This document shows positions 1 to 64,000 of a stretch of DNA of 64,000 nt, piece by piece. The notes under the pieces were generated by a model, which made no database searches, was not told the origin of the DNA, and saw nothing but the letters and a program-made list of their open reading frames with translations. The DNA lies in assembly GCA_041664205.1 (NCBI GenBank), contig JBAYLF010000002.1, positions 29,690 through 93,689 of the forward strand, given 5' to 3'. This DNA comes from Minisyncoccota bacterium (GTDB lineage Bacteria > Patescibacteriota > Minisyncoccia > Phycocordibacterales > JBAYLF01). The position numbers were made by a program, and so were the translations under genes. How positions within the stretch are numbered: the stretch's first letter is position 1; every line of letters begins with the position of its first letter.

Positions 1-1607
1 ACGTTTTTTGTAACGCGTGGATCGTCTGCAGGAAGAACTTCAAAGAAATATATTCCAAAAATACTCGATGTATCAAGAGTATAATCGTAAGTTATTTCTC
101 CGTTGTCACTTATGATCATACTTTTACAAAAAATATTTTTCTTTTCATCATAAAGATATTTTAAAATTGAATCTTTTATATCTTCGGCAACATTGTTGAA
201 TAAATTTTGATCTGATTCCTTACCGAGAATTTGAGCAAAATTTGCAGCTGATTTTAGCGCCGCATAAACCGAAGCACATGTATATGTATGTATGCCAAAT
301 TTTTCTTCCCATAAATCATAACTAGGATTTGGTAGTCCTGTTTTTATATCTCTGAACTGGATCAAAAACATGGCGGAATTTTTTATCAGCGAATTATAAA
401 TCGCTTCAATAAATTCCAAATCTCTTGATACTTGGTAATGCTTCCATAGTGCAACTATAACAATCGCCGTTTCGTCTTCTTGGATTGGAAGCTGCATTTT
501 ATTATTTTTAATCCACGGATGCCATGAACTGCCTAATGATTTGTCCGGTCTATATTTATGCATAAAATATCCGCCGTCAAAAATAGTGCTGTTGCAAAAC
601 TCAAAGTATCTTTTTGAAACACTTGAATCTCCTGCCATATCTAACGCCATTGCTGCGATTGAGGCATCTCTCATCCAAATATATTCGTAAGTATCCTGAT
701 CATTGCGAATAATTTCGCCATCTCCTGATGCTATAATACCACCATCTATATCTGCATGAGCTCTGATGTAAAAAAGTGATTTTTTAAAAAGTGTAACAAC
801 CTCATCAGATAATTTTAAAAATTTAAAATTATATTTTTTTATCCAAGCTTTCCAGAAATCATAAGTAGTTGTTAGTAGATGCTCAGGAGTTCGCTCAAGA
901 ACATAATTATTCAAAGCTACTAATTCTTTAAAAATCTTCGAAACACAAACCCAGTAATAAACAATTTTTAAAGAATGCCCAGGGAGTTTTAATGTAATTC
1001 CTATTACGGAATCAGTTCTTCCGTGTTCGATAGGATTTTTCGATAGTTTTCCATCTTCAGTATCCTTAAAGCTCCCCTCTTTTCCTGCTGCATTAAAAAT
1101 ACCAGTGGTATAATCATCAAATGATTTGTCATCGACTTTTGCATTAATAAGAAAAAGTCGTCGTCCTTTATAATGAATTATTGAATGTGTGTCTGGATTG
1201 AAATATGCAGTATCTCCATGATGTGATTCATATAATTCAAATTCTTGATTCATGAATAATTTTATTTCTCTTTCAATATTTGAATTATTTTTTACTTCAA
1301 TTTTTCTTAAATAAATATTTTTTTCATTATAAACCACGTCTGTAATCAAAACTGAAACTTGTAATTCATCATTTGTGGCTGTAATAACTCCAGAAAGCGC
1401 TTCGTCAGCGCATAAAACTGTTACGTTCCAAGATGGATGATCAAACCATCTCATTTTTCCATCAGCAAAAACCCCAATCCTATGAACAAAAATTCCGCCA
1501 ACATGATTTTCTAGCCCTACATGTGGAAAATAAAAATCACGCACCTGCCCTTTATTATCAAGGCAAACAAGAATATTTCCATTTCCTAAGGCTAAAGATC
1601 TAGACAT
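1..1607 (-). CDS. Glycoside hydrolase family 15 (glucoamylase/glucodextranase-like). Partial: the C-terminus runs off the window edge.
   Basis: I translated the minus strand from the ATG at 1607. It gives MSRSLALGNGNILVCLDNKGQVRDFYFPHVGLENH... followed by an (alpha/alpha)6-barrel-like region (WMRDASIAAMALD). This resembles archaeal/bacterial GH15. The ORF track omits it because it is cut by the window edge. Confidence 0.65.
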   Translation of the reverse strand, partial: MSRSLALGNGNILVCLDNKGQVRDFYFPHVGLENHVGGIFVHRIGVFADGKMRWFDHPSWNVTVLCADEALSGVITATNDELQVSVLITDVVYNEKNIYLRKIEVKNNSNIEREIKLFMNQEFELYESHHGDTAYFNPDTHSIIHYKGRRLFLINAKVDDKSFDDYTTGIFNAAGKEGSFKDTEDGKLSKNPIEHGRTDSVIGITLKLPGHSLKIVYYWVCVSKIFKELVALNNYVLERTPEHLLTTTYDFWKAWIKKYNFKFLKLSDEVVTLFKKSLFYIRAHADIDGGIIASGDGEIIRNDQDTYEYIWMRDASIAAMALDMAGDSSVSKRYFEFCNSTIFDGGYFMHKYRPDKSLGSSWHPWIKNNKMQLPIQEDETAIVIVALWKHYQVSRDLEFIEAIYNSLIKNSAMFLIQFRDIKTGLPNPSYDLWEEKFGIHTYTCASVYAALKSAANFAQILGKESDQNLFNNVAEDIKDSILKYLYDEKKNIFCKSMIISDNGEITYDYTLDTSSIFGIYFFEVLPADDPRVTKN

Positions 1608-1610
1608 AAA

Positions 1611-1925
1611 TTATTTCTTTTTTAAAACTTGAACAGCCTTCTTTTTATTTCCAGCTTTTCTTAATAATTTAGCTTTTTCTGGTTCGCATAGAACTATTTC
1701 AACCCATTGCGCAAAATCGTTTTTTTCTGAAGAAACATGATGATTATATTGGTCGTCGTTGATGTTTTCCAGAGCAATCATCAAGTCATCGATGTTTTTT
1801 AATATTGGTCCGTTATTGACCCAAAAAGATCTTTCATCGTCTACAAATACAAGCTCTTTTTTGCCTTTTTTCTCAACTTTTTTTGCAGGCTTATTTTTTA
1901 CGATAATTTTTTTATTTTTTATCAT
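1611..1925 (-). CDS. Hypothetical lysine-rich small protein
   Basis: 104-aa ORF, tightly packed between the GH15 and GH57 genes. I recognise no domain. Confidence 0.4.
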   Translation of the reverse strand: MIKNKKIIVKNKPAKKVEKKGKKELVFVDDERSFWVNNGPILKNIDDLMIALENINDDQYNHHVSSEKNDFAQWVEIVLCEPEKAKLLRKAGNKKKAVQVLKKK

Positions 1926-1943
1926 AATGCTATTTTAAATTTA

Positions 1944-3140
1944 TTAATTATTTATTAATCTTAATTTTAAATCATTTAATACATTTATGAAAGTGATGAA
2001 TGCGTCGTATGGAGATTCGTACGGATTGAAATATTTGTGAACATCGCCGTCGTTCCACCATTTTGTGCACATATAATAAAAATGATCAGATGTTTGAAGA
2101 CGTCTCCAGTCCTCAATTATCTTATTATTCCCCGAGCTAAATACTTTGCTTTCAAGCTCATATAATTTTTTAGCAGCATCGCGTTGCATATCATTTTCAA
2201 GCCACGCAGAAAGGTTGCGCTCTACGTCTGCCCAGGAAATATAATGTGGAACATCAAGAGTATCTTTTGGTTCATATCTATCTATCGCTTCACTTACAGT
2301 TACGAAATCGTTATCTTTATTTTTATAAACTTCTTCCGGTAAATGTCTTAAAAAATTAAAAATACCCGTATCTTCCCACTGATGTTCGCCGAAAGTTTCG
2401 TAATCCATAAAAAGATTAATCACTTCACCATTTCCATTTACATCATTTACCCAATTTGAAAATTTTTCTGCGGTTAGTGGATATTCAGACCAATCTTTAG
2501 AAGAAAATCGAAATGCGATATCGTCTGAAAGTCGATAATTTTTTAACAGTAGTTTTATTTTTTCCGTGCCTTCTGGTTTATAAATGAAATTTGAATTGCG
2601 CCACCCAAGTATTCTATCAACACCTTCGGCGAGAATTCCTTTGAAACCCATTTCTTCAACCTCTTTTACAACATCATTATTGTAGATAAGCTCTGTATTT
2701 CTAAAAACAGAAGGTGTTACTCCAAACACTTGGTTTATCTTATCTTTATGTAGTAAAACCTGTTCTTTAAATTCTTTTTTAGAATATAAAAAAGACAAGG
2801 TGTGATAATAAGTTTCTGATAAAAGTTCTACATTCCCGGTATCAACAAGTCTTTTGAAAGAATCTAAAGTTTCTGGAGCATATTTTTCTAATTGTTCTAT
2901 GAAAACTCCAGAAAGAGAAAAACTCACCTTAAATTCTGGGTGTTTTTTTATTAGATCAAGAAGCACTTGGTTTGTGGGTAAATAACACTTTTTTGAAACC
3001 TTCTCAATTATAAATTTATTATTTAGATTAGACTTTGATTCTTCGTCAAAATAGTTTGAATCTTTTCCAATGTCAAAAATCCCATAACGGCGTAGCCGCA
3101 TCGGTTGATGAACCTGAAAATAAAAACAAACTGATGACAT
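1944..3140 (-). CDS. Glycoside hydrolase family 57 (alpha-amylase/4-alpha-glucanotransferase-like)
   Basis: 398 aa. The N-terminal FYFQVHQPMR motif and overall length are typical of GH57. It is adjacent to GH15 and a glycogen-synthase-like GT. Confidence 0.7.
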   Translation of the reverse strand: MSSVCFYFQVHQPMRLRRYGIFDIGKDSNYFDEESKSNLNNKFIIEKVSKKCYLPTNQVLLDLIKKHPEFKVSFSLSGVFIEQLEKYAPETLDSFKRLVDTGNVELLSETYYHTLSFLYSKKEFKEQVLLHKDKINQVFGVTPSVFRNTELIYNNDVVKEVEEMGFKGILAEGVDRILGWRNSNFIYKPEGTEKIKLLLKNYRLSDDIAFRFSSKDWSEYPLTAEKFSNWVNDVNGNGEVINLFMDYETFGEHQWEDTGIFNFLRHLPEEVYKNKDNDFVTVSEAIDRYEPKDTLDVPHYISWADVERNLSAWLENDMQRDAAKKLYELESKVFSSGNNKIIEDWRRLQTSDHFYYMCTKWWNDGDVHKYFNPYESPYDAFITFINVLNDLKLRLINN

Positions 3141-3145
3141 AATTA

Positions 3146-4405
3146 TTATTTATCTTTCTTTTTTAAAAAAAATTTGAACTGGCCTAGTATTTTTTTGTAT
3201 ATTTCTACGCATTTTTGAGCCGCGTTTTTCCATGATATCGTTTTAACTTCATTCAACGAGTTACTTTTTAGTGTGGATGATAAGGATTCATTTTTTAGCA
3301 CAGATACAATTTTATTAGTTAACTCGTCTGTATCCCAAAAATCAACTTTTAAAGCATGATTTACAACTTCAGATACTCCTGACTGTTTGGAAACGATAAC
3401 AGGCGTGCCGTGTTGCATTGCTTCTAATGCTGTTAATCCAAAAGGTTCAGAAACAGAAGGCATAATAAAAAGATCTGCATTTTTATACAAACTGTTTAAT
3501 TCTTCATCACGTAAAAAACCTGAAAAAAGAACTCGATCCGAAATGCCGAGTTGCGCCGTCTGTCTAATGATCTGATTTTGCATATCACCGCTTCCAGCAA
3601 CGATAAAAAATGTGTTCGGGCAAAATTCAAGCACTTTTTTAGCAGATTTTAAGAAGTAGTCTGGACCTTTTTGAATAGTAATACGTCCTACAAAAATAAC
3701 AATCTTGCCTCCGTTGGTTTTTATTATTCTGAAAAAATCACTTTTATTTTGATCTTTCTGAGTTTCTTCTTTGTTTTCTATGCCGTTATGCACGACTTGG
3801 ATTTTTTCGGGTGGTATTCCATATTTTGATATTATTACATCCTTTGTAAAATTACTTACGGCAATTATTGCGTCTGCATACTCCATACCTTGCTTTTCAA
3901 GTAAGTAGATCTCATTATTTATACCTGTTCCTCCCGTTCGATCGAATTCTGTCGAGTGAATATGAACTATTAAGGGCTTACCTGAAATTTTCTTTGCTTC
4001 GATTCCCGCTCCAAAAGAAAGCCAATCATGAGCGTGAATAATGTTGAAGTTTTCTTCTTTTGCTATTTCCCTAGCTCTTAATGCATAAAGTTTAACGGCG
4101 TCTATTAAATCCATTCCATAATCGCCAAAATTACCTCTTTTTTTTAAAAAATCATCTTCTGTTAAATATGGCGAGATAAGCGAGTCGATGATTTTGTAAT
4201 TAACTAGATGTGAATCGGCAAAATGCAACTTTACCGGAGAATTCTTAATGTCGATTTTTTTAGGAAGAACAAAGATGATTTCAGCATTTTCTCCAACTAT
4301 AGCCTTTGTAAGTCCTAAACATGCAACACCTAAACCCCCACTATTAAATGGAGGAAATTCCCAACCGAACATTAAAACTCTGATTCTTTCATCCCCAGAA
4401 CCCAT
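3146..4405 (-). CDS. Glycosyltransferase, GT4/GT5 glycogen-(alpha-glucan)-synthase-like
   Basis: 419 aa. Has an N-terminal FPPFNSGGLGVA (KxGGL-like) motif and a C-terminal GT-B fold EX7E-like region (EPFGLTALEAM). Confidence 0.7.
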   Translation of the reverse strand: MGSGDERIRVLMFGWEFPPFNSGGLGVACLGLTKAIVGENAEIIFVLPKKIDIKNSPVKLHFADSHLVNYKIIDSLISPYLTEDDFLKKRGNFGDYGMDLIDAVKLYALRAREIAKEENFNIIHAHDWLSFGAGIEAKKISGKPLIVHIHSTEFDRTGGTGINNEIYLLEKQGMEYADAIIAVSNFTKDVIISKYGIPPEKIQVVHNGIENKEETQKDQNKSDFFRIIKTNGGKIVIFVGRITIQKGPDYFLKSAKKVLEFCPNTFFIVAGSGDMQNQIIRQTAQLGISDRVLFSGFLRDEELNSLYKNADLFIMPSVSEPFGLTALEAMQHGTPVIVSKQSGVSEVVNHALKVDFWDTDELTNKIVSVLKNESLSSTLKSNSLNEVKTISWKNAAQKCVEIYKKILGQFKFFLKKKDK

Positions 4406-4442
4406 TACTTTGAATTATTATTTATTTTTTATTAATTAAAAT

Positions 4443-4928
4443 TTATTTTAGCGAATTTAACTCATTCTCCATCCTACGTATTTCTTGTTCTTTTTTTGAA
4501 ACAGATTCTTTTAATCTAGCAACCTCATCCTTTTTGTTTTTTGTAGCCGGTTCCTCAATGTTTAAATGTCTCTTTTTTTTATCAAAATTCATTTTCTTTA
4601 TATCAAGTTCGCTTTTCATTTTTTCAAGATCCATTTTTGCTTTTTGGAATTTGTTTTCCATACGTTTTACCTCTCTTTCTAAAGTATCAGTTTCAGATTT
4701 AGATCGATGCCCATCATGTTCTTCAATTTGAATTTCATATTCAAGTTGAGCAATATTTCTTTTAACAAGTTCAATATCATCTTTCTTGAATCTAATTTCT
4801 GAAGAAAGCTGATTCTTTTTTTGTTTTTTACTCTGTTCTATGATAATCGAGTCTGCTTTTCTCTTTGTTTCTACAGCTTCATCATCAAAATTGTTATCTT
4901 TTTTTGAACCGTTTAAACTATTAATCAT
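4443..4928 (-). CDS. Hypothetical K/E-rich coiled-coil protein
   Basis: 161 aa, strongly charged heptad-like repeats. Overlaps the downstream MgtC gene start by 8 bp, which suggests translational coupling. Confidence 0.45.
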   Translation of the reverse strand: MINSLNGSKKDNNFDDEAVETKRKADSIIIEQSKKQKKNQLSSEIRFKKDDIELVKRNIAQLEYEIQIEEHDGHRSKSETDTLEREVKRMENKFQKAKMDLEKMKSELDIKKMNFDKKKRHLNIEEPATKNKKDEVARLKESVSKKEQEIRRMENELNSLK

Positions 4929-5397
4929 TATTTTCTTTTCTAGGGTTAAAATTTGATTTTAATAACATTTCAATTTTCCAAAGAAATGTAAAGCTTAGAA
5001 ATGTAAGAATTGCCGTAAAAGTAGCAATTTCGTAAAAACCGAAGCCGATAGCTATTCCTATACCACAAGCAACCCATAAACCCGCTGCAGTAGTAAGTCC
5101 GCTTATTTTTGGTTCATTTTCGCGAAAGAAAATAATACCTGCACCTAAAAATCCAATTCCTGTAATAATTCCTGCTGGAACTCGCATAGGATCGAAACTT
5201 GCAATATCAATAAAAGATAAACTAACTAAGTTTGAAACAACAATGAATAAGCAAGAACCCATTGCTACTAAGCCATAAGTTCTCATTCCTGCTGTTTTGC
5301 CAGCAAAAGTTCTCTCGATTCCTAATATGGAACCAAGCAAAAGTGCGACAAAAATTCTAAAAAATGATACTAAAAACAAAGAGAAAGATATCACCAT
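4921..5397 (-). CDS. mgtC: MgtC/SapB family membrane protein
   Basis: 158 aa with the GIERTFAGKTAGMRTYGLVAMGSCLF motif, typical of the MgtC family. Confidence 0.7.
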   Translation of the reverse strand: MVISFSLFLVSFFRIFVALLLGSILGIERTFAGKTAGMRTYGLVAMGSCLFIVVSNLVSLSFIDIASFDPMRVPAGIITGIGFLGAGIIFFRENEPKISGLTTAAGLWVACGIGIAIGFGFYEIATFTAILTFLSFTFLWKIEMLLKSNFNPRKENND

Positions 5398-5495
5398 AAT
5401 TTTTTTTTAAATTGGTATGTATATATTATATATACGTTATCAAATTAAACAAAGGTCTTTTTTCTGATATCTTTACGAGATTTTTTATTATTTTT

Positions 5496-6221
5496 TTATC
5501 TAATATCTTTATATTCTTTTGTAACAGGACGATGAATAAATACTTGCGAAAAGAAATTTATAACATATAAATAAACAGTTTTAAAGAAACCATCCTTAAC
5601 GAGTCTTCTTGCAGAACTGTATATTAAGAAATTATATTTGAACTTAACTTTACCAAATTTACTGGCGCGTCTAGCGATGTCGGTATCATCACCATAAAAT
5701 GATATGGAGGTATTAATACCGCCCATTTTTTTAAGCGTTACTCTTCTTATTGCAAGATTTCCTCCAATTGCCATATATCCGACTATAAAATATATAGGCA
5801 TAGCAAGAATCCAGTAAGTATTCACAAATGTTTTTTTCCATCTAGGTATATCGTAGTAGCTGTATGGACCACTTAAACAGACGATTTTTGGATTTTTAAA
5901 TTCGCATAAAATTATATCAGGCCAATTTTCTGTCATAAGCGTGTCTGCATCTATAAATGCAATTATGTCACCTGAAGCTTCTCTAAAACCTCTTTCTCTT
6001 GCCCAAGCGTTTCCCTTTCGTTCTTCTTTTATAACTCTTATACCCTGTTTAGAGATTGCTATTTCAGAAGTTTTATCAGTGCTTGCATTATCTACAACGA
6101 TAATCTCATTGATTTTTCCTTTTGAATTTCTTATAGCACAATCCAAACATTCACCTATGTATTTTTCTTCATTATAGGCCGGAATTACCAAACTTATTTT
6201 TAGTTCATTGTTTTTTTGCAT
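5496..6221 (-). CDS. Glycosyltransferase family 2
   Basis: LVIPAYNEEKYIGECLD N-terminus and DAD motif (AFIDADTL). GT-A fold. Confidence 0.7.
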   Translation of the reverse strand: MQKNNELKISLVIPAYNEEKYIGECLDCAIRNSKGKINEIIVVDNASTDKTSEIAISKQGIRVIKEERKGNAWARERGFREASGDIIAFIDADTLMTENWPDIILCEFKNPKIVCLSGPYSYYDIPRWKKTFVNTYWILAMPIYFIVGYMAIGGNLAIRRVTLKKMGGINTSISFYGDDTDIARRASKFGKVKFKYNFLIYSSARRLVKDGFFKTVYLYVINFFSQVFIHRPVTKEYKDIR

Positions 6222-6234
6222 AATATTTTTTAAT

Positions 6235-6954
6235 CTAACGAATTTCCTCCCAAACTTTGCTTGAAGATTTTTTTAAAAAAATTGTTGAAATTGAATTTAT
6301 TGTCCATAAACTCAAGAGTTTTGCCCAGCCAATTTTATGTGCGCGGCGACCAGTATGATAAATAGTTAAATCTGATACAAATTTTGTTTTTCCGATTTTT
6401 GCTAAACGTCTAAAAAGATCGTGATCTTCACCTGTAACTAAATTTTCATCAAAACCTTTAACTTTTTTAAATTCATCATTTTTTATCATTTGAAATTCTC
6501 CTGATGCTCCACCAATATGTAAAATATTATTAAGAATAAAATAAAGTGAATTTAAGCATCGAAAAATAACTTTATCGGATAATTTTTCAAATTCAGGTAA
6601 AACTTTTATAGAAACTGTGAGAGCTACGATGTTTTTGTCTTTTTCGAATATATTCAGAGCTTTTTTAAAAAAACTATTTGAATCATATATAAAACAGTCT
6701 GCGTCTATAAAGGCAAGATAATCACCTTCTGCTATTTTTGCACCGTTATTTCTTCCACCTGCAATTGTTTGCTTCTCTTTTTCTTCATGTTTGCTAATTT
6801 TACAGTTATATTTTTTTGCAATTTCAAGAGTTTTATCTAAACTTCCACCATCAGATATTATAATTTCATGCTTGTCATTTAAGATACTAATACAGCTTAT
6901 TGTTTTTTCTATTATCTTCTCCTCATTTAAAGTTGGAATAATAAAAGAAATCAT
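6235..6954 (-). CDS. Glycosyltransferase family 2
   Basis: FIIPTLNEE N-terminus and FIDADCF DxD-type motif. Confidence 0.7.
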   Translation of the reverse strand: MISFIIPTLNEEKIIEKTISCISILNDKHEIIISDGGSLDKTLEIAKKYNCKISKHEEKEKQTIAGGRNNGAKIAEGDYLAFIDADCFIYDSNSFFKKALNIFEKDKNIVALTVSIKVLPEFEKLSDKVIFRCLNSLYFILNNILHIGGASGEFQMIKNDEFKKVKGFDENLVTGEDHDLFRRLAKIGKTKFVSDLTIYHTGRRAHKIGWAKLLSLWTINSISTIFLKKSSSKVWEEIR

Positions 6955-7553
6955 ATTTTTAACATTTTTGATCTTATGTAATTAGAGTATCCATAAGCTA
7001 ATATGAGTAAGAATAGCCCGACACCAGCAATTAAAGCAATATTGAAACCATTAGAAATATTGCTATAAAAATGTCCAAAAAAGTAACCGATTGACATAAG
7101 CATTGCTACTAAGAAAATTTCTCCGATAGCGTTAATTATTACAAAAAATCGAATAGGAATTTTAGTAACGCCAGCCGCAACCAATGTAGCTAATGCAAAA
7201 CCAAAACCTATTGATATTTTAGATATCAATAAAACTGGTGCCCGATGTCTTCTTAAGCGATCTTTTGTTTTTTCAAATAATTCTGGAGTTACGCCAAAAA
7301 AAGTTCCGTGCTTTCGCAAAATAGGTTCAGCAAAAAAATAACCTATATAATACCAACCTATGTCTGCTACAATATCCCCTAAGACTAATGCAATATATAG
7401 AGGTATAAGACTAAAAACTCCAAGCTTTAGAAAAAAACCTGTTGCTACCATCAGTATCGGACCTTCTATAATGGCGCCTAAAAAAATAAATATATATTTA
7501 TATTGTTCGGCAAAGGCTAAAGAGTATGAAATAAATGCTGGAAAATTTTCCAT
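6951..7553 (-). CDS. DedA/VTT-domain membrane protein
   Basis: 200 aa, multi-TM, with the conserved DedA-like core (GFFLKLGVFSLIP...RRHRAPVLLISKI). Overlaps the upstream GT2 stop by 4 bp. Confidence 0.6.
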   Translation of the reverse strand: MENFPAFISYSLAFAEQYKYIFIFLGAIIEGPILMVATGFFLKLGVFSLIPLYIALVLGDIVADIGWYYIGYFFAEPILRKHGTFFGVTPELFEKTKDRLRRHRAPVLLISKISIGFGFALATLVAAGVTKIPIRFFVIINAIGEIFLVAMLMSIGYFFGHFYSNISNGFNIALIAGVGLFLLILAYGYSNYIRSKMLKI

Positions 7554-7714
7554 GTAATTTTAATTACCAGACTTCTTTAATTTGAAAAGGTCTTTATATT
7601 TTACTATATATAGAAGATTAAGTAAAAACCATTATTTGATAGCGTTTATTTTAATTTAGTAAGCATCTAATATATAATTATATGGATTGTTAGCAATAGA
7701 TATTAAAAACAAAA

Positions 7715-8866
7715 ATGAGAATTTTAATAATTACAACTGATCTGAATGTGCTTGAAGAAGGAAGTGAAAAGCAAAAACAGATACTTAAGTATGGGACGAT
7801 GCTTGAAATATTGCATGTTATTGTTTTTACAAAAAAGAAAAGTGATTATTCTGTTAAAAAAATTGCCGATAATATTTGGATATATCCCACAAATTCACTT
7901 ACTCCAATAAATTTTATTGGAGATTCTATCGATATTGCTCGAATAAATGCTGTTTGGAAAAATAGAGTTCAAATCGATGTTGTTATAGGAGAAGACCCTT
8001 TTGAAGCAGGCTTTGCTGCTTGGCAGATAGCTAGAAAGTCAGGAAGACCCCTTCTTCTTCAGGTATTTACAGATTTTTTCACACCAAAATTTTATAAGAA
8101 GGATTTTTTAAACAAGATTCGTTTTTGGTTTGCTAAATTTATTCTTTCAAAAGCAGATTGCGTCGCTGTTTTTTCGGAAAGCATGAAAGAAAAAATAATA
8201 TTGAATAAAATTAATTTAAAAAACAAAATAGAAATATTTCCCTCTTATACAGATATGGACTCTATCAATAAAGGACCTTCAAATTTTGATATTCATAAAA
8301 AATATCCTCAATTTAATTTTATTTTGATTATTAATCCCCATTCTTATTTAAAAGAGGAATTAGAATTTACTATAAAAATTCTAAAAGAAGTAGTAAAAAA
8401 ACATCCTCGCGTAGGAGCTATTTTTATTGGCGATAATGAAAAATTTAATATTATAGAAAAAATGTTAGTTGAAAACCAACTATTAATGAACGTTTTTATT
8501 GAAACAAATCCCGTCGATGTGATTCCCTACTATAAAACAGCGAATGCGTTTTTTATACCCTTTACTCACGAAGAATCTGAGTCATCTCTTATAGAGGCTG
8601 TAGCATGTGGATGTCCTATAGTTTGTTGCGATTCGGCAATAACAAGCAAATATGTTGAAGATAATGTAAATGGGTTTGTTTGTAATAAAGATGATGATGA
8701 CTGTTTCAAAAAATCTATTATCAATCTTTTGGGTAATAATATGTTTAGAACACAAATAAGAGTTAACGCTACTGGTTTTGTTGAAGAATATATAAGTAAA
8801 AAGAAAGAAGAGTATTTACAAGAAATAGGAAATTTGTGGGAAAAGTGTAGATTGATGAGAAAATAA
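7715..8866 (+). CDS. Glycosyltransferase family 4 (GT-B, group 1)
   Basis: 383 aa with a C-terminal EESESSLIEAVACGCPIV EX7E motif. Confidence 0.7.
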   Translation: MRILIITTDLNVLEEGSEKQKQILKYGTMLEILHVIVFTKKKSDYSVKKIADNIWIYPTNSLTPINFIGDSIDIARINAVWKNRVQIDVVIGEDPFEAGFAAWQIARKSGRPLLLQVFTDFFTPKFYKKDFLNKIRFWFAKFILSKADCVAVFSESMKEKIILNKINLKNKIEIFPSYTDMDSINKGPSNFDIHKKYPQFNFILIINPHSYLKEELEFTIKILKEVVKKHPRVGAIFIGDNEKFNIIEKMLVENQLLMNVFIETNPVDVIPYYKTANAFFIPFTHEESESSLIEAVACGCPIVCCDSAITSKYVEDNVNGFVCNKDDDDCFKKSIINLLGNNMFRTQIRVNATGFVEEYISKKKEEYLQEIGNLWEKCRLMRK

Positions 8867-8878
8867 AAATATAAAAAA

Positions 8879-8916
8879 CTCCGCACCTGCAATAAATGCA
8901 AATGCGGAGAACTTTT
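8879..8916. terminator. Bidirectional rho-independent terminator between convergent GT4 and atpC
   Basis: Hairpin ctccgca-N17-tgcggag, followed by T-runs on both strands. Confidence 0.6.
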
Positions 8917-9023
8917 ATAAAGTATTTACCACAAAAGTGGACCAACGCTACTATTTAGTGATTTATCTATTTTCATATTCCGCCGATCAGTATATCAAAA
9001 TAGCCTAAATTGTAAAGAAAATT

Positions 9024-9473
9024 TTACTTTAGCTGTTCTATATTTTTCAATTTTCTCCATCTTTTTGCCGCTTTTTCTCTTGCTAGTTGTTTTTCTATCT
9101 TTGCGTAAGCATCAGTGAAGTGTTCTCTGTCAGTGTGAACAGCTTCTTCTTTTATTTTTTCGGCAGTTTTTCTAGCTTCTTCGGCTTTACTGATATCGAT
9201 CTCATGGGCACGTTCTGCGGTATCCGCCAAAATTGAAATTTTATTATTTAATACCTCAAGAAAACCTCCGGAAACGCTAAGTATCTCAATGTCGCCTTTG
9301 CTCGTTTTTATTTCGATTACACCCGGGATTAAACTTGTAACCAAAGGAATATGCTCTGGAAGAATCGTAACTTCTCCCTCTTTGGTTGGTATTGTTGCTT
9401 GAGTTATTTCTGCTTCAAAAACTTTTCGTTCTGGAGAAACAATTTCAAATTTTATAAATTTTTTATCTGCCAT
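9024..9473 (-). CDS. atpC: F1 ATP synthase epsilon subunit
   Basis: 149 aa, KFEIVSPERKVFEAEI... Last gene of the atp operon. Confidence 0.85.
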   Translation of the reverse strand: MADKKFIKFEIVSPERKVFEAEITQATIPTKEGEVTILPEHIPLVTSLIPGVIEIKTSKGDIEILSVSGGFLEVLNNKISILADTAERAHEIDISKAEEARKTAEKIKEEAVHTDREHFTDAYAKIEKQLAREKAAKRWRKLKNIEQLK

Positions 9474-9481
9474 AGTTTTAA

Positions 9482-10900
<1,419 letters not shown>

Positions 10901-11824
10901 TTATTTTAATGCATTGGCGCCGGCTGAAATTTCTGCTATTTCGGAAGTAATGCCTGACTGTCTGGCTTTGTTATAAAAGAGTCTGAGCTCATCAACCAAT
11001 TCTCCTGCCGCATCTGTCGCCTGTTTCATTGCCGTCATTCTGCTTGAATGTTCAGATGCATTTGATTCCAGAAGCGCTTGATATAACTGCATCTTGATAA
11101 TTCTAGGGAGCATCGTATTTAAAATTTCGTATGGATTTGGTTCAAAAAGATATTCTATTTTTTCTGAATTTGCATCATGCGAACTTTCTTTTTTTATGGA
11201 ACCTAAAAATTCTTCGTGATCTTTTATATCTATCGGTAAAAGTTGTTTTACTCGGGGTATCTGTTTTGCAACACTTACGAAGTCATTATAAGCCACAAAA
11301 ACTTTATCATATCTATTAGATAGAAAATCCATGATCGCAAGTTCTGCTATTGGCGACACCTCGTCTATTCCTTCGGCTAGATCTAATTTAGAAAATTGCG
11401 CAACAATATCATAACCATAACGTTGATAGATTGCTTTGCCTTTATTACCCAAAACTATGAATTCATATTTTATATCTTGAGTTTTGTCTTTACTGATACC
11501 TCTTTTTGTAAATTCTATGACTTTATTAAAAAGAGACGCGTTGAAACCTCCACATAATCCTCGGTTTGAAGTTATTAAAACTATTCCTATCGTCTTTACC
11601 TCATTCTTCTTTTTTAAAAGAGGATGAAGAATTTCTGATCCAGAATTTACTTTCGATAGATTTTGTAAAATTTTCCAGCTTAGATCAGAGTAGGCTCTTG
11701 TTTTCAAAACAGATTCAATAGCCTTTCTCATTTTTGAGGCTGAGACCATTTCCATAGCTTTAGTAATTTTTTTTGTGCTTCCTACGGATTTTATTCTGCT
11801 TTGTATATCTCTGACTTTTGCCAT
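10901..11824 (-). CDS. atpG: F1 ATP synthase gamma subunit
   Basis: 307 aa. Conserved N-terminus MAKVRDIQSRIKSV and C-terminus ITSEIAEISAGANAL. Confidence 0.9.
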   Translation of the reverse strand: MAKVRDIQSRIKSVGSTKKITKAMEMVSASKMRKAIESVLKTRAYSDLSWKILQNLSKVNSGSEILHPLLKKKNEVKTIGIVLITSNRGLCGGFNASLFNKVIEFTKRGISKDKTQDIKYEFIVLGNKGKAIYQRYGYDIVAQFSKLDLAEGIDEVSPIAELAIMDFLSNRYDKVFVAYNDFVSVAKQIPRVKQLLPIDIKDHEEFLGSIKKESSHDANSEKIEYLFEPNPYEILNTMLPRIIKMQLYQALLESNASEHSSRMTAMKQATDAAGELVDELRLFYNKARQSGITSEIAEISAGANALK

Positions 11825-11827
11825 ATA

Positions 11828-13369
11828 TTATTCTGATTTTTGTTTTTCTAGATAATCAACCGATTCTTTGAACTCATTTATCAATGTTGATACTTTTGTT
11901 TCTAATTCTGGACTCAAAACTCCTTTGTCTTGAATTTCTTTCAAAACAGGCGCACCGTAATTTGAAAGATAATTATTTAATTCCTCTTCAAATTGAGAGA
12001 TTTTCAAAACCGGAACATTATCCATGAATCCATTTATCAATGCGTAGAACACAACAACTTGATTTGCAACTGGAACTGGCTTGAATTGATCTTGCTTAAA
12101 TATTTCTATAAGTCGTTTTCCTCTTTCTAGTTTTGATTTTGTATCGGAATCAAGATCTGAACCGAATTGCGCGAATGCGGCAAGTTCTCGATACTGTGCA
12201 GCTTCAAGTCGCATCTTTCCTGCAACTTTTTTCATCGCTTTTGTTTGTGCGGCGCTACCTACGCGAGAAACTGAAAGTCCTGCGTTTACAGCCGGTCTGT
12301 TTCCTTGATAGAAAAGATCAGGTTCCAAATATATTTGACCGTCAGTAATAGAAATTACGTTTGTAGGAATGTAAGCGGAAACGTCTCCGGCTTGAGTTTC
12401 AATAATAGGCAAAGCTGTGATTGATCCGCCTCCATAATTTTTGTTTAATTTACAAGAACGTTCGAGTAAGCGTGAGTGCAGATAAAAAACATCTCCAGGA
12501 TAAGCTTCGCGACCCGGTGGTCTTCTTAGAAGAAGTGAAATTTCTCGATAAGCAACAGCGTGCTTTGATAGGTCATCATAAACGATCAAAACATCTTCTC
12601 CTTTGTCTAAGAAATATTCTGCCATTGCACAACCTGCGTAAGGAGCAACATAAAGAAGTGACGCTGGATCTGCGGCGCTAGCTAGAACAACAGTCGTGTA
12701 TTCCATAGCTTTGTGTTCTGTGAGTTTTGCAACGATACTTGCGATCTTTGCTTCCTTCTGACCTATCGCAACATAAATACATTTCATATTCTGACCTCGC
12801 TGGTTTATTATCGTATCTATTGCAATTGCAGTCTTTCCAATCTGTCTATCGCCGATTATAAGCTCTCTCTGGCCTCGTCCAATAGGTATCATGGCATCTA
12901 TGGCCTTTACGCCAGTTTGAACAGGTTGAGTGACTGATTCACGAGTAATGACGCCAGGCGCGATCTTTTCGATCGGATAAGATTTGTCTGATTTTATTGC
13001 TCCTTTACCATCTATCGGTTCTCCTAAAGAGTTTACGACGCGTCCGATAACAGCTTCGCCAACAGGAACTTCGAAGATTCTTTTTAGTCCCACAACTTCG
13101 TCGCCCTCTTTAATTGTTTTAGGGTCGCCTAAGATGATCGCTCCAACTCTATCTTCTTCGAGGTTTAAAGCCACGCCGTAAATTGAGCCTTCTTCTGTTT
13201 TAAATTCAAGCATTTCAGACATCATGACATCGGAAAGTCCTGATACTCTGGCAATACCATCGCCGGCTTCCATAACATAGCCGACGGTCTGTGATGTTGC
13301 TTCTGATTCTGATTTGAAATCATGAATGCTTTTTCTTAATTCTTTTACGATTGTGTCTTTGTTGATCAT
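11828..13369 (-). CDS. atpA: F1 ATP synthase alpha subunit
   Basis: 513 aa, Walker A GDRQIGKT. Confidence 0.95.
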
Positions 13370-13380
13370 TTTAGTGAATA

Positions 13381-13782
13381 TTATTTAACAATTTGGTTTT
13401 TAAAATTATCTAATTTTTGGCTTAAGCTTAAATTTATTATCTTGTCTCCGTATCTTATGATCGCTCCGCCTAAAATATTTTTGTCTAAATTGTTTTTTAT
13501 TGAAACGGTCTTTGCGCCAGATTCTCTTCTTACATAGTCTTTTATTATTTGAGCGGTTTCTTTATCAATTTCTGAAACTGTCGTTACCTCTGCTTCTTCA
13601 AGTCCATATTTTTTATTCCACGCTTTTTCAAACTCTTTTACTATTTTTTCTCCTAAAGCCAAATCGTTATTTCTTTTTAGAATTAAAAAAAACTTTTTAA
13701 TTATCGTTTTTGTGTCTCCTTCGTTTTTGTTGTAAAGAGATTCCATCAAAATTTCTCCATATTGTCTTGCTGTAATTTTCAT
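13381..13782 (-). CDS. atpH: F1 ATP synthase delta subunit (short form)
   Basis: 133 aa. Position between atpF and atpA, and a C-terminal OSCP-like region. Confidence 0.65.
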
Positions 13783-13784
13783 TT

Positions 13785-14279
13785 CTACTTTTTATTTGAT
13801 AAGTATCTGATAGTTCCTCTATCGTTTTGGATATCGGGTCGGTTTTGGATAATCTTATTTACAGACAATTTTATAAGATCAGCAATCTCGCCTTTTATCT
13901 CTTTTGCGACTTGAACTCTTTCGCTTTCGATCTTTTCTTTTTCCTGTTTTATAAAATCAGAAACATCTACTTTTGCCTTTTCCATCATATCCTGACTTCT
14001 TTCAACATTTAGTTTATTGGCCTTTTCAATAATCTCAACCGCCTCTTTTCTGGCTTGAGCAATTTGTTCCTGATACTCTTTATTTGTTTGTTCCAATCGT
14101 TCCTCTATTTCTTTTCCTTGTTCCAAACTTTTTGCTATCTTATCGCTACGCTCTTTTAATACATTAAATAGTGGCTTTAAAGCAAAAAAATACAGCACCG
14201 AAAAAGCTACTGCAAAATTAAAAGTTTGAGCGAGCAAAAGTCTGATATCGACGTGAAATGTGTTTATTATACTTTCCAT
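13785..14279 (-). CDS. atpF: Fo ATP synthase subunit b
   Basis: 164 aa with an N-terminal TM helix and a long charged coiled coil. Confidence 0.75.
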   Translation of the reverse strand: MESIINTFHVDIRLLLAQTFNFAVAFSVLYFFALKPLFNVLKERSDKIAKSLEQGKEIEERLEQTNKEYQEQIAQARKEAVEIIEKANKLNVERSQDMMEKAKVDVSDFIKQEKEKIESERVQVAKEIKGEIADLIKLSVNKIIQNRPDIQNDRGTIRYLSNKK

Positions 14280-14370
14280 AATAAAAATTAAACAAAATTA
14301 AATAACAGTCTAAAAACGAGAGGCTTAAACTAACTTTAATCACACAAACCTCCCGACATTCAAACTACTA

Positions 14371-14494
14371 AAGAATTTATGAATTTGGATGCAGTTCGAG
14401 GCGCGAGCGAGGATTGCGACCAAGCTGTAGTAAACCTACTGCGCGGAAGCAAACGAGCGACGCAACGAAGAAATGCGCCAAATACATAAATTCT

Positions 14495-14496
<2 letters not shown>
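14371..14496. repeat. 126-bp GC-rich insert with 18-bp terminal inverted repeats, between atpE and atpF
   Basis: Left repeat aagaatttatgaatttgg (14371-14388) and right repeat ccaaatacataaattctt (14479-14496) match 17/18 in inverted orientation. They enclose a 90-bp core of about 55 % GC in a genome of about 30 % GC. The right repeat overlaps the atpE stop codon. Confidence 0.5.
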
Positions 14497-14710
<214 letters not shown>

Positions 14711-14768
14711 TTAATTTAAATTAATAATAAAAATGTTTTAATACTATAAACGATTTCGACTTTTTTTT

Positions 14769-15674
14769 CTAGTGTTCCTCATGCGAGGTCATAACTGTTA
14801 AATAAATCAATATCAATATTGCAAAAATTAGTGCTTGTATAAGTCCGACAAGTATTTCCATAAAAATAAAAGGAATAGGCAGACCAAAGGCAAAAATAGC
14901 AGCCATTGATGCGAGCAAAACCTCACCAGCAAAAATATTTCCAAAAAGCCTAAATGAAAGGCTTATAATTTTTGCAATCTCGCTGATGATTTCTATGAAA
15001 CCGACAAAAAGCTTTATTGGATTAACGATCAAAACCGATGGATCTTTCATGACTTTTTTCGGTATCTCTAAAATAGCTTTAATGTTTATGAATTTATTAA
15101 AATAACTCCAGGCACCCAGAGTAATAATTCCGAAAATATGACTGACGATCACACCGATCAATGCCAGCGCTAGTGTTGTGTTTAAGTCGGCTGTTCCTCC
15201 TCTAAAGAACGGAACAAAAGTCCGTGTGCCGTTTTCTGTTGCCATGAATCCGATAGAACCAACTCCTGGTAAAATACCGAGCCAGTTATTTATCAAAATC
15301 ATAATAAAGAATGTAAAAACCAGAGGAAAGAAAAGCATCGTTCTTTTTCGCGAACCGGTAATAGAATCAAATATTTCAAGAAATTCATCAATTACGACTT
15401 CAAAGATATTTTGAATTCCTTTTGGAACTAGAGAGATCTTTGCACGCAATACAAAACCCATTATTATGACTATTAAAATCATTATCCATGAGTTGATAAG
15501 TGAGTTGGTTATAGGAAAACCTCCAATATTAAAGATTTCTTCTGCATAAAGAGTATGTTCATGTCCAGAAGATTCAGTAGTATGAACCTCTCTTGTTGCT
15601 TCTGTGTTTGTATTATTTAATTGAGCTTCCTGTTCATTCATAAGAATAATTGATTTTGTTATATGAATATACAC
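14769..15674 (-). CDS. atpB: Fo ATP synthase subunit a
   Basis: 301 aa, multi-TM, C-terminal conserved region (LSFRLFGNIFAGE). The true start may be the internal M at about 15641. Confidence 0.8.
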   Translation of the reverse strand: MYIHITKSIILMNEQEAQLNNTNTEATREVHTTESSGHEHTLYAEEIFNIGGFPITNSLINSWIMILIVIIMGFVLRAKISLVPKGIQNIFEVVIDEFLEIFDSITGSRKRTMLFFPLVFTFFIMILINNWLGILPGVGSIGFMATENGTRTFVPFFRGGTADLNTTLALALIGVIVSHIFGIITLGAWSYFNKFINIKAILEIPKKVMKDPSVLIVNPIKLFVGFIEIISEIAKIISLSFRLFGNIFAGEVLLASMAAIFAFGLPIPFIFMEILVGLIQALIFAILILIYLTVMTSHEEH

Positions 15675-15703
15675 TATCTTTTAAAATTTTTCAAAATTTA
15701 AGC

Positions 15704-15737
15704 AAAAAATAAAAAACTTGGGAATATTTCCCAAGTT
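15704..15737 (-). terminator. Rho-independent terminator downstream of the MaoC-like gene
   Basis: Hairpin aacttgggaa-tat-ttcccaagtt, with a T-run on the minus strand. Confidence 0.55.
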
Positions 15738-15754
15738 TAATTTTGTCCGAAAAA

Positions 15755-16285
15755 TTATTGTTTTATTGCCACCCTCGGCAATTTAAATGGTTCGCGAACG
15801 ATTTTTACTCTCGGCGCAAGAATGATTGTTGTTCCTGAAATAACCTCAGAACCTTTTTCATTAATTGCACTACATTTCATTGTTAGCTGAGCCTTCCCTT
15901 TCTTTTCAACGCATTCCACTATAGCAGTGATGGTGTCGCCGATGTAAACCGGAGCTTTAAATTCCAAAGATTGTTTTATTAGAATAGTTCCCAGTCCTGG
16001 AAATTCTGTGCCCATAAGCTTTGAAAATAAAGACATTACAAATGCGCCATGAACTATAGGTCTCTTGAATCTTGTGCCTTCAGCATAAGCCTCATCTAAA
16101 TGAATCGGATTTAAATCACCAGATACTGCTGCAAACATTATAATGTCTTGAGTAGTAAAAAATCTTTTGATCGAATATTTATCTCCGACTGCAATTTCAT
16201 CAGCAGTAACATTGATCGATAAATTAATTCGAGATTGCTCCAAAAATTCTGGAGCGTATGAAACATAATTTTTTGTTTTATTCAT
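15755..16285 (-). CDS. MaoC-like (R)-specific enoyl-CoA hydratase/hotdog-fold dehydratase
   Basis: 176 aa, hotdog-fold signature (DLNPIHLDEAYA...GTRFKRPIVHG). Confidence 0.65.
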   Translation of the reverse strand: MNKTKNYVSYAPEFLEQSRINLSINVTADEIAVGDKYSIKRFFTTQDIIMFAAVSGDLNPIHLDEAYAEGTRFKRPIVHGAFVMSLFSKLMGTEFPGLGTILIKQSLEFKAPVYIGDTITAIVECVEKKGKAQLTMKCSAINEKGSEVISGTTIILAPRVKIVREPFKLPRVAIKQ

Positions 16286-16340
16286 TTTATAATTTTTGTT
16301 CTAATAGCAAGAATAAACAAAGGACGATTTTTTGCAAGCA

Positions 16341-16378
16341 ATAAAAAAGCACCGTGTTGAATTAGCAACACGGTGCTT
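16341..16378 (-). terminator. Rho-independent terminator
   Basis: Hairpin agcaccgtgttg-aattag-caacacggtgct, with a T-run on the minus strand. Confidence 0.55.
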
Positions 16379-16396
16379 GGTTTTTGTTTCTGATTA

Positions 16397-16840
16397 TCAG
16401 TCACATGAAGAAGATCTGCGACTTACCATAGTGATTAATAAAAGAATTCCACCGATGATTAAACGAGCATAATCCCACTGGTAACCTGCACTTCCATAGA
16501 TTAACGCTGTACTTAGTAAAAAAGCGCTACCAACATAAAGACCACGCCTTACTGCAAAGATGATCAGAGGGACTGCTGAAAACGTACTAGTAATCCCTAC
16601 TATACCTAAGAAAATCCCGATCTTTGGTAGAACTGTTTCAGTATTCATCTGCTTTACTGAAAATCCGCTTATAACCCAAATGAATAATACGATGAGTGCG
16701 AAAATGCTGGCAAAAATAATTGTCCATACAACATACCACTCGTAAAGAAAGTGAGTAGATTTAAGATATACTTCTTCTAATGGAAGCTGTGAAATTACAC
16801 ACAACCAAAAGGAATATAAAAAGCTAATGATTAATCCCAT
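16397..16840 (-). CDS. Hypothetical membrane protein
   Basis: 147 aa, 4 predicted TM helices. Confidence 0.4.
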   Translation of the reverse strand: MGLIISFLYSFWLCVISQLPLEEVYLKSTHFLYEWYVVWTIIFASIFALIVLFIWVISGFSVKQMNTETVLPKIGIFLGIVGITSTFSAVPLIIFAVRRGLYVGSAFLLSTALIYGSAGYQWDYARLIIGGILLLITMVSRRSSSCD

Positions 16841-16932
16841 ATTTTTCTTTCTTTTTTTCGTTTTTCTTAAGACCTGGTTAATCCAAATCTTTTCTTTTTA
16901 TAAAATACATACAAATGAATTTTTTGTCAAAC

Positions 16933-16962
16933 TAAAACTGCGGGCTTTTGCCCGCAGTTTTA
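16933..16962 (-). terminator. Rho-independent terminator
   Basis: Hairpin actgcgggc-ttttg-cccgcagt, followed by a T-run. Confidence 0.55.
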
Positions 16963-16986
16963 TTGAATTTAGAATATAATTCGATT

Positions 16987-17625
16987 TTAATAACTTACGA
17001 AATGCTTGATAGAAGCTTTTGATTGGAGGTCTTGAATATAACTACCAACCGCAGCATTCATTTTTTGTTGTTGTAATTGAGTTGCAACTTGAGCCTTAAC
17101 AGCTTCCTCTTGTCCTGCTGCAACTGGAACTTTATTGTCCTTTATATATTTTGCAATTTCTTCATCTGTAACCGTTGCTTTGCTAGCTAAAAGTTTTTCC
17201 AATTTCTTTTGAACAGTAAGTTGTTTTTTGAAATCTTCTAAAGTTAGACCTTGTGCTGTTAGAGCTTGATCCAAAGTTCCTCCTTGTGCTTTTATTTGAT
17301 CTTCTACAGTTTTTACACTTGCGTCTATTTCAGAACTGCTTACGGTAATTTTATTTTTTGAAGCTTCGCTGTCTATAAGTTTTTGAACTATGAGAGCACT
17401 TAGAACTTGTTTACCAGAATTTTTCTCAAGCTCTTTGATAACTTCAAGTCGGCTTATAGGAGATCCGTTTACTGTTGCTGCAACTAGTAAACCTTTGTAA
17501 TAAAAGATCACTGCTCCGATTATAAGGATAAGAGCTATGATTACTGCAGTTCTCATATTGAGAAAATTTTTCTTTCCAGCTTCTGCTGGACTATTTTCCA
17601 TTGAAGGATTCATTGATTCGTCCAT
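16987..17625 (-). CDS. SurA N-terminal domain-like periplasmic chaperone (no PPIase domain)
   Basis: 212 aa. N-terminal TM anchor (AVIIALILIIGAVIF), then a SurA_N-like helical region (VNGSPISRLEVIKELE...). Confidence 0.45.
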   Translation of the reverse strand: MDESMNPSMENSPAEAGKKNFLNMRTAVIIALILIIGAVIFYYKGLLVAATVNGSPISRLEVIKELEKNSGKQVLSALIVQKLIDSEASKNKITVSSSEIDASVKTVEDQIKAQGGTLDQALTAQGLTLEDFKKQLTVQKKLEKLLASKATVTDEEIAKYIKDNKVPVAAGQEEAVKAQVATQLQQQKMNAAVGSYIQDLQSKASIKHFVSY

Positions 17626-17792
17626 ATTTTTGAATTAAATTATTTTTTTATAATTAAGACTTTTAATTGTTTTAAAGTATATCACATACGTTTATCAACT
17701 ATCAATACTACAATAAACAAAAACCAATTTTGGTTGGTTTTTGTTTGACAAAACTTGTATTTTCTGTAATTCTGAAATCAGAAAATAATAAA

Positions 17793-18341
17793 ATGAACAG
17801 ACAAAAAAGAACTGCTATTAAAGAAAAATTTAAGAGACAATTAAAATGTAGTCCTGATTTTAAACAAAAAAAGTCTCCAGAGAAGCTCGGATTTACTGAG
17901 GTTGTTTCCAGAATGATTGAACCTGGACACAAAATTACTCATAAACAATTTAGACGCTTATATAGACAAGCATCTGGCTGGAGAGATATCGACTTTCTTG
18001 CTCAAATACTTACTAATAGCAAAGCAGAGGTTGTTTTTTGTGACGGTATTAAAATTTCATCTGGATGTTTGTTTGAACACACATACGGTGAGGATGGTTA
18101 CTGCAAAATCTTTTTACCTTGTTTATGGCGAGGAACATGGAAATACATAGTTTTTCCGCATGAATTATCTTATGAAGAAATAATGGATTTTGTAAAACAG
18201 AAAATTGAACAAGGTAAACCAATCAAACTCACTCGATCAGAAAAGAAAAAATTAAGCAATAAAGTTAAAGTTCAAAACAATCTTTCTCTCACAGAAGTAT
18301 TGAAAAAACTTAAAGAACTTCTGCGATTAAAAATTGTTTAG
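17793..18341 (+). CDS. Hypothetical basic protein
   Basis: The ORF-track frame is 17730..18341. The likely start is the internal ATG at 17793 (MNRQKRTAIKEK...). Lys/Arg-rich with several Cys. No recognisable domain. Confidence 0.4.
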   Translation: MNRQKRTAIKEKFKRQLKCSPDFKQKKSPEKLGFTEVVSRMIEPGHKITHKQFRRLYRQASGWRDIDFLAQILTNSKAEVVFCDGIKISSGCLFEHTYGEDGYCKIFLPCLWRGTWKYIVFPHELSYEEIMDFVKQKIEQGKPIKLTRSEKKKLSNKVKVQNNLSLTEVLKKLKELLRLKIV

Positions 18342-18389
18342 TTCTCAAAATCTAGTTTTAATAAGAACAAAGAAAGAAAGGTGGTGATT

Positions 18390-18557
18390 ATGAACGAGTT
18401 TGATGTAGAAGTTAAGATCGTGGCACCTAAATGCGAAGTTTTTGATCAAACAATCAAGATTGAAGCGACTTCGTTGGAAGAAGCGAAAAAAATAGCACGA
18501 GAGAGAGCGCTAGCAGAGTGCGCGCTTACCGGATATTATAGAATTGAAGTGCGGTAA
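18390..18557 (+). CDS. Hypothetical small protein (55 aa)
   Basis: Below the ORF-track threshold. ATG at 18390, preceded by a strong SD (aaggtggtga). Translation MNEFDVEVKIVAPKCEVFDQTIKIEATSLEEAKKIARERALAECALTGYYRIEVR. An intrinsic terminator follows immediately. Confidence 0.45.
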   Translation: MNEFDVEVKIVAPKCEVFDQTIKIEATSLEEAKKIARERALAECALTGYYRIEVR

Positions 18558-18579
18558 GCTAAATTTAATTCTCGAATTA

Positions 18580-18614
18580 GGTCCTGGCACATTTCGTGCC
18601 AGGACCATTCTTTT
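18580..18614 (+). terminator. Rho-independent terminator
   Basis: Hairpin ggtcctggcac-atttc-gtgccaggacc, followed by attctttttattt. Confidence 0.65.
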
Positions 18615-18632
18615 TATTTAATTGTGTATAAA

Positions 18633-19436
18633 TTACTTTATTAAATTTCGCACGATCTCTTCATCTTCGGGGTTTGTAACACCGAACCATCTATCTTGTG
18701 CGGGATAAATTTTCATTTTTATTTTTCCTTCATTGATAAGAATTGCTAATTCAACAGGAAGCAGACACTCTGCCTTTCTGTCTCCATTGTGAGCTTTTTT
18801 AAAATCAACCAATTTTTCACAAAGAAGATCTAATGTTTCTGGATGCAAAGCAAAAATATTCATACTGCATAGATCATCCGCTGTATTTCTAGTTTGAGCG
18901 AGATTATTTTTTTCTATATTAAAAGTTTCTTCGATATCCTGGACCATATCATTTTCAACTTTAAAGATTCCCCTGTTAGTTTTGCCTTGTTCAGGTATAA
19001 CATCTGAGAGTTTGTAACCTATTGTTGCTTCTTCGTTTTCTTTAGATAAATGATTATGAAGAGTTTCGATGTCTAATTTTCCATAAATATCGTCTCCATT
19101 CATTATAATAAATGGACAATTTACTACGTCTTTTATCGCGCATATTGCATCAATAGTTCCCCACGGCCTATCGCGCTCTGATTCGTCATAATTTTGCAAA
19201 GCGTATTCTACTGGAACACCCTTATATTCATTATTAAAAAAATCTTTGAATGGGGCTTCGGTCTTGTTTCCAACAATAAAAATTATCTTAGAAAATCCTA
19301 AAGGAAGCGCTTCGTTCAAAGAATACTCGATCAGGGTCTCGCCATTCTTGCCGATCCTCGCGAATTGTTTTATTCGTCCGCCGAATCTAGACGATATCCC
19401 AGCACACATATATACAAGAGCTATATTTTTATCCAT
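18633..19436 (-). CDS. Sugar-phosphate nucleotidyltransferase (NTP_transferase family)
   Basis: 267 aa. N-terminal glycine loop ALVYMCAGISSRFGG and a C-terminal WFGVTNPED motif resembling RmlA/GalU-type enzymes. Confidence 0.55.
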   Translation of the reverse strand: MDKNIALVYMCAGISSRFGGRIKQFARIGKNGETLIEYSLNEALPLGFSKIIFIVGNKTEAPFKDFFNNEYKGVPVEYALQNYDESERDRPWGTIDAICAIKDVVNCPFIIMNGDDIYGKLDIETLHNHLSKENEEATIGYKLSDVIPEQGKTNRGIFKVENDMVQDIEETFNIEKNNLAQTRNTADDLCSMNIFALHPETLDLLCEKLVDFKKAHNGDRKAECLLPVELAILINEGKIKMKIYPAQDRWFGVTNPEDEEIVRNLIK

Positions 19437-19466
19437 AGTCTGTTTTTTATTAATTTTTTAAAATTT

Positions 19467-21533
19467 CTATTTACAATCAACCGAACACATTCCTGATGTT
19501 CTCTCTACTGTATCACAAACTCCATCTCCGCATTTTCCACTACTTTGTTGTTCTTGAGTTGGTGGGGTTGGTGCAGAATGATTTTCAGTAGGCGTATTAT
19601 CAGTTTCTTTTTTTACAATATCACAATCCAATGAACACATTCCAGATGATTTTTCAACAGAATCACAAACTCCATCTCCACATTTCGGATTGCCCTGCTG
19701 TCCTTCCGGTGTTGTTGTGTTGGTGTTATCTTTTGAATTCAGATCGTATCCTCTGCATACATAATAATCTTGCAAATTAAATAAATTTATAAATTCATTC
19801 AGAGTGTGATCTTTCAATATTGTATCACTTGGTTTTATCAGACCGCATATGCAATTTATTTGAGAAGTGTAATTTATAATATCTTTTAATCCAACCACAT
19901 CATCCTTTGACCATATAGGACCATTAATTTTATCCGTTTCCAACCCAGATGCATAGCCTGTATAGCCACCCATGCATTTTGTTACCTTGCCCGTCAAAAC
20001 AAGGGCTTGTTTTTGTTGATCTAGGTCAGATGAACCCGTAAGACCCTTTCCGCTAATACCCTTACTTTCTATTCCAAACAATGAAGCCTTGCCACTTTTT
20101 ATTGCCCTCGCTATAAAAGTGAATATAAGAGTGGACTGTTCGTTTTTATCAAGAGAATATTCCACATGATTGTTCGAGTAGATTCCGTCAATATTTGGAT
20201 TGTTTAAGATCCCATCGTTATTAGTGCCTTGATAGATAAGAATATGGTTTGGATCAAGTGATTTAAATAATGATATAAAAGAATTTCTAGAATTTTCTCT
20301 CACATATTCTCTAAATTCATAGAGATCTTTCCCTTTTTGATTTAGATCTTCTAATTTAACGAAATAGTTTAGTGAAAAATCATCAGGAAAACCTTTCTTG
20401 CTATTTGGGTCTTTTAATAAATTATTCGCATCTGGTATCTTAATATTACTTAAAGATAAAGTTGGATCGCCCCAAGCGCCTCGTAAAGCAGTATCACCCT
20501 TATATTTATTTTTTATCCAAACCTTAAATTCGCTTTGAGAAAAATTTGAGTAGCCGGGTATTTGATCATAAGGAGTTTCTCCCATTAATCCTCCATAAAT
20601 TCCCCTGATTTGCACATAATCCGAATATATATCTTCTCCCGTAGGACCAACGGACGATAACCATCCTATCAATGCAGGATGATCTTTATATCGACTGATA
20701 ACTGCTTTTAGAAATTCTGAATAATCGTTTTGGATTGTTTTGCTTCCCATGCTTGGATAGTTATATTTCCATCCATATGAATCCGTTTCGCATTCTTTGC
20801 ATGTTTTGTAAGGAGTTACAGAATCTTCATCTTTTCGAACCATTAGCATGCCGTTTGTTGCAATTTTTGCTTGAGGCCCGCCATTTTCAGAGATATCAAC
20901 GGCTGGCGTTGCACAAATTAGCTCTTCTTTTGGTTTAGTGCAACACCTTAAATCGCTTTTCGCACAAATTTCTTTAGGAATACATGAAGTAGAAGCATCT
21001 TTTTCAGCAGGAATGCATGGCGTTATTGATTCTGGAGACAAAACATATGGAGGAAAGTCATTTTCTTTTATCCACCATTCAGGGATCATCTTATGCAAAG
21101 CGGGATAGAGTATCACATAAATTCCTTTTTGTTCGGCATAATTCATAGCTTCATCAAAATCTTTAAAATCTAGCGAAGAATCTATGCCATTTGGTCGAAT
21201 TGTTGCTGTGTCTAAATCAGACCACCATACTCGCAACACAAGAGTATTCGCTCCATTTGCGATAGAGTCGACAATTACTTTTTTTGCAGAAATAAGCCAC
21301 TCGCCTTTTTTATAGCTTGTTTCGTTTAGAACTGTTGTGTTGGGATAATAATACCAATCGCTTAATAAAAGTTCCTTTTCTTTTCCGTTAATAAAAATTC
21401 TTGGTATATCATTAACTTTTGCTACGTAGCTTTTTATTGCAGGTGCTTTATTGAAAATTATTTTAGAAACATAAAATCCAACTCCACCCACGAGTAACAA
21501 TAAAACAAAAAAAATCGCAATACGCTTTTTCAT
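19467..21533 (-). CDS. Secreted or membrane-anchored putative glycoside hydrolase (TIM-barrel like) with a C-terminal Cys-rich tandem repeat
   Basis: The ORF-track frame is 711 aa. The likely start is the internal M at 21533 (MKKRIAIFFVLLLLVGG signal/anchor). The C-terminus has two copies of KCGDGVCDxVExxSGMCSxDC. Confidence 0.45.
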   Translation of the reverse strand: MKKRIAIFFVLLLLVGGVGFYVSKIIFNKAPAIKSYVAKVNDIPRIFINGKEKELLLSDWYYYPNTTVLNETSYKKGEWLISAKKVIVDSIANGANTLVLRVWWSDLDTATIRPNGIDSSLDFKDFDEAMNYAEQKGIYVILYPALHKMIPEWWIKENDFPPYVLSPESITPCIPAEKDASTSCIPKEICAKSDLRCCTKPKEELICATPAVDISENGGPQAKIATNGMLMVRKDEDSVTPYKTCKECETDSYGWKYNYPSMGSKTIQNDYSEFLKAVISRYKDHPALIGWLSSVGPTGEDIYSDYVQIRGIYGGLMGETPYDQIPGYSNFSQSEFKVWIKNKYKGDTALRGAWGDPTLSLSNIKIPDANNLLKDPNSKKGFPDDFSLNYFVKLEDLNQKGKDLYEFREYVRENSRNSFISLFKSLDPNHILIYQGTNNDGILNNPNIDGIYSNNHVEYSLDKNEQSTLIFTFIARAIKSGKASLFGIESKGISGKGLTGSSDLDQQKQALVLTGKVTKCMGGYTGYASGLETDKINGPIWSKDDVVGLKDIINYTSQINCICGLIKPSDTILKDHTLNEFINLFNLQDYYVCRGYDLNSKDNTNTTTPEGQQGNPKCGDGVCDSVEKSSGMCSLDCDIVKKETDNTPTENHSAPTPPTQEQQSSGKCGDGVCDTVERTSGMCSVDCK

Positions 21534-21550
21534 AGAATAAATTTCTAAAT

Positions 21551-21934
21551 TTAAAATAAGTAATGTCCAAAAATTAACAGGCCAACTATAAAGGCTATGC
21601 ACGCTGATATAAGCACAGCGCCAGCAGCGACGTCTTTTGTGTCTTTTGCGTAAGGATGATACTCGGGTGATGTAAGATCTATATCTATCTCAATTGCAGT
21701 ATTAAAGGCCTCAGCAACAAAAACTAAACCGATAGCAAAGACCAGTAAAACCCACTCGAGATTTGTAATTTCAAAATAAAAACCGAGAAATACAACTACA
21801 ACAGAAGAAGCAATTTGAATCCATGCATTATGTGTTCTTTTTAAAAATACCCATATTCCCCTGCCAGCATTTACAAAACTTTCTTTTCTTCCCTTGATTG
21901 AAAATGATTTTTTAGTATCAGAATTATTTTCCAT
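21551..21934 (-). CDS. dgkA: Diacylglycerol kinase / undecaprenol kinase
   Basis: 127 aa with DgkA signature motifs (NTAIEIDIDL...AKDTKDVAAGAVL) and 3 TM helices. Confidence 0.75.
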   Translation of the reverse strand: MENNSDTKKSFSIKGRKESFVNAGRGIWVFLKRTHNAWIQIASSVVVVFLGFYFEITNLEWVLLVFAIGLVFVAEAFNTAIEIDIDLTSPEYHPYAKDTKDVAAGAVLISACIAFIVGLLIFGHYLF

Positions 21935-21967
21935 AAATAAAATTATAGCATACCAAATTACCAGCCT

Positions 21968-23239
21968 CTATTTTTTGCGATTTTTTATTATTTCTGAAAT
22001 GCCCGCAAGTATTGAATTTGGATCCAATCTTTGAGTATTGGCTGAATCCCAATCAAACTTTCCACGAACGCTTTTTCTCGTATCTTTTTCTTCGGGTAGC
22101 AATTCTACATTTTCCATTCCTATTTCATCCCCATAATAAATTATTGGACTTCCTGGAACGTTCAAAAACATTTTATATGCTTCAATTATCTTTTCTTTAT
22201 TTCCACCGAGAGCCGTTGCAGGTCGTAACGAAAGACCGCCAGCAAATCTATATTTTTTTTCTGGATCAAAATAAGAAAGCACTTCTTCACGCTCATTTTC
22301 ATCCCTTAAAGTTCCAATAGTCATTTCGTCATGATGACCGAAGAAAGTTACCCATGCGCAACTTTCGGGAATTTTAGCAGATGTTTCAATAACATCTTGA
22401 AGAAGAGCTGGATCATTTCTTTTGAGCACAAGCATCAACTGTGCCAATAATGGAAAAAGATATATTAAATGGCATTCGTCTCCGTCTCCAAAATATTCTT
22501 TGGTTTTTTCTACAGAATCGCACACTTCTCCAAGAATTATAATATTGTGGTGATTTTGATCTATATGCGAACGTATTTTTTTGACCAATGTGTGCGTTTC
22601 TGGAAGATCAGTTGATGTAGTTCCCTCCTTTTTTATCACATGAGACACTGCATCAAGACGAAATCCATCTACGCCAATATTTACCCAAAAATCTATCACG
22701 TTCATCATTTCAGAAAAAACGCGCGGATTTTCCCAATTAAGATCTACCTGTTTAATATGAAAGGTTGAAAAATAATAATCATCCGTTTGTTCATTGTATA
22801 TCCAATTTTTTGATTTCAGATCTGGAAAGAGATTTGGCGCTTCAGCAAACTCCTCTCCTGTCTTGCTCCATAAATAAAAATCTCTCTTGTCATTTTGGAC
22901 TGAACTGCGTGCTTCAACAAACCATGGGTGATTTGTTGAAGTGTGATTTAAAACAAAATCGATGATCACACGTATTCCTATGTCGTGGGCTTTTTTCATA
23001 AAATCCTTGAAATCATCAAGAGTTCCAAGATCTTCGCGAATACCCAGGTAATCTGTTATGTCATAACCCTCGTCGATCATTGGTGAAGGATAATGAGGAA
23101 GTAAATGAATGCAGTCAACGCCTAAAAACTTAAGATAATCCAGCTTATTCGAAAAATTTGTAAATGTACCAGCAAATCTATCTACATAGACCTCGTATAT
23201 AACTGAATTTTTCCACCAATAATCGTTGTTGTGCATCAT
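21968..23239 (-). CDS. Glycoside hydrolase family 13 (alpha-amylase superfamily)
   Basis: 423 aa with GH13 regions I-II (IRVIIDFVLNHTS, GFRLDAVSHV). Confidence 0.75.
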   Translation of the reverse strand: MMHNNDYWWKNSVIYEVYVDRFAGTFTNFSNKLDYLKFLGVDCIHLLPHYPSPMIDEGYDITDYLGIREDLGTLDDFKDFMKKAHDIGIRVIIDFVLNHTSTNHPWFVEARSSVQNDKRDFYLWSKTGEEFAEAPNLFPDLKSKNWIYNEQTDDYYFSTFHIKQVDLNWENPRVFSEMMNVIDFWVNIGVDGFRLDAVSHVIKKEGTTSTDLPETHTLVKKIRSHIDQNHHNIIILGEVCDSVEKTKEYFGDGDECHLIYLFPLLAQLMLVLKRNDPALLQDVIETSAKIPESCAWVTFFGHHDEMTIGTLRDENEREEVLSYFDPEKKYRFAGGLSLRPATALGGNKEKIIEAYKMFLNVPGSPIIYYGDEIGMENVELLPEEKDTRKSVRGKFDWDSANTQRLDPNSILAGISEIIKNRKK

Positions 23240-23293
23240 AATATTATTTTTTATTAATTAAACTAGAGTAATAAAACCTTCAATGTCGTCATT

Positions 23294-23809
23294 TTATGGC
23301 TGGAATAAATCTTCTGGCATAAATCGCACTGATGTTACGCTCGGAAACTGCTTTGCAGTTGCTTCAATTTGAAACCTGATTATTCCTACTCGACATGATC
23401 CTCCGCTCGTTTTAAATTTTGGATCATTAAAAGTTAAAGTTGCGACTCCCTCATCTATAACGACACTCTTTAGAGTAACTCCAGACAGTGGAAATTCAGT
23501 TGAAATTCCATTTGCTTTTTCTTCATCAGAAAGTTCTCCGCGAAGCAATAAATTTATTGTATCCTCTAAAGGTGTAGTGGTTGCAGATATAACTCGCTCA
23601 ACTTCAACAAGACCTTTTCTACTACACTGTGCACCTCCAGGACCTTGATCAAGTTCGGGGTTATAAAAATAAAGTTTTACTTTAATAAAGTTATTTGCTT
23701 TTTCTTTTAATTCTTCTAGGGGGGCTTGTTTATACGTATAAACAAGCCAGCTCGCAGAAGTAACAAGAATTACAGCGCAAATAATTATTAAAAGATACTT
23801 TTTATTCAT
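23294..23809 (-). CDS. GerMN-domain lipoprotein/secreted protein
   Basis: 171 aa with a signal/anchor. Central region resembles the GerMN/Gmad2 fold (LYFYNPELD...CSRKGLVEVER). Confidence 0.5.
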   Translation of the reverse strand: MNKKYLLIIICAVILVTSASWLVYTYKQAPLEELKEKANNFIKVKLYFYNPELDQGPGGAQCSRKGLVEVERVISATTTPLEDTINLLLRGELSDEEKANGISTEFPLSGVTLKSVVIDEGVATLTFNDPKFKTSGGSCRVGIIRFQIEATAKQFPSVTSVRFMPEDLFQP

Positions 23810-23826
23810 AATCGCACTCGTTTAGT

Positions 23827-25293
23827 CTAAAAATATTGTAATGAATTTAGCTTAGCTCTAGTTTTTGGACCAACTAATCCATAACCGTCATCTCCAGGTT
23901 TTGCTATTCCATATCTTACTTGAAAACGTTTGAGTGCCGCGAGAGTCGCAGGTCCAAAATAACCTGTAACCGAACCTTCAGGATAAAGCGACGGATCTAA
24001 TTTTAGAAAATTTTGCAAAGCAGTAACCTGTGAATTTCTATATCCAAATTGGAGATAAGCTGAAAAATTTATTGAACGAACAGCTTTTATACCCAAAGCT
24101 GAAGTGCTCGCCATTGTAGAGGTTGAGGTTCCAGTTAAAATATTCTGCTGAGAATTCAAGGTAGTGTTTGCACTATAGTTCGTATTTACATAGCCAGGTG
24201 GAAGAATTATTAAATTTACAATATTTGCCTTCGTGGCATCATAAGCACCGCTAAAATTTTGTGGAAAAAGGTAAACAGGAACTGCTTGAGATGCAGAACT
24301 AATATTAGTGAAAGAGACTGTTGTGCTTCCTGACACTGGTAATGCATTGCTAAAACCAGGAACACTGCACGGTAAAGCCGTTGTTGTTGAACCTTGAACA
24401 CTGTTCCATGTTACAAAAGCATGACATGGCATTTGTAAATTAACTCCAGACGCATTACCCGCGACCCAAGAAAAATTTACAGACTGACCTGAAGCTAAAA
24501 GTTTTTGCGAACTTTCAAAACTTGAAACGTAAGGCACTGTCGGCAAAGGTTTGGGCGGAATGCTTATTGTTATAGATTTAGCGTGAATGGCATCATAAGC
24601 TCCGGCTGATATCGCTGGAAGAATTCTTATAGTTTGATCTGTAGTATAAGAGTTGGAATTAACAAAATATACACTCACAGAACCAGAACCGGGTAGATCT
24701 GTAGAATAAACTGGGATACCGCAATTCAAAGCACCGTTTACTGCTGGATTTGTAGAAAAAATTTGAATTCCATTCTGACAATCAAACTGAAGATTTGAAG
24801 CGCTAATTTCTCTGCCAGTCCATGATAAATTTATTGGGAAAGTAGATGTTGCGACTGATGTGGTTGCGAAAGAAAAATCAGCAATTGGCACAGGCACATT
24901 TCCAGCATACAAATTTATAAACGCCGCACCCGAATCATATTCAATACCGGAAGAATCTTTAGGTGTAACTTTCACTGCCAAAACTATCGGACTACCAGTA
25001 AGATTAATAACAGAAAAAATTAAATTGTCGGATGCGTTAGCACTCACAGATTGTTTTGTATTGCATGGAAATAATGAGCCATCAGCTTTTTTAATACTTA
25101 CACCATTTGGGCAAGAAAAATAAAGATTATGACCCGATCCATTTTCAATAGTCCATGATAAAACTACTTGATAACCGTAATTTACATTTTGAGAAGATGC
25201 AGTAAAAGACGAAACATATGGATTAGCAGCAAAAGCCGTAGAAGCACTAAATAAAAAAATGAACGCAAAAAAGGCTGATAAAAAATATTTCAT
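23827..25293 (-). CDS. Secreted repeat protein with C-terminal peptidoglycan-binding domain (PG_binding_1)
   Basis: The likely start is the internal M (MKYFLSAFFAFIFLFSASTAFA signal peptide). Two internal repeats begin PYVSSF..SSQ. C-terminal LQFGYRNSQVTALQNFL...GYFGPATLAALKRFQ is PG-binding-like. Confidence 0.55.
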   Translation of the reverse strand: MKYFLSAFFAFIFLFSASTAFAANPYVSSFTASSQNVNYGYQVVLSWTIENGSGHNLYFSCPNGVSIKKADGSLFPCNTKQSVSANASDNLIFSVINLTGSPIVLAVKVTPKDSSGIEYDSGAAFINLYAGNVPVPIADFSFATTSVATSTFPINLSWTGREISASNLQFDCQNGIQIFSTNPAVNGALNCGIPVYSTDLPGSGSVSVYFVNSNSYTTDQTIRILPAISAGAYDAIHAKSITISIPPKPLPTVPYVSSFESSQKLLASGQSVNFSWVAGNASGVNLQMPCHAFVTWNSVQGSTTTALPCSVPGFSNALPVSGSTTVSFTNISSASQAVPVYLFPQNFSGAYDATKANIVNLIILPPGYVNTNYSANTTLNSQQNILTGTSTSTMASTSALGIKAVRSINFSAYLQFGYRNSQVTALQNFLKLDPSLYPEGSVTGYFGPATLAALKRFQVRYGIAKPGDDGYGLVGPKTRAKLNSLQYF

Positions 25294-25379
25294 AATTATT
25301 TTAAAACTTAAAATTTTATAAGCTAATTTTATCACTTTAAAACACCGCTTCAAAGCGGTGTTGTGAGATATATTTATAT

Positions 25380-25631
25380 TTACTTTTTCAGTAATAATTT
25401 ACACAAATCAATTTTCTTTTCTCTCGGCCAGCTTTTTATCTCAGCCTCGCGCTTTGACGCACTGCTTCTGTCTTTATGCTCTTCCGTATAAAGAATTTTT
25501 GTAACTTTTCTAGAGCTTGTATAATGTCCGCCTTTTCCGCTTTTATGTTCTTCAAATCTCCTTTTAACATCAGTGGTTATTCCAGTATAAAGAGACCCAT
25601 CGCTACATTTTAAAATGTAAACAAAATACAT
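25380..25631 (-). CDS. GIY-YIG nuclease family protein (UPF0213/YhbQ-like)
   Basis: 83 aa, YFVYILKCSDGSLYTGITTDVKRRFEEHKSGKG. This is the classic YhbQ-type GIY-YIG. The start is 30 bp from palindromic element copy A. Confidence 0.8.
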   Translation of the reverse strand: MYFVYILKCSDGSLYTGITTDVKRRFEEHKSGKGGHYTSSRKVTKILYTEEHKDRSSASKREAEIKSWPREKKIDLCKLLLKK

Positions 25632-25661
25632 AAGTTATATTTTATCAGAATTGCATATTCT

Positions 25662-25735
25662 CTGTCATTCCCGCGCAGGCGGGAATCCAGATTAAACAGA
25701 TATGAACTAGATTCCCGCCTGCGCGGGAATGACAG
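25662..25735. repeat. Palindromic GC-rich repeat element, miniature copy A
   Basis: ctgtcattcccgcgcaggcgggaatccag, then a 16-bp spacer, then ctagattcccgcctgcgcgggaatgacag. The two halves are reverse complements, each a hairpin with an 8-bp stem. Its final ctag supplies the stop codon of the GH gene 25707..26789. Confidence 0.85.
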
Positions 25736-26789
25736 AAGTATTGAATAGATTTCTAGCCTCATTCCAAATTTCTGGCTGATTATGTTTTGTCTTCATCCAA
25801 TACCACCATTCTACGCCCCAAAAATAAAATTTGCTTAAGCCTGTTTGTTTTGCAAACTCAACATCTTCTTTAAACATTTTTAAATTCATTGATTGAGCTT
25901 GTTCTTCCAAAGAAGATTCCATAAGTGGCGCGCCTGTCCAAGGCTCCGCCTGCAATTCTATACAAATAACATCCTTATCAAAAACTTTTTTTATAATCTG
26001 CACCTTTCTCATATAAGTTACAGGATTTAAGAAAGAGTAAGTTCCAAAACCGAAAGTGTCCGTTACGCTCGTCCAAGCATTTCTATACATCGTAATTCCA
26101 ACAATATCGCCGATCTTCGCCGCACCGAACCATGTCGACTGCTCTCCGGAATCAGAAATAATTATTTTCCTTGTCGGATCAAGCGACTTCACCAAAGCAA
26201 CTTCTGCTTTCAGAAAATCATCGCTTCTATAATACCAAGAAGGACATTCACCGAAATAAAATAAAGGTTCATTCTCTACCTGCCAGTTAATGATCGCTTT
26301 TGAACCTTTGTATCTTTCAACAACCTTTGTGACATATTTTAAAAGTTGCACCTGCTGTTCTTCTTTTGATAAACCACTCATCCACGAAGGCGTGTGGCAC
26401 TCAGGCCATCTTCCTGTTTTCAAACCAACAACAAAAATAATTTTTACATTATTTTTTTCTGCCTGCTTAATCTGCCAATCAATATCATCAAAAAAATATT
26501 TATCTTTTTCTGTTTCAACCGCATTCCAATTTGTATGAAGTTTTATATTTTTTGCGCCAAGATCATTTATTATTGCTGAATAAGTTTCTTTCCAATCGAG
26601 TCCGAAATATTCTGCCTGCGACTGTGAAAAATCAACTCCCCACGGAGAATTGCTTGGAGTTTGCGAGCTAGCGCTTAAAGAAAAAGGCCAAGGAATAAAA
26701 AAGTAACCTAAAATTGCCATTATAAAAATAATGACCGCAATACCTAGTGAGATTAACTTTTTTCTATGTAAACCTATATTTTTAAGCAT
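25707..26789 (-). CDS. Membrane-anchored glycoside hydrolase, clan GH-A-like (GH5/GH113-type TIM barrel)
   Basis: 360 aa with an N-terminal TM helix and a WQVENEP motif (the NEP acid/base of clan GH-A). The last 9 codons and the stop are encoded by repeat copy A. Confidence 0.5.
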   Translation of the reverse strand: MLKNIGLHRKKLISLGIAVIIFIMAILGYFFIPWPFSLSASSQTPSNSPWGVDFSQSQAEYFGLDWKETYSAIINDLGAKNIKLHTNWNAVETEKDKYFFDDIDWQIKQAEKNNVKIIFVVGLKTGRWPECHTPSWMSGLSKEEQQVQLLKYVTKVVERYKGSKAIINWQVENEPLFYFGECPSWYYRSDDFLKAEVALVKSLDPTRKIIISDSGEQSTWFGAAKIGDIVGITMYRNAWTSVTDTFGFGTYSFLNPVTYMRKVQIIKKVFDKDVICIELQAEPWTGAPLMESSLEEQAQSMNLKMFKEDVEFAKQTGLSKFYFWGVEWWYWMKTKHNQPEIWNEARNLFNTSVIPAQAGI

Positions 26790-26923
26790 TTTTGCTCTGC
26801 TTTCGTCATTAATAGCTCGAAAAAAGTAGAGAGCTCACTCTACAACATTTTTTATAAAAAACAAACTGTAATTTAAATTACAGTTTGAAAATTATTATAT
26901 TTTTTTAATTTATCTGAAAAAAA

Positions 26924-27463
26924 TTATTTAGTCTTTTTTACTGCAACTTTTTTCTTAGGTGCTTTTTTGTCAGAATTTTTAACTGCAATTTCTACTTCCT
27001 TTACTGCAACTTTTTCTTGAACAGCTTTTGTGCTAGAAAGTGCTTCAACTGCTTTAGCGAGTCGATCAATTTTTACATTGAGCTCATCTATCTTCTTTAA
27101 CACATCAGCATTTCCGCCATTAGTATTTACAAAAGCAGGTTTTACTTGAACTCTGTCGTTATTAAATTCTCTCTGAGGAAATCTACCACCTCTATCACCG
27201 CCTCGGTCTCCTCCTCTGCTGTCTCTTTCATCTCCTTTGGTTGCAAAACAATCTTTGCAATAAACTGGCTTTCCGTTTGTTGGTCTAAAAGGCACCTCAC
27301 AAGATTGACTGCATTCGCTGCAAACAGCTTTGTGCATATCTTTAAATCCACCTTGTCCACCACCAAATGATGGTCTTCCGCCTCTTCCTCCAAAACTAGA
27401 GCCTCCTCTCCCTCCACCAAAACCTCCACCTCCTCTGCTTCCACCTCGATTAAAATTTCCCAT
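26924..27463 (-). CDS. Gly/Arg-rich (RGG/GGF repeat) protein with a four-Cys zinc-ribbon-like motif and a Lys-rich tail
   Basis: 179 aa. N-terminal GGRGG/FGG low complexity. Cys motif CSECSQSCEVPFRPTNGKPVYCKDCF. C-terminal coiled coil and KKAPKKKVAVKKTK tail. An alternative frame (27142..27444) is also open because of the repeat. Confidence 0.4.
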   Translation of the reverse strand: MGNFNRGGSRGGGGFGGGRGGSSFGGRGGRPSFGGGQGGFKDMHKAVCSECSQSCEVPFRPTNGKPVYCKDCFATKGDERDSRGGDRGGDRGGRFPQREFNNDRVQVKPAFVNTNGGNADVLKKIDELNVKIDRLAKAVEALSSTKAVQEKVAVKEVEIAVKNSDKKAPKKKVAVKKTK

Positions 27464-27582
27464 ATATTTTTATTTATTATTAAATTTATTTTAAATGACT
27501 AATACACCAAATTTGTGAATTCTGTCAAGTTATAAGAGTCTATGCTTTTAATTGCTAAATAGCAAGGAAAACAAAGAACTCT

Positions 27583-29034
27583 CTACTTTTCCAAATCCAG
27601 AACTTCATCAATACGAATCTGACTTACAAATTCTGGCACGTGACTCACAAGCACCATTGCCCCATCATATTTATTAAGTGCGGCTGCAATAATAGGAATA
27701 TGACGAAAATTTATATGATTGGTAGGCTCATCAAGAATAAGAAGTCCAGGCTTTTGAAGCACGAGTCTCGCAAAAGCAACTAGCCCTTTCTGACCCTCCG
27801 ACAAATTACCAATTTTTGTATGTATAAGCTCTCCGCTAATTAAAAAGCTAGCCGCTGTCGATCTAAGAGTCGACTCTACTTGTTTTTCCATAACCGACAT
27901 AAGCGACTCATAAACAGTATCTTCAAAATTTAATGTTGAAAAATCCTGGCGATAATATCCAACCATGATATCAGGCGCAATAGTTGCCCCTTTAGATTTT
28001 CCAGAAGCTAGTGATTCCAAAAGTGTGCTTTTTCCTATTCCGTTTTGACCAGAAAGAAGAAGATGCTGATTACGTCTTAACACCACTTTTGCCTTTCTTG
28101 CGACAGGTTTATGATTTTTGAATACAGTAAAATCTGTAATATTAAGGACATCCCCTTTGGTGTCTTGTTGAGAAGGAATAATAAATGATCTTATAGTTTT
28201 ATCTTCTCTTCTTACAACCACTTTTTCTTCCTCGAGTTCCTCAGCTTTTTCTCTCATACGTTTTGCAACCATTCTCATCTGACCTCCTTTGTTAGCAAAA
28301 AAGTTCGCTTTGTCTTTATTTTCTTGAATCTCTTTGGCGAGCAAAGCATTCTTTCTATTTTCCTTTTCAATACGAGCGGAAATTTCCGCAAGAAGATCGA
28401 AATAGTTTCCGACATATTGCTCAACTTTTCGCGTATGAATATCAAGATACAAAACTCCTTGAGTAAACGAATTTAAAAAGTCCGCATCGTGAGAAATAAC
28501 AAGAACAGTTTTTTTATAATCTTGAAGAAATTTTGTGAGATGCGCTATTCCAGCTTTATCCAAATTGTTCGTAGGTTCGTCGAGTAAAAGAATATCAGGA
28601 TTTTGTATAAGCGCGGACGCAAGAAGAAGTCGCGCTTGCTGACCTCCAGAAAAAGATTTTACAATTCTATCGTGTGGTGCATTTAAATTTACCACTTCAA
28701 GAATTGCATCTATACGAGGATCAATATCATAAACTTTTTTATCAAAACATTTTTCAAAAAATTCTCTAACCGTAAGAAGAGACTCCTCGCGAGAAATGAC
28801 CTGATGTGCAGTAGCGATAGTGAGTCGCTCTCCAATATGTATATTACCGTTTTCTGTTTCAAGGCCTTTGGTTATAAGTTTAAAAATGGTGCTTTTTCCA
28901 GCACCATTCTGACCCATCAGTGTAACCTTAGAACCTCGCCTTAAAGAAAAATCCACATCCTCTAGGATGGGTTTTTTCGCTCCGTATTCAAATGATACAT
29001 TCTCAAATCTTAATATAACTTCGTCTCGTGACAT
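27583..29034 (-). CDS. ABC-F family ATPase (tandem ABC domains, no TMD; translation-factor-like)
   Basis: 483 aa with two Walker A motifs (GQNGAGKST, GQNGIGKST), two signatures (LSGGQQ, LSEGQK) and an inter-domain linker. Confidence 0.8.
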   Translation of the reverse strand: MSRDEVILRFENVSFEYGAKKPILEDVDFSLRRGSKVTLMGQNGAGKSTIFKLITKGLETENGNIHIGERLTIATAHQVISREESLLTVREFFEKCFDKKVYDIDPRIDAILEVVNLNAPHDRIVKSFSGGQQARLLLASALIQNPDILLLDEPTNNLDKAGIAHLTKFLQDYKKTVLVISHDADFLNSFTQGVLYLDIHTRKVEQYVGNYFDLLAEISARIEKENRKNALLAKEIQENKDKANFFANKGGQMRMVAKRMREKAEELEEEKVVVRREDKTIRSFIIPSQQDTKGDVLNITDFTVFKNHKPVARKAKVVLRRNQHLLLSGQNGIGKSTLLESLASGKSKGATIAPDIMVGYYRQDFSTLNFEDTVYESLMSVMEKQVESTLRSTAASFLISGELIHTKIGNLSEGQKGLVAFARLVLQKPGLLILDEPTNHINFRHIPIIAAALNKYDGAMVLVSHVPEFVSQIRIDEVLDLEK

Positions 29035-29140
29035 CGCACAACAATAACATAATAAATTAAAAAAGTCTAGAGCTTAGTAAGTTTAAAAAAACAAACCGCA
29101 TTTAAAATACAGTTTGAATTTGAAATTGTTTTTTTGTTAA

Positions 29141-29701
29141 TTATTTATCTTCTTCAGTTTGAGAATTTAACGGTGGAGTTACTTTACTTTGACGAACACC
29201 TCCATATTGACCGTGTGTTTTTTGAATAACAGGTTCCTTCAATTCAACAAAAACCATCATAGCAATTGGGTCTTTGAATTTAAGCCTTATTCTAAAATTT
29301 CCTACATTTTTTATTTCTAGAACTACAACATGAGGCATTTCAAAAGCGCCATCTATTATTGATGCAGTTATATGAGTTGTAATACCGAGACGAGCTACAG
29401 TGCTTCTACCGTCTAAAATAGCTAATATATCAGAAGGTATTTGTATTGCTTCGTAAGTTGCTCCTAAAATAAATTGATTTGGTTCTAAATAAAATTCCTC
29501 TTTTATTAGATCAACTTCTTTATATTTAAGATTTTGAGGAGAGTTGATCTCAACTGTTTGATTTGGTTCGGGAATAAGAATATCCTTCGCGAGATGAATT
29601 CTAAGTCCTGCCGGTCTGATATTTTTCTTATCAAATTCCGGTTGGACAATGATTTTCCCTTCATTTATATATCGTTCAATTGTTTGATGTGAGAGAAACA
29701 T
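29141..29701 (-). CDS. dcd: dCTP deaminase (dUTPase-fold)
   Basis: 186 aa, trimeric dUTPase/Dcd-like motifs (ILDGRSTVARLGI, IDGAFEMPHVVVLEIKN). Confidence 0.7.
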   Translation of the reverse strand: MFLSHQTIERYINEGKIIVQPEFDKKNIRPAGLRIHLAKDILIPEPNQTVEINSPQNLKYKEVDLIKEEFYLEPNQFILGATYEAIQIPSDILAILDGRSTVARLGITTHITASIIDGAFEMPHVVVLEIKNVGNFRIRLKFKDPIAMMVFVELKEPVIQKTHGQYGGVRQSKVTPPLNSQTEEDK

Positions 29702-29771
29702 CGTTCATTAATACTATCAAATCGTATTATTTATTCAATGATTTTGATAATTAAGAAGGGCTGGTTTATAA

Positions 29772-29812
29772 AAAGATCTACAAACACACTGAAGTGTTGT
29801 AGATCTTTAATT
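29772..29812 (-). terminator. Rho-independent terminator
   Basis: Hairpin aagatctacaacac-actgaa-gtgttgtagatctt. Confidence 0.5.
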
Positions 29813-29831
29813 TTCACCAAATTTCACAACT

Positions 29832-30149
29832 TTAGAATATCTTTCGATATTCAACTGGGCGACCATCATTATTTGCCCGTTCAATACCCAATAACATACC
29901 CATACTAATACCATAATCTTCATAAACAACGGTAAGTTCGGCTTCTTCGCCCCAAATGAGACCGGCTTCGATTCCTAGATCTCTTTCGTGTTTTATATTG
30001 TCATCTAATATGCCCATTTGAGTATAGAGCAAATGACTACACAAAGGAGCTTCTCCTCGTAATAAAGAATCTCGCATACATTTGCGAGCGTATTCTTTGT
30101 TTCGTTCTGTATTTCCAGCAAATGGACTTTCAATAATAACTTTTTTCAT
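29832..30149 (-). CDS. Hypothetical protein, possibly nucleoside 2-deoxyribosyltransferase-like/DUF4406-like
   Basis: 105 aa. The N-terminal KKVIIESPFAGN resembles the YxAGPxxG strand-loop of NDT-like Rossmann proteins. This is weak, motif-level evidence only. Confidence 0.35.
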   Translation of the reverse strand: MKKVIIESPFAGNTERNKEYARKCMRDSLLRGEAPLCSHLLYTQMGILDDNIKHERDLGIEAGLIWGEEAELTVVYEDYGISMGMLLGIERANNDGRPVEYRKIF

Positions 30150-30250
30150 TTTTCTCCCCCAAACAATTTTCTGAGAAGATTTTAGCTTTTATTAGAGGAG
30201 TGGTCAAACTTTTATAAACATAACAAACACAATAACCAATTAATTTTCTC

Positions 30251-31126
30251 TTACATAGCAGAATTTCGCCATTGATTTTCTATTCGTTCCTGAGCTTTAT
30301 TTTCATGCATTCTTTTTTCAAAAAATACATAGTCCATCAAATAATCCATCTCTATTTTAAATATTCTATCTAAATATTCCTCCAGATGACTCTCATGAAT
30401 TACATCAACATAAATGTTTCTTGAAATAACATTCTCATCAGTATAAGGTTCTTTCCATTCATAATTACGATAATATAAAAAATTTTTCAGTTCATTTCCA
30501 TCTTGATCGATTATTTTTCCAGGACCTTTATATACAACTAACGAATAAAATAATCCTTTTGTATGAAGTATGCGTGAGTTTCCGCGTAAATACAGTAATG
30601 CTTTGATTAATTGCATAATAGCTCCTAAAAGATTATTCTTACTATTCTTCCTCTTCGAACTTTCATTTTCATCCTCATCTTTATTTTTTGTTAGATTTAT
30701 ATTTTTTATGACAGGATCAATATTGAAAAAATGAAACCTACTTTTGTCATGTAAATTTTGAATATTATAACCATCTATAAAATAAACCCTTTCATCTTTC
30801 GGGTTCGGTCTTGAATAACAAGTAAAATCCTGATCTAAATATTTACACTCAATAACAAGAGATAATTGATTACCACGAGGATTAGAACTTTCTTTTTTTT
30901 GTATAGCCACGATATCTATATCTCTTGGCTTAAGCTCAACATCATCAATATAATTTTGCTCAGAAAATACTTCGAATCCATTTTTTCTAATACGATCTTC
31001 TATTTCATATTGGAATTCATATCCTAAAGTCATAATTTTTTTAATATTTAAATTAATTATATATAAATACGGTTCAATCACCATTCTTCTGGTAATAAAA
31101 ATTCTAATCTTGTAGGCACAATACAC
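30251..31126 (-). CDS. PD-(D/E)xK nuclease superfamily protein (Mrr/Hjc-like N-terminal domain) with uncharacterised C-terminal domain
   Basis: N-terminal pattern E(IED)...GFEV...RDIDIVAI...LVIECKY matches the restriction-endonuclease-fold E-D-ExK arrangement. The true start may be the internal M at 31033 (MTLGYEF...). Confidence 0.4.
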   Translation of the reverse strand: MYCAYKIRIFITRRMVIEPYLYIINLNIKKIMTLGYEFQYEIEDRIRKNGFEVFSEQNYIDDVELKPRDIDIVAIQKKESSNPRGNQLSLVIECKYLDQDFTCYSRPNPKDERVYFIDGYNIQNLHDKSRFHFFNIDPVIKNINLTKNKDEDENESSKRKNSKNNLLGAIMQLIKALLYLRGNSRILHTKGLFYSLVVYKGPGKIIDQDGNELKNFLYYRNYEWKEPYTDENVISRNIYVDVIHESHLEEYLDRIFKIEMDYLMDYVFFEKRMHENKAQERIENQWRNSAM

Positions 31127-31148
31127 CTTTTGAGTCCTCCTATTATAT

Positions 31149-32243
31149 CTAATATTTATATTTCTTCAATTCCTTTTTACCGGTCTTAACAAATTTTCCG
31201 AATTGGCGATCTTTTTCCCTTCTCTCAAGTTCTGTCATTTCATAAAATTCACTCTCTTTTCTTAGATTAATATAATTTGAATATTTTTCTGCACTCAATC
31301 TGCCGGAATTTAATTCCGCTAAAACTGCGCAATCAGGTTCGTGCACATGAGTGCAATCAGCAAATTTGCATTTTTCTGCTAGAGCCGTTATTTCGTCAAA
31401 GAAGTTATCTATACTAACAACAGCGTCAGTCATTCCAACTTCTCTCATACCAGGATTATCAATAACAATTCCACCATTTTCCAAAAAATACATTTCTCTT
31501 ACTGTAGTTGCGTGTTTACCTCTGCCAGTACGAAGACCTATGTCTTCGGTTTTAATAATATCTTTGCCAAACAACTTGTTTATCAAAGACGACTTTCCTA
31601 CTCCAGAAGAACCGAGGAAACAATAAGTCTTTCCTTTTTCAATATGTTTTTTTAATTCTTCTAAACCATAATCTTCCATGGCACTGGTTTTGATAATTTC
31701 AACTTCATTAAATCTATTTTTTATCTCTATCAATTTTGAATCAAGATCTTCTTTTGAAATCAGATCTATTTTACTCAAGACAATTACAGGCTTTACTCCT
31801 CCATCATTAGCTATGACAAAATATCTTTCAAAACGATTTAAGTTAAAATCTCTGTTAATAGATTCTACAATAAACACTTCGTCAATGTTTGAAGCTATGG
31901 TTTGTGTCTCGCTTTTGTTCTCGCCTCGGGTTTTGTCGCCATGCTTTCTTTTTATTAAAGTTTTTCTTGGCAATATTCCGTGGATCACAGCTTGTTCTGC
32001 ATTAAGTTCAGTGATCGCCACCCAATCTCCTACTGCTGGATAATCTTCTCGCGATGAAGCGTTAAGCATTTGTTTGCCAGTTATTTTTGCCAAAAATTCA
32101 CCATTAGCATTTTTTACTTTATAAGCGCCTCTGTGTTCGGCAATAACTCGTGCAACGCCAAAATTATCCAACCCTAATTTTTTGCGGTTAGATTCAAAAA
32201 AAGTATCATATCCCAAATCCTCAATAGTGATTTTTTCTTGCAT
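31149..32243 (-). CDS. rsgA: Ribosome small-subunit-dependent GTPase A
   Basis: 364 aa. Circularly permuted GTPase (LSKIDL, then GSSGVGKSSL) and a C-terminal zinc motif (C..C.H.....C). Confidence 0.8.
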   Translation of the reverse strand: MQEKITIEDLGYDTFFESNRKKLGLDNFGVARVIAEHRGAYKVKNANGEFLAKITGKQMLNASSREDYPAVGDWVAITELNAEQAVIHGILPRKTLIKRKHGDKTRGENKSETQTIASNIDEVFIVESINRDFNLNRFERYFVIANDGGVKPVIVLSKIDLISKEDLDSKLIEIKNRFNEVEIIKTSAMEDYGLEELKKHIEKGKTYCFLGSSGVGKSSLINKLFGKDIIKTEDIGLRTGRGKHATTVREMYFLENGGIVIDNPGMREVGMTDAVVSIDNFFDEITALAEKCKFADCTHVHEPDCAVLAELNSGRLSAEKYSNYINLRKESEFYEMTELERREKDRQFGKFVKTGKKELKKYKY

Positions 32244-32296
32244 GTTTATAGTCTATCAGGATTCTAAATTGTCGGATAGATTTATTCTAAATTTAG

Positions 32297-32596
32297 TTAG
32301 ACGGAAAAGGCAATGAGAACAATGATTGTGGTTATAAAAGCGAACGTGAGGAGCGTTTTTGTAAAAAGCTCTATAGCCTCGCGCTTTTGCCCATCTATAT
32401 ACATAAGTGCCGGCTGAAAGACAAAAGTGTAGCCCATGAAAGCAACAGAGAGTACTAATAGGCTAAGCATCGCCATCGGAGCTAAGATTGTATCAGGCTT
32501 TTCTCTGACGAATGTTGGACCGTAGGAAATAAGAAGTACGACGAAAACTATATAAGCTCCAGCAATTATTGCATTAATGTATGGATTTTTAGTCAT
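32297..32596 (-). CDS. Hypothetical small membrane protein
   Basis: 99 aa, 3 TM helices. Confidence 0.4.
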   Translation of the reverse strand: MTKNPYINAIIAGAYIVFVVLLISYGPTFVREKPDTILAPMAMLSLLVLSVAFMGYTFVFQPALMYIDGQKREAIELFTKTLLTFAFITTIIVLIAFSV

Positions 32597-32649
32597 GTTT
32601 CTATTGTATCAAACTTTTAGCTAACCGTCTGGGATAATATCAGTGACTA

Positions 32650-33096
32650 TTATTTCTCAATAATCTTTTTAAGCTGATCGATAACTGCTTTTTCCCAGGA
32701 TTTCATCGAATACCCTTTGATAAGTGGTGTTGCAACTATACGTAACCATTTTTTATGAATGGTGACTTGATAAGTATAGTCGATCAAAGTTCCTTCGGCG
32801 TGTGGGAAAAGCAATAGCTCTTCATGTCCAGAAGTCCCAAACTGATAACTATCATTATCTGAGATAAAACCTTTACCTGGAAGAATTTGAGTCTTCATCT
32901 TCACTTGAAATCTTTTACCGAATGATTTTACAGTTGCTTCCATTTCTAAGTAATTTCCTTCACGTTTATTAATTTGTACTGATTCAGCGACTTTTGGAAA
33001 ATGCTCCGGAAGTTTTTCGAAGTCGGTCATTATTTTAAATACTTCGTCTATAGGAGCTTTAACGACCCATTGATTGTGAAGTGTTATTTCGTTCAT
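32650..33096 (-). CDS. SRPBCC (START/Bet v1-like, polyketide_cyc2) family protein
   Basis: 148 aa with typical SRPBCC fold signatures. Confidence 0.55.
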   Translation of the reverse strand: MNEITLHNQWVVKAPIDEVFKIMTDFEKLPEHFPKVAESVQINKREGNYLEMEATVKSFGKRFQVKMKTQILPGKGFISDNDSYQFGTSGHEELLLFPHAEGTLIDYTYQVTIHKKWLRIVATPLIKGYSMKSWEKAVIDQLKKIIEK

Positions 33097-33184
33097 GTAG
33101 AGTATTCTACAATAATTTGCTGGAGGTGACCAACATACATTACTACCACATTGTGGCTGATCATCTGGTACAAAACTGGAACTT

Positions 33185-33502
33185 TTATTTCAGATACGTA
33201 AACCATTTTTTGGTGATAGCTTTGACTGGGTCAATCCCTTCACTTTCTGCAAACAAAAGAAGGTAAGAAAACATATCGGCAAATTCGTTTGAAAACATTG
33301 TCTTTATTTCTTCTTTACTTTTTCCTTTCTGACGCCCCCTGTCTGTAAGCATCAAATATGTTTGCAAACACTCTCCCCACTCCTCGGTTATCTTGAACGG
33401 CAAATAATCCCTGTCTATTTTCACATCTGGAAAATCCTTTTTATATCTTTCCATCACCTTCTTGACCTTTTTGGTAATTTCTTTTAATTCACTTTTTGCC
33501 AT
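33185..33502 (-). CDS. MazG-like nucleotide pyrophosphohydrolase domain protein
   Basis: 105 aa. EEWGEC and FADMFSYLLLFAESEGID correspond to the MazG EExGE / DxLxYL helices. Confidence 0.5.
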   Translation of the reverse strand: MAKSELKEITKKVKKVMERYKKDFPDVKIDRDYLPFKITEEWGECLQTYLMLTDRGRQKGKSKEEIKTMFSNEFADMFSYLLLFAESEGIDPVKAITKKWFTYLK

Positions 33503-33594
33503 GCAATTAATTTAACACTTATAGTTCAAATTTACGATCGGGGTATCTGTTACAATATTGGAATCATTCTCTCAGCCAATAATTCTAACACTAA

Positions 33595-34206
33595 TCATTC
33601 TTTATCAGCCAATACTACCAATCGTCTAGAATAACTTTTAGAAACTTTGTCCCAAACTCCTTCACAAGTTATGAGATTAAGATGTGCCTTTCCATCACTT
33701 GAACTAAATACCTCTGTAGCATTCGCTTTTGTATCATACAGCCGACTTTCGCGTACCACAAAAGTAGTAATAATTCCTTTTTCATCCTCAATGTATATTT
33801 GATCTCCCTTTTGTAATTTATATAAATTATCAAACACAGCCAGTATGTTATCTTTCCAACCATAATGTCCGGAAATAACTGCACTACCAATCTCTCCTGG
33901 ACGCGGGCCTAGATTGTACCAAGCTACATTAGTGGGACCTTTTGGTACATCCATATCCCCTTGAGCCGTAAGACCAATATACTCGACAAAAGCATCAACA
34001 TTAATCTTTGGGATCTGAAGACGAACAGGTAAAGCAACTTTTGTATTATTTTTTATAGTAGGCGGCATTAAAACTTTCTCAATCTGAATATGATCAAAAG
34101 GTTGGATAGAATTATGTTTAATAAAATAAAAAATAAATGCTAAAAAAATTGCAACCCCCAAAAAAACAACAGCTAACAGTTTTTTTGATAATATTTTAAT
34201 TTTCAT
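33595..34206 (-). CDS. Sortase (transpeptidase)
   Basis: 203 aa. N-terminal TM anchor, catalytic His (ISGHYG) and TLITC motif (LNLITCEG). Confidence 0.8.
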   Translation of the reverse strand: MKIKILSKKLLAVVFLGVAIFLAFIFYFIKHNSIQPFDHIQIEKVLMPPTIKNNTKVALPVRLQIPKINVDAFVEYIGLTAQGDMDVPKGPTNVAWYNLGPRPGEIGSAVISGHYGWKDNILAVFDNLYKLQKGDQIYIEDEKGIITTFVVRESRLYDTKANATEVFSSSDGKAHLNLITCEGVWDKVSKSYSRRLVVLADKE

Positions 34207-34289
34207 AAATTCTCCAAAGCTTAATTATACCATTAAAGCCAGACAAAAATTGGTCTGGCTTTAATATCTTATTTTCTAGTTATTCTAAC

Positions 34290-35054
34290 TTATACTAATT
34301 TGTTTGTTTTTATGTCTGTGTTTGTCTGTTTTCTTCGAAGAAAGTAAACTAAAACTAAAACTAAAACAAGAACACCTACAAGAGTGATAATTTTTATCCA
34401 ATCCGAAGAAAATCCAGTATTTGGAAGTCCTGGTGCAGCAACAACAACGGTTACTGGCGATAAATCAACTGCGGTCAAACCATTAGCATGACCAACAGCC
34501 GTACCAATATTTGTCGGACTATCGTTAACAATTACATCCACTGCACCATAACTGCCACTATTCCATAATCCTCCCGTGGCAGTGATTAAATCACCAGTTA
34601 TTGCTGAATCATTAGTCCATGTGATCCCGTCAGTAGACTCGGCATAATGCATGGCACTATTGGTATAAGGGCTGACGGTATTCCAATACCATATTCTGAA
34701 TTTTCCCTCGGTAAACTCCACATGAGGGTGACCGGCGTTATCAGGAATCAGTCCGGATACTTGGTTGGTTACAAGCGTCCAAGATAAACCATCAACCGAA
34801 GTGGCATAAGCAATCGTGCTGTTGCCTGAAGTAGAATTTGATTGATACCACATCCTATAGTCATTAGCTCCTATTTTAAGGACTGTGGGGAAATAAGCTT
34901 TTTCAGCAGTGATAACCGGATCATAAATTGGGTTTGTTGGATATTCAACCCATGTTGAAGCTAAAACTGTCGAACCAGCAAAAAGAAACAGAAAAAATAC
35001 AAAGGTCAATCTTGTTGTTACCGACATTAAAAATATGAACTTTTTTTTAAGCAT
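34290..35054 (-). CDS. LPXTG-anchored secreted protein with BNR/Asp-box repeats (sortase substrate)
   Basis: Signal peptide and SxDGxxW Asp-box repeats (SVDGLSW, STDGITW). C-terminal LPNTG, then a hydrophobic stretch and RRK. Confidence 0.7.
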   Translation of the reverse strand: MLKKKFIFLMSVTTRLTFVFFLFLFAGSTVLASTWVEYPTNPIYDPVITAEKAYFPTVLKIGANDYRMWYQSNSTSGNSTIAYATSVDGLSWTLVTNQVSGLIPDNAGHPHVEFTEGKFRIWYWNTVSPYTNSAMHYAESTDGITWTNDSAITGDLITATGGLWNSGSYGAVDVIVNDSPTNIGTAVGHANGLTAVDLSPVTVVVAAPGLPNTGFSSDWIKIITLVGVLVLVLVLVYFLRRKQTNTDIKTNKLV

Positions 35055-35168
35055 ATCAATGATGTTTTTATTTTACAGACGTCAATAAACATTCCTAATA
35101 TTTAACAAGGTTTCTTGTACTAATTAGTTGTGAAAAATATAAATAAAATATTTAATAAGTTGTTCAAC

Positions 35169-35525
35169 TTATTTTTGATCTGGCTTATCTGAAGTTGTGT
35201 TTTCGTCTCGATCACCAAACTTTTTCATCATTTCATAATAACCTTCAAAATATCCTTCGCGGTGCGCACCTCGTTTAATGAAGATATAAATTGGATACAA
35301 CAACATGACAAGTCCAACAAAAACAAACAATTTGTTCTGAAAATACAAAATCATTGCAATACCCATAACAGCAATTACCATAAGTCCAGCAAGACTCATT
35401 CCGCTGACATTCTTTGAAACTCCTTTATACTCTTCGTGTAATTTATTCAATTCTTCCTGTGTCGCATTCTTTATTTTTCCAACATTCTTTTTATTAAATT
35501 TCATAACGATAATATCACTAAACAA
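35169..35525 (-). CDS. Hypothetical membrane protein
   Basis: 118 aa, 2 TM helices. Confidence 0.4.
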   Translation of the reverse strand: MFSDIIVMKFNKKNVGKIKNATQEELNKLHEEYKGVSKNVSGMSLAGLMVIAVMGIAMILYFQNKLFVFVGLVMLLYPIYIFIKRGAHREGYFEGYYEMMKKFGDRDENTTSDKPDQK

Positions 35526-35819
35526 AATTATTAAACTGTTCTTTTATTTTACTATTATTTAAAAACTTCAGATGTCATCTTGTGGATAAAAAATAAATTT
35601 TTTATCAATTAATTATTAACAAGGCATCATTCAAATTGTAAAAATTAAACTCTTTTTAATCAAAATAACATACTTAATAAAGAAATTTTGATTGTTGTTA
35701 GTTAAAAACAAAAATCCATTCATTGTGACGTTTATTATAATAATACGTTATTAACTTATTTCTAATTTATTTTGATATAATAAAAATTATCTTTATCTTT
35801 TAAAAATAATTTTATTTAA

Positions 35820-37310
35820 ATGACCCAAGAACCACAAGATAAATCAAATGGGGACGGAGGAGGATCGCTCTTACAACTCGCGGCTATAGTTGAAGAATCT
35901 CACGACGCCATCATAGGTGAAACACTTGAAGGCATCATCACTAGTTGGAATGGTGGCGCAACGAAGATGTTTGGTTATTCTGCAGAGGAAGCGATAGGAA
36001 AATCAATCTCTATTTTGATCCCTTTAGAAATGAAAGATGAGGCGTTATTACTGTTAAATAAAGTTGCCGCGGGAGAAGTGATTGCCGACCATGATTCAGT
36101 AAGATCACGAAAAGATGGAACAAAGATTAATGTTGCGATATCTGTTTCTCCTGTCCACACAAAAGATGGTGTAATAATCGGCGCTTCGGTTGTTGAACGC
36201 GACATAACACTGCGTAAAAAATCTGAAGAATCAATGCGTCAGATTCAACTAATTGTAGAAAACTCACACGACGCAATTATTGGTAAAACACTTGAAGGCA
36301 TCATCACTAGTTGGAATGGTGGCGCAACGAAGATGTTTGGTTATTCTCCTGACGAAGTAATTGGAAAACCAATGACAAATCTATTTCCAGCAGAACTTAA
36401 GGATGAATTACCAAAATTACTTGAAAAGGTAAAACAGGGAGAAGTGATTGCTGATTATGATTCAATTTGGTTACGAAAAGATAATTCTCGCGCTGATGTG
36501 GAATTTTCAATCTCACCCGTTCATGCTGAAGATGGCACAATTATTGGTGCTTCTCTTGTTGGTAGAGATATTACAGAACGTAAAAAAAACGAAAAAGAAA
36601 TTAAAGAGCTGAACGAAGTTCGTAATAAATTCATAACCATTATTTCCCATCAATTAAGAACCCCCCTCACGGCCGTAAATTGGAATCTCGAATCAGTATT
36701 AAGTGGTAAATTTGGCAAACTAGAAGATACTGTGAACAAATTTTTACAAATCACCTATAAATCAAGCATTGAAATTACTAATCGTATTAATGATCTGCTT
36801 ACAGCAATGGATATTGAAGAAGGACGCGTAGTATTTCAAAAAGAAGAAGTTGCTCTCGATAGTATAGTCGCAGCAGTTATAAATGAAATGATGAAGAGGA
36901 GTGAAGCAAAAAATATTTCATGGCAATACGCCGCACCTGAGAAAGATCTTCCTGTTATTGAGGGTGATGGTGAAAAAATCCGAACAATTGTTAATAAACT
37001 AATAGAAAATGCGGTTACTTATACTAAAGATAATGGCAAAATTATTATCAAACTTGAAATGCGTGAAGATATGATCCATTTTGAAATCAATGATACTGGT
37101 GTCGGTATTCCTACACCAGAACAACATCGTTTATTTACTCGTTTTTTCCGAGCATCAAACGCTTCAGTTATGCAGCCGGATTCATTCGGACTAGGTCTAT
37201 TTATAACCAAAAGCTTTATTGAGCAACATGGTGGAAAAATCGGATTTGAAAGTAAAGAAGGAGAAGGAAGTATATTCTGGTTTGAGATACCAATAAAATC
37301 TACTCATTAA
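35820..37310 (+). CDS. Sensor histidine kinase with two tandem PAS domains (HisKA + HATPase_c)
   Basis: 496 aa. Two near-identical PAS blocks (EESHDAIIGETLEGIITSWNGGATKMFGYS...). H-box ISHQLRTPL. N/G1/G2 boxes (ENAVTYT, DTGVGIP, GLGL). Confidence 0.85.
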   Translation: MTQEPQDKSNGDGGGSLLQLAAIVEESHDAIIGETLEGIITSWNGGATKMFGYSAEEAIGKSISILIPLEMKDEALLLLNKVAAGEVIADHDSVRSRKDGTKINVAISVSPVHTKDGVIIGASVVERDITLRKKSEESMRQIQLIVENSHDAIIGKTLEGIITSWNGGATKMFGYSPDEVIGKPMTNLFPAELKDELPKLLEKVKQGEVIADYDSIWLRKDNSRADVEFSISPVHAEDGTIIGASLVGRDITERKKNEKEIKELNEVRNKFITIISHQLRTPLTAVNWNLESVLSGKFGKLEDTVNKFLQITYKSSIEITNRINDLLTAMDIEEGRVVFQKEEVALDSIVAAVINEMMKRSEAKNISWQYAAPEKDLPVIEGDGEKIRTIVNKLIENAVTYTKDNGKIIIKLEMREDMIHFEINDTGVGIPTPEQHRLFTRFFRASNASVMQPDSFGLGLFITKSFIEQHGGKIGFESKEGEGSIFWFEIPIKSTH

Positions 37311-37352
37311 TAAATTAAATTAATACAACGTAACTTATTCTAGATGTCAATA

Positions 37353-37519
37353 GCTGGGGAACAGGGATTCTCTCCTTACAGGAGCTGTACACCCTTCGTA
37401 TCGTGCTCGCAAAGCTCCGCGCGATATACTCAGGGTTTTCGAATCCCTGACGGAAGCAAAATTATTTGCTTCCTTTCCCACAGCACTACGCTGCGCTTCG
37501 TGCTGGGGAACAGGGATTC
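37353..37519. repeat. 18-bp direct repeat gctggggaacagggattc (37353-37370 and 37502-37519); the second copy is the 3' end of tRNA-Gln
   Basis: Exact duplication of the tRNA-Gln T-loop 3' half plus acceptor 3' strand. The 131-bp interval contains tRNA-arm-like hairpins (cagggttttcgaatccctg; ggaagcaaaattatttgcttcc). Confidence 0.7.
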
Positions 37520-37573
37520 GAACCCCAATTAACGGCTTCAAAGGCCGCTGTCCTACCTTTAGACGATTCCCCA
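37503..37573 (-). tRNA. tRNA-Gln (anticodon UUG); CCA not encoded
   Basis: Minus-strand sequence TGGGGAATCGTCTAAAGGTAGGACAGCGGCCTTTGAAGCCGTTAATTGGGGTTCGAATCCCTGTTCCCCAG folds as a cloverleaf with U1-A72, G73 and anticodon loop CTTTGAA. It closely resembles E. coli tRNA-Gln. Confidence 0.8.
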
Positions 37574-37577
37574 ATAT

Positions 37578-38630
37578 TTATTTATCTTGCCCCAACAATT
37601 TGATTAACGCAAGCTCCAAAGGAAGTTCTGGCAAATACGACTTCCCTACGTTATCATAAGCGTTCAAAAACTCTAACAAAGTCCCAGAATTTATATTCAG
37701 ATCTTTGCGCTGGCTCAACTCTTTAAATAATTCAGCATCTTCTTCAGAAAAATCGCTTAGCATATTAACCTCATTTGGAACAAATCGAAGCATCAGAAGC
37801 GCACGCAATTTCTTGAGAATTAGTTTTAAATATATCTTCATATCGATATCGTTTTCGGAAGCGGAACGAATTGCTTTGAGTCCTTTCTCAAGATCCTTTT
37901 CAGTGAGTGAAATAATAATGTTATTGACCAAAGTGCTCGCTGGGATTCCTGTTATTTTTTCTACATCGCTTGCTGTTATCTTTTTACCTTGTATTCCTGA
38001 AATAACTTTTTGCAAAACTCCCTGTGCGTCGCGAAAAGATCCTTCACCTAAAAGCGCAATGAGATCTGCGCCTGCAGGCTCAAGCTCAAATTCCTCTTCT
38101 TTTGCGTTTTTCAGTATTAAACTTTTTAATAATTTCTGGCCCGGCTTCTTAAAAGTAAAATGCTGACAGCGAGAAATGACCGTGTCCGGAAGCTTGTGAA
38201 CTTCTGTTGTGGCTAAAATAAAAACGGCGTGTGAAGGTGGTTCTTCCAAAGTTTTTAAAAGTGCGTTGAATGCTTCTTTTGTAAGCATGTGAACTTCATC
38301 AACAATATATACTTTGTATTTTGATTCGTAAGGAAGAGTGCTCACTGAATCGCGAATTTCGCGAATGTCATCAATTCCTCTATTCGATGCGGCATCAATT
38401 TCGTAGAGGTCGTGTTCTTTTGTACCGATCTCATCTGCAAAAATTCTAGCGATCGAGGTCTTGCCAGTTCCACGAGATCCAGCAAAAAGATATGCGTGAG
38501 AAATTGCATCATTTTTTATTGAGCCTTTTAGAGCATCAACAACATGGTCTTGCCCTAATACATCTTTAAATTTATGAGGACGATATTTGCGGTAAAGCGC
38601 TGTGTGGTTTTCTTGGTCTTTATCTTTCAT
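37578..38630 (-). CDS. dnaX: DNA polymerase III subunit gamma/tau (short form)
   Basis: 350 aa with Walker A GSRGTGKTS, DEVHML and the SRC motif (ISRCQHF). Confidence 0.8.
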   Translation of the reverse strand: MKDKDQENHTALYRKYRPHKFKDVLGQDHVVDALKGSIKNDAISHAYLFAGSRGTGKTSIARIFADEIGTKEHDLYEIDAASNRGIDDIREIRDSVSTLPYESKYKVYIVDEVHMLTKEAFNALLKTLEEPPSHAVFILATTEVHKLPDTVISRCQHFTFKKPGQKLLKSLILKNAKEEEFELEPAGADLIALLGEGSFRDAQGVLQKVISGIQGKKITASDVEKITGIPASTLVNNIIISLTEKDLEKGLKAIRSASENDIDMKIYLKLILKKLRALLMLRFVPNEVNMLSDFSEEDAELFKELSQRKDLNINSGTLLEFLNAYDNVGKSYLPELPLELALIKLLGQDK

Positions 38631-39265
38631 GTTGTGTCTATTATATCAAATAATTGGATATCGTATATAAAAAAATAAACACGGGGTTTAATCCGTGTTT
38701 TTTGTTTTTGCTGGCGGAGCAGATTGATTACTCAATTGCTCCGCCAGCTTTCATTTTTCTACTAATCTGTTTCTTAGTATATGTGAACACCCCAAACTGA
38801 ATTAACGGGCACATATTTTTTAAGAAATCAGAAAGAATCGTCATTGGTACCTTTGCTTTACGAGCCCATGTTCGTCATCTTTCGATAACATTCCAGAAAA
38901 ATTGGTTAGACCTTTCCAGTATTGGGTTCTGCGTGAATGTTCCTTTCTAAGACCGTTCAGGCCTTATTCTGTGTTGCGAGTCTCTCAATTATTGTGTTTC
39001 CGGCGATTGTATTGGCGTTGGTATTGTCTAGCCCTGTAGCTCCTCCAGTTTCCCCCATGATGGGTTCGCTTTCGCATTCTGGCGCTTACGCGGGTTCTGT
39101 TAGGAAAAATCACTCCTTCTTATTGGGTCTGCTGACCCTGTTGTGTTTCGCGAAGAACAAAATTACTCTTACATAGTAGCAGATTAATTATTTTTGTCAA
39201 GCGTTTTTATGGCAAACTTCATTTTAAATGTTAAATATCATAAAATATCCTTATTTTTAGGTATA

Positions 39266-39306
39266 AATAAAAAAAACAACGCATCTTATTAAAATGATGC
39301 GTTGTT
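39266..39306 (-). terminator. Rho-independent terminator
   Basis: Hairpin aacaacgcatc-ttattaaaat-gatgcgttgtt, with a minus-strand T-run. Confidence 0.55.
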
Positions 39307-39321
39307 GAATGGTGTAGTCAC

Positions 39322-39615
39322 CTACTTTTTAGTAGTATGTTCATTTTTTGAATGATGTTCTGAAGCGATATCCAGAGCTTTGAATATCGCTACAAAAACA
39401 ACCATAATGATTCCCATACTAGTCAGAAAAGGCACTACAGAAGGTCTTTGAGAAAATAATTCAAAGAAATAAATTATTCCATCTGCTATAAAAATTACAG
39501 CTATCTGCAATAGAGCTTCTCCGTATTTTTTATGTGTAATACAGCGAGTAACCGCGAACCATACATAAAAAATTATAGCAACGGGAAACCATGTTAAGAA
39601 TGTGTAAGAAGTCAT
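39322..39615 (-). CDS. Hypothetical small membrane protein
   Basis: 97 aa, 3 TM helices. Confidence 0.4.
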   Translation of the reverse strand: MTSYTFLTWFPVAIIFYVWFAVTRCITHKKYGEALLQIAVIFIADGIIYFFELFSQRPSVVPFLTSMGIIMVVFVAIFKALDIASEHHSKNEHTTKK

Positions 39616-39623
39616 AATTCAGT

Positions 39624-39875
39624 TTATTTTTTAGTTATTGAATATGCTTCAGTGTTGCTATTTATGAAGCGAACTTTTACTTGAAGTTCGTTTATTATTA
39701 CACTGTTATGTAATGTTAAAATAGTAACAAACGCAAAAAACATAAAAATCCCAATTAAAAGATGATATAACTCGGGACTCAAACTACGACCACTAAAAGA
39801 TTCTAATTCTTCTACAAGAAAAGAATGTGTTAATACTAACATTATCAAACAAGCTATTATCATTAAATATTCCAT
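39624..39875 (-). CDS. Hypothetical small membrane protein
   Basis: 83 aa, 2 TM helices. Confidence 0.4.
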   Translation of the reverse strand: MEYLMIIACLIMLVLTHSFLVEELESFSGRSLSPELYHLLIGIFMFFAFVTILTLHNSVIINELQVKVRFINSNTEAYSITKK

Positions 39876-39930
39876 AATTCATTTTCCTTTCATTTTTTTA
39901 AGAACTCAATTACTTTAGTAAAATATCAGA

Positions 39931-40950
39931 TTATTTAGATTTGTCAATAAAATTTTCTATTATCTTTTCCACTTCATCAGCATTTTCTGCTTCCATAAGT
40001 TGCATTCTTAATTCTTTAGCGCCGTCAAAGCCATTAACATAAGCTTTGAAATGCTTTTTCATTACTGCAAAATTTTTATGAGAAACAAGTTTTTCAAAAA
40101 GTTTTGTATGCTCAACTAACACTTTTAATTTTTCTGAAGTTTCAACCGAAGCATCTTCAACTTCTTGTACGTTTTTAAATTTTTCTAAATTAGCAAAAAG
40201 CCAAGGGTTTCCAAAAATCCCCCGCCCTATCATGACGCCGTCGCAGCCAGTTTCCCTCACCCTCTGAAACGCTTCACTTAAATTATTTACATCGCCATTT
40301 CCCAATATCAAAGTTTTGCTTTTTCTTTCGTCACGGATCTCAACCGCTCTTTTTACAAAATCCCAATTCGCTGGAACTTTCGACATTTCTTTTCTTGTGC
40401 GTGCATGAACTATTATCGCAACAGGTTCTGTTTCAAGAATTTCAGGAAGCCATGACTCAAGTTCATTTTTATTAAATCCGATGCGAGTTTTTACAGAAAC
40501 AGGAACATTGCCAGCACCTCTCTTAGCTGCATAAATTATTTCTTTCGCCAGCTTTGGATTTTTCATCAAGGCTGCTCCAGCTTTTTGCTTTTCAATACTT
40601 TTATCGGGACAGCCCATGTTTATATCAATTCCATCAAAACCCATCTCTGCTGCGAGGCGCGCAGCTTCTTCTATAGTTTCTGGATTAGAAGTAAAAAATT
40701 GCACGACAATAGGTCGTTCGGATTCATCGAACTTTAGATCTTTTATAAGTTGCTCTTTACCACCAACCCCACTCCGCGAAGCGCTTCGCGGTGCAAAGCA
40801 AAGTCCGTCAGCTGAAACAAATTCAGTCCACAAAACATCGGGCTTGCCATATTTGGCAATAATTTTTCTGAAAGCGACGTCTGTAACATCCGCCATTGGT
40901 GCCAAAGCGATTATTGGTTTTTTTATTTTTTCCCAAAAAGACATTAACAA
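39931..40950 (-). CDS. dusB: tRNA-dihydrouridine synthase
   Basis: 339 aa with the Dus signature (ALAPMADVTDVAFR, FMN/TIM-barrel motifs, catalytic Cys region NMGCP). Confidence 0.8.
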   Translation of the reverse strand: MLMSFWEKIKKPIIALAPMADVTDVAFRKIIAKYGKPDVLWTEFVSADGLCFAPRSASRSGVGGKEQLIKDLKFDESERPIVVQFFTSNPETIEEAARLAAEMGFDGIDINMGCPDKSIEKQKAGAALMKNPKLAKEIIYAAKRGAGNVPVSVKTRIGFNKNELESWLPEILETEPVAIIVHARTRKEMSKVPANWDFVKRAVEIRDERKSKTLILGNGDVNNLSEAFQRVRETGCDGVMIGRGIFGNPWLFANLEKFKNVQEVEDASVETSEKLKVLVEHTKLFEKLVSHKNFAVMKKHFKAYVNGFDGAKELRMQLMEAENADEVEKIIENFIDKSK

Positions 40951-40975
40951 AACATTAACATATTTTTCATATACG

Positions 40976-41370
40976 TGTCATTCCCGCCTGCCCGCCATGC
41001 AAGGCAAAGCGTTGCAGGCAGGCGAAGGCGGGAATCCAGTATAATCCTCACATGAACAAAAATTATTATGTTTATATATTAGCAAGTAAAAAGAATGGGA
41101 CTTTATATATAGGGGTTACAAATGATTTAGTACGCAGAATTTACGAACATAAAAACGGTTTAATTGAAGGATTTACTAAAAAATACAATATAAAAAATCT
41201 GGTTTATTATGAAGAAACCAATGATATAAACAGTGCCTTAAGTAGAGAAAAAAGTTTAAAAAAATGGAACAGAGAATGGAAACTAAAACTTATTGAGTTA
41301 AATAATCCGGAGTGGAATGATTTGAGTTTAGATTTATAAAACTGGATTCCCGCCTGCGCGGGAATGACAG
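40976..41370. mobile_element. Candidate full-length element: GIY-YIG nuclease gene bracketed by the same GC-rich palindromic termini as the 74-bp miniature repeats
   Basis: Left end tgtcattcccgcc...gaaggcgggaatccag (40976-41039, expanded/degenerate). The GIY-YIG ORF is at 41052-41339. Right end ctggattcccgcctgcgcgggaatgacag (41342-41370), 2 bp after the stop codon. Confidence 0.55.
41052..41339 (+). CDS. GIY-YIG nuclease family protein
   Basis: 95 aa, YYVYILASKKNGTLYIGVTNDLVRRIYEHKNG (GIY-YIG core, YhbQ-like). Confidence 0.8.
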   Translation: MNKNYYVYILASKKNGTLYIGVTNDLVRRIYEHKNGLIEGFTKKYNIKNLVYYEETNDINSALSREKSLKKWNREWKLKLIELNNPEWNDLSLDL

Positions 41371-41382
41371 CACTTTATCGTT

Positions 41383-43908
41383 TTAACTCCTTATCTCTAT
41401 CATAAATCCATCATCTATATCTGGATGGACGAATTTGAATTGTATTATTGAGCCAGCTTTTATCTGTCCGCTGATTATTTTTTCTGCTATTGGTTCTTCT
41501 ATCTTGTCCTGTAAGACTCGGTTCATTGGTCTGGCGCCAAACTTTGGATCAGTTCCTGAAGAAATAAGAATGTTCAAAAGAACATCGTTCACATTGAGAG
41601 TCACACCTTTTTCTTGAAGTCTCTTCGCAAATTTATCAGCCATCAATTTTGCAATCATTTGAAGATTTTCTTGATTTAAAGGATGGAAAAGAATAACCCC
41701 ATCAAAACGGTTTAGAAGTTCTGGTTTGTAAATTCTTTGATTTATCAATGCATCTATAATTTCATCTTTATGAGAAGCTAGATCAAGATGTTTCTCTTCC
41801 ATTCCCCATATCAGATCACTTCCAGCATTTGATGTTGCAATAATTATCATATTTCTCAAATTAACTTTCTTACCACCCATATCTGAGAAAAATCCTTCAT
41901 CTAAAATCTGCAAAAATAAATCTATAACTTCTTTCGATGCTTTTTCAAATTCATCCAAAAGAAGAACGCCGTAACTTTTATCGCGCAAGAATGATGAAAG
42001 AACTCCGCTTTTACTTTGTGCGAATGATCCTATGAGGCGTTCGAGTGCATCGTCGCCACTATACTCTGACATATCTATACGAATAATATTGGATTCGCCT
42101 TTGAAAAATATTTCTGCGAGTGCTTTTGTTGTTTCTGTTTTTCCAACTCCTGTTGGTCCGAGAAATAGAAATGAACCTAGTGGACGCTTTACATTTCGTA
42201 TACCGGCTCTAGCACGACGCAATGCCTGACTTATTGCCACTATCGCTTCATCCTGACCGACAACTCTTCCGTGAAGCAAATTTTCAAGATTTAATAATTT
42301 ATCTTTTTCTTCCCCAAGAATTTCCCCTTGAGGCATTCCGGTTTTTTCTTCTATGATTTTGAGTATGTCATTTTTTTCTATCAAAATTCTTTTTCCGCTT
42401 CTAACCCTAGATACTACTTCTATTAAAATATCTTTTGCTTTATCTTCGACAACTTCAAAATTAAGATAGTTCGATACATTATTTGCAATCTCAGCAATTG
42501 ATTGGAATGTAAATAAGACTCCTTGTTCAGATTCTAGCTTAGACGCTTCGTCTTCTATTATTTTCAAAAGACTTTTTTCATCTCTTTCTAATACACTGAT
42601 CTTTTCAAAATATTGCATAAGCTCAGTATCAGTTTCTACAACTGAATGAAATCTATCGCGACCAGAAAGTGCGATGACTTGAATTCCAGAAGAAATTAAA
42701 AATGGTCTTAACATTTCTGAAATGTTTGAACCGAGATTATGAGCATTCTCCACTAAAGATGGAAAATCATCTATTGCTAAAATAATGTTACCAGACGAGA
42801 CTGCTTCGTTGAAAATTTTTATAATTTCTTGTTCAAAATCATTTTTTTCTTTTAAGGAAGCATTGAAAATTCCTACATTTAAAATCATCACGTGCTTATG
42901 CTCCAATGCTGGCATGATCGTTCCTTCATATATTCTATGAGCTAAAAGCATAATGATCGAAAGGAGTCCTTCTTGATATTCTCCAACAAGAAGAGCATTG
43001 GCTGCGCTTGATTTCAAGAGTATCTTCTCGAGAATAGAAACTTCTTCTTTTCCATAAGAACTCTTTGAATCTACGGCGTGAAAAAGATTATCAGAGCTAA
43101 CATCATGAGCATACTTTTCAAGCGAAAATGCTCTACCATAAGCCCAATCCTTTCCAATACTTGGAATTCTTCCTAAAGAATCTCTACCCCACCAGCGACT
43201 TTTTTCCTTGGCTAAAGTTTTGTATCTAGAAATCCATTCTGTTGCGCCTAGAAAATCGCTCTTTTGAATGCCTAACTTTAGTAAAAAATTTGAAAACTCA
43301 CCATCGTGGCTATAAATTGTTTCCGCAAAATCAATTATAGAAACGGGATGACGTTCTTCTATGATCTCACTTTGTTCTATTGAAAAAGAGAACTTAGACA
43401 ATACGATCTTTCTTGCATCAAAAAATTCTTTGAGCTCGTTGTCAGAAATTTTCAAGCGAAACATTATTTCTCTACCATAAGAAGAAAGGATGAATTTTTT
43501 TGTTACATCATCTTCGTCTCCAACTAAAATAATTTCTGCAACATCAAATGATATATTTCTGTTATTTTTTTTCATTCTAAACTCTGGCATAACAAAGTCG
43601 ATGTCTTTGTAAATATATGAGTTATAAAAAAATTTAGGAAGAATAGCCATCATATAGATCGGAAAAGCTAGCAAGCTTACGGCTTCTATTTTTGAAAGCA
43701 GATTTTGATTTATAGAAATTAATTTAAAATAATCTCCGACTATAGCAAAAACCACAGCGAGAAGAACGAAACTCGATATTTGTCGAATTATATTTCGCGT
43801 TTTTTGAGAAAAGCGTTTTTCTAATTCAATAGCGCTGTTGTATTCTAACGCAACAGAAACTAGATCTTCATATTTTAAAACGCTTTTTTGATTTAATAAA
43901 TTTAACAT
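41383..43908 (-). CDS. AAA+ ATPase of the ClpA/ClpB/ClpC family, atypical (membrane-associated N-terminus, degenerate first AAA module)
   Basis: 841 aa. The C-terminal D2 module is intact (GPTGVGKTE, sensor/arginine finger, ClpB_D2-small-like end). The N-terminus has 2-3 hydrophobic helices. The D1-like region lacks a canonical Walker A. Confidence 0.65.
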   Translation of the reverse strand: MLNLLNQKSVLKYEDLVSVALEYNSAIELEKRFSQKTRNIIRQISSFVLLAVVFAIVGDYFKLISINQNLLSKIEAVSLLAFPIYMMAILPKFFYNSYIYKDIDFVMPEFRMKKNNRNISFDVAEIILVGDEDDVTKKFILSSYGREIMFRLKISDNELKEFFDARKIVLSKFSFSIEQSEIIEERHPVSIIDFAETIYSHDGEFSNFLLKLGIQKSDFLGATEWISRYKTLAKEKSRWWGRDSLGRIPSIGKDWAYGRAFSLEKYAHDVSSDNLFHAVDSKSSYGKEEVSILEKILLKSSAANALLVGEYQEGLLSIIMLLAHRIYEGTIMPALEHKHVMILNVGIFNASLKEKNDFEQEIIKIFNEAVSSGNIILAIDDFPSLVENAHNLGSNISEMLRPFLISSGIQVIALSGRDRFHSVVETDTELMQYFEKISVLERDEKSLLKIIEDEASKLESEQGVLFTFQSIAEIANNVSNYLNFEVVEDKAKDILIEVVSRVRSGKRILIEKNDILKIIEEKTGMPQGEILGEEKDKLLNLENLLHGRVVGQDEAIVAISQALRRARAGIRNVKRPLGSFLFLGPTGVGKTETTKALAEIFFKGESNIIRIDMSEYSGDDALERLIGSFAQSKSGVLSSFLRDKSYGVLLLDEFEKASKEVIDLFLQILDEGFFSDMGGKKVNLRNMIIIATSNAGSDLIWGMEEKHLDLASHKDEIIDALINQRIYKPELLNRFDGVILFHPLNQENLQMIAKLMADKFAKRLQEKGVTLNVNDVLLNILISSGTDPKFGARPMNRVLQDKIEEPIAEKIISGQIKAGSIIQFKFVHPDIDDGFMIEIRS

Positions 43909-44288
43909 TATGAAAAAATAATTTGTAACCCCCTAATGAACATCACTGAAAGTAAAAAAGGAAGAACTAACCATAAAATAATAGTGACAAGGCCTATCAG
44001 CACAACTACAAGTAATACCAATAATCCAAAAACGATTGTAAAAAGTCTTACAATAAAACCAACCAATCGCATTATGGTATTAGTAACAAGCGCACTAGCC
44101 CAATCTTCTATAGATCTTAGATCATATTTTTCTTTCAATCTTTCCCACGGATCAAGTAAGGTTTTAAAAAGAAGTGATATAGAAAAGAAATTGTAAAAAA
44201 ACCATAGGTAATTAGTCCAGATACGAATAATATCTCCTATAGCTGTAGAATAATGCCAAAGTAGATATCTAAGCGTTAGAGTGATCAT
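43908..44288 (-). CDS. Hypothetical membrane protein
   Basis: 126 aa, multi-TM. Its stop overlaps the start of the Clp-like gene. Confidence 0.4.
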   Translation of the reverse strand: MITLTLRYLLWHYSTAIGDIIRIWTNYLWFFYNFFSISLLFKTLLDPWERLKEKYDLRSIEDWASALVTNTIMRLVGFIVRLFTIVFGLLVLLVVVLIGLVTIILWLVLPFLLSVMFIRGLQIIFS

Positions 44289-44358
44289 GTTTTAATTATA
44301 TCCTGTTTGTCGTATATATAGAACAAAGAAATACACAGATAGTGAGTGAAAAAACGGT

Positions 44359-45180
44359 TTAATGTTTTTTATAATATATTTTATTGCCGAATCTTAGATC
44401 GACATAATCTAAATTTTTGAAGAAGTCGCCGTTTTTATTTTCAACCTTATAATCTTCCAATACTGAGTTTAAATTTTCAAGAGTATTTTCAAAAGAGGTT
44501 TTTTTATTGAATAATATTTTTCCTCCTCCTTCAACCACTGCTTCAAACTCTTGTTCTTGCTTATAAAATATATCTGTAATGTTTATCTGTTCATTTTTTA
44601 GATTAGAAACAAAATGTGATAGATCTTTAAAATCTGAACTATTTAGAAATGTTTTACCAATAATATTTTCATCTGAAATAAAACCATGATAATGCGTATA
44701 AACACTTCCAGAAATTTGGGGGGCTTCATCAAATACGAAACCCTCCTCATCTAAAAAGTAACATTTTTGATCACACCACAAAGCTACTGGTTTTCTTTCG
44801 GTTATCAAGACATTGAGTGTTTGAAAATCCTTTAATTTAAGTTCTACATTTTTTATTCTAGTAAAATTATTTAGCAATTTATTCTTTAAATCTCCTTTTG
44901 GATAAATCAAAGAATTACTTTTTGCTAAAATATGCCCATAACTTCCATTAAGAGCACTTGAAACAAAAGCTTTTAAATCGCTTGATTTTACAGACAGATT
45001 CCCTTCGAAATTAATACTCGCAATAGTAATCGATTTTAATTTTGAGATATAAGAAATACCAGAAAGCAAAGTCATTGTAGAAATGACAATTAAAACAAAC
45101 TTAAAGAAAAACTTCGCGCTACTTTTTTTACCGCTTTTTCTAGATCGCGAAGATTTTAAAAGTTTTTTACTTCCAAACAT
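44359..45180 (-). CDS. ftsQ: Cell division protein FtsQ/DivIB-like (POTRA domain)
   Basis: 273 aa. Basic N-terminus, one TM helix, then POTRA-like region (ITIASINFEGNLSVKSSDLKAFV...LNVLITERKPVALW). Confidence 0.55.
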   Translation of the reverse strand: MFGSKKLLKSSRSRKSGKKSSAKFFFKFVLIVISTMTLLSGISYISKLKSITIASINFEGNLSVKSSDLKAFVSSALNGSYGHILAKSNSLIYPKGDLKNKLLNNFTRIKNVELKLKDFQTLNVLITERKPVALWCDQKCYFLDEEGFVFDEAPQISGSVYTHYHGFISDENIIGKTFLNSSDFKDLSHFVSNLKNEQINITDIFYKQEQEFEAVVEGGGKILFNKKTSFENTLENLNSVLEDYKVENKNGDFFKNLDYVDLRFGNKIYYKKH

Positions 45181-45189
45181 AAAGGTACT

Positions 45190-45264
45190 TTGTCATTCCC
45201 GCGCAGGCGGGAATCTAGTTTCTTATTTCAACGGTCTGGATTCCCGCCTGCGCGGGAATGACAG
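45190..45264. repeat. Palindromic GC-rich repeat element, miniature copy C
   Basis: ttgtcattcccgcgcaggcgggaatctag, 17-bp spacer, ctggattcccgcctgcgcgggaatgacag. Lies 14 bp downstream of the serS stop. Confidence 0.85.
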
Positions 45265-45278
45265 AAAGATTGCCGAAT

Positions 45279-46553
45279 TTATTTTTTAGATATAACCTTT
45301 CTTCCTCCCATCCACTTTTGCAAAACTTCAGGGATTTTTATAGAACCATCTGCTTGTTGATTGTTTTCAATAATAGAAATAAGAACGCGAGGTGTAGCGA
45401 TCGCTGTATTGTTTAATGAGTGAGTAAACTTTAACTTACCGTCGCTATCTTTGTATCTGATATTAAGACGTCTTGTTTGAAAATCGTGAAAATATGAAGA
45501 CGAATGTGTTTCGCGATATTTATTTTCTGATGGCACCCAACATTCGATATCATATTTTTTGACTTGGCCCAATCCCAAATCTCCTCCGCAATTTATTACG
45601 ACGTGATAAGGAAGTCCTAATCCTTGAATTATTTTTTCTGCATTTAATGTAAGTTCTTCGTGATGCTTTACGCTTTCTTCATGACTAGCTTCACAAAGCA
45701 CGACTTGTTCAAATTTATAAAATTCATGAACTCGCATTATTCCTTTCGTATCTTTTCCATGGCTTCCTGCTTCCCTTCTTAAACATGGAGAAAAAGAAAA
45801 GAATTTTATAGGCAACTTAGATTTGTCTACAACTTCATCGGCATAATATGACATAGTTGGCACTTCGGCTGTTCCTGTTAAGAAATCACCATCCTGTGTT
45901 TTATAGAGATCTTCTTCGCCTTGTGGAAGATAACCTGAACCCATAAGAGTTTCGCGCTTAACAATAAGCGGTGTGATCATAGGAGTAAAACCGCCTTTCT
46001 TATGAAATTCCTCTAAAAGATAATTCCAGATCGCAAAAGATAACTCTGCGCCTTCATTCTTCAAAAAATATCCACGAAAACCTGAAACTCTGGCTCCTCT
46101 TTCAAAATCAACCATATCAAGCGACTCCATAAGCTCTACATGATCTTTCGGAGTAAAATCAAATTTTGGAATTTCTCCCCAAGTTCTTACTTCGACATTA
46201 CCAGAATCGTCTACTCCTTCTGGCACTGAGATATCAGGAATGTTCGGCACCTTAACCATAAGCTGTTGCCAATTCTTCATCACTTCTTTTAATTTTTCCT
46301 CTTCCACTTGAATCTCATCTTTAACCATTTTCATTTTAGCAATTATTAAATTGCGCTCAGCCGGATCACTCACTTGAACGATCTTTTGGCTAACTTCGTT
46401 CTGCTCAGTGCGTTTTTTTTCAACTACAGCAAGAATCTTTTTTCGTTCATCATCAATAGTAATTAAATCATCAACGTTGAATTCAAGATGCTTTTTCTTT
46501 GCACCTGCCTGTATTAAATCTTTGTGTTCCCTAATAAATTTTATATCTAACAT
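45279..46553 (-). CDS. serS: Seryl-tRNA synthetase
   Basis: 424 aa, class II aaRS motifs with an N-terminal coiled-coil arm. Confidence 0.9.
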   Translation of the reverse strand: MLDIKFIREHKDLIQAGAKKKHLEFNVDDLITIDDERKKILAVVEKKRTEQNEVSQKIVQVSDPAERNLIIAKMKMVKDEIQVEEEKLKEVMKNWQQLMVKVPNIPDISVPEGVDDSGNVEVRTWGEIPKFDFTPKDHVELMESLDMVDFERGARVSGFRGYFLKNEGAELSFAIWNYLLEEFHKKGGFTPMITPLIVKRETLMGSGYLPQGEEDLYKTQDGDFLTGTAEVPTMSYYADEVVDKSKLPIKFFSFSPCLRREAGSHGKDTKGIMRVHEFYKFEQVVLCEASHEESVKHHEELTLNAEKIIQGLGLPYHVVINCGGDLGLGQVKKYDIECWVPSENKYRETHSSSYFHDFQTRRLNIRYKDSDGKLKFTHSLNNTAIATPRVLISIIENNQQADGSIKIPEVLQKWMGGRKVISKK

Positions 46554-46651
46554 AGTTTTTTAAAATAAAAACGATAAAAAGCCTAAAACAATCGACTTTG
46601 ACCGATTATTTATTTATAATACCAAAAAATGTTTAATATTCCAATAATTCA

Positions 46652-47509
46652 ATGCATAAAATCAATCAATTAACGAAAGATGAATTCCCAGAACTACTGA
46701 AAGAAATTCCGGATCAGCCTAAAACCTTATATCTTCAAGGAAACTTGCCGTCTTATGAAGAAAATAAGTTTCTTTGTGTTGTTGGTTCTAGAAAATACAG
46801 CAACTATGGAAAAGAGGTCTGTGAAAAATTAATAAGCGGACTTCGCGGATATCCTATAGTAATTGTATCTGGACTTGCTTTGGGAATTGATGGTATCGCT
46901 CATAGAGCGGCGCTTGATGCAGGACTTAAGACTGTCGCTGTGCCAGGTTCAGGTCTTAATCCAAATGTTTTATATCCAAGCACTCACAGAGGTCTTGCTC
47001 AAAAAATTTTAGAAAATGATGGCGCACTTTTAACAGAGTTCGAACCGAATTTCCACGCAACAGTCTGGAGTTTTCCACAAAGAAACAGAATTATGGCAGG
47101 ACTCTCGCATGCAATACTAATTATTGAAGCTGAATTAAAATCTGGAACATTGATAACTTCGCGACTCGCAACAGATTACAACAGAGACGTCCTAACTGTT
47201 CCCGGATCTATTTTTTCAAAAAATTCTGAAGGGCCCAATATGTTAATGCGACTCGGCGCAACTCCAATAACTTCAAGCAAAGAACTTTTGGAAGCGCTTG
47301 GCTTTAATGAAGAAGCAACTGCAACCAAAAATTATAGTGACTGTTCAGAATTAGAAATAAAAGTTTTAAAACTTTTGGAAGTGCCGATATCTCGCGATGA
47401 ACTTTTAAGAACTTTGGAAATCCCTGTAAGTGAAGCGAACGCGCTTATCTCAATTTTAGAAATTAAAGGATTCATCAAAGAAAGCGCTGGAGAAATTCAT
47501 CTCGTATAA
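46652..47509 (+). CDS. dprA: DNA-processing protein DprA (Smf)
   Basis: 285 aa, Rossmann-like DprA core (VVGSRKYSNYG...VSGLALGIDGIAHRAALD). Confidence 0.8.
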   Translation: MHKINQLTKDEFPELLKEIPDQPKTLYLQGNLPSYEENKFLCVVGSRKYSNYGKEVCEKLISGLRGYPIVIVSGLALGIDGIAHRAALDAGLKTVAVPGSGLNPNVLYPSTHRGLAQKILENDGALLTEFEPNFHATVWSFPQRNRIMAGLSHAILIIEAELKSGTLITSRLATDYNRDVLTVPGSIFSKNSEGPNMLMRLGATPITSSKELLEALGFNEEATATKNYSDCSELEIKVLKLLEVPISRDELLRTLEIPVSEANALISILEIKGFIKESAGEIHLV

Positions 47510-47515
47510 GCAATA

Positions 47516-47555
47516 ATAAAAAACGCTCCCGATCATATCGAGAGCGTTTGCTATT
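47516..47555. terminator. Bidirectional rho-independent terminator between convergent dprA and the oxidoreductase gene
   Basis: Hairpin aacgctcccgatc-atat-cgagagcgtt, with T-runs on both strands. Confidence 0.6.
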
Positions 47556-48674
47556 TTATTGAACTTCTAAATTTAAAGGATTTATATCTATATCAAGATC
47601 ATAAGCATCCTGAATCATAGCTTCAACAGCAACGTTAACACCGGAACCTGAGCCGTGAGTAATAATCGTAGTGTGATCCACTTTCGAAATAGCCACAGAT
47701 TCATTGGGAGGATAGAGAAGTAAATCTCTATAAATTTCACCCTTATGACCTAGTTCGTTAATATTCCGAAAGCATCCGAGAATATGAATGTCGTTAAGAC
47801 CTTTTACAACAAAGTTAAACCCTCCTGAAATTTCAGCCTTGGAATTAAAATTATCGATACTGCACGATACGATAGAAACAATAAATCTTTCAGAACTACC
47901 GTTTTCTAAATGCTTCCTTACCGACTCTTCGTTAAATTCAACAAAATGCTTTCGATTAGGGAAAACAGATGGTTGCAACCCGTAGCAATAATTAAAAAGA
48001 ATTATGGTCTTGAGAAATGCATCGAACGCTTCTCGATTAAAAACCTCTACAATATTATGTGTGCCTGATTCAAGATAATGATATCTTTTTACTTCTTTCA
48101 GCGAATCATCTAATGTTTTAGATTGAGATAGTTGCGCAAATAAATAATTTAAAACGGCATTCAATATAAAATAATCTTGAACTTGAAAATTTCTGGTAGG
48201 TAAACAATTTTTTACCTGCCAAAGAAATGCTGGGATACGCGACAAACAGCCAACTGTTCCGCTCAAACCAAACAAACCGATATATTCAGCAAAAAGATCT
48301 GAGTTATAAGCAAATCCAGCCTTCTCGCAAGATATTACTGGCTTACTATATTCAAATGCTTTTTTCATTACATAAGCCGAATCTTCGCCACCTTCTATAG
48401 TTTTCATACAGTTGAATAAAACATCGGCTGTAAACTCTCCCTTGAAAAGAAGGTCTGCGCCTTTTCTAAACGAACAGTTTTTTAACTTTTTTAATGAATC
48501 TGCTTTTTCAAATCGATACAAGCCAGAGGTTATCAATACTATTACTTCGTGTCCTTTTCTTTTAAGTCTTTGAGATAAACGTTTACCTATCGCTCCAAAT
48601 CCAACAACTATAATATTCATATTTTTATTTTCTATGAACAAAATAACTTTATTTTGTTTTTTTAGCAATAACAA
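47556..48674 (-). CDS. NAD(P)-binding Rossmann-fold oxidoreductase, homoserine-dehydrogenase-like
   Basis: 372 aa with N-terminal MNIIVVGFGAIGKRL dinucleotide-binding motif. The C-terminal region resembles the HSD catalytic domain only loosely. Confidence 0.4.
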   Translation of the reverse strand: MLLLKKQNKVILFIENKNMNIIVVGFGAIGKRLSQRLKRKGHEVIVLITSGLYRFEKADSLKKLKNCSFRKGADLLFKGEFTADVLFNCMKTIEGGEDSAYVMKKAFEYSKPVISCEKAGFAYNSDLFAEYIGLFGLSGTVGCLSRIPAFLWQVKNCLPTRNFQVQDYFILNAVLNYLFAQLSQSKTLDDSLKEVKRYHYLESGTHNIVEVFNREAFDAFLKTIILFNYCYGLQPSVFPNRKHFVEFNEESVRKHLENGSSERFIVSIVSCSIDNFNSKAEISGGFNFVVKGLNDIHILGCFRNINELGHKGEIYRDLLLYPPNESVAISKVDHTTIITHGSGSGVNVAVEAMIQDAYDLDIDINPLNLEVQ

Positions 48675-48693
48675 CTATAAATTTAAATTTTAT

Positions 48694-48722
48694 TTGACAA
48701 ATCTTGTGGTTTAAGTTAATAA
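48694..48722 (+). promoter_or_regulatory. Putative sigma70-type promoter for topA
   Basis: TTGACA (48694-48699), 17-bp spacer, TAATAA (48717-48722), about 65 bp upstream of the topA ATG. Confidence 0.3.
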
Positions 48723-48786
48723 TAGTGCGATTAATTAAATGTTAACAATTGCTAAATAAAATTTTTACTGTAATAATTTAAAAAAT

Positions 48787-50988
48787 ATGAAGTTACTTAT
48801 CGTAGAGTCTCCGGCAAAAGCAAAAACAATTTCAAAATATCTTGATGGTAAATATAAAGTTGTCGCATCGATTGGACATATTCGTGATTTACCAAAGAGC
48901 AACAAAGAAGCTATAGATATAGAAGGAGGATTTATTCCCCATTATGTTGTTCCAAAAGAAAAAGAAAAAGTTGTTGCAGAAATAACCGAACTCGCAAAAA
49001 AATCTGACGAAATTATGTTAGCGACTGACCCCGACCGTGAAGGCGAGGCTATTGCTTGGCATATCGATAGACTTATTCATGAGAGAAATTCAAAAGATAA
49101 GAAGTCTAAAAAACCATTAATAAGAAGAATTGTTTTTCATGAAATAACAAAAGAAGCCGTGCAAGAAGCTGAAAAGCATCCCCGCGGTATTGATCAAAAT
49201 CTTCGCCGTGCTCAAGAAGCAAGACGTGTGCTTGATCGTTTGGTTGGATACGATCTTTCTGGTCTTATATGGAAAAAAGTTCGTTACGGACTTTCAGCTG
49301 GACGCGTGCAGTCCCCTGCGCTTCGTATCATTATGGAACGCGAGCGAGAAATTCGCGCTTTCCAATCTGAGAAATATTGGGCACTTACTGCATCACTTGA
49401 AACAAAGAAAGATGAAAAGATTCCTACTACTTGCGACACAGAGCCTACAGACTTTAAAGAAGTAGAAAGAATTTTAAAGGCGGGTAAGGCTGGTAAATGG
49501 TCTGTCGTAGATATTTCAGAAACCGAAGTAAAAAGACAACCAAAAGCACCGTTCATTACTTCAACACTTCAACAAACAGCAAGCTCACGACTAGGATTTT
49601 CTCCATCGAAGACTATGTCCGTCGCTCAAAAGTTGTATGAAAACGGACTCATTACTTACATGAGAACGGACAGCACAAATTTAAGCGAGGTTGCACTTAA
49701 ACAAATAAATTCAATTATTGTAAAAAAATATGGCGATAGTTTCCTATCACCTAGAACTTTTGCTACAAAAAGTAAAAATGCTCAAGAGGCTCACGAAGCA
49801 ATACGCCCCAGCGATGTATCAAAAGAAAGAGCAGGTTTTAATGCAGAGCAGAAAAGCTTATATCAACTCATTTGGCAACGCACAGTAGCATCGCAAATGA
49901 CTGAAGCGAAAATACTTCGAACAAAAATATCAACAAACATAGAAGACAAATCTATACCTGATTTTTCTGCACACGGTTCAAGAACATTATTTTATGGTTG
50001 GATGTCGGCAGACCCTGAAGCGCGAGGTGATGATGTGGAACTTCCAAAAATTTCAAAAGGCGATCCTTTAAACCTTTTGGAAATCAATTCTTTAGAAAAG
50101 CAAACGGAACCGCCTCCTCGATATACAGAAGCAGGACTTGTAAAAGAACTTGAAAAAAGAGGCATCGGACGACCTTCAACTTATGCTAGTATTATAAAAA
50201 CATTAGGAGATCGAGGTTATGTAACCAAAGAAAACAAATCGCTCACACCTACAGATACGGGCGATGTTGTAAGCACATTCTTGGAAAATAATTTTACACA
50301 ATATATAAGCGATTCATTTACCGCAGAAATGGAAGATAAACTAGACGACATTGCTTCTGGAACTGGAGAATATGAAAAAACATTATCAACATTCTATAAA
50401 CCTTTCTTAAAAGAAGTGAAATTAAAATCAAAAACAGAAAAAAAGATAACAGACCTTGGCCCAGCACCAAAAGAATTTCCATGTCCTATATGCGGAGCTT
50501 CGATGGTTTTTAAATTGAGTAAAAATGGAAAATTTATGAGCTGTTCAAAATTCCCAGAATGCACAGGCGCTAGAACTGTGGAAGGAAAAGAATTGGAGGG
50601 TCCAAAAGAAACTGGCGAACTTTGTCCGGAATGTAGCGGCAAACTTTTAGAACGAGATGGAAAATTCGGAAGATTTATTGCGTGCGGAAATTACCCAAAG
50701 TGCAAATATATTAAAAAAGACGCGGCTCTAGAAATGAAAAATTCAACTGGAATAAAATGCCCTGTTTGCAAAGAAGGTGAAATGACAGAGCGACGCGGTA
50801 GATTTGGAATTTTCTATAGTTGCACCAATTATCCAAAGTGCAAATATGCAATCAAAACAAAGCCTACTGGAAATCTTTGTAAAATGTGCGGTTCGCTAAT
50901 GATGGAGGGCACAAAAACTATCCCGGAAAGATGTAGTGTTAAAGAATGTCCGAATCATAACCCTCACAAATTAAATAAGATCGAGTAA
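48787..50988 (+). CDS. topA: DNA topoisomerase I
   Basis: 733 aa with a Toprim N-terminus (LLIVESPAKAKTI), active-site Tyr region and C-terminal zinc ribbons (C..C...C..C repeated). Confidence 0.9.
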   Translation: MKLLIVESPAKAKTISKYLDGKYKVVASIGHIRDLPKSNKEAIDIEGGFIPHYVVPKEKEKVVAEITELAKKSDEIMLATDPDREGEAIAWHIDRLIHERNSKDKKSKKPLIRRIVFHEITKEAVQEAEKHPRGIDQNLRRAQEARRVLDRLVGYDLSGLIWKKVRYGLSAGRVQSPALRIIMEREREIRAFQSEKYWALTASLETKKDEKIPTTCDTEPTDFKEVERILKAGKAGKWSVVDISETEVKRQPKAPFITSTLQQTASSRLGFSPSKTMSVAQKLYENGLITYMRTDSTNLSEVALKQINSIIVKKYGDSFLSPRTFATKSKNAQEAHEAIRPSDVSKERAGFNAEQKSLYQLIWQRTVASQMTEAKILRTKISTNIEDKSIPDFSAHGSRTLFYGWMSADPEARGDDVELPKISKGDPLNLLEINSLEKQTEPPPRYTEAGLVKELEKRGIGRPSTYASIIKTLGDRGYVTKENKSLTPTDTGDVVSTFLENNFTQYISDSFTAEMEDKLDDIASGTGEYEKTLSTFYKPFLKEVKLKSKTEKKITDLGPAPKEFPCPICGASMVFKLSKNGKFMSCSKFPECTGARTVEGKELEGPKETGELCPECSGKLLERDGKFGRFIACGNYPKCKYIKKDAALEMKNSTGIKCPVCKEGEMTERRGRFGIFYSCTNYPKCKYAIKTKPTGNLCKMCGSLMMEGTKTIPERCSVKECPNHNPHKLNKIE

Positions 50989-50991
50989 TCT

Positions 50992-51066
50992 CTGTCATTC
51001 CCGCGAAGGCGGGAATCCAGACAGTGTAGGTAAAAACCTAGATTCCCGCCTTCGCGGGAATGACAA
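50992..51066. repeat. Palindromic GC-rich repeat element, miniature copy D
   Basis: ctgtcattcccgcgaaggcgggaatccag, 17-bp spacer, ctagattcccgccttcgcgggaatgacaa. The loop variant gaag/cttc changes compensatorily in both halves. Lies 3 bp after the topA stop. Confidence 0.85.
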
Positions 51067-51079
51067 TGTTGGAGTTAAA

Positions 51080-51124
51080 AATAAATAAAAAAAGCGCTCA
51101 AGTTCTAGAACTTGAGCGCTTTGG
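51080..51124. terminator. Bidirectional rho-independent terminator
   Basis: Perfect palindrome aagcgctcaagtt-ctag-aacttgagcgctt, flanked by an A-run and a T-run. Confidence 0.6.
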
Positions 51125-51144
51125 TTATGTGACTTGCTTGGTAT

Positions 51145-51336
51145 TTACCTTCCTAAGTAATGACTTGGGTTCAGAGGCCGATCGGACTCTTCCTGCTTGC
51201 GAATGGCCTGCCATGCATTACCGGTGGTAACAACGCGGCGGTCCAATCCTCCAGTGACCAATTCTCCACAACGAACGCCGGGAGTTAGTGCACCTGTATT
51301 TGCTTTTGCGCTTGTGTTTACTTTCGTTTTTGTCAT
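51145..51336 (-). CDS. Hypothetical small protein (63 aa) in an unusually GC-rich (about 50 %) segment
   Basis: ATG preceded by SD ggagaa. Ends at the bidirectional terminator. Codon usage and GC are atypical for the window. No recognisable domain. Confidence 0.35.
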   Translation of the reverse strand: MTKTKVNTSAKANTGALTPGVRCGELVTGGLDRRVVTTGNAWQAIRKQEESDRPLNPSHYLGR

Positions 51337-51445
51337 ACGGTATTCTCCAAATTCGACAAGTCACTTTACCATAAAGAGCTTGTCTGCAAAAAGCTTATCA
51401 TAGATAAGCTTTATTGTCAATAGTAAATTAGCACAAAATTAGAGT

Positions 51446-52447
51446 TTAAATACTGAAGTTTTTTATTGAGTAGAGATCTCCATCATCTTCCTCCCTAGTC
51501 TCTTCTTGGACAGTAGCTTCACTTACAAGTGCATCAATATCATCCGGCTTGCTTACATCATTGATAGTGTTTTCAGGATTATTAACATATTTATTCATCA
51601 TTTCTGTTATCGGCTTTTGCTGATTTGATTTTACTAGTTCAACAATATTTCTTAGATCATCAGCGCTGAAAAAATCAATAACAACTCTTCCGCCATTTTG
51701 ACGCTTTTCAATCTGCACGCGTGTGCCTAGAGATTCCGTGAGTTTTCCTTCCATTTCCATAATGTCAGGATCAAACATTCTTTCTTTCTTTCGTGCGCGT
51801 TCAAAAGCAATTTTTCTCGCGATTAATTCTGCTTCGCGAACTGTCATCCTTTTAAAAATAATCTCCTTGAAAAGCACAGCTTGCTCCTCAGGACGATCAA
51901 CAAGCATAAGTAGTGGACGTGTATGACCTTCAGAAATTTTTCCAGCCATAAGTGCGTCCTGCATTTCTTGTGAAAGAGCTAGAAGTCTTATTGTGTTAGT
52001 GACATATTCCCTACTCTTACCAACTTTAGTTGCGATCTGTGCGTGTTTGAAATTAAATTCTTTTGAAAGTCTATCGAAAGCTCTTGCGCGATCTATCGCG
52101 TTCAAATCTTCTCTTTGTAAATTTTCAATAATGGCAAGTTCTAGCTTTACCATATCATTTTCATCATCATTTCTTATGAGAGCAGGAACTTGTTCTAGAT
52201 TTGCCATTTTTGAAGCGCGAAGTCTTCGTTCACCTGCGATAAGTTCATACTCAACAACGAGACCACCATCTTCTTTAAAAATTTCTTTTCGCGTAACAAC
52301 TAGCGGCTGCAACACTCCATACATGCGTATAGAATCAGACAGATCTTTTAGTCTGGCTTCATCAAACTCTTTGCGAGGTTGGAAAGGATTTGGCTTTATC
52401 TTATCCACCTCTATCCAAAATATTGAATCGTTATAATATTGTGACAT
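51446..52447 (-). CDS. parB: ParB/Spo0J family partition protein
   Basis: 333 aa. ParB N-terminal box (IEVDKIKPNPFQPRKEFDE...VLQPLVV...ELIAGERRLRAS), HTH, and an acidic C-terminus. Confidence 0.8.
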   Translation of the reverse strand: MSQYYNDSIFWIEVDKIKPNPFQPRKEFDEARLKDLSDSIRMYGVLQPLVVTRKEIFKEDGGLVVEYELIAGERRLRASKMANLEQVPALIRNDDENDMVKLELAIIENLQREDLNAIDRARAFDRLSKEFNFKHAQIATKVGKSREYVTNTIRLLALSQEMQDALMAGKISEGHTRPLLMLVDRPEEQAVLFKEIIFKRMTVREAELIARKIAFERARKKERMFDPDIMEMEGKLTESLGTRVQIEKRQNGGRVVIDFFSADDLRNIVELVKSNQQKPITEMMNKYVNNPENTINDVSKPDDIDALVSEATVQEETREEDDGDLYSIKNFSI

Positions 52448-52550
52448 AGCTTATTTCCTTAATTTAACTCTATTTTATCATAAAGTTAAATGTTAAAGAA
52501 ATTGATTTATGTGAAAAATTTGTTAGTATTTTTGACATGACTCGGCACAT

Positions 52551-52634
52551 GCCGCGGTGGCGGAATTGGTAGACGCAATAGACTCAAAATCTATCGATCG
52601 CAAGGTCATGAGAGTTCGATTCTCTCCCGCGGCA
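52551..52634 (+). tRNA. tRNA-Leu (anticodon CAA), type II with long variable arm; CCA not encoded
   Basis: Acceptor GCCGCGG/CCGCGGC, D-arm GGCGGAATTGGTAGACGC, anticodon loop CTCAAAA, T-arm GAGAGTTCGATTCTCTC, discriminator A. Confidence 0.8.
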
Positions 52635-52681
52635 CATTATAAAAAAACCTGCAATAAGCAGGTTTTTTTATAATGTGCCGC
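52629..52681 (+). terminator. 53-bp perfect palindrome (24-bp arms) overlapping the tRNA-Leu 3' end; long-stem terminator
   Basis: gcggcacattataaaaaaacctgc-aataa-gcaggtttttttataatgtgccgc. Confidence 0.6.
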
Positions 52682-52811
52682 GAAGCATTGTGCCTTCGCA
52701 CTTCGCGTGAGAGAATCAAAAAACCTTTCTCATAATTTAAAATTGACATAATTTTTTAATTATGTCACTATTCTATTCAGACCGTTCGATAAACAATCAA
52801 ATAAAATCAGT

Positions 52812-53126
52812 ATGAATACTGTGTTACTTATTGTCATTGCTATTTTAATAGTAATTCTTCTTACTTATTACACGATAACAAGACCTATTAAAGGTTCTAA
52901 TAGGGTAAAAAATTTGTGGGATTTTTTTAAACAATTCAAAAGAATATCAAAAATATCAAAAAAATATAATTTAACTCTTGTGGAACATCATGATTTTTTG
53001 GCTCTTGCACTTTTTTTCCTCCTTGATGAAAAAGGAGATGCACTGAGTCAAACTTTTAAAGAAAGTAATGAAAAATCTCGATCAGTCTTCTATTATTGGA
53101 TAGAAAAAAACTATCCTACAAAATAA
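52812..53126 (+). CDS. Hypothetical protein with N-terminal TM helix
   Basis: 104 aa. A hairpin terminator follows at about 53135-53175. Confidence 0.4.
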   Translation: MNTVLLIVIAILIVILLTYYTITRPIKGSNRVKNLWDFFKQFKRISKISKKYNLTLVEHHDFLALALFFLLDEKGDALSQTFKESNEKSRSVFYYWIEKNYPTK

Positions 53127-53268
53127 TGTTTTTTGATCGAACAGCACCTATAGACTTTGTTCTATGGGTGCTTTAATTTTTTAATAAACCTCCTATACTA
53201 TTTGCGTTATTTGAAGTTTTATAGTATCTTAATTACACAGTTAATTACCAACGAATTAGGCTTATTTT

Positions 53269-53427
53269 ATGTCACAAGACCGACTTATAAAACTTCAATG
53301 CAAGACCTGTAAACGTATTAATTATTGGTCAAGCAAAAACAAGAAAAAGGTGGAGCGAAAAATCGAGCTTCAGAAATTTTGTAAATGGTGCAAGAAAAGA
53401 ACAGTGCACAAAGAACTTAAAAAATAA
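53269..53427 (+). CDS. rpmG: 50S ribosomal protein L33
   Basis: 52 aa, not in the ORF track because it is under 60 aa. MSQDRLIKLQCKTCKRINYWSSKNKKKVERKIELQKFCKWCKKRTVHKELKK has the bL33 CxxC...CxxC zinc ribbon and the KxELxKxCxxCxKxTxHKE pattern. Confidence 0.75.
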   Translation: MSQDRLIKLQCKTCKRINYWSSKNKKKVERKIELQKFCKWCKKRTVHKELKK

Positions 53428-53490
53428 ATCAAAGCGAGAAAATCCCACCAGTTTGGGATTTTTTTGTAGAAATGATAAAATAGTTTCCGA

Positions 53491-53561
53491 GGGCCTATAG
53501 TTCAGTGGTAGAATAATCGTCTCCAAAACGATTGACCGGGGTTCGAATCCTCGTGGGCCCG
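53491..53561 (+). tRNA. tRNA-Trp (anticodon CCA); 3' CCA not encoded
   Basis: GGGCCTATAGTTCAGTGGTAGAATAATCGTCTCCAAAACGATTGACCGGGGTTCGAATCCTCGTGGGCCCG. Cloverleaf with anticodon loop CTCCAAA. The rpmG - tRNA-Trp linkage is a common arrangement. Confidence 0.8.
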
Positions 53562-53638
53562 CAGATTTTTCCTTTTAAGATTGTTTATTAACAATTTTTT
53601 ATTTATAATAATTTTATTAATAATTTTTATAAATTTAC

Positions 53639-53938
53639 ATGCCAAATTTTGAACAAAAACCTGGAGAAACAGCTAGTGAAAAACCAAAAACTCAAATGCC
53701 TGTTTTTGAACGACAATTAACACCTATTAATGAAAATTTTAAATTCTCAGAAGATCCTGTTGAAGATGAAATTTTAAGTCATATTTATTATTCACAAGAA
53801 AATCTTAAAGCAAATACAGTAAAAATAATACGTTTAGAAGAAGCCAATGAAGGATATGAAGCAGCAATAAAATCAAAAGAAGCAGAATTGAAAGCTTATA
53901 AAGAAACCGGGGTTAAACCTAAAAGCGATTACAAATAA
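53639..53938 (+). CDS. Hypothetical acidic protein
   Basis: 99 aa, no recognisable domain. Confidence 0.4.
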   Translation: MPNFEQKPGETASEKPKTQMPVFERQLTPINENFKFSEDPVEDEILSHIYYSQENLKANTVKIIRLEEANEGYEAAIKSKEAELKAYKETGVKPKSDYK

Positions 53939-53989
53939 GAAAACAAAAAAGTTCCAGCATTCAAATGCTGGAACTTTTACTATAAAAGC

Positions 53990-54523
53990 TTATGGATGTG
54001 GGAACGAAAAAATTATTAAATACCTAGTTAATAATATGTTCCATAAAAAATGAGCTACGGAACTATAACTAAAAGCTTTCAAATATTTTCCCTGAAAGCC
54101 ACCGCATTTAAGAAATAGTATCCAAAAATATATGCCTACGCCTCCTTGAATAATTATTGGAAAAAACCAATGATCAAAACCTCTGAAAATGTGTGCTAGA
54201 CCAAAAGCTAATCCTGCTAAAAAACACACGCACAAGGTTATTCTAGATCTTCCGAAACACTTAACGAATAAAATAAATGGGATAAGCCTAGCCCATACCT
54301 CTTCACCCCACGCAACATTCCAATAAAACGCTGTTTCATTGATAAGATTCGGAACAGAAGAATTAGCCACCATCACATTCGATTCGCATTGCTCAGAAAT
54401 GCCTAAAAAATTCAAGACGCTCAAAACACAACAGATATAAAGATAAATTAAAACTGTTGAGTATATAAAAAATCTAATATCGCTCTTGTTTTCAGTTTCG
54501 AACCATTCAGTTATCTTTTTCAT
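53990..54523 (-). CDS. CPBP family intramembrane glutamic endopeptidase (CAAX protease-like)
   Basis: 177 aa, multi-TM, with EExxxR (GEEVWARL), FxxxH (FGLAH) and HxxxN (HFLWN) motifs. Confidence 0.6.
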   Translation of the reverse strand: MKKITEWFETENKSDIRFFIYSTVLIYLYICCVLSVLNFLGISEQCESNVMVANSSVPNLINETAFYWNVAWGEEVWARLIPFILFVKCFGRSRITLCVCFLAGLAFGLAHIFRGFDHWFFPIIIQGGVGIYFWILFLKCGGFQGKYLKAFSYSSVAHFLWNILLTRYLIIFSFPHP

Positions 54524-54565
54524 TCTTCATTTTTGTCTGAATGGAATGTTAGAATATTTACTTAA

Positions 54566-55474
54566 TTAAGTCAATTTTAAAAATTCCTCTACCTCCCCTT
54601 CAATCCCTTCTTTATTTTTTAACTCAAACCATTTAATTCTCTTATCTTTATTAAACCAAGTCATTTGGCGTTTTGCATAATGCCAATCTTCGTAATAAAT
54701 TTTTTCTATCATTTCTTCTTTTGTTATTTGTCCTTGAAGATGCCTAGCAAGATATCTATAATCAAGACCAAGCTCATCAAGCCTTTCCCAAGAAAGTCCT
54801 TCTTGATGAAGTTTTTCAACTTCTTCTATCATTCCGCTTTTAACTCGCGTCAAAATTCTTTTATAAATTCTCTCTTTCAATTCTTTTTGATCCGTTTCTA
54901 TACCAATTTGAAGAGCCTCATATTTGCCAAAATCTTTATTAATATCTGGAACTTTTCCTAAATTTTTCGCAATTTCAATAGCGCGTATCAAACGGCGCGG
55001 ATTTTTAATATCAATATTTTCTGCGCGCGCAGGATCTAATTTTATTAAAATTTCCAAAAGTTCTTCGGCAGATTTACCTTCGAGTTCTTTTCTTAATTCT
55101 TCATTCGGATTTACTTCAGGCAATACGACATTGTCTACAATAGCTTGAATATAAAATCCTGTTCCACCACAAATAATAGGAACTTTTCCTTTTTCCAAAA
55201 TTTCAGAAATCGCTTTTTCAGCCAACTTCTTAAAATCAGAAACTGTAAATTTGGTTTCTGGATCTACAACATCAAGCAAATAATGCTGCACGCCCTGCAT
55301 TTCTTCTTTTGTAATTTTTCCTGATCCAATGTCCAAGCCCTTATAAACCTGTCTTGAATCAGCAGAAATAACCTCGCCATTAAATTTTTTAGCAAGAGAA
55401 ACTGCCAAGTCACTTTTGCCAGAAGATGTCGGTCCTAGAACCACTATTATTTTATTATTCTGAGGTGAAGTCAT
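54566..55474 (-). CDS. miaA: tRNA dimethylallyltransferase
   Basis: 302 aa with P-loop GPTSSGKS and conserved SADSRQVYKGLDIG. Confidence 0.85.
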   Translation of the reverse strand: MTSPQNNKIIVVLGPTSSGKSDLAVSLAKKFNGEVISADSRQVYKGLDIGSGKITKEEMQGVQHYLLDVVDPETKFTVSDFKKLAEKAISEILEKGKVPIICGGTGFYIQAIVDNVVLPEVNPNEELRKELEGKSAEELLEILIKLDPARAENIDIKNPRRLIRAIEIAKNLGKVPDINKDFGKYEALQIGIETDQKELKERIYKRILTRVKSGMIEEVEKLHQEGLSWERLDELGLDYRYLARHLQGQITKEEMIEKIYYEDWHYAKRQMTWFNKDKRIKWFELKNKEGIEGEVEEFLKLT

Positions 55475-55583
55475 TATTATTTAAATACATTAAAAGATTT
55501 TCACAAATTAAGCAAAGAAAAAGGCCAGCTATTGATATTATCACAAGCTGACCTTAATAATAATGCGACATAAACTTAAAAAA

Positions 55584-55934
55584 TTACTTCAGACCAAGAA
55601 TCTCTCCGAGAAGCTTAAAGGTCTTTACTCCTTTTTCAGACTTATGACTGCATCCGGCTTCAACAAGTAAGTCTTGATATTCTTCAATAGACGAAATTGC
55701 AATCATTGGCCCATTGAATGTTTCTCTAAACTTCAGAACAAGTGCCCGAGTATTAAACTCATTTCCTGGAACACAACCATCCATTAAAATAACATCGATG
55801 TCAGGATTGCTGGCAAACTGTTTTTCTGCTTCTTTAATAGAAAGCGCGCTAACAATTTTCAAATCGCCATCAAACCAATGATGTAATGCATCATGAAACC
55901 ACTTTTGATCTTCAACAACCAGAACTTTTTTCAT
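55584..55934 (-). CDS. Single-domain response regulator (REC/CheY-like)
   Basis: 116 aa with acidic pocket VLVVEDQ, phospho-acceptor region ILMDG, and conserved T/S and K positions. Confidence 0.7.
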   Translation of the reverse strand: MKKVLVVEDQKWFHDALHHWFDGDLKIVSALSIKEAEKQFASNPDIDVILMDGCVPGNEFNTRALVLKFRETFNGPMIAISSIEEYQDLLVEAGCSHKSEKGVKTFKLLGEILGLK

Positions 55935-56060
55935 AAATTATTCCCCTTTCTAAAGAACTTTAAAGGTGCACAGGCACCCTACTCCTAAGCCCAAAATTCA
56001 CTTCATAAATTTTAAAAAAGGCCGACAACACAGAAGAAGTCAGCTTTTTTTAAAGTTCTG

Positions 56061-56144
56061 TGCGTAGGGAAGGATTTGAACCTTCGTAGCCCATAGGGCG
56101 ACAGATTTACAGTCTGTTGCGATTGACCGCTCCGCCACCTACGC
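56061..56144 (-). tRNA. tRNA-Tyr (anticodon GUA), type II; CCA not encoded
   Basis: The minus strand GCGTAGGTGGCGGAGCGGTCAATCGCAACAGACTGTAAATCTGTCGCCCTATGGGCTACGAAGGTTCAAATCCTTCCCTACGCA folds with a long variable arm and anticodon loop CTGTAAA. Confidence 0.8.
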
Positions 56145-56237
56145 ATTTATCTAATTTATAGCAAAAAAAGCATTTATATTCAATAGGAGCTTTTCAAAAT
56201 TTGACATAATCAATAAATAATCTATTCTAAACACAGA

Positions 56238-56531
56238 ATGGAAACTAAATACTCAACAGAAGTTGGAAAATATCTAGTAATTCACATAATCGGAGATATA
56301 CACTTCTTTATCGCAGAAGTAGTTACAAAAGATCCTTTAGTGATCAAAATTACAGAAGAGGGGCTCTTATCAGTTCTAAAACAAGGCGATTATGTTATCT
56401 ATGAATCTTTCTCAGCAGACATTCAGAATATAGAATCTCAAAATAATGTGATAGAAAAATTTAAAATGTATTCTGGACTTAGAAGCTTGGGTGTGACCGA
56501 CGGTAAAATCTACGAAATATGTCCGGACTAG
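56238..56531 (+). CDS. Hypothetical protein
   Basis: 97 aa. A terminator follows. Confidence 0.4.
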   Translation: METKYSTEVGKYLVIHIIGDIHFFIAEVVTKDPLVIKITEEGLLSVLKQGDYVIYESFSADIQNIESQNNVIEKFKMYSGLRSLGVTDGKIYEICPD

Positions 56532-56545
56532 TTTAGTTAAAAATT

Positions 56546-56580
56546 CAAACGCGCAACAAAATATTTTGTTGCGCGTTTTT
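56546..56580 (+). terminator. Rho-independent terminator
   Basis: aaacgcgcaacaaaa-ta-ttttgttgcgcgttttt. Confidence 0.6.
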
Positions 56581-56691
56581 CAATAAATAAAGGTTCCTCG
56601 GGGCAGAGCCCCGAGATATTATCGGAACTCGCTTCGCTCGTTCATTCACGTGGCAAAGCCACGCGGTATTGAACCTGTATTTTTAAATTTA

Positions 56692-59409
56692 TTATCGATT
56701 CACTGAAACAGTATCAGTAAACATAAAACCCTTCTTCCCTTTCTTAACTTCAAATACAAACTCATCACCTTTCATACTTGCAATAATATTTCCACCCTTC
56801 ATTAAACCTTTTGAAACCATAAGCGACGCTATTGGTGTTAACATCTTGCTTTGTATCAAACGCTTCAGAGGTCGAGCTCCGTATTGTGGATTGTAACCTT
56901 CTCTTGCTAAATATTCCAATACGGATGAATTTATTTCAAGCTTAATTTCCTTAGAAGCTAGTCGGTCTGCAACTTTATCAACTTGTATCTTAACAATCTG
57001 TTTTATAGCTTCAGGAGTTAAAATATCGAAGATAACGATTTCATCAACTCTGTTTAGAAATTCTGGTCTAAAGTGATCTTTCAAACTTGCAGTAACTTTT
57101 GTCTTTGCGTCTTCGTAATTACGTTTTTCACTATCGCCCGCAGTTGCTGAAAATCCCATTTTCTCCATCTTATCTATATACTGAGCGCCGATGTTTGAGG
57201 TCATTATGATTATAGTATTCTTAAAGTTCACAGTTCGTCCTTTTGCATCTGTTAGTCGCCCATTATCAAGAACTTGTAGTAATACATTAAATACTTCAGG
57301 ATGAGCCTTTTCTATTTCATCAAATAAAATTACAGAGTAAGGTCGATGTCTCACCATCTCGGTAAGATTTCCTCCTTCTTCATAACCAACATAACCTGGA
57401 GGCGCGCCGATAAGTTTTGAAACCGCATGTCGTTCCATAAATTCAGACATATCAACTCTAATAAGTGATTTCTCGTCATCAAACATAAATTCTGCGAGAG
57501 CTTTTGTAAGTTCTGTTTTTCCAACACCTGTTGGACCTAAGAAAATAAATGAACCGATAGGACGATCTGGATCAGAAATACCCGCGCGTGAGCGTTTGAC
57601 CGTATCGGAAATAGCTTTGACTGCGATATCTTGACCTATAATTCGCTCCTTTAGCACATCTTCCATTCGATTTAATTTTTCTGCCTCTTCTTCAAGCATT
57701 CGATTTACAGGAATACCCGTCCATCGAGAAACCACATCTGCGATATCAGACTCTACTATCTCTTCTTTAAGAATACGTCGTGAACTTTGAAGTTTCTTCA
57801 GACGCTTTAATTTTGTTTCTAAATCTTTTTCAAGAGCAGGAATACGGCCATATCTAATTTCTGCAGCCTTTGATAAATCAGCTCGAGCTTCTGCATGCTC
57901 TGCTTCGTTGCGAAGAGATTCCAAATCTTTTTTAATTCTCTTTATATCTGTGTGAGTTTCTTTTTCATTTTTCCATTTAAGTTCAACTTCTGAAGTTTTT
58001 TCTTTTAAATCAGCAATCTCCTTTTCAATTTCTTTAATTCGAGTTTTATCTTTCTTAGATATTTCTGGCTCATTCTTTAAAGCTTCTCGTTCAATTTCAA
58101 AACGCATTATCTTTCGATGAGCATCTTCAAGTATCGGTGGCTTATTTTCTAAAGAAATTCGAAGTGAGGACGCAGCTTCGTCAATTAAGTCGACAGCTTT
58201 ATCAGGTAAAAATCTATCTGATATATAACGACTAGAAAGATTTACTGCTGCGACTATCGCATCATCAGTAATACGAACACCATGATAGAGTTCATATTTT
58301 TCTTTTAGTCCTCGCAAAATAGCAACAGCATCTTCGATAGATGGTTCGTTAACATAAACAGGCTGAAATCTTCTGGTAAGTGCAGGATCTTTTTCAATAT
58401 GTTTTTGATATTCCTTCAAAGTAGTTGCACCAATCGCTCTAAGTTCTCCACGAGAAAGTGCTGGCTTAAGCATGTTTGATGCATCAAGAGAGCCTTCAGC
58501 AGCTCCTGCGCCTACAATAGTGTGTATCTCATCTATAAAAAGAATTATTTTCCCTTCTGATCGTTCGATTTCTTTTAAAATATTTTTTAACCGCTCTTCA
58601 AATTCTCCTCGATATTTTGTGCCGGCAATTAATGATCCAAGATCAAGAGAAACGAGTTCTTTATCACGAAGTGATTCTGGAACATCACCGGTTGCCATTC
58701 TATTAGCAAGGCCTTCAGCTATAGCAGTTTTTCCAACTCCTGCTTCTCCTATGAGAATAGGGTTATTCTTTGTTCTTCTGGAAAGAATTTGTATTATTCG
58801 AGAAATCTCTGTATCGCGTCCGATAACTGGATCAAGCTTGTTCTGTTTTGCGAGTCCAGTAAGACTTCTTGTATACTTAGCAATAAATTTCATTTTCTTT
58901 GGCTCTCTAGTATCTGTTGTCTTACTGTTTTTAAGTTCATCTAAAATACGAATAACGTTTGATCTATCAATCCTAAAACGAGATAAAATTTCTCGAGCAG
59001 GACTAGCAACATCGAATATTGATATAAACAAATGCTCAGTAGAAACAAATTCATCTTTTAGACTTGCGGCAATCTTTGTTGATCCTTCCAACATCTGAGC
59101 TAAATCTGGAGTAATATATATTTGATATGAAGGAGAAAGAGTTGTTGTAGCTTCAGGAGATTCAATAGCTTCAAGAAGCGAATCTGTGAGCAACACCATA
59201 TCAACTTCAAGCTTATCGAGTATAGAAGCAACCATACTCTCTTCTTGTAGAATAAGAGCCGCAAGCATATGTAAAGGATTCACATGATTTTGTCCGCGTT
59301 CTATAGCAAGTTCATGTGCTCGTCTAATCGCCTCTTTTGCTTTTGTTGTAAAATGTTGAAATGGTGGCATAAAATATAAATCTAAATTTATAAGTTTAAT
59401 TTTTGACAA
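56692..59409 (-). CDS. clpB: Chaperone ClpB (Hsp104/ClpB disaggregase)
   Basis: 905 aa. Two intact AAA modules ([18 protein letters not shown]) separated by a long coiled-coil M-domain, and an N-terminal Clp_N repeat. Confidence 0.9.
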
Positions 59410-59441
59410 TTATACTTAACTTTATAAGATGTGTCAAATTA

Positions 59442-60284
59442 CTAATTGCTTGTCTTTTTGGATTGTTCCGCTACTGGTTTGACCGTAGGAATATTTAAAG
59501 GAGTGAAAATATTTTTATTTTCGTATTTTGTTAAGTGCATTCCTAGCACATTACCTGATATGTCTACGATTGGACTTCCTGAAACAATATCGTTTGAAGA
59601 AATTTGCGCTTCAATAGCACCTATTTCAATCTTTGGTGGAGTTGATGTGCTTGTTTCAGTATTTGATTGAGACTCTTTTTTTATCAAGCTTGCAACTGAA
59701 CCTATCGATACTGCATCTCTATTTGAACCACCTAACCCTATCAATGTTTGTCCGAGTTTTATTTTATCTACACTCTCCGTTCCAATACTATTAAAAATAG
59801 TCTTATCATCTCCTGCCTTCTCTGCTCTGAATAATCTAAAATCAGAGTTTGAGTTTTCAAATTTCAATGAATATTTACTACCATCTGAAAATACTGCTGT
59901 ATAATTTCCATCTTCAAATGTTGAGTATTTATCAACAACGATTAATCCATCACTTGATGTTACAAGACCTAAAGCAACAAATGAACTGCTTTTATCTTCA
60001 TTAACCTGCGTCAATCTAACAATTGATTTTAAATTTTTATCTATTGCGGTGGCTATGAGCTCTTCGCTACTTTTTTGAGGTGTTTCGCTTTGAATTTTTA
60101 TTATTTCTTTTGCTCCTGGAATAACCTTTTCAATAGTTCTTTCTACAACCTGATTTATAATTTGCGGAACTTGCAGTGGCACTTCCTGTAAAAGAGAAAC
60201 TGTAATAATACCTGTGGCAATCGATGTCACAAAGCTTATCATCACGCACAAAAGAATTAATTGTTGTTTGTTTAGATCTTCCAT
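59442..60284 (-). CDS. Membrane-anchored trypsin-like (S1) peptidase-domain protein, possibly catalytically degenerate
   Basis: 280 aa. N-terminal TM, and a chymotrypsin-fold-like C-terminal half (IVSGSPIVDISGNVLGMH) in which the canonical GNSGGP serine motif is altered. Confidence 0.45.
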   Translation of the reverse strand: MEDLNKQQLILLCVMISFVTSIATGIITVSLLQEVPLQVPQIINQVVERTIEKVIPGAKEIIKIQSETPQKSSEELIATAIDKNLKSIVRLTQVNEDKSSSFVALGLVTSSDGLIVVDKYSTFEDGNYTAVFSDGSKYSLKFENSNSDFRLFRAEKAGDDKTIFNSIGTESVDKIKLGQTLIGLGGSNRDAVSIGSVASLIKKESQSNTETSTSTPPKIEIGAIEAQISSNDIVSGSPIVDISGNVLGMHLTKYENKNIFTPLNIPTVKPVAEQSKKTSN

Positions 60285-60483
60285 AAATATTGTGAGACTT
60301 GTCTATCAATAGGATTTCTTGGAGAAATTTAATAGATTTCGAGCGAAGCGCGGTAAAAAATTTTGAAGAATACCTTTTTGGTATTTTGAAAAATTTTTAA
60401 CAAGCTGCAGCCGAAATCCGTTAAATTTATACAGAAAGGTTGTTGATAGACAAGTCTATTCTAACATTTTGAGATATCGACGC

Positions 60484-60517
60484 AAGAAAAATCACCACGA
60501 CCGTAGGTCGTGGTGAT
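60484..60517 (-). terminator. Rho-independent terminator
   Basis: atcaccacgacc-gtag-ggtcgtggtgat, with a minus-strand T-run. Confidence 0.5.
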
Positions 60518-60547
60518 ACATCAAAATTGAGTAAATTTCTGTTTTGA

Positions 60548-60643
60548 TCATAGAAACTTTTTTTTATTAGGTTTCTTATCAAAAGCACAGAGAGTCAATA
60601 TGATCAACGATTGATAAATAAAAAATCCAATCAATACTTCCAT
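60548..60643 (-). CDS. Putative 31-aa hydrophobic peptide
   Basis: MEVLIGFFIYQSLIILTLCAFDKKPNKKKFL. Strong SD ggaggaataat. The terminator follows 20 bp downstream. Below the ORF-track size cutoff. Confidence 0.3.
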   Translation of the reverse strand: MEVLIGFFIYQSLIILTLCAFDKKPNKKKFL

Positions 60644-61052
60644 ATTATTCCTCCTTTTTTTAAAAAAGCACTATACTTTTTATCTACTTAGAATGATATC
60701 ATATTTTTATTTAAATGTCAATAATAATCTTTCTACCTAGGTGAAAAAGCAATCAGTGTAAAAAAGATAAAAACTATAGAAATACCGACAATTCCAAAAA
60801 TCTGAAGATAGAGACCTGCAAGCCAGGTAAAACCAGCTTTATTGGCTAGAGCTTTATTTTCAGGATTCTTTTTCAACTCCTCATAAAGAACTTTTTCTTT
60901 CTTCCATAAAAAATTCCAGCAAAGAAAAATATATTAGAAATAATTAAAATAATACATAACTGCATTTCATACTGAATAATTATGTTATACATATTTAATT
61001 CTCCTTCTGAATTATAAGGTATCGTTCTTGCAGTATTTCGTCAAATTCCATT

Positions 61053-61125
61053 CTGTCATTCCCGCGAAGGCGGGAATCCAGATTAAACAGAGATAAACTA
61101 GATTCCCGCCTTCGCGGGAATGACA
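61053..61125. repeat. Palindromic GC-rich repeat element, miniature copy E
   Basis: ctgtcattcccgcgaaggcgggaatccag, spacer attaaacagagataaa (near-identical to the copy A spacer), ctagattcccgccttcgcgggaatgacaa. Lies 11 bp beyond the cysteine desulfurase stop. Confidence 0.85.
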
Positions 61126-61136
61126 AGAAATTTTGA

Positions 61137-62303
61137 TTATAAATTCAGAGCGTTTAATTTTTCTATACAAATATCGATATCTTTTTTTGTAGTTTCTCTA
61201 CCGAGAGTAAAGCGAAGTGACGAAATAGCGCATTCTTTTTTGCCAATTGCAGATATTACATATGAAGAAGAATCATCTGATAAATTTTTACATGCACTAA
61301 CTGACGAGCAAGAAATTCCTTCATGATCAAGTTTAATAACTGTAAATTCAGCATCTATTCCTGGAAAACAAACGTTTATATTATTTGGCAGACGTTTTTC
61401 TATATCGCCATTAAGGCTCGCGTTAGGAAAATGCTTTAAAACTTTATCGATAAAATAGTCGCGAAGCTTCACAAGTCTTTCAGATTCTTTTTCTCTGTCA
61501 TTTTGTGCAATTTCAAGAGCCAAAGATACACCGAAAATTTTCTCTACATCTTCGGTGCCAGATCGAAGTCCACCTTCCTGCCCTCCTCCAAAAATAATCG
61601 GTAAAATTTCTAACTGATTTTTTTTAAGAAGAATTCCTGCACCTTTTGGTCCATAAAATTTTGAGGAATCGAGTGTCATCATATCTATTCCTAAAGCCTC
61701 TCTAAGCAGAGTTAAATAATTTGCCGCTTGTGAAGCATCTGTGTGAAAATATGGCAAAACATCATCACTATCTTTTTTAGACGCTCTGTATTTTTTTATT
61801 ACTCTTCCTATTTCAGATATTGGCTGAATTGTGCCGATCTCATTATTTGCATACATTACAGAAACAAGCACTGTGTTAAGCTTCAAAGCTTTTTCAACGT
61901 CTTTTGCAATAACGATTCCATTTTCTTGAGGTTTGATGTAAGTAACTTCCCCACCCTGCCTCTCAATTTCTTTCATAGTTTCTAATATAGAAGAATGCTC
62001 AAATTCAGAAGTTATAAAATGTGGCTTGAATTTTCCTTTGTAAAAATTAAATGTCCCCAATATTGCTAGATTGTTTGATTCCGTTCCGCTTCCTGTAAAA
62101 TATACTTCGTCTGATTTAACGCCAAATATCCTCGCGATGTTTGTTCGTGATTGTTCGAGCACCTTTCTAGCCTCTACTCCTTCCTTATAAAGCCCTGATG
62201 GATTTGCGAAATTATTTTTTGCAAAATCATTCATCGCTTTTTTCACTTTTGAGTGAATCGGGGTTGTGGAAGCATAATCAAAATATATTCGTTTATTTGA
62301 CAT
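61137..62303 (-). CDS. Cysteine desulfurase (aminotransferase class V, IscS/NifS-like)
   Basis: 388 aa with N-terminal YFDYASTTP, a PLP-lysine region and the SSxSACxxxSxxPS-like Cys loop (SCSSVSACKN). Confidence 0.85.
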   Translation of the reverse strand: MSNKRIYFDYASTTPIHSKVKKAMNDFAKNNFANPSGLYKEGVEARKVLEQSRTNIARIFGVKSDEVYFTGSGTESNNLAILGTFNFYKGKFKPHFITSEFEHSSILETMKEIERQGGEVTYIKPQENGIVIAKDVEKALKLNTVLVSVMYANNEIGTIQPISEIGRVIKKYRASKKDSDDVLPYFHTDASQAANYLTLLREALGIDMMTLDSSKFYGPKGAGILLKKNQLEILPIIFGGGQEGGLRSGTEDVEKIFGVSLALEIAQNDREKESERLVKLRDYFIDKVLKHFPNASLNGDIEKRLPNNINVCFPGIDAEFTVIKLDHEGISCSSVSACKNLSDDSSSYVISAIGKKECAISSLRFTLGRETTKKDIDICIEKLNALNL

Positions 62304-62345
62304 AGTTGTATTTGCATATTATCATAACTCCAGAAAAATCCAAAT

Positions 62346-62717
62346 ATGAAAATGATTGAATCAATTAAGTCCATTGTTGCTACATTATGGGTTCTATCCC
62401 TATTAGTTATAGTTTATTCCTTCGGTGTTTATCTTTCTTTCTATCTCGGATTATCAACAACTAGACTTCCAGTCTTTGGAAGCGAAAACATCGCAATATC
62501 ATTCATCGCGGCATTTTTACTTTTACCATTGAATGTTTTGTGGGGTCTATTTGTTTTTAAACTGACTTGGAAAAGATCTTTATATTGGGCGAATTTATTT
62601 TCAATCGCAAGTTTTATTTCTTTAACATTGGTGCCAGAAAAAATAGCACCTCTTATTGAATGCTCTGTAGTGTTATTTATCATCTGTTTTACAACAGAAA
62701 AATATCTCAAAAAATAA
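62346..62717 (+). CDS. Hypothetical membrane protein
   Basis: 123 aa, 3-4 TM helices. A terminator follows at 62741-62778. Confidence 0.4.
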   Translation: MKMIESIKSIVATLWVLSLLVIVYSFGVYLSFYLGLSTTRLPVFGSENIAISFIAAFLLLPLNVLWGLFVFKLTWKRSLYWANLFSIASFISLTLVPEKIAPLIECSVVLFIICFTTEKYLKK

Positions 62718-62740
62718 ATAACTCAAAACAACAACTTTCT

Positions 62741-62778
62741 AACCGCTTCAGCATCAAAACTGGAGCGGTTTTATTTTT
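62741..62778 (+). terminator. Rho-independent terminator
   Basis: aaccgcttcag-N9-ctggagcggtt, followed by ttatttttg. Confidence 0.5.
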
Positions 62779-62818
62779 GACATTCGTAAATAAAAATTGT
62801 AATGTTTGTTACAGAAAA

Positions 62819-63235
62819 ATGAATAAGAAAAACATTCTACGTTCATGCTGTAAATTATTTCTAGAAGCTTTTTATATATCGATTTTTGCAACAATATTTC
62901 TAATTCCTAGAATAGGCTTAGAATATTTCTTTCCAAAATTATTTATAGAATATCTTAGCTTTGAAACCTTTTATTCTGGATTTTTTACAATACTAAAAAT
63001 GTTTTTGATAATGCTTTGCATTACTTACACACTCGGATACTTTTTAGTCACTTGGAATTTTAAGGAAATAATTAAAACAACCTTAACTGGATGTGTTGGA
63101 GCAATTTTTAGCTTGTTCGTATATGATCCAAATATAAAAACAATTTTGCACTCATTTGTGCTAACTATCATACTCTTATTCTTAACGATCATTTTTACAT
63201 TTTGGTTTGAAAGCATCGAAGACCAAAATGTTTAA
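62819..63235 (+). CDS. Hypothetical membrane protein
   Basis: The ORF-track frame is 62660..63235. The likely start is the internal ATG at 62819 (MNKKNILRS...), downstream of the terminator and a TTGACA-N17-TAATGT promoter-like sequence. 4 TM helices. Confidence 0.4.
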   Translation: MNKKNILRSCCKLFLEAFYISIFATIFLIPRIGLEYFFPKLFIEYLSFETFYSGFFTILKMFLIMLCITYTLGYFLVTWNFKEIIKTTLTGCVGAIFSLFVYDPNIKTILHSFVLTIILLFLTIIFTFWFESIEDQNV

Positions 63236-63337
63236 AATGTTTTTTCGCCCCGAAAAATTTCGGGGCGAAATTATTTTGCGAAAGTGCTTATTTAATGTAT
63301 AATTTAATTTAATAAACTTTTTATCTAAATATTTTCT

Positions 63338-63811
63338 ATGATACTTCAAAGCGAATTTACCATTTATATACTTGTTGGCGTATGTGTATTATTAATCGCC
63401 TGGATCATTCGACTTGAGATCAAATTTAAACATCTTGTTGTGGGCCCAGATTCAAAAAGCATAGAAGACTCAATTCACCATTTAAATAGAGAAGTAAAAG
63501 GTTTAAATAAATTTCAAGAAGATACTGTTAACTATTTAACATCATCAGAAAAACGTCTTCAAAATTCAATAAGAGCAGTAGAAACAGTCAGATTCAATCC
63601 TTTCAAAGGCGCAGGAGAAGGTGGCAACCAGAGTTTTGCCACTGCTTTTATTTCTGAAAAAGGAGACGGTGTTGTATTTTCTAGTCTTTACTCAAGAGAT
63701 CGAGTAAATGTTTTTGCAAAAGGCATAGCAAATAGCCAATCTGAATTTGAATTGACCGCAGAAGAAAAAGAGGCTATAAAGAGAGCTAAGGAAAAAACTG
63801 TCTTAAAATAA
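63338..63811 (+). CDS. Hypothetical protein with N-terminal TM helix (DUF4446-like)
   Basis: 157 aa. The conserved NPFKGAGEGGNQSFATAF segment resembles DUF4446. Confidence 0.4.
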   Translation: MILQSEFTIYILVGVCVLLIAWIIRLEIKFKHLVVGPDSKSIEDSIHHLNREVKGLNKFQEDTVNYLTSSEKRLQNSIRAVETVRFNPFKGAGEGGNQSFATAFISEKGDGVVFSSLYSRDRVNVFAKGIANSQSEFELTAEEKEAIKRAKEKTVLK

Positions 63812-63849
63812 AAACATGAGCCTGGTTTCAATATTAAAAACATATCAAA

Positions 63850-64000
63850 ATGACAAAGGAAATTTCAGAACAAAAGAATACTCTTGTTGCACGACCTCCC
63901 GTGATAGTAATCATGGGTCATATTGATCATGGAAAATCTACTCTTTTAGACTACATTAGAAAGACAAATGTTGCAGATAAAGAAGTTGGCGGAATAACCC
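63850..64000 (+). CDS. infB: Translation initiation factor IF-2 (N-terminal fragment; continues past the window end)
   Basis: [50 protein letters not shown], which is the G1 motif of the IF-2 G domain. Confidence 0.75.

What the first reader, a model, noticed from the sequence alone, without database searches (positions are those of the whole stretch)
14371..14496. Inverted-repeat-flanked GC-rich 126-bp insert inside the ATP synthase operon, directly after atpE
The atpE-atpF spacer is unusually long (215 bp). It contains a 90-bp core of about 55 % GC bounded by 18-bp inverted repeats (aagaatttatgaatttgg / ccaaatacataaattctt, 17/18 complementary). The right repeat overlaps the atpE stop codon. 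This is either a second, unrelated MITE-like insertion or a structured intra-operon RNA element. A stable stem-loop immediately 3' of the c-subunit gene could give differential mRNA stability, favouring the high c-subunit stoichiometry; a stabilising stem-loop after atpE seems plausible by analogy with other operons, though I am not certain of a specific precedent. The element is unrelated in sequence to the GIY-YIG-associated repeats.
Basis: seen in the sequence. Interest (0 to 1): 0.55.

Follow-up and report, generated by a model that had tools for sequence, protein, structure and literature searches.

The report
Mobile palindromic hairpin inserted after atpE
The GC-rich, inverted-repeat-flanked segment after the ATP synthase c-subunit gene is one copy of an apparently undescribed family of small palindromic "selfish" DNA elements scattered through CPR/Patescibacteria genomes; it landed in the atpE stop codon, next to the operon's own conserved hairpin, and is not an ATP-synthase-specific regulator.

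Summary
Arms 14369-14388 and 14478-14497 are 19/20 complementary, with 89 nt between them. The core is 57-58% GC in a 34% GC window. The segment folds as one long hairpin of about -47 kcal/mol (z about -7).

It is an insertion. Eight relatives have atpE-atpF spacers of 59-83 bp, against 215 bp here. Removing the 125-bp element plus one flanking TA leaves 88 nt and restores "AAA TAG TAG TTT", the sequence three relatives carry at that position.

The 93-bp core recurs at 90-94% identity at unrelated loci in other CPR genomes:
- after the stop codon of a gene upstream of an RND pump gene (L153);
- 7 nt upstream of a DHFR gene (L154);
- in frame inside two enzyme genes, seen only in protein translations.

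Between copies the arms are only 55-72% identical, yet they stay complementary within each copy. The element occurs in both orientations relative to transcription.

So it is a MITE- or RPE-like palindromic element, not an atp-specific RNA. It is conserved with covariation in all relatives and starts at the atpE stop codon.

Still open: copy number per genome, the mobilising enzyme, and any effect on the operon.

The parts
14371..14495 (.). Inserted palindromic element proper (125 bp): two about 18-nt arms plus a GC-rich core. Co-transcribed with the atp operon, whose mRNA sense is the minus strand.
   Evidence: Inverted repeat; hairpin fold; absent from relatives' spacers; homologous copies L153:10488-10624 and L154:1621-1752.
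14369..14370 (.). Left flanking TA, inferred to be one copy of a TA target-site duplication. On the mRNA it is also the first two bases of the native hairpin (UAG...).
   Evidence: Empty-site reconstruction. TA flanks can also be parsed in L153 and L154, though the ends are fuzzy.
14496..14497 (.). Right flanking TA, the inferred second copy of the duplication. It supplies the T and A of the present atpE stop codon TAA (14497-14495 on the minus strand); the third base comes from the element's end.
   Evidence: Read directly from the sequence. The reconstruction gives AAA TAG TAG TTT, as in L121, L151 and L152.
14369..14388 (.). Left arm of the inverted repeat, 20 nt including TA.
   Evidence: Arms are only 55-72% identical between copies but 81-95% complementary within each copy.
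14478..14497 (.). Right arm of the inverted repeat, 20 nt including TA. It overlaps the atpE stop codon.
14387..14479 (.). Conserved GC-rich core (93 bp, 58% GC). It is an imperfect palindrome made of two conserved boxes either side of a variable apex.
   Evidence: 87/93, 86/93 and 84/93 identity among the window, L153 and L154. Translations of the boxes recur in P0022-P0026, P0028, P0029, P0031 and P0032.
14303..14370 (-). Native hairpin of the atp operon, not part of the insert. It has a 9-12-bp outer stem that in relatives begins with the atpE stop codon, an internal loop and an 11-bp inner stem.
   Evidence: -21.9 kcal/mol, z = -5.3. The same architecture is in all 8 relatives. RNAalifold on 6 sequences gives 21 pairs, 8 with compensatory changes.
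14495..14707 (-). atpE (c subunit, 70 aa). The C-terminus ...AFSIK* is unchanged by the insertion.
13785..14279 (-). atpF (b subunit, 164 aa), the next gene downstream in the operon.

Best explanation
The segment is one copy of a dispersed, non-coding palindromic (foldback) DNA element about 125-135 bp long, found in CPR/Patescibacteria genomes. It has two arms of roughly 18-20 nt that need only be complementary, and a 93-bp GC-rich core with two sequence-conserved boxes and a variable apex. In this genome it inserted at the TA of an ancestral atpE stop codon (TAG), one base upstream of the operon's native post-atpE hairpin, probably duplicating the TA. The element's first base turns TA into a new TAA stop. 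AtpE therefore keeps its C-terminus and the native hairpin stays intact, which would explain why the insertion is tolerated. The element is now transcribed within the atp mRNA and should fold into a hairpin of about -47 kcal/mol whose base holds the stop codon. Shown: it is an insertion relative to relatives, and it belongs to a family present at unrelated sites, in both orientations and inside ORFs. Inferred: the TA duplication and transposition of the MITE, Correia or IS630 type, or some other hairpin-recognising mechanism. Also inferred: the effect on the operon is neutral or a side effect, such as an extra 3'-exonuclease barrier or an RNase III-type cleavage site between atpE and atpF.
For: (1) Relatives with 46-51% AtpF identity have atpE-atpF spacers of 67, 83, 59, 61, 79, 61, 61 and 61 bp, against 215 bp here. 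215 - 127 = 88. (2) Deleting 14371-14495 plus one TA gives AAA TAG TAG TTT GAA..., matching AAA TAG TAG TTT T.. in L121, L151 and L152, and restores a hairpin that starts at the stop codon as in all relatives. (3) A six-frame translation of the element, used as a protein query, found the core in other CPR genomes. The DNA of two hits shows 90-94% core identity and exactly 89 nt between arms in all three copies. (4) The contexts are unrelated. L153 has it 2 nt after the stop codon of a 576-aa gene and 13 nt before an RND pump gene. L154 has it 7 nt before the DHFR ATG. P0024 carries it inside a His_Phos_1 domain and P0025 inside an NTP_transferase domain, both in frame and splitting the Pfam match into two stretches. 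P0026 and P0028 carry it as N-terminal extensions. (5) Both orientations relative to the host mRNA occur: window and L153 one way, P0024, P0025 and L154 the other. (6) Arms covary: 8 of about 46 pairs show compensatory changes among only 3 copies. (7) It is not coding. The ATG of the 36-aa ORF is not conserved in L153 or L154. (8) No Rfam family matches, and no promoter-like or terminator-like site falls in the spacer.
Against: No second copy was found in the same genome. There is none in the 64-kb window, none in the 18 kb of L153 or in L154, and no other protein of the source MAG contains its translation. The multi-copy hallmark of MITEs is therefore unproven. The rest of the source genome could not be searched. 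My two large DNA scans used the arm sequence, which proved to be the variable part. No transposase is associated: ten selected ORFs near repeats in the window gave none. A TA duplication rests on a single reconstructed empty site, and the ends of the other two copies are fuzzy. The conservation pattern, core above arms, is the reverse of classical MITEs, where the terminal repeats are the most conserved part. No expression data exist, so any effect on atp mRNA is inference.
Confidence: 0.72

Rival explanations
1. The insert is a host-selected intra-operon RNA element. It would act as a stabilising or processing stem-loop 3' of atpE that raises c-subunit output relative to b.
For: The fold on the mRNA-sense strand is very stable (-47 kcal/mol, z = -7.0) and its base holds the stop codon. 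This mimics the native arrangement in relatives, where the stop codon sits in the base of a conserved hairpin. The L153 copy also sits right after a stop codon inside an operon, in the same orientation.
Against: It is absent from all 8 relatives' atp operons. The operon already keeps its native hairpin 1 nt downstream. The same core occurs upstream of DHFR and in frame inside enzyme genes, in the opposite orientation. Both strands fold equally well, so the palindrome is a DNA-level property.
Confidence: 0.08
2. The core is an independent functional structured RNA or ssDNA module, such as a small ribozyme, a protein-binding RNA or a recombination site. On this reading it is conserved for its own activity and spreads horizontally, rather than being a transposase-mobilised MITE.
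For: The core is 90-94% identical across hosts of 34, 42.5 and 48% GC, while the arms keep only their pairing. Two sequence boxes are conserved even in subfamilies with a different apex. Copy number per genome looks low.
Against: No Rfam family matches, including the known self-cleaving ribozymes held in Rfam. It occurs in both orientations and is translated in frame within conserved enzymes, which does not suit a strand-specific RNA gene. The core pairs show almost no covariation because they hardly vary.
Confidence: 0.12
3. The long hairpin is a local expansion of the operon's own post-atpE hairpin, or a chance or assembly palindrome, and not something that arrived from elsewhere.
For: The insert shares the 8-mer ATTTGGCG with the L119 native hairpin, and ATTTGG with L116. 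Like the native hairpin, it starts at the stop codon.
Against: The native hairpin is still present intact right after the insert. Near-identical cores exist at non-atp loci in other genomes. The sequence was recovered by two different assemblies. I estimate about 0.5 chance 8-mer matches for the number of comparisons made.
Confidence: 0.03

Closest known systems
Rickettsia palindromic elements (RPEs)
   Same: Both are palindromic repeats of about 100-150 bp with no coding capacity and no known transposase. Both are found in intergenic regions and also inserted in frame inside unrelated housekeeping genes, where they are translated as extra peptide segments (review PMC10969869, read). The in-frame cases here are P0024 and P0025. 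Both families are shared across species of one lineage.
   Different: This element has no sequence relationship to Rickettsia and sits in a different phylum (CPR/Patescibacteria). It has a GC-rich core in AT-rich hosts. RPEs reach dozens of copies per genome, whereas only one copy per sampled region was seen here.
Correia (NEMIS/CREE) elements of Neisseria, IS630/mariner-type MITEs
   Same: Both are about 100-155 bp with terminal inverted repeats and insert at TA with TA duplication (the Correia TA duplication is from my own knowledge). Both are often co-transcribed with neighbouring genes. The paired repeats of Correia elements form a hairpin that RNase III cleaves, changing transcript levels (PMC10969869). 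This is the best model for how the window copy could affect atp mRNA.
   Different: Correia terminal repeats are the conserved part and the elements number over 100 per genome. Here the arms vary and the core is conserved, and multi-copy status is unproven. No promoter-like site lies in the spacer. IHF sites were not looked for. RNase III cleavage is untested.
ERIC/IRU elements of enterobacteria and Yersinia
   Same: Both are imperfect palindromes of about 127 bp located in transcribed intergenic regions, including inside operons and at the 3' ends of genes. ERIC insertion at the 3' end of Yersinia genes alters mRNA decay through RNase E (PMC10969869).
   Different: The sequence and host range are unrelated, and no Rfam or blastn match was found.
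Intercistronic stabiliser hairpins (for example the Rhodobacter puf operon hairpin, or REP in malE-malF; from my own knowledge)
   Same: A stable stem-loop between cistrons of an operon with unequal subunit stoichiometry. This fits the native hairpin at 14303-14370, which is conserved with covariation directly after atpE.
   Different: The insert is not conserved at this position. The function of the native hairpin is itself untested.
REP/REPIN elements mobilised by RAYT (IS200/IS605-like) transposases
   Same: Both form long hairpins from two inverted halves, and the enzyme recognises structure plus specific internal sequence rather than the termini. That would fit the pattern of conserved core and variable arms.
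   Different: REPINs number tens to hundreds per genome and co-occur with a RAYT gene. Neither feature was seen or could be tested here.

Membership tests
MITE (miniature inverted-repeat transposable element) | Small (under about 500 bp), non-coding, with terminal inverted repeats | tested here: met
   125 bp with 18-20-nt arms at 19/20. The candidate ORF's start codon is not conserved in other copies.
MITE (miniature inverted-repeat transposable element) | Target-site duplication flanking the element | tested here: inconclusive
   TA on both sides. The empty site reconstructed with a single TA matches relatives. TA is palindromic, so it cannot be told apart from a 20-nt repeat without a true empty allele. 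The L153 and L154 ends can be parsed as TA-flanked but are fuzzy.
MITE (miniature inverted-repeat transposable element) | Multiple copies within one genome | tested here: inconclusive
   One copy in the 64-kb window, one in the 18 kb of L153, one in the 2.6 kb of L154. At least 10 distinct loci were found across metagenomes.
MITE (miniature inverted-repeat transposable element) | Terminal repeats shared with an autonomous IS that supplies the transposase | tested here: inconclusive
   The arm 19- and 20-mers gave only single chance hits in GTDB representatives, IMG/VR and JGI contigs. No transposase was found among ten ORFs checked in the window. The arms vary between copies, so this search was weak.
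RPE-like palindromic element | Palindromic repeat found both intergenically and in frame inside conserved protein-coding genes | tested here: met
   P0024 (His_Phos_1) and P0025 (NTP_transferase) carry the translated core between two halves of their Pfam domain. The intergenic copies are the window, L153 and L154.
RPE-like palindromic element | Sequence homology to one of the Rickettsia RPE families | not tested
   No RPE sequences were available in the tools. Homology is not expected given the different phylum and GC content.
Correia / IS630-type TA-inserting MITE | Conserved terminal repeats as the best-conserved part, with a TA duplication | tested here: not met
   Arms are 55-72% identical between copies against 90-94% for the core. 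TA flanks are compatible.
Correia / IS630-type TA-inserting MITE | RNase III processing of the hairpin formed by the paired repeats in transcripts | not testable with these tools
   A near-perfect duplex of about 20 bp at the hairpin base is predicted. No transcript data are available.
Intrinsic (Rho-independent) terminator | Short GC-rich hairpin with a 3-8-nt loop followed by a U-tract | tested here: not met
   No terminator-like site was found in 14280-14500 on either strand. The stem is followed by AGUAGUUUGAAUG, not a U-run.
Known atp-operon or other Rfam RNA motif (for example the cyanobacterial ATPC motif, recalled from memory) | Match to a curated covariance model | tested here: not met
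   The only hits are tRNAs elsewhere in the window. Nothing with E below 0.3 falls in 14200-14760, and nothing matches the copy in L154 or the relatives' spacers.
Operon-specific stabiliser or processing hairpin conserved at an orthologous position | Present at the same position in related operons, with covariation | tested here: not met
   The insert is absent from 8 of 8 relatives. The feature is met instead by the adjacent native hairpin 14303-14370.

The most novel reading that the evidence does not exclude
The family would be a new type of horizontally spreading hairpin element of CPR bacteria, not a degenerate IS derivative. Its two conserved GC-rich boxes, rather than its termini, would form the recognition module for a structure-specific enzyme that is still unidentified, such as a HUH/RAYT-like enzyme, an integrase-like enzyme or an RNA-level activity. 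It would persist at low copy number by inserting at gene boundaries, at stop and start codons, and in frame within genes of highly streamlined genomes. A less likely variant of this reading is that the window copy has been co-opted as a second barrier or processing hairpin that tunes atpBE against atpFHAG expression.
Probability: 0.15. Interest if true: 0.7.

Novelty: new member of a known kind. Interest (0 to 1): 0.5.

Why it matters
CPR/Patescibacteria genomes are tiny and streamlined, and I found no paper in the searched library that links MITE or palindromic-element terms with CPR. This family of GC-rich foldback elements moves between CPR lineages of very different base composition. It settles on stop codons, in start-codon-proximal spacers and in frame inside enzymes. 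That shows selfish DNA and horizontal exchange reach even the core bioenergetic operon of these organisms. The family also offers a marker for gene flow among uncultivated lineages and a source of peptide insertions in their proteins. It is a practical annotation hazard as well, because it generates spurious ORFs and false N-terminal extensions (P0022, P0023, P0026, P0028). Separately, the conserved hairpin that engulfs the atpE stop codon in this clade is a concrete, testable candidate for setting the c:b subunit expression ratio.

Tried and rejected
- **Arm-based DNA scans.** I searched AAAGAATTTATGWATTTGG in GTDB representative genomes (62 single hits), an 18-mer variant in IMG/VR (51 single hits) and the 20-mer in JGI metagenome contigs (23 single hits). 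All were chance matches of about 20-25 nt with no core and no paired arm. In hindsight the arms are the variable part. The source genome is in neither collection, because its own locus was not returned.
- **Core patterns in IMG/VR.** Three patterns gave 0 hits.
- **blastn of the element.** PLSDB plasmids gave no match. INPHARED phages gave only a 30-nt chance match in E. coli phages.
- **Rfam.** Nothing at gathering threshold or at E up to 10.
- **Small-protein hypothesis.** The 36-aa hydrophobic ORF MYLAHFF..., 8 nt after the atpE stop, was rejected because its ATG lies in the variable arm and is absent in L153 and L154.
- **SRP, 6S or other RNA gene.** Rejected: no covariance-model match, and the element is found inside ORFs.
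- **Arms derived from the target site.** Rejected: arms of different copies are recognisably homologous (AGAAYTTAYG..TTTSGG), and nothing similar exists in relatives' atp spacers.
- **Logan contig break as evidence of a repeat.** Rejected: the two contigs are separated by a 7-nt gap with no overlap, so it looks like a coverage drop at the hairpin.
- **Empty-site allele among cluster members.** P0039 turned out to be only a truncated gene call.
- **Transposase near the element.** None among ten selected ORFs. One is a GIY-YIG protein that belongs to the other repeat family.
- **Shared orthologues.** None between the window and L153 or L154 that could measure host divergence.

Full report
**Setting.** The window is 34% GC. 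Its exact AtpF protein is named in NCBI as coming from a Candidatus Paceibacterota (CPR/Patescibacteria) MAG, and the same locus lies on a 218-kb ENA contig. The atp operon is on the minus strand: atpB 15674-14769, atpE 14707-14495, atpF 14279-13785, then atpH, atpA and atpG.

**Observation.**
- The atpE-atpF spacer is 215 bp (14280-14494).
- The inverted repeat is confirmed and slightly longer than reported: arms 14369-14388 and 14478-14497, 20 nt, 19/20 complementary, 89 nt apart. The right arm contains the atpE stop codon (14495-14497).
- The interior is 57-58% GC against 34% for the window.
- The whole segment folds as a single long imperfect hairpin on either strand: -47.0 kcal/mol (z -7.0) in mRNA sense and -49.8 (z -7.1) on the other strand.
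- Inverted repeats this good are expected 0.1 times per 64 kb.
- A separate Logan assembly of run SRR6484324 carries the same sequence.

**It is an insertion.**
- The closest AtpF homologues are only 46-51% identical. I fetched eight distinct relatives' operons.
- Their atpE-atpF spacers are 59-83 bp.
- Every one begins, at the stop codon itself, with a conserved two-tier hairpin: TA[AG]TA[AGT]TTT..C / internal loop / CTGYYCC...GGGRCAG / ..AGATTATTA. RNAalifold on six of them gives 21 pairs, 8 with compensatory changes.
- The window still has this native hairpin directly after the insert, at 14303-14370 (UAGUAGUUUGAA...UUUAGACUGUUA; -21.9 kcal/mol, z -5.3).
- The insert is flanked by TA on both sides (14369-14370 and 14496-14497). 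Removing 14371-14495 plus one TA leaves an 88-nt spacer that reads AAA TAG TAG TTT GAA... Relatives L121, L151 and L152 read AAA TAG TAG TTT T.. at the same place.
- So the element entered at the TA of an ancestral TAG stop codon. Its first base recreates a stop (TAA), AtpE keeps its ...AFSIK C-terminus, and the native hairpin is untouched.

**It belongs to a dispersed family.**
- Nothing else in the window resembles it.
- Arm-based scans of GTDB representatives, IMG/VR and JGI contigs returned only chance single matches.
- The decisive step was to translate the element in six frames and use the result as a protein query, because small repeats often get swallowed by called ORFs.
- This recovered the core in at least nine other loci. 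DNA for two of them was retrievable.
- L153:10488-10624 comes from Parcubacteria bacterium GW2011_GWA2_47_16 (48% GC). L154:1621-1752 comes from a Logan contig (42.5% GC).
- The 93-bp core (window 14387-14479) is 87/93, 86/93 and 84/93 identical among the three. The 18-nt arms are only 10-13/18 identical.
- Each copy's own arms remain 81-95% complementary, and all three copies have exactly 89 nt between arms.
- 8 of about 46 pairs show compensatory changes.
- Protein-level members show the same two conserved boxes (DAVRGASEACDQ / ...EQTSEATKKCA in one pair of frames) with a variable apex.

**Contexts.**
- In L153 the element starts 2 nt after the TAA of a 576-aa gene and ends 13 nt before the true start of an RND pump gene. 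This is again an intercistronic spacer, in the same orientation relative to the mRNA as in the window. P0022 is a spurious antisense ORF.
- In L154 it ends 7 nt before the DHFR start codon, in the opposite orientation.
- In P0024 (Magasanikbacteria, histidine phosphatase) and P0025 (Taylorbacteria, nucleotidyltransferase) it lies in frame inside the catalytic domain and splits the Pfam match in two.
- In P0026 and P0028 it forms false N-terminal extensions.
- Four of the six frames are open through the core.
- The 36-aa ORF in the window copy is not conserved.
- No Rfam family matches any copy.

**Interpretation.**
- Together these features describe a selfish palindromic element of the MITE/RPE kind:
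  - an insertion relative to relatives;
  - unrelated loci and both orientations;
  - in-frame occupancy of ORFs;
  - no coding capacity;
  - arms that keep their pairing.
- They do not describe an atp-specific RNA.
- The nearest analogues are Rickettsia palindromic elements (in-frame insertions, no transposase known), and Correia and ERIC elements (TA insertion, co-transcription, hairpins cleaved by RNase III or exposing RNase E sites; PMC10969869).
- It differs from classical MITEs in two ways. The core is more conserved than the arms, and no second copy per genome has been seen. That test was incomplete, because the rest of the source genome was out of reach.
- I therefore do not file it as a proven MITE. 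I file it as a new family of RPE/MITE-like palindromic elements.

**How it probably works here.**
- Shown: it is transcribed territory, lying between two cistrons of one operon. No promoter-like or terminator-like site was found in the spacer.
- Inferred: the mRNA forms two tandem hairpins, the insert and then the native one, together -68.9 kcal/mol.
- Ribosomes terminating at the TAA must melt the outer part of the about 20-bp near-perfect duplex at the base of the insert.
- By analogy with Correia elements, that duplex is a plausible RNase III substrate. Alternatively it could be an additional 3'-exonuclease barrier.
- The most economical reading is a tolerated passenger whose position was filtered by selection, since the stop codon and native hairpin are preserved.
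That hairpin is conserved across the clade and covaries.

**Literature.** I found no paper combining palindromic-element or MITE terms with CPR, Patescibacteria or Parcubacteria in the searchable library, and no hit for a post-atpE stabilising stem-loop. Absence from this library is not proof of novelty.

**Verdict.**
- The MITE-like insertion reading is supported. The atp-specific RNA reading is not supported for this segment, but it is supported for its neighbour.
- Novelty: a new member (family) of a known kind.
- Interest is moderate at 0.5. It is an unreported, cross-lineage element in streamlined CPR genomes with RPE-like in-frame insertions, plus a conserved stop-codon hairpin in the atp operon. 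The mechanism of mobility and any phenotype remain unknown.

Noticed in passing
window 14303-14370 (minus strand); L116, L117, L119, L121, L123, L150, L151, L152 atpE-atpF spacers: A conserved two-tier RNA hairpin whose 5' base is the atpE stop codon itself. It is present in all 8 relatives and in the window. 8 of 21 pairs show compensatory changes, there is no U-tract after it, and no Rfam family matches. It is a candidate intercistronic stabiliser or translation-uncoupling element that could set the c:b expression ratio.
   Followed up: partly
window 25661-25736, 45191-45263, 50993-51065, 61054-61125; half copy 41339-41386; ORF 41052-41339 (+): A separate GC-rich repeat family (TGTCATTCCCGCGMAGGCGGGAATCYAG) occurs as inverted pairs forming hairpins. 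One half-copy abuts a 95-aa GIY-YIG domain ORF (Pfam E = 5.6e-17). It is unrelated in sequence to the element studied here.
   Followed up: partly
window 15675-16400, compared with L117, L119, L121, L150, L151: The window's atp operon has no atpI-like gene (PF09527 ATPase_gene1) upstream of atpB, although five relatives do. A MaoC-like dehydratase gene sits there instead.
   Followed up: no
L121:2492-2613, L122:2492-2613, L151:1932-2112: These relatives have atpF-atpH spacers of 120-180 bp, against 2-16 bp in the window and most other relatives fetched. AtpF is called 20 aa shorter in L151. This may be another insertion or a gene-call problem.
   Followed up: no
L153:9991-10645: The deposited ORF P0022 (UX89_C0019G0026) is a spurious antisense call spanning the element. 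The RND pump gene really starts near L153:10482 (MFNKIISWSL...), about 490 nt upstream of its called start. Elements of this family generate false ORFs and false N-terminal extensions, as also seen in P0023, P0026 and P0028.
   Followed up: partly
P0024 vs P0038 (Magasanikbacteria His_Phos_1 proteins): The two variants are identical outside the element but differ at 10 residues within the roughly 36-aa element-encoded segment. The element evolves much faster than its host gene, or it was replaced or converted by another family member.
   Followed up: partly
window 52628-52682, next to tRNA 52551-52634: A perfect 25-nt inverted repeat (CGCGGCACATTATAAAAAAACCTGC / GCAGGTTTTTTTATAATGTGCCGCG) overlaps the 3' end of a tRNA gene. 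It may be a terminator or an integration-site remnant.
   Followed up: no
L126 end / L002 start (Logan SRR6484324), corresponding to about window 14402-14416: The Logan assembly breaks inside the element, leaving a 7-nt gap with no overlap between the contigs. This suggests a coverage drop at the GC-rich hairpin rather than a repeat-induced branch.
   Followed up: yes
window 14343-14218 (minus strand): A GGGAGG that looks like a Shine-Dalgarno sequence in front of a 41-aa GTG ORF is in fact the 5' strand of the native hairpin's inner stem (GGGAGG/CCUCUC). The ORF is probably not real.
   Followed up: partly

Follow-up and report, generated by a model that had tools for sequence, protein, structure and literature searches.

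Miniature palindromic repeats in a Patescibacteria genome are most probably gene-less doublets of the NTS/SRM hairpin repeat recognised by Ssn GIY-YIG nucleases

The hairpin repeat NTS, CGTCATTCCCGCGMAVGCGGGAATCYRG, was described together with a degenerate pattern for SRM repeats, HGTCWYN(0-2)YYVSBRHN(0-5)WNVSBRGN(0-2)RNCYNB, and in many bacteria the repeats flank ssnA, whose 94-aa product is a single GIY-YIG domain (Chenal et al., Nat Commun 2025; PMC11893778). SsnA binds the hairpin in single-stranded DNA only and nicks a few nucleotides 5' of its GTCAT end, and it is inactive on duplex DNA and on RNA (PMC11893778). Mutagenesis identified the GTC preceding the palindrome and the C following it as critical for both cleavage and binding, and in N. 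meningitidis SsnA together with the NTS lowers transformation by NTS-bearing DNA approximately 5-fold (PMC11893778). Another family of inverted repeats, the NIMEs, had been considered specific to Neisseria (PMC1797815).

Here, we compare with these systems the miniature palindromes found in a 64,000-nucleotide stretch of DNA (the window) from a Paceibacterota (CPR/Patescibacteria) MAG of 34% GC. A sequence-only reading had described the palindromes as a repeat family, and the family is real, but that reading overlooked both the GIY-YIG gene that the repeat flanks and its NTS/SRM identity. Because the repeat flanks a GIY-YIG nuclease gene, it can be assigned to the published NTS/SRM-Ssn system, and the miniature palindromes are most probably gene-less doublets of the NTS/SRM hairpin repeat, which is the recognition site of Ssn GIY-YIG nucleases. 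The identity of the arms and the presence of a gene-bearing unit in the same window lead us to regard the doublets as gene-less arm pairs of an NTS-ssnA-NTS unit. As the system was already published in 2025, what is new here is the lineage and the added observations on doublets. A previously unexplained CPR palindrome family is tied to a nuclease system characterised in 2025, and the Ssn/SRM pairing is extended to Patescibacteria, lineages that are not discussed in that work, with Paceibacterota as the group concerned here (PMC11893778).

The doublets are 74-76 bp in size, each with two inverted arms, TGTCATTCCCGCG[C/A]AGGCGGGAATCYAG, around a spacer of 16-17 nt. Doublet A (25661-25736) has its arms at 25663-25690 (+, CCAG) and 25707-25734 (-, CTAG), the 16-nt spacer ATTAAACAGATATGAA and loop letter C in both arms, while doublet B (45190-45265), with arms at 45191-45218 (+, CTAG) and 45236-45263 (-, CCAG), a 17-nt spacer and loop letter C in both, presents the common design in flipped orientation. 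Loop letter A is found in both arms of doublet C (50991-51066; arms 50993-51020, +, and 51038-51065, -; 17-nt spacer) and of doublet E (61052-61126; arms 61054-61081, +, and 61098-61125, -; 16-nt spacer ATTAAACAGAGATAAA). Arms were searched for with GTCATTCCCGCGNAGGCGGGAATC, a 24-nt pattern with one free position, in the window and in 100 dinucleotide-preserving shuffles of it. The window holds nine exact matches, two inverted copies in each of the four doublets and one more at 41345-41368, and the 100 shuffles hold none, which rules out chance palindromes and agrees with the positions first given for the four doublets and for an apparent half copy, all of which were correct. No further arm was present across approximately 18 kb of extra flanking contig (10 kb was sought on each side). 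The two halves of each copy had been called mutual reverse complements, and this is so over the arms with the exception of one position, CCAG vs. CTAG, which breaks the complementarity in all four doublets. The loop letters are mirrored, reading gcag/ctgc at 25662 and 45190 and gaag/cttc at 50992 and 61053, and two of the four differences between doublets A and E, which are 95% identical over 74 nt, are these mirrored letters.

A single arm is a small hairpin in which ATTCCCGC and GCGGGAAT form an 8-bp stem around a 4-nt loop (-10 to -11 kcal/mol as DNA). Doublet A as a whole folds into a 30-bp hairpin of -37 to -38.5 kcal/mol as ssDNA and -63.5 kcal/mol as RNA (z about -12 to -14), and in ssDNA doublets this long hairpin (about -37 kcal/mol) is preferred over two short ones (about -11 kcal/mol each). 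Palindromy and sequence conservation stop 1-2 nt outside GTCAT. It should be noted that this end of the palindromy lies close to the reported cut position of SsnA.

The gene-bearing unit occupies 394 bp at 40976-41370 and consists of an arm, a 95-aa GIY-YIG gene and an inverted arm. Its left terminal arm (40976-41040, +; ends TGTCATTCCCGC ... GAAGGCGGGAATCCAG) lies 26-32 nt upstream of the dus start and contains a 36-nt hairpin-forming loop insertion (40988-41023). The intact gene of the ssnA homologue follows at 41052-41339 (+) and the right terminal arm at 41342-41369 (-), which begins 2 nt past the ssnA stop and is 12 nt from the stop of a ClpB-like gene. The loop letters of the unit differ between its left arm (A) and its right arm (C). 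It was initially thought that 41342-41370 was a lone half copy; however, its partner arm is present at 40976-41040, and it is therefore the right end of the 394-bp unit. Relatives have an uninterrupted arm at the left-arm position, and no sequence related to the 36-nt insertion was detected among the fetched loci. The gene-bearing copy may be immobile, given that its left arm is interrupted and fails the SRM regex.

The product of 41052-41339 is a single-domain nuclease, with PF01541 over residues 4-78 (E 5.6e-17) and no other domain. Matches to WD40 were discarded as spurious low-score repeats, similarity to UPF0213 structures is weak (E 1e-4), an indirect sign of cd10448 (Ssn) rather than cd10456 (UPF0213), and searches of NCBIfam and of PDB sequences returned no specific name. 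For comparison with the gonococcus, the window ORF was run by tblastn against two N. gonorrhoeae chromosomes that PLSDB lists as plasmids, each of which gave one locus, a 94-aa ORF with Y6, Y17, and E64, the catalytic residues that had been mutated in N. meningitidis SsnA (PMC11893778). From this sole match per chromosome, its length and its residues, we infer that the gonococcal ORF is the orthologue of NMV_0044. The window protein shares 63% identity with this 94-aa gonococcal SsnA over 89 residues with no gaps (E 3e-42), inside the limit of E < 1e-10 to Neisseria SsnA applied to the Ssn family in PMC11893778, and its catalytic Y8/Y19/E66 align with Y6/Y17/E64. The ssnA-adjacent arms of N. 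gonorrhoeae face the opposite way to those of the window unit. Homologues of the nuclease at 60-84% identity are distributed among Omnitrophota, Ignavibacteriota, Chloroflexota, Nitrospirota, Pseudomonadota, and many CPR lineages, and close homologues occur in Taylor-, Uhr-, Howlett-, Kerfeld-, and Staskawiczbacteria, Saccharibacteria, and Peribacteria. The window has a second small GIY-YIG ORF at 25380-25631 (-), of 83 aa and 30 nt from doublet A (PF01541, E 5.5e-19), which matches the UPF0213 structures PDB 1zg2 and 1ywl (E 3e-15 and 7e-14) and is 36% identical to gonococcal SsnA and 42% to ORF 41052-41339. It has no arm on the side away from doublet A; we regard it as UPF0213-like, and whether it is part of the Ssn system is uncertain.

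All nine uninterrupted arms match the SRM pattern in full and NTS positions 2-28. None of the nine matches all 28 positions, having T instead of C at position 1, and T at this position is a 25% minority variant among the metagenomic doublets listed. The tenth arm (40976-41040) fails both the NTS and the SRM pattern owing to its loop insertion, and the GTC and C flanking the palindrome are kept in 10/10 arms. The window and the published system have in common the hairpin arm, the critical GTC and C, a single-domain GIY-YIG nuclease of ~94 aa, a gene bracketed by arms, and intergenic repeats (PMC11893778). They differ in that gene-less arms here are all in tight doublets with a 16-17 nt spacer (over 82 kb), rather than solo or in arrays, and in that one gene-flanking arm is interrupted by an insertion.

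Several other repeats share parts of this design. An isolated NIME unit (dRS3-RS-dRS3) has the layout of a doublet, with inverted, exact 20-bp ATTCCC-N8-GGGAAT cores around a short AT-richer segment, and the inter-core segment of the doublets, at 24-25 nt, corresponds to the bottom of the reported RS range of 19-214 nt; however, NIMEs are typically arrayed, whereas the window has no arrays and its host is not Neisseria (PMC1797815). Correia elements and other bacterial MITEs are likewise short, intergenic, bounded by terminal inverted repeats and able to alter gene ends, but the window doublets have neither a target-site duplication nor a DDE partner, and their inverted repeat is itself a hairpin. 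There is also a parallel in architecture with REPINs and their RAYTs, which combine an intergenic unit of two inverted hairpin repeats with a short spacer with a single-copy, repeat-flanked gene for an enzyme that acts on ssDNA hairpins (Bertels and Rainey; PMC3116915, PMC3337134). On architecture, the palindromes could be taken for REP/REPIN elements served by a RAYT (Y1 HUH), or for a TIR-MITE served by a DDE transposase elsewhere in the genome (PMC3337134). This is exceedingly improbable, as the sole gene bracketed by arms, here and in dozens of genomes, encodes a GIY-YIG nuclease and not a Y1 HUH transposase, and the arms have the sequence defined by experiment as the SsnA site; among the genes called in ~65 kb of contig, there is no Y1_Tnp or other transposase Pfam family.

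The gene-bearing and gene-less forms of the repeat also occur outside this genome. At 80 related genome loci from many phyla, arms identified by the strict SRM regex lie on both sides of the gene in 23 and on one side in 26, with a usual geometry of a plus arm at about -35 to -50 and a minus arm at about +8 to +50 from the gene. Gene-less doublets are found in other genomes, often as multiple copies with one spacer: Ca. Omnitrophus magneticus has five, while a Treponema and an alphaproteobacterium carry pairs. When metagenomes were scanned for the canonical doublet, allowing any loop letter in either arm, at least 122 doublets were recovered on contigs of 33-71% GC, and among the metagenomic matches listed at least 22 doublet pairs have a common spacer and unrelated flanks. 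The near-identical spacers of doublets A and E, which had been recognised from the window, belong to such a family: the A/E spacer recurs at a metagenomic locus (L138) between a peptidase gene and rplI, and doublets A, E, and L138 thus place one spacer in three different gene contexts. Four ssn homologues were present in 632 kb of doublet-bearing contigs, and two of these adjoin a doublet.

The recurrence of spacer families at unrelated sites bears out the earlier proposal that copies behave as units and do not drift freely. Some copying process is needed to account for the same doublet and spacer at unrelated sites, and the sequence comparisons are evidence, rather than proof of a mechanism, that the whole doublet, spacer included, would be copied to new sites. 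No target-site duplication of >=3 nt was found at the doublets, which show a weak 2-nt signal, and mobility is therefore deduced only from the dispersal of spacer families. In a second sample (SRR6484324) contigs break inside doublet A (L206) and 41 nt past the serS stop (L208); since the breaks are at the same doublets, the insertions are present there too, and these contigs carry no information on presence/absence polymorphism. An empty site was sought via the closest hydrolase homologues and the FtsQ-like neighbour and none was found, synteny being lost and the nearest relatives being 36-76% identical, such that the boundaries of the insertions remain inferred.

These observations also bear on a different account, in which the doublets are immobile, host-maintained marks, a role put forward for Neisseria, at which SsnA fragments incoming ssDNA and limits recombination near particular genes, with spread by recombination only. 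The approximately 5-fold reduction of transformation by SsnA and the NTS in N. meningitidis (PMC11893778) is in line with such a role, as is the failure to find a target-site duplication, and uptake of single-stranded DNA is plausible considering that dprA lies in the window and ComEC is present in relatives. However, identical doublets with identical spacers occur at unrelated sites both within and between genomes, and topA, serS, the desulfurase, and the hydrolase have no obvious common need for protection. We consider immobile marks unlikely, and the arm-pair account is retained below.

The loop letters bear on how the two arms of a doublet are related. Co-variation of the loop between halves had been proposed, and in doublets with identical arms the letters do change together: they agree in 111/122 canonical metagenomic doublets among the matches listed, a sample conditioned on both arms being otherwise exact. 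Single spacer families (A/E/L138, L099/L105/L200, the L106 family, and L126/L185) hold both AA and CC states, with AC or TA intermediates rare among the metagenomic matches listed, and few contigs carry mixed loop variants in the within-contig comparison. The proposal does not extend to SRM pairs in general, however, as the letters agree in only 13/54 pairs of an unconditioned sample from viral contigs, where doublets with unlike arms are common, nor does it amount to compensatory change in a stem. What was termed covariation is the identity of two inverted arms and not compensatory covariation of the RNA type. We conclude that some process keeps the two arms of homo-arm doublets identical, and that this does not apply to SRM pairs at large; the candidates are templated repair in the snapped-back hairpin, nuclease preference, and selection for pairing.

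The best-supported account of the window treats its doublets as arm pairs, themselves non-autonomous, of the NTS-ssnA-NTS unit, with the enzymology of the window SsnA presumed to resemble that of its characterised homologues. Doublets would arise from NTS-ssnA-NTS by internal deletion or otherwise, would be non-autonomous, and would spread as units in a manner analogous to REPINs with their RAYT. SsnA would recognise the doublet arms whenever the DNA is single-stranded and, because the arms of a doublet point outward, would nick at both outer boundaries, one per strand, in agreement with the end of palindromy and conservation 1-2 nt outside GTCAT. In this way doublets could mark cut sites on ssDNA, whether incoming transforming DNA or replication or repair intermediates, and once snapped back into the 30-bp hairpin a doublet would be protected instead of cut. 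In the favoured long hairpin the arms are in duplex form, on which SsnA has no cutting activity in vitro, and doublets may therefore be poor SsnA substrates, shielded from cleavage. Effects on neighbouring genes, including the altered end of the hydrolase and the spurious ORFs discussed below, would be by-products of insertion.

A more far-reaching and tentative possibility, which we think has less than an even chance of being correct, is that NTS doublets are true REPIN-like replicators served by a GIY-YIG nuclease rather than by a tyrosine transposase. SsnA would then nick the snapped-back doublet at its outer boundaries, and copying or repair would template one arm on the other, which would lead doublets to disperse with their spacers and both loop letters to switch together with few mixed intermediates. 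We know of no strand-transfer activity of Ssn. If it were true, Ssn would be a second, unrelated enzyme class that maintains a hairpin-repeat population, and one that reaches tiny CPR genomes. Unit dispersal, concerted loop letters, and the distinction between like- and unlike-arm doublets together give a handle on the question of NTS mobility. Patescibacteria are thought to depend on DNA uptake, and an ssDNA-specific nuclease and its sites could shape what they can recombine.

The repeats had been described as clustering at gene 3' ends. All five window elements are intergenic, and each either overlaps a stop codon or is no more than 14 nt from one: doublet B follows the serS stop by 14 nt and precedes the longest start of an FtsQ-like ORF (44359-45180) by 9 nt, doublet C is 3 nt past the topA stop, and doublet E is 11 nt past the stop of the cysteine desulfurase gene. 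The distances of 3-14 bp beyond stops that had been given hold for serS, topA, the desulfurase, and the ClpB-like gene (14, 3, 11, and 12, respectively), but not for the dusB side, where dus presents its 5' end. In this tightly packed genome, however, four of the five elements also lie just upstream of the next gene. Location was examined with 45 doublets from low-GC contigs, in which ORFs of >=100 aa cover 73% of the sequence. None of these 45 doublets lies inside an ORF, and their flanking gene ends number 36 3' vs. 36 5'. The suggested bias toward gene 3' ends consequently does not survive the larger sample; the positional bias is intergenic.

This result weighs on the idea that the doublets act mainly as RNA, either as 3'-UTR terminators or mRNA protectors or as sRNAs like the Wolbachia WsnRNA46, with the nuclease link being secondary. 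As RNA the doublets are very stable hairpins (-54 to -64 kcal/mol), those in the window lie 3-14 nt past a stop codon or overlap one, three of the four match Rfam RF02625 WsnRNA46 (E 2.5e-6 to 1.8e-10), and WsnRNA-46 has been reported as an expressed regulatory sRNA (PMC12796755). Against this, in addition to the even split of flanking gene ends, two doublets are oriented one way and two the other with respect to transcription, full hairpins are not followed by a U-tract, and topA has its own canonical terminator at 51091-51122, 25 nt further on. An intrinsic-terminator scan found no T run after any full doublet and flagged three single arms with a T-rich spacer or flank, only one of which (41365-41346) shares its strand with the upstream gene. 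Moreover, the conserved GTC, C, and stem sequence are features that SsnA reads on DNA. A mainly RNA-based role is, in our judgement, distinctly improbable.

The Rfam similarity deserves separate consideration. At the gathering threshold an Rfam scan of the window returned tRNAs only. The RF02625 scores of doublets E, C, and B (51, 42.8, and 37 bits) are all below the gathering value of 65.3, generic miRNA-hairpin models score similarly, and doublet A gave nothing at E <= 1e-4. The RF02625 consensus nevertheless consists of inverted UGUCAU...AUCCAG arms around a spacer, to which doublets C and E align end to end, although the stems differ in sequence and the spacer is ~50 nt longer in Wolbachia. 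Judging from these arms, WsnRNA46 is probably a Wolbachia SRM doublet. The RF02625 match does not establish the window copies as functional RNAs; it suggests instead that a DNA repeat of this kind has been published as a symbiont "small RNA" at least once.

Lastly, the Ssn/SRM identity accounts for several ORFs in the annotation that are spurious and for one protein whose C-terminus is altered. At 25707-25736, the glycoside hydrolase-like gene 25707-26789 (-) takes its last nine codons (SVIPAQAGI) and its TAG from the right arm of doublet A. That copy A supplies the C-terminus and stop of this gene was part of the sequence-only reading, and translation agrees, with 8-9 repeat-encoded residues appended. 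The comparison with homologues that it had proposed points the same way: the 39 closest end 0-5 residues past a conserved ...NEAKxLF, and VIPAQAGI, the repeat-encoded tail, is found in 0/39. A further suggestion, that the repeat supplies the final codons of 51145-51336, has to be dropped, since this is a minus-strand ORF whose stop, at 51145, is 79 nt from the doublet. The frames 45083-45289 and 61120-61326 are artefacts, as had been supposed, and so is the antisense frame 40616-41044. In frame 61120-61326 it is the start codon, and not the end, that comes from the repeat.

Doublets with unlike arms occur outside this lineage. At the Ca. Omnitrophus magneticus locus L007 such hetero-arm doublets lie at 3477-4059 and 9804-9898; four form a tandem run with a period of ~162 nt and a common 49-nt spacer, and a fifth adjoins the ssn gene of this organism. 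The tandem run resembles an array of NIMEs, the dRS3-RS-dRS3 elements of Neisseria, in a host outside that genus. In N. gonorrhoeae itself (L215, NZ_CP119140.1, 1880760-1884053), the arms beside ssnA are oriented opposite to those of the window. This chromosome and that of NZ_CP119142.1, each of 2.17 Mb, are filed as plasmids in PLSDB. The Rfam model of Wolbachia sRNA 46 (RF02625) was also compared with the window at doublets B, C and E (45191-45263, 50975-51083, and 61035-61143, respectively). Its consensus consists of two SRM-type arms in an inverted pair, and the published sRNA may be the transcript of an Ssn-related repeat doublet.

The dprA gene (46652-47509) is situated between doublets B and C, and ComEC-like competence genes are present in relatives (L210, 246-1781; L212, 183-1703), which together suggest that the lineage probably imports single-stranded DNA. 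Single-stranded DNA is the substrate form of SsnA.

Within the ssnA unit, the loop of the left arm carries a hairpin-forming insertion of 36 nt (40988-41023), for which no related sequence was found among the fetched loci; in relatives, the arm at this position is uninterrupted. A perfect TATAAT (41041-41046) abuts the same arm, with the ssnA start codon 5 nt further on, and if this is a promoter -10 box, the ssnA transcript would be almost leaderless.

Across 240 arm flanks, taken from L085-L204 and the window, G is scarce in the 13 nt on the 5' side of the arm (8-17%), position -2 is a pyrimidine in 81% of flanks, and 2-nt direct repeats at an offset of 2 are in weak excess (16 vs. 6.6 expected).

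The window also encodes a second small GIY-YIG ORF of 83 aa (25380-25631, reverse strand), its start separated from doublet A by 30 nt. It is closer to UPF0213 proteins (PDB 1zg2, E 3e-15) than to SsnA (36% identity), and no arm is present on its far side, away from doublet A.

Near doublet C, a strong bidirectional terminator (51091-51122) precedes a patch of 55% GC in this 34% GC genome (51150-51300), where a 63-aa gene is called on the reverse strand; the call is without match in Pfam or Rfam, and the patch has a fold z-score of -1.2. Upstream of doublet E, ~770 nt (60285-61052) are devoid of ORFs of at least 60 aa, which is unusual in such a compact genome, and of Rfam matches above threshold. 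Elsewhere, two direct repeats (35886-36482; 366-nt period, 81-83% identity) lie inside a PAS histidine-kinase gene (35820-37310) and are most simply explained as a PAS-domain duplication internal to the gene.

Follow-up and report, generated by a model that had tools for sequence, protein, structure and literature searches.

Between rsgA and dcd in a metagenome-assembled genome of Candidatus Paceibacterota (Patescibacteria/CPR) lie two genes that are probably unrelated accessory genes, which neither form a functional pair nor have a tie to rsgA. The larger one, termed ORF-X here, belongs by its modeled fold and its motif to the PD-(D/E)xK superfamily, with an intact D...E-x-K triad, and the smaller one encodes a 105-residue protein of the DUF7768 family. 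The new element is the ORF-X family, which is uncatalogued within this known superfamily, whereas DUF7768 is already catalogued. A sequence-only reading of the same DNA had proposed that the two genes, together with rsgA, might represent a two-gene toxin/immunity, defense or processing module. The present analysis removes this false lead, as the adjoining rsgA and a small NDT-like gene define no new system. The remaining value lies in a well-modeled nuclease family with a clear signature, outside all curated libraries, which occurs mainly in ultra-small groundwater bacteria, whose defense and DNA-maintenance repertoire is poorly known.

Layout of the locus and its transcription signals

All positions refer to the window, namely the whole stretch of 64,000 nucleotides that was analyzed. 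The gene order given by the sequence-only reading (rsgA, a nuclease-fold ORF, a 105-aa ORF, a terminator and dcd) was borne out, with all genes on the minus strand. The features are as follows.

31149..32243, minus strand: rsgA (Pfam RsgA_GTPase, E 2.5e-47; TIGR00157, score 177.2 against a cutoff of 100)
31034..31148, minus strand: spacer of 115 nt between rsgA and the ATG of ORF-X, with AGGAGG at 31141-31136 and an alternative GTG start at 31126
30251..31033, minus strand: ORF-X, 260 aa, a stand-alone protein with a PD-(D/E)xK nuclease fold, from an uncatalogued family
30635..30697, minus strand: Lys/Glu/Asn-rich insertion in ORF-X, approximately residues 113-133, defined from the alignment
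30150..30250, minus strand: spacer of 101 nt between ORF-X and the DUF7768 gene, which contains TTGACC-17-TAAAAT at 30207..30179 as well as a ribosome-binding site, GGGGGAG
29832..30149, minus strand: DUF7768 / PA1492-like gene, 105 aa, with an N-(deoxy)ribosyltransferase-like fold
~29772..29808, minus strand: intrinsic-terminator-like hairpin with a U-run, between the DUF7768 gene and dcd
29141..29701, minus strand: dcd, dCTP deaminase (Pfam DCD, E 2.3e-29; TIGR02274, score 114.6 against a cutoff of 92.8)

The scores of rsgA and dcd both lie above the NCBIfam equivalog cutoffs of TIGR00157 and TIGR02274, respectively. The former gene encodes the small-ribosomal-subunit biogenesis GTPase and is a housekeeping neighbor outside any module. 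The two ORFs in between are 100% identical to WCW87_01340 (260 aa) and WCW87_01335 (105 aa) of NCBI, both located on a contig of 218 kb.

Two start codons of ORF-X come into question, GTG 31126 yielding 291 aa and ATG 31033 yielding 260 aa. The ~245-aa homologues (29 out of 29) start with M-x-x-x-S-G at the position to which ATG 31033 aligns, and the 31-residue extension from the GTG shows no conservation in homologues, so that the 260-aa form is preferred, which is also the form annotated by NCBI. An AGGAGG lies 9 nt ahead of GTG 31126, whereas no Shine-Dalgarno sequence precedes ATG 31033; the sequence thus favors the ATG but leaves the choice somewhat open. The gap of 22 bp that had been described between rsgA and ORF-X holds only with the GTG start and widens to 115 nt from the ATG, whereas the accompanying statement that it harbors no terminator agrees with our scan, in which no terminator-like site was found between the two genes.

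A promoter-like TTGAAG-16-TATAAT is located before ORF-X (31169..31142), overlapping the end of rsgA; the promoter-like hexamers as a whole are not enriched, with 21 found versus 17.5 ± 4.7 in shuffles. The 101-nt spacer downstream of ORF-X has no stable structure (fold z = -0.34). As judged from these signals, the DUF7768 gene apparently possesses a ribosome-binding site and a terminator of its own, and possibly a separate promoter as well. The hairpin at ~29772-29808, with a folding energy of -25.4 kcal/mol and a z of -5.79 that none of 200 shuffles equaled, ends the DUF7768 transcript ahead of dcd, which is a separate unit as the earlier reading had it.

Between 18633 and 35525, all real genes are encoded on the minus strand, forming a single-strand block of 17 kb, and the GC skew is below zero throughout. 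The co-orientation with rsgA, which the earlier reading had pointed out, is therefore real but uninformative, being expected by chance in such a block. The GC content of ORF-X is 27.8%, compared to 34.1 ± 3.4% in equal-sized windows, of which 3.5% are lower, whereas that of the DUF7768 gene is 37.1%; this difference suggests separate histories of the two genes. Rfam and tRNA scans over 29-33 kb found no element, and the search for flanking direct or inverted repeats around the locus yielded only short matches at chance level, so that none of these features delimits an island.

Fold, spread and possible roles of ORF-X

ORF-X contains the motifs in the order E12 ... D40 (IDIVAI) ... E62-C-K64, and in an alignment of 30 homologues the conservation of each of these four residues is 90% or higher. 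Further residues that are invariant or reach this level in the alignment include D30, D31, E33, K35, R37, the segment N51-P-R-G-N55, R75, N77, Y84, G88, H101, Q141, K144 and R150. Among 136 sequences of the wider family, the putative catalytic residues are retained almost throughout (D40 in 135, E62 in 131 and K64 in 135), in addition to C63 (132), D30 (134), R37 (132), H101 (123), Q141 (113) and D210 (121). By contrast, E12 on helix 1 is conserved in the close subfamily but not in the wider family.

The AlphaFold2 model of ORF-X, built from the homologue alignment, is confident, with a pLDDT of 88 and a pTM of 0.86. It consists of a helix (residues 3-17), three strands (21-29, 36-47 and 55-65), an insertion, a second helix (135-151), a strand (159-169), a hairpin (184-213) and a long terminal helix (214-258), and displays the α-β-β-β-α-β order of the restriction-endonuclease-like core. 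D40 is located within strand 36-47 and E62-C-K64 within strand 55-65, corresponding to the strand 2 Asp and the strand 3 (D/E)-x-K, respectively. Conservation and model thus confirm, at the level of the superfamily, the PD-(D/E)xK fold that had been proposed from the E...D...E-C-K motif. The C-terminal half, previously described as uncharacterized, is probably not a separate domain, given the order of secondary structures and the pTM of the model; the core of the nuclease would be completed by helix 135-151 and strand 159-169, followed by the hairpin and the terminal helix. On the core helix, Q141 is conserved family-wide, whereas K144 and R150 are invariant only in the 30 close homologues. 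The insertion at residues 113-133 adds 13-18 residues compared to all homologues and is found in this copy only; residues 121-130 are modeled at low confidence, with a pLDDT of 59.

Searches of ORF-X against Pfam, NCBIfam, PHROG (E ≤ 0.1-1) and PADLOC gave no match, and sequence and profile searches of PDB with ORF-X, A1, A3 and the DUF7768 protein revealed nothing meaningful. Structural similarity search using Foldseek against PDB returned weak matches, with a best E of 3.5e-3 and TM values below 0.3, among which nucleases predominate. Listed with the model are McrC (7.9), TIP26 (7.6), the Upx restriction endonuclease (7.5, with 23% identity), FokI (7.0), Hjc (6.8), Can2 (6.8), XisH (6.5), NucS (6.2) and SduA (6.2), in addition to many type II enzymes.

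Taken at face value, the model would make ORF-X a DNA endonuclease that is active with Mg2+ and needs no partner, probably acting as an oligomer. D40, E62 and K64, in addition to E12 from helix 1, would hold a Mg2+ that activates a water molecule for phosphodiester cleavage. D30, R37, H101, Q141 and D210, together with the NPRGN hairpin, may constitute a conserved, family-specific surface that recognizes the DNA substrate, whereas the 45-residue C-terminal helix probably serves oligomerization.

The close ORF-X family comprises 30 clusters among 5.8 billion proteins. These homologues share 43-59% identity, have no Pfam domains and come from groundwater CPR assemblies; those with a source name are labeled as Paceibacterota or Uhrbacteria, and the fetched MAG records bear the label Saccharibacteria, except for two short contigs labeled as Gammaproteobacteria. 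An exhaustive profile search at E ≤ 1e-3 retrieved at least 504 representatives at 50% identity, nearly all of 240-295 aa and matching from end to end. The distant relatives are unnamed singletons throughout; among 50 of them, six showed sub-threshold similarity to UPF0102 and three to XisH, and PADLOC matched none to a defense model. No member of the close family was found in viral contigs, phages or plasmids, and the wider family gave four weak matches in viral contigs.

Exact-protein look-ups, GTDB genomes and JGI/ENA metagenomes provided 46 loci with an ORF-X match, 43 of which had a callable gene and were reduced to 24 non-redundant contexts; many of these contigs are short (1-8 kb), so that in those a partner at a distance of a few kb could escape. 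All-against-all clustering of the neighbors showed no family in more than three contexts. ORF-X typically lies a few nucleotides from a co-directional upstream gene, which differs each time. In one case (L038) this gene, at a distance of 17 nt, encodes an EcoRI-type adenine methylase, and in four loci (L016, L017, L024 and L030) the homologue is near a cluster of a NucS_C-like protein, an N6_N4-methylase and a 292-aa protein. Other neighbors include an HNH homing-type endonuclease (L040), a T5orf172/MUG113 protein (L035), GIY-YIG, the Y1 transposase (Y1_Tnp) and IS110, besides ordinary genes such as DHFR, DUF5680, NUDIX, PNPOx, GtrA, MFS, DinB and rpoD/dnaG. Altogether, the spread of ORF-X is sporadic, and its neighbors are variable and partly of mobilome or defense type, with no conserved partner.

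The patchy spread, the low GC content and the changing neighbors suggest that ORF-X moves horizontally. On such features we give nearly an even chance to a restriction-like or selfish type of DNA endonuclease that is self-sufficient and spreads horizontally. Against this reading count the absence of the close family from phages and plasmids, the lack of flanking repeats and the fact that E12 is not retained in the wider family. The search for methylase motifs, either (D/N/S)PP(Y/F/W/H) or PCQ plus ENV, is heuristic and found none in ORFs of at least 120 aa across the 64-kb window, which means that an unrestrained restriction enzyme would need another safeguard. A more far-reaching version, which we regard as rather unlikely, holds that the restriction-like or selfish, self-sufficient endonucleases to which ORF-X belongs are a family not described so far, with a uniform length of about 250-290 aa, which spreads between groundwater Patescibacteria and comes to lie in small, variable islets next to housekeeping genes. 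ORF-X might then be, for example, a new modification-dependent restriction enzyme, and DUF7768 would still be its neighbor by chance.

It is improbable that ORF-X is a type II endonuclease whose methyltransferase resides elsewhere in the genome. The methylase arrangement in L038 is what such an enzyme would show, but a DNA methylase is present in only two of the 24 contexts, and the window lacks both amino- and C5-methylase motifs. Moreover, the L016 cluster contains other nuclease candidates, namely the NucS_C-like protein and the 292-aa protein with a D..DLK motif. ORF-X also retains 45-59% identity over its full length across lineages, along with many conserved non-catalytic residues, a combination that is unusual among type II enzymes.

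Slightly less probable still is a housekeeping nuclease of DNA repair or recombination, such as an Hjc-like junction resolvase, that is expressed with rsgA. Against this stand the rarity of the close family, the high variability of the contexts and the size of ORF-X, which is twice that of Hjc. ORF-X is also missing downstream of the nearest rsgA genes: among more than 7,900 rsgA homologues, the two nearest, with 76% identity, are followed by UDG and an unknown gene, or by AhpC and a pyrophosphatase. With these relatives differing and the ORF-X loci devoid of rsgA, no conserved linkage between the two genes was found. A conserved frame from rsgA to ABC-F that encloses a variable islet was also considered and dropped, as the ABC-F genes of L051 and L053 share no more than 32-36% identity with that of the window, which is too little to show orthology. 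Similarly, a theme of nucleotide metabolism, based on dcd, DHFR, NUDIX and UDG near ORF-X or rsgA, was judged too weak.

The 105-aa protein and its adjacency to ORF-X

The 105-aa protein matches Pfam DUF7768 (PF24963) over the full model (1-98 of 98), with an E of 3.5e-31 and a score of 107.8 bits that exceeds the Pfam gathering threshold of 26, in addition to phrog_24212 (E 1.3e-34) and phrog_355, annotated as 'nucleoside 2-deoxyribosyltransferase' (E 2e-23). The KKVIIESPFAGN protein (105 aa) is N-deoxyribosyltransferase-like and has the corresponding α/β fold. The description of it as NDT/DUF4406-like is right in fold; as to family, neither Pfam PF05014 (Nuc_deoxyrib_tr) nor DUF4406 matched at E ≤ 0.1. 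The invariant residues of DUF7768 are E7, S8, D27, E33, S38-H39, Q44, D50, R56, W66 and Y76; in the segment after strand 72-76, where the catalytic Glu nucleophile of NDTs would be expected, G80, G84 and M85 are invariant, but no Glu is. The likely substrate of the protein is a nucleoside, a nucleotide or a (DNA) base.

DUF7768 comprises more than 1,200 clusters. The best 119, one of them from Luteimonas, share 63-79% identity with the window protein; one of the inspected loci is in a Luteimonas chromosome. Using tblastn, it was detected in 377 phage records with identities of up to 61.5%, among them Vibrio, Gordonia, Stenotrophomonas, Erwinia and Serratia jumbo phages, and Salmonella. In one metagenomic or cellular locus it is part of a phage-like array that combines small ORFs and genes for DNA ligase, RNA ligase and adenylate kinase, in another it lies behind HNH-containing arrays, and in a further one it follows hsdM-hsdS and adjoins a TraG-like coupling protein. 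The annotated contexts are early or replication regions of phages, in addition to one plasmid, with no nuclease of the ORF-X family beside the gene. DUF7768 is thus an accessory gene of the phage or mobile-element type. Literature searches found no work on DUF7768 or DUF1937, and nothing relevant on NDT and anti-defense.

The conservation of DUF7768 is in itself striking for a family without known function, at the above identities among the best 119 clusters and at ~60% to the phage copies; it is a property of the whole DUF rather than of this locus.

That ORF-X and the 105-aa protein constitute a toxin/immunity, defense or nucleic-acid processing pair, co-transcribed with rsgA, is very improbable. 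The two genes are adjacent and co-oriented and have one terminator in common, and a nuclease fold is combined with a partner from a fold class that includes the TIR/ThsB-like defense domains; moreover, a distant ORF-X relative in a viral contig (L054) is located 2.9 kb from a weakly Nuc_deoxyrib_tr-like protein. However, a tblastn search with rsgA, DUF7768 and dcd of the window against the 46 ORF-X loci (24 contexts) gave no match, and ORF-X was found in none of four metagenomic DUF7768 loci and none of six phage or plasmid contexts. The gene-neighborhood analysis that had been suggested as a check of the pair thus revealed no co-occurrence in 46 ORF-X loci and ten DUF7768 contexts, which is the outcome that the earlier reading had named as refuting its idea. 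In addition, neither protein matched a PADLOC model, the spacer of 101 nt carries promoter-like hexamers and a separate ribosome-binding site, the two genes differ in GC content, and their co-orientation is accounted for by the 17-kb single-strand block. The pairing of ORF-X with DUF7768 in a single genome is indistinguishable from chance adjacency.

Equally improbable is a nucleotide-pool unit of DUF7768 and dcd with ORF-X as an unrelated neighbor: both genes are tied to (deoxy)nucleotide chemistry, and in some genomes ORF-X homologues have DHFR and NUDIX genes in their vicinity, but a strong terminator separates the two, and dcd is beside DUF7768 in none of the ten other contexts (four metagenomic, six phage or plasmid).

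Comparison with known systems

The 105-aa protein has its kin in DUF7768 (PF24963), in PA1492-like proteins (PDB 1t1j) and in the fold of nucleoside 2-deoxyribosyltransferase, Rcl and MilB. Compared to NDTs, it is ~50 residues shorter, and its invariant residues are specific to DUF7768.

By fold, ORF-X is nearest to the PD-(D/E)xK group of Mrr, McrC, Hjc, Can2-Card1, UPF0102 (YraN) and XisH. Unlike that group, it belongs by sequence to no curated family or PDB entry, and it stands without a partner domain such as a GTPase, a CARF domain or a DNA reader. It also possesses an insertion of ~70 residues that separates strand 3 from the core helix, an extra β-hairpin and the C-terminal helix of 45 residues, and has a signature of its own, composed of SG..FH, Y.D, K.R.ID..A, ECK, H101, Q141 and D210. 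ORF-X resembles type II restriction endonucleases in the catalytic fold, in a size of ~250 aa and in the L038 homologue that directly follows an EcoRI-type methylase. Nevertheless, it differs from type II systems in that the window copy has no methylase next to it and 22 of the 24 contexts contain none, and from type II enzymes in that it matches neither the Pfam EcoRI family nor any other restriction-enzyme family.

Conservation and genetic context of DUF7768

The DUF7768 protein of the window (29832-30149, minus strand), which has an N-deoxyribosyltransferase-like fold, shares 63-79% identity with its 119 best-scoring homologue clusters (P0179-P0297), one of which is from Luteimonas (Gammaproteobacteria). 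Phage copies occur in 377 phage records, at up to about 60% identity, and 20 residues are invariant within the 105 aa of DUF7768. Such a level of conservation is unusual. In two unrelated elements, DUF7768 overlaps the 3' end of a DNA-methylase gene by 4 nt:

L019 718-4318: DUF7768 with hsdM-hsdS, in a conjugative-type region
L058 (Rhizobium phage PPF1) 1436-3330: DUF7768 with a phage DNA methyltransferase

Because of these overlaps, a connection of DUF7768 with DNA modification is hinted at.

Start codon and surroundings of ORF-X

A perfect AGGAGG lies 9 nt 5' of the GTG codon (31126-31141 for the stretch from AGGAGG to GTG) from which a 291-aa version of ORF-X, the predicted PD-(D/E)xK nuclease-fold protein, would be translated, and no Shine-Dalgarno sequence was found before the homology-supported ATG at 31033. 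The AGGAGG-preceded GTG may start either ORF-X itself or a leader peptide. In the surrounding region (18633-35525), where GC skew is negative, about 17 genes follow one another on the minus strand without a break. This block contains amylase-type glycosidases, a sortase and an SRPBCC protein, in addition to a MazG-like candidate. Two small proteins of the window are listed below:

33185-33502, within the minus-strand block: weakly MazG-like 105-aa protein
26924-27463, minus strand: 179-aa zinc-finger protein, downstream of the ABC-F ATPase gene

The zinc finger of the latter is of the treble-clef type (PF23477, E 4e-16); the protein's N-terminus is rich in Gly, Ser and Arg (GGSRGGGGFGGGRGG...) and its tail in Lys.

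Gene neighbors of ORF-X homologues

In four independent contexts, rpoD (the sigma-70 gene) adjoins or neighbors an ORF-X homologue:

L001 2664-3977
L004 6887-8239
L018 4565-5908
L046 6239-7510

Gene orientations vary among the four, two of which also contain dnaG; the proximity could be residual synteny or reflect a favored insertion area. On the IMG/VR contig L054, where DnaN-like and ParB genes also occur, a gap of 2.9 kb separates a distant member of the ORF-X family (5983-6768) from a 316-aa protein downstream (9634-10584), whose match to Nuc_deoxyrib_tr is weak and below threshold (E 6.7e-5). This proximity is probably a coincidence.

ORF-X homologues beside DNA methylases

L016 4787-5665: 292-aa protein, between an N6_N4 methylase and an ORF-X homologue
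L038 2727-3833: EcoRI-type adenine methyltransferase (PF13651, E 4e-145)
L038 3851-4597: ORF-X homologue

The 292-aa protein, which has no Pfam match, carries a D-x8-D-L-K motif (GVDIFFDNQPFDLKITY) and may serve as the cognate restriction enzyme in the N6_N4 methylase cluster. At L038, the methyltransferase is followed after a 17-nt gap by the ORF-X homologue, and no other nuclease candidate was found near the pair. Among the ORF-X contexts, this is the only one that looks like a classical restriction-modification pair.

Follow-up and report, generated by a model that had tools for sequence, protein, structure and literature searches.

The dnaX–tRNA-Gln Locus

The window, which is the whole 64-kb stretch of DNA that was analysed, holds a tRNA-Gln(UUG) gene on the minus strand, with the stop codon of a dnaX-like ORF (37578–38630) located 5 nt upstream of it. 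This arrangement of dnaX followed by tRNA-Gln is widely conserved in Paceibacteria, and the closest relative of the DnaX protein among 5.8 billion proteins is 68% identical, the only exact hit being the window's own 218-kb metagenome contig in ENA. The organism is of the Paceibacteria/Taylorbacteria type, within the candidate phyla. The neighbourhood consists of core housekeeping genes (dnaX, dus, clpB, sortase), and a PAS histidine kinase gene converges from the other side. The tRNA gene is bounded at 37502–37573 (minus strand) by ARAGORN and at 37503–37573 by the Rfam tRNA model. It is the only tRNA that ARAGORN, run as the first-pass annotation had proposed, detects in 37200–37700; the Rfam tRNA model likewise calls no second tRNA in this segment, even at E ≤ 10.

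The tRNA gene had been described as followed by an exact 18-bp duplicate of its own 3' end, and this is accurate: GCTGGGGAACAGGGATTC (plus strand) occurs exactly twice in the 64-kb window, at 37353–37370 and 37502–37519, with 18/18 identity and a start-to-start distance of 149 nt. The 18-mer corresponds to tRNA positions 57–73 plus one additional base, C74, at 37502. By chance 0.02 occurrences would be expected, two copies were obtained in 0 of 100 shuffles, and no third copy is present in the 64 kb when up to 3 mismatches are allowed. A simple 149-nt tandem duplication was considered by eye and rejected, as the 72 nt before the distal copy are unlike tRNA. The interval between the copies (37371–37501, 131 nt) is GC-rich as had been stated, at 51% compared to 34% for the window, and both hairpins that were quoted from it are present, at 37431–37449 and 37452–37473. 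Two ORFs, 37344–37532 (plus strand, 62 aa) and 37347–37574 (minus strand, 75 aa), exist as listed and overlap the tRNA and the structured element described below; their dismissal as artefacts is reasonable.

Anatomy of the Repeat-Bounded Element

A feature that had gone unnoticed is that the interval also holds the reverse complement of the 3' third of the tRNA, in two pieces (CAGGGATTCGAA at 37438–37449 and GCTGTGGGAA at 37475–37484) with a 22-nt hairpin between them. Read along the minus strand, the order is the tRNA with its proximal copy, a 17-nt leader, the acceptor antisense, hairpin P2, GU, the T-stem/T-loop antisense, GAAA, hairpin P4 (46 nt), GUACA, hairpin P5 (loop UGUAA) and the distal copy. 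The features are as follows:

37503–37573, minus strand: tRNA-Gln(UUG), complete cloverleaf, no encoded CCA (ARAGORN; Rfam RF00005, 60.6 bits)
37502–37519, minus strand: proximal sense copy (copy 1), tRNA positions 57–74, GAAUCCCUGUUCCCCAGC, exact repeat
37485–37501, minus strand: leader (P0), ACGAAGCGCAGCGUAGU, short hairpin tipped by GC-GNA-GC (GNA triloop), from alignment A2 and folds
37475–37484, minus strand: antisense of the acceptor 3' strand (plus G73 and C74), 5' strand of P1, GCUGUGGGAA, one bulged U
37452–37473, minus strand: P2 hairpin, 9-bp stem with UAAU loop, 5 of 9 pairs changed on both sides in relatives
37438–37449, minus strand: antisense of the T-loop and T-stem 3' strand (tRNA positions 54–65), CAGGGAUUCGAA, 12/12 complementary to the tRNA
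37391–37436, minus strand: P4, long imperfect hairpin whose base covaries (4 of 8 pairs changed on both sides) and whose distal part is variable
37371–37385, minus strand: P5 hairpin, GCUCC-UGUAA-GGAGA, 100% paired, 3 of 5 pairs changed on both sides
37353–37370, minus strand: distal sense copy (copy 2), tRNA positions 57–74, 3' strands of P3 and P1

The acceptor antisense GCUGUGGGAA is complementary to tRNA positions 66–74, and the first 9 nt of CAGGGAUUCGAA form the 5' strand of P3. Overall the antisense covers tRNA positions 54–74 and is interrupted by P2 at 65/66, which is the junction of the acceptor and T-stem 3' strands. P1, of 7 bp plus 2, and P3, of 9 bp, are predicted to stack along one continuous 3' strand, namely tRNA positions 57–74 of the distal copy, which in an alternative fold provides the 3' third of a cloverleaf. 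The stack amounts to 16–18 bp and has no elbow; since this length is not the 12-bp ruler of tRNA-processing enzymes, it is probably a poor tRNA mimic. The predicted fold has a z-score of −4.5 for the element alone and −6.9 for the element with the tRNA.

The segments come in an order like that of a tRNA: an acceptor strand, a hairpin and a T-stem strand, followed by the 3' strands of T-stem and acceptor. The suggestion of a leftover second tRNA, or of a small RNA derived from a tRNA, is therefore upheld in part, by this tRNA-like order and by decayed tandem copies in relatives; the segment is itself not decaying, however, and gives no tRNA call. A comparison of the 131-bp segment with Rfam by Infernal, which had also been proposed, produced no match at E ≤ 10. 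In Rfam 15, whose families include self-cleaving ribozymes, group I/II introns, Y RNA and tmRNA, only tRNAs match, both for the whole window at the gathering threshold and, at E ≤ 10, for the region and two related loci (L162 and L170 below).

Copies of the Element in Related Genomes

Comparison with related loci, as had been recommended, located the same architecture after tRNA-Gln in three other Paceibacteria contigs belonging to one genus (L162, L184 and L187). The DnaX proteins of these three are 85–89% identical mutually and 65–67% identical to that of the window. Approximately 12 related dnaX–tRNA-Gln loci, genus-mates L170 and L186 included, are without the element and present a plain tRNA-Gln followed by unrelated sequence. 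An archease gene, encoding a cofactor of the RtcB ligase, adjoins dnaX in the genus-mates. The three additional copies are:

L162: intact, interval of 141 nt, own tRNA 3' end repeated over an exact 15 nt, TCCAAGTCCGGCAGC
L184: intact, interval of 136 nt, own tRNA 3' end repeated over an exact 18 nt, GAGTCCCTGGCCGGCAGC
L187: damaged, core only, repeat TCCAAGTCCGGCAGC, fused to a tRNA-Gln remnant

The repeats of the relatives hold 5–7 differences from the 18-mer of the window, yet each matches its own tRNA. An insertion of 14 nt after GAU, present in L162 and L187, interrupts what is otherwise the same 18-nt repeat, and the boundaries are thus positions 57 and 74 in every copy. The leader motif AAGCGNAGCGUA is also present in L162, and in L184 with one mismatch, and both have segments equivalent to the acceptor antisense that are matched to their host. 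At the unpaired T-loop position 59 the three hosts have A, U or G, matched in the antisense by U, A or C. This agreement, together with the identity of the sense copies, is expected if the antisense must pair with both copies; gene conversion, rather than function, could also be the source of this pattern, the identical sense copies included.

The genes downstream vary between the loci. In both L162 and L184 the distal copy is followed by the native flank, CAAGTTTCAGAATTC...TTTTTT, and a near-identical flank follows the plain tRNA-Gln of L188, which would place any inserted DNA upstream of the original 3' end. The element of L184 is 62% identical to that of L162 and 59% identical to that of the window, although its host is much nearer to L162. 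L187 resembles L162 minus the exact centre of the palindrome, deleted between two GTC triplets. Relatives also retain traces of other tRNA-Gln copies: a pseudo-tRNA scoring 14.6 bits in L170, the type-A tRNA-Gln remnant in L187, and 5' tRNA-Gln fragments of 25 nt in L188 and 15 nt in L165. L170 also has a chimeric T-arm, its 5' half matching one tRNA-Gln type and its 3' half another.

A covariance model, R1, was built from the four-sequence alignment A2 and run over about 1.3 Mb, comprising 192 non-viral loci (about 1 Mb) and 35 viral loci, and returned no members beyond the four copies. No further copy was obtained in the window by BLAST with short words, and phage records gave no match by blastn in its distant mode. 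Three motif scans of the viral contigs gave 10, 35 and 0 matches, none of which resembles the element: the 10 leader-motif matches have no tRNA upstream, and 0 of the 35 core-motif matches fit the covariance model.

Several of these observations would suit a miniature non-autonomous mobile element that inserts in the tRNA-Gln T-loop between positions 56 and 57. Such an element would bring a replacement for tRNA positions 57–74, so that the gene stays intact, and its internal antisense would serve as a target-recognition guide, the chemistry being left to a host or trans-acting enzyme. The distribution is patchy within one genus, the repeat boundaries are constant at 57 and 74, native flank follows both the distal copy (L162, L184) and the plain tRNA-Gln (L188), and the divergence of the element is out of step with that of its hosts; furthermore, the antisense (54–74) spans the putative insertion site, and the locus is rich in partial tRNA-Gln duplications. 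This explanation is plausible, but considered the less likely one. The element is present once in the 64 kb, and the covariance model detects none elsewhere in non-viral loci totalling about 1 Mb; the 131-nt insert has no terminal inverted repeats (TIRs) at its ends, and with one copy in the 64 kb it does not classify as a MITE or IS-derived element. No transposase, integrase or reverse transcriptase was found nearby, and viral contigs and phage records yielded nothing. Three segments, the antisense and the two sense copies, match the tRNA of their own host and would have to re-adapt in each new one, while the high GC content and the conservation of the junction bases indicate that a folded RNA is under selection.

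Other mobile-element relationships were considered by eye and dropped. A casposon-like 14–15-bp target duplication was rejected for the lack of TIRs and Cas1, a retroviral-type primer-binding site was rejected as the antisense is split, does not cover the CCA and has no reverse transcriptase with it, and a TnpB omega-RNA with a 3' guide or an IS110 bridge RNA was rejected as no such gene lies beside any copy of the element. An IS110-type ORF is located about 1.4 kb from dnaX in another related locus, L168, where there is no tRNA-Gln.

Covariation, Composition and Decay

When the three intact copies are folded as single sequences, the same helices P0–P5 are obtained. On A2, RNAalifold places 28 predicted pairs in P2, P3, P5 and the base of P4; 14 of these are changed on both sides, and 94% of the cells are paired by pair counting. 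None of 500 shuffles matched the observed percentage paired, number of covarying pairs, number of covarying cells or covariation score (0/500 for each), and sliding the partners by 1–3 columns reduced pairing to 30–47% with 1–4 covarying pairs. These values come from four sequences, three of them from one genus, that served to both derive and test the structure. Compensatory changes beyond those of the controls, as expected of a conserved structured ncRNA, are thus seen, on only 4 sequences. In P5, the window and L184 have GCUCC-UGUAA-GGAGA, L187 has GAACC-UGUAA-GGUUC and L162 has GAACA-UGUAA-UGUUC; none of the four copies departs from the UGUAA loop or from the junction bases GU, GAAR, AC and GA. 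The intact copies are 50–57% GC, like tRNAs, in loci of 34–39%, and the damaged copy of L187 is down to 40%.

The covariation of the hairpins is equally compatible with a structure in single-stranded DNA, and the count of G-U versus A-C pairs (2 versus 2) identifies no strand. The element could instead work at the level of DNA and not RNA, as a quasi-palindrome or a hairpin in a single strand that signals in recombination, replication or repair, its arms being the tRNA 3' third and the inverted copy of that third. The proximal copy, leader and antisense together make a long (roughly 35-bp) imperfect hairpin, the tip of which is GC-GNA-GC, and GC-GNA-GC mini-hairpins are exceptionally stable in DNA; the deletion of the palindrome centre in L187 is also a typical fate of DNA palindromes. 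Little credence is given to this reading, however, as there is no associated enzyme gene, the orientation is constant and directly after the tRNA in the transcribed sense, and folded RNAs more typically have the conserved unpaired junction bases and the three-helix junction seen here. Each inverted arm moreover has 1–2 defects and the direct repeats have none, which is the opposite of what hairpin-templated correction predicts.

The element could otherwise be a tandem tRNA-Gln in decay, a second copy that has lost its function and most of its sequence. The decayed copies in L170, L187, L188 and L165 and the tRNA-like order of segments both fit, but such decay is judged very improbable as an account of the present state. 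Identity to the live tRNA is 18/18 in each of three lineages whose tRNAs differ, the hairpins have compensatory changes and an invariant loop, and GC content is 15–18 points over background, an excess that the truly damaged L187 is without. In addition, the stretch adjoining the T-stem strand is no copy of the T-loop but its reverse complement (AAUCGAA against UUCGAUU in L162). When R1 is aligned to genuine tRNA-Gln genes, P2 falls on the anticodon arm and P3 on the T-stem, and this alignment, together with the local history of tandem duplication, chimeras and decay, suggests a likely origin of the element in a remodelled tandem tRNA-Gln duplicate that now appears to be under selection.

An Improbable Integrase Footprint

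The duplicate had been read as the attL/attR signature of a tyrosine-integrase element. A direct repeat that runs from the T-loop to just past the 3' end of the tRNA is the classic identity block of tRNA-targeting integrases, and the repeat here runs over the same interval, the insert being flanked on either side by sequence identical to the tRNA 3' segment. In this explanation, an island was integrated in the tRNA-Gln T-loop and later almost wholly deleted, and the chimeric T-arm of L170 is compatible with a past crossover in the T-loop. The reading is not borne out by the surroundings and is regarded as extremely improbable. No integrase lies within or beside the 131-bp segment, and the search for one that had been called for yielded no integrase, recombinase, transposase or reverse transcriptase among the 29 ORFs of the window scanned with Pfam (the 9 nearest and 20 further, taking in all but one integrase-sized ORF). 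The ORFs instead encode ATP synthase, glycosyltransferases, SerRS, DprA, ParB, MiaA, ClpB, Dus, sortase and similar proteins. A third att-like repeat was likewise sought and is absent from the 64 kb.

The insert itself argues in the same direction. Only 131–141 bp separate the repeats in three independent genomes, with no cargo, and the interior holds an antisense to the repeat, which has no role in att sites. Many relatives are without the insert, but three further genomes carry a homologous one at the same site, whose interior structure is conserved and covaries across hosts with 65–67% DnaX identity. The occurrence in relatives of the duplication as part of a conserved, covarying structure had been named in advance as an outcome that would speak against the footprint. 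The repeat after tRNA-Gln is therefore probably not an integration scar, and closes a conserved folded element of about 150 bases.

Predicted Energetics and a Proposed Function

When the tRNA and element are folded together, each of the three intact copies has a minimum free energy structure of the same type (fold Y). In it, the leader caps a long hairpin formed between the antisense and the 3' third of the tRNA itself. The distal copy is paired to the 5' strands of the tRNA, and the T-loop then contains about 150 nt. Fold Y is predicted to be better, by 13–19 kcal/mol in the three copies, than the alternative (fold X) in which the tRNA uses its own 3' third. The acceptor 5' strand pairs with the distal copy with P = 0.94–0.97 and with the proximal copy with P = 0.000. 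The antisense fits the proximal copy better, through extra pairing with U54–C56 and a helix stacked on the leader stem, and when the distal copy is removed in silico it is predicted to unfold the tRNA by 11–18 kcal/mol. Co-transcriptional folding and fast end-processing would favour the ordinary tRNA.

Region 37353–37501 (minus strand) is a conserved, tRNA-Gln-derived structured element, in all likelihood one whose RNA forms the 3' trailer of tRNA-Gln, and the function proposed here, held with moderate confidence, is that of a selected RNA acting in cis on tRNA-Gln by strand exchange. Four segments would be involved: the 5' acceptor and T-stem strands of the tRNA (0), its own 3' third (1), the antisense to that third, split by P2 (2), and the second sense copy (3). 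In fold X, segment 0 would pair with 1 to give a normal tRNA and segment 2 with 3 to give a closed element, whose P1–P3 stack would imitate an acceptor/T-arm helix; in fold Y, segment 2 would pair with 1 in the long hairpin capped by the leader, and segment 0 with 3, such that the distal copy completes the cloverleaf. Exchange between the two could govern the manner or amount of mature tRNA-Gln released from the dnaX–tRNA-Gln transcript, and P4, P5 and the conserved junction bases may act as a binding or tertiary module. Transcription across the element, the switch as such and any influence on how the tRNA matures are inferred, and much higher confidence is placed in the anatomy and conservation than in this mechanism. 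The patchy distribution and a divergence that does not follow the hosts count against it, and no ligand, partner or regulated downstream gene is evident at the loci examined.

The predicted preference for fold Y also allows for a reading in which fold Y is the real state, although this is considered quite improbable. The tRNA-Gln would be made from the 5' two-thirds and the distal copy, and the ~150 nt between them, with an exon mimic, a guide-like antisense, P4 and P5, would be an intervening sequence in the T-loop that is cut out with its ends rejoined, or left as a nick. An element of this kind could spread or persist by always bringing a spare 3' exon, and it would represent a class of bacterial tRNA intron or intervening sequence (IVS) without known counterpart. 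Inspection by eye gives no clear bulge–helix–bulge junctions, with ≤3 bp possible between the junction flanks, and a hammerhead-like core was rejected, also by eye, as CUGA...GAA near P4 is without G8 and L162 is without GAAA.

If the trailer is a maturation switch of the kind favoured here, it would be a rare instance of a tRNA that controls its own release through strand exchange. The design is a compact one, consisting of a tRNA, an antisense and a spare 3' third that are kept in register as the tRNA evolves. The genomes of candidate-phyla bacteria are tiny, yet retain unusual RNA insertions.

Comparison with Known Systems

A published description of the element was not found in full-text searches of the literature, the nearest being the group I introns of Patescibacteria (PMC13011429). 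These introns are located in the anticodon loop of tRNA genes and are detectable with Rfam (PMC13011429). They share with the element the phylum and the presence of extra structured RNA in or beside tRNA genes, but they leave no exon duplication, and the element gives no group I match. Archaeal T-loop introns and split tRNAs (56/57), along with the rRNA IVSs removed by RNase III, are comparable in that ~150 nt, mostly helical, are predicted to sit in the T-loop; unlike for the archaeal introns, the host is bacterial, no bulge–helix–bulge is apparent by eye, and a full copy of the 3' exon makes splicing unnecessary. There is an outside chance that this tRNA-derived structured RNA is categorically new, as a T-loop intervening sequence or a self-restoring insertion, and in the case of such an intervening sequence or a guide-bearing mini-element it would bear on the origin of tRNA introns and split tRNAs.

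Bacterial YrlA Y RNAs are tRNA-like RNAs processed from longer transcripts (PMC4201824). Along with mascRNA and viral tRNA-like structures (TLS), they are comparable to the element as non-tRNA RNAs with an acceptor/T-arm-like stack, which in the element is a predicted one, and are placed where tRNA-processing enzymes could set their ends. The element differs from them in that its 3' strand is an exact copy of the neighbouring tRNA, its stack is 16–18 bp rather than 12, it has no T-loop/D-loop elbow, and it does not match Rfam. Attenuators and riboswitch platforms (1:2 / 2:3 / 3:4) share the use of four segments with two exclusive pairings, the sense copy here corresponding to an "anti-antisense"; however, the object being switched would be the tRNA body and not a terminator, and no ligand, leader peptide or regulated gene is evident.

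The attL/attR pairs of tRNA-targeting integrases have in common with the element a repeat from the T-loop to past the 3' end, such that one side keeps an intact tRNA and the other a 3' fragment that has been displaced. The element is distinguished from them by having neither integrase nor cargo, and by a covarying 131-nt interior, conserved across genera, that contains the antisense of the repeat. As island-finding tools routinely score repeats of tRNA 3' ends as att sites, this family of elements would be a systematic false positive for them.

Tandem and decayed copies of tRNA-Gln

The tRNA-Gln(UUG) genes are of two types, told apart by their anticodon stems (GCAGC or UCGCC), and these occur in tandem in either order, with one partner decayed. 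In L170, a genus-mate lacking the folded element found 3' of the window tRNA-Gln, the T-arm halves of the pseudo-tRNA derive from different types, and the tRNA-Gln of L184, which carries an intact element, is itself a mosaic of the two. In the related locus L188, the intact tRNA-Gln gene is preceded, at a distance of 149 nt, by an exact copy of its own 25-nt 5' end; this copy is followed by TTCCCGA and then by TTTGTTC...GTGAAG, which resembles the 3' flank. The fragment looks like the first gene of a tandem tRNA-Gln pair that has been internally deleted.

Tandem and partial tRNA-Gln(UUG) sites
L170 2812-2879, tandem site of the two types
L187 (damaged element) 2945-3056, tandem site of the two types
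L165 2636-2650, tandem site of the two types
L188 2675-2699 and 2824-2848, copies of the 25-nt 5' end, TATTGCGGGATCGTCTAATGGTAGG, also in L189 and L190

Repeats and a candidate promoter around tRNA-Gln

The intact tRNA-Gln in L187 is enclosed by a 21-nt inverted repeat of 95% complementarity, which lengthens the acceptor stem by 14 bp into both flanks.

Inverted repeat around tRNA-Gln
L187 2859-2879 and 2936-2956, arms TTTTCGAATAAAGC and GCTTTGTTCGAAAA

By eye, shorter forms of this repeat are apparently present in L166 and L165. On the Taylorbacteria contig L001, the approximately 180 nt 3' of tRNA-Gln (4157-4340) are GC-rich and contain two strings resembling a T-arm, GGAGGTTCGATTGG and GGAGGTTCGATCC; the sequence is unrelated to the element, and model R1, the covariance model built from four element sequences, gives no match there. 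In L003 (2489-2530) the final 8 nt of the tRNA-Gln acceptor end, CCCCGCAG, are repeated approximately 35 nt downstream, a length insufficient to separate the repeat from chance.

Approximately 40-90 nt upstream of tRNA-Gln, the string TTCTGGATTTTT...CTATAAGCTA is conserved in L162, L184, L170, L186 and L165. It may be a dedicated promoter of tRNA-Gln, in which case the gene in that genus need not rely on read-through from dnaX.

Genes and intergenic sequence near dnaX

In the window and in L187, small genes for a stand-alone GIY-YIG domain (88-95 aa) lie near dnaX and tRNA-Gln.

Stand-alone GIY-YIG domain genes
Window 41052-41339, plus strand
L187 2538-2804

Some genus-mates (L171, L172 and L185, 1-351) have a gene two genes upstream of dnaX for archease, the cofactor of the RtcB ligase. 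In L168, dnaX is followed by rplU in place of tRNA-Gln, and an IS110-type transposase ORF (3983-4029; weak match to Pfam Transposase_20) lies approximately 1.4 kb downstream of dnaX.

On the minus strand of the window, approximately 500 nt without genes (38672-39200) are flanked by a 97-aa ORF and dnaX.

Features within 38672-39200
Minus strand, promoter-like site TTGACA...TACTAT, read by eye
38950-39150, core rich in GC and A
38677-38745, two hairpins resembling terminators

In L165, L166, L170, L184 and L187 the dus-dnaX interval holds a comparable uncalled gap, and L162 has one upstream of its dnaX; these gaps measure 420-1100 nt. The window gap has a fold z of -3.96, its ORFs are all at most 79 aa, and Rfam returned zero matches to it at the gathering score. 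It may encode a so far unrecognised ncRNA; in many bacteria, the SRP RNA is located upstream of dnaX.
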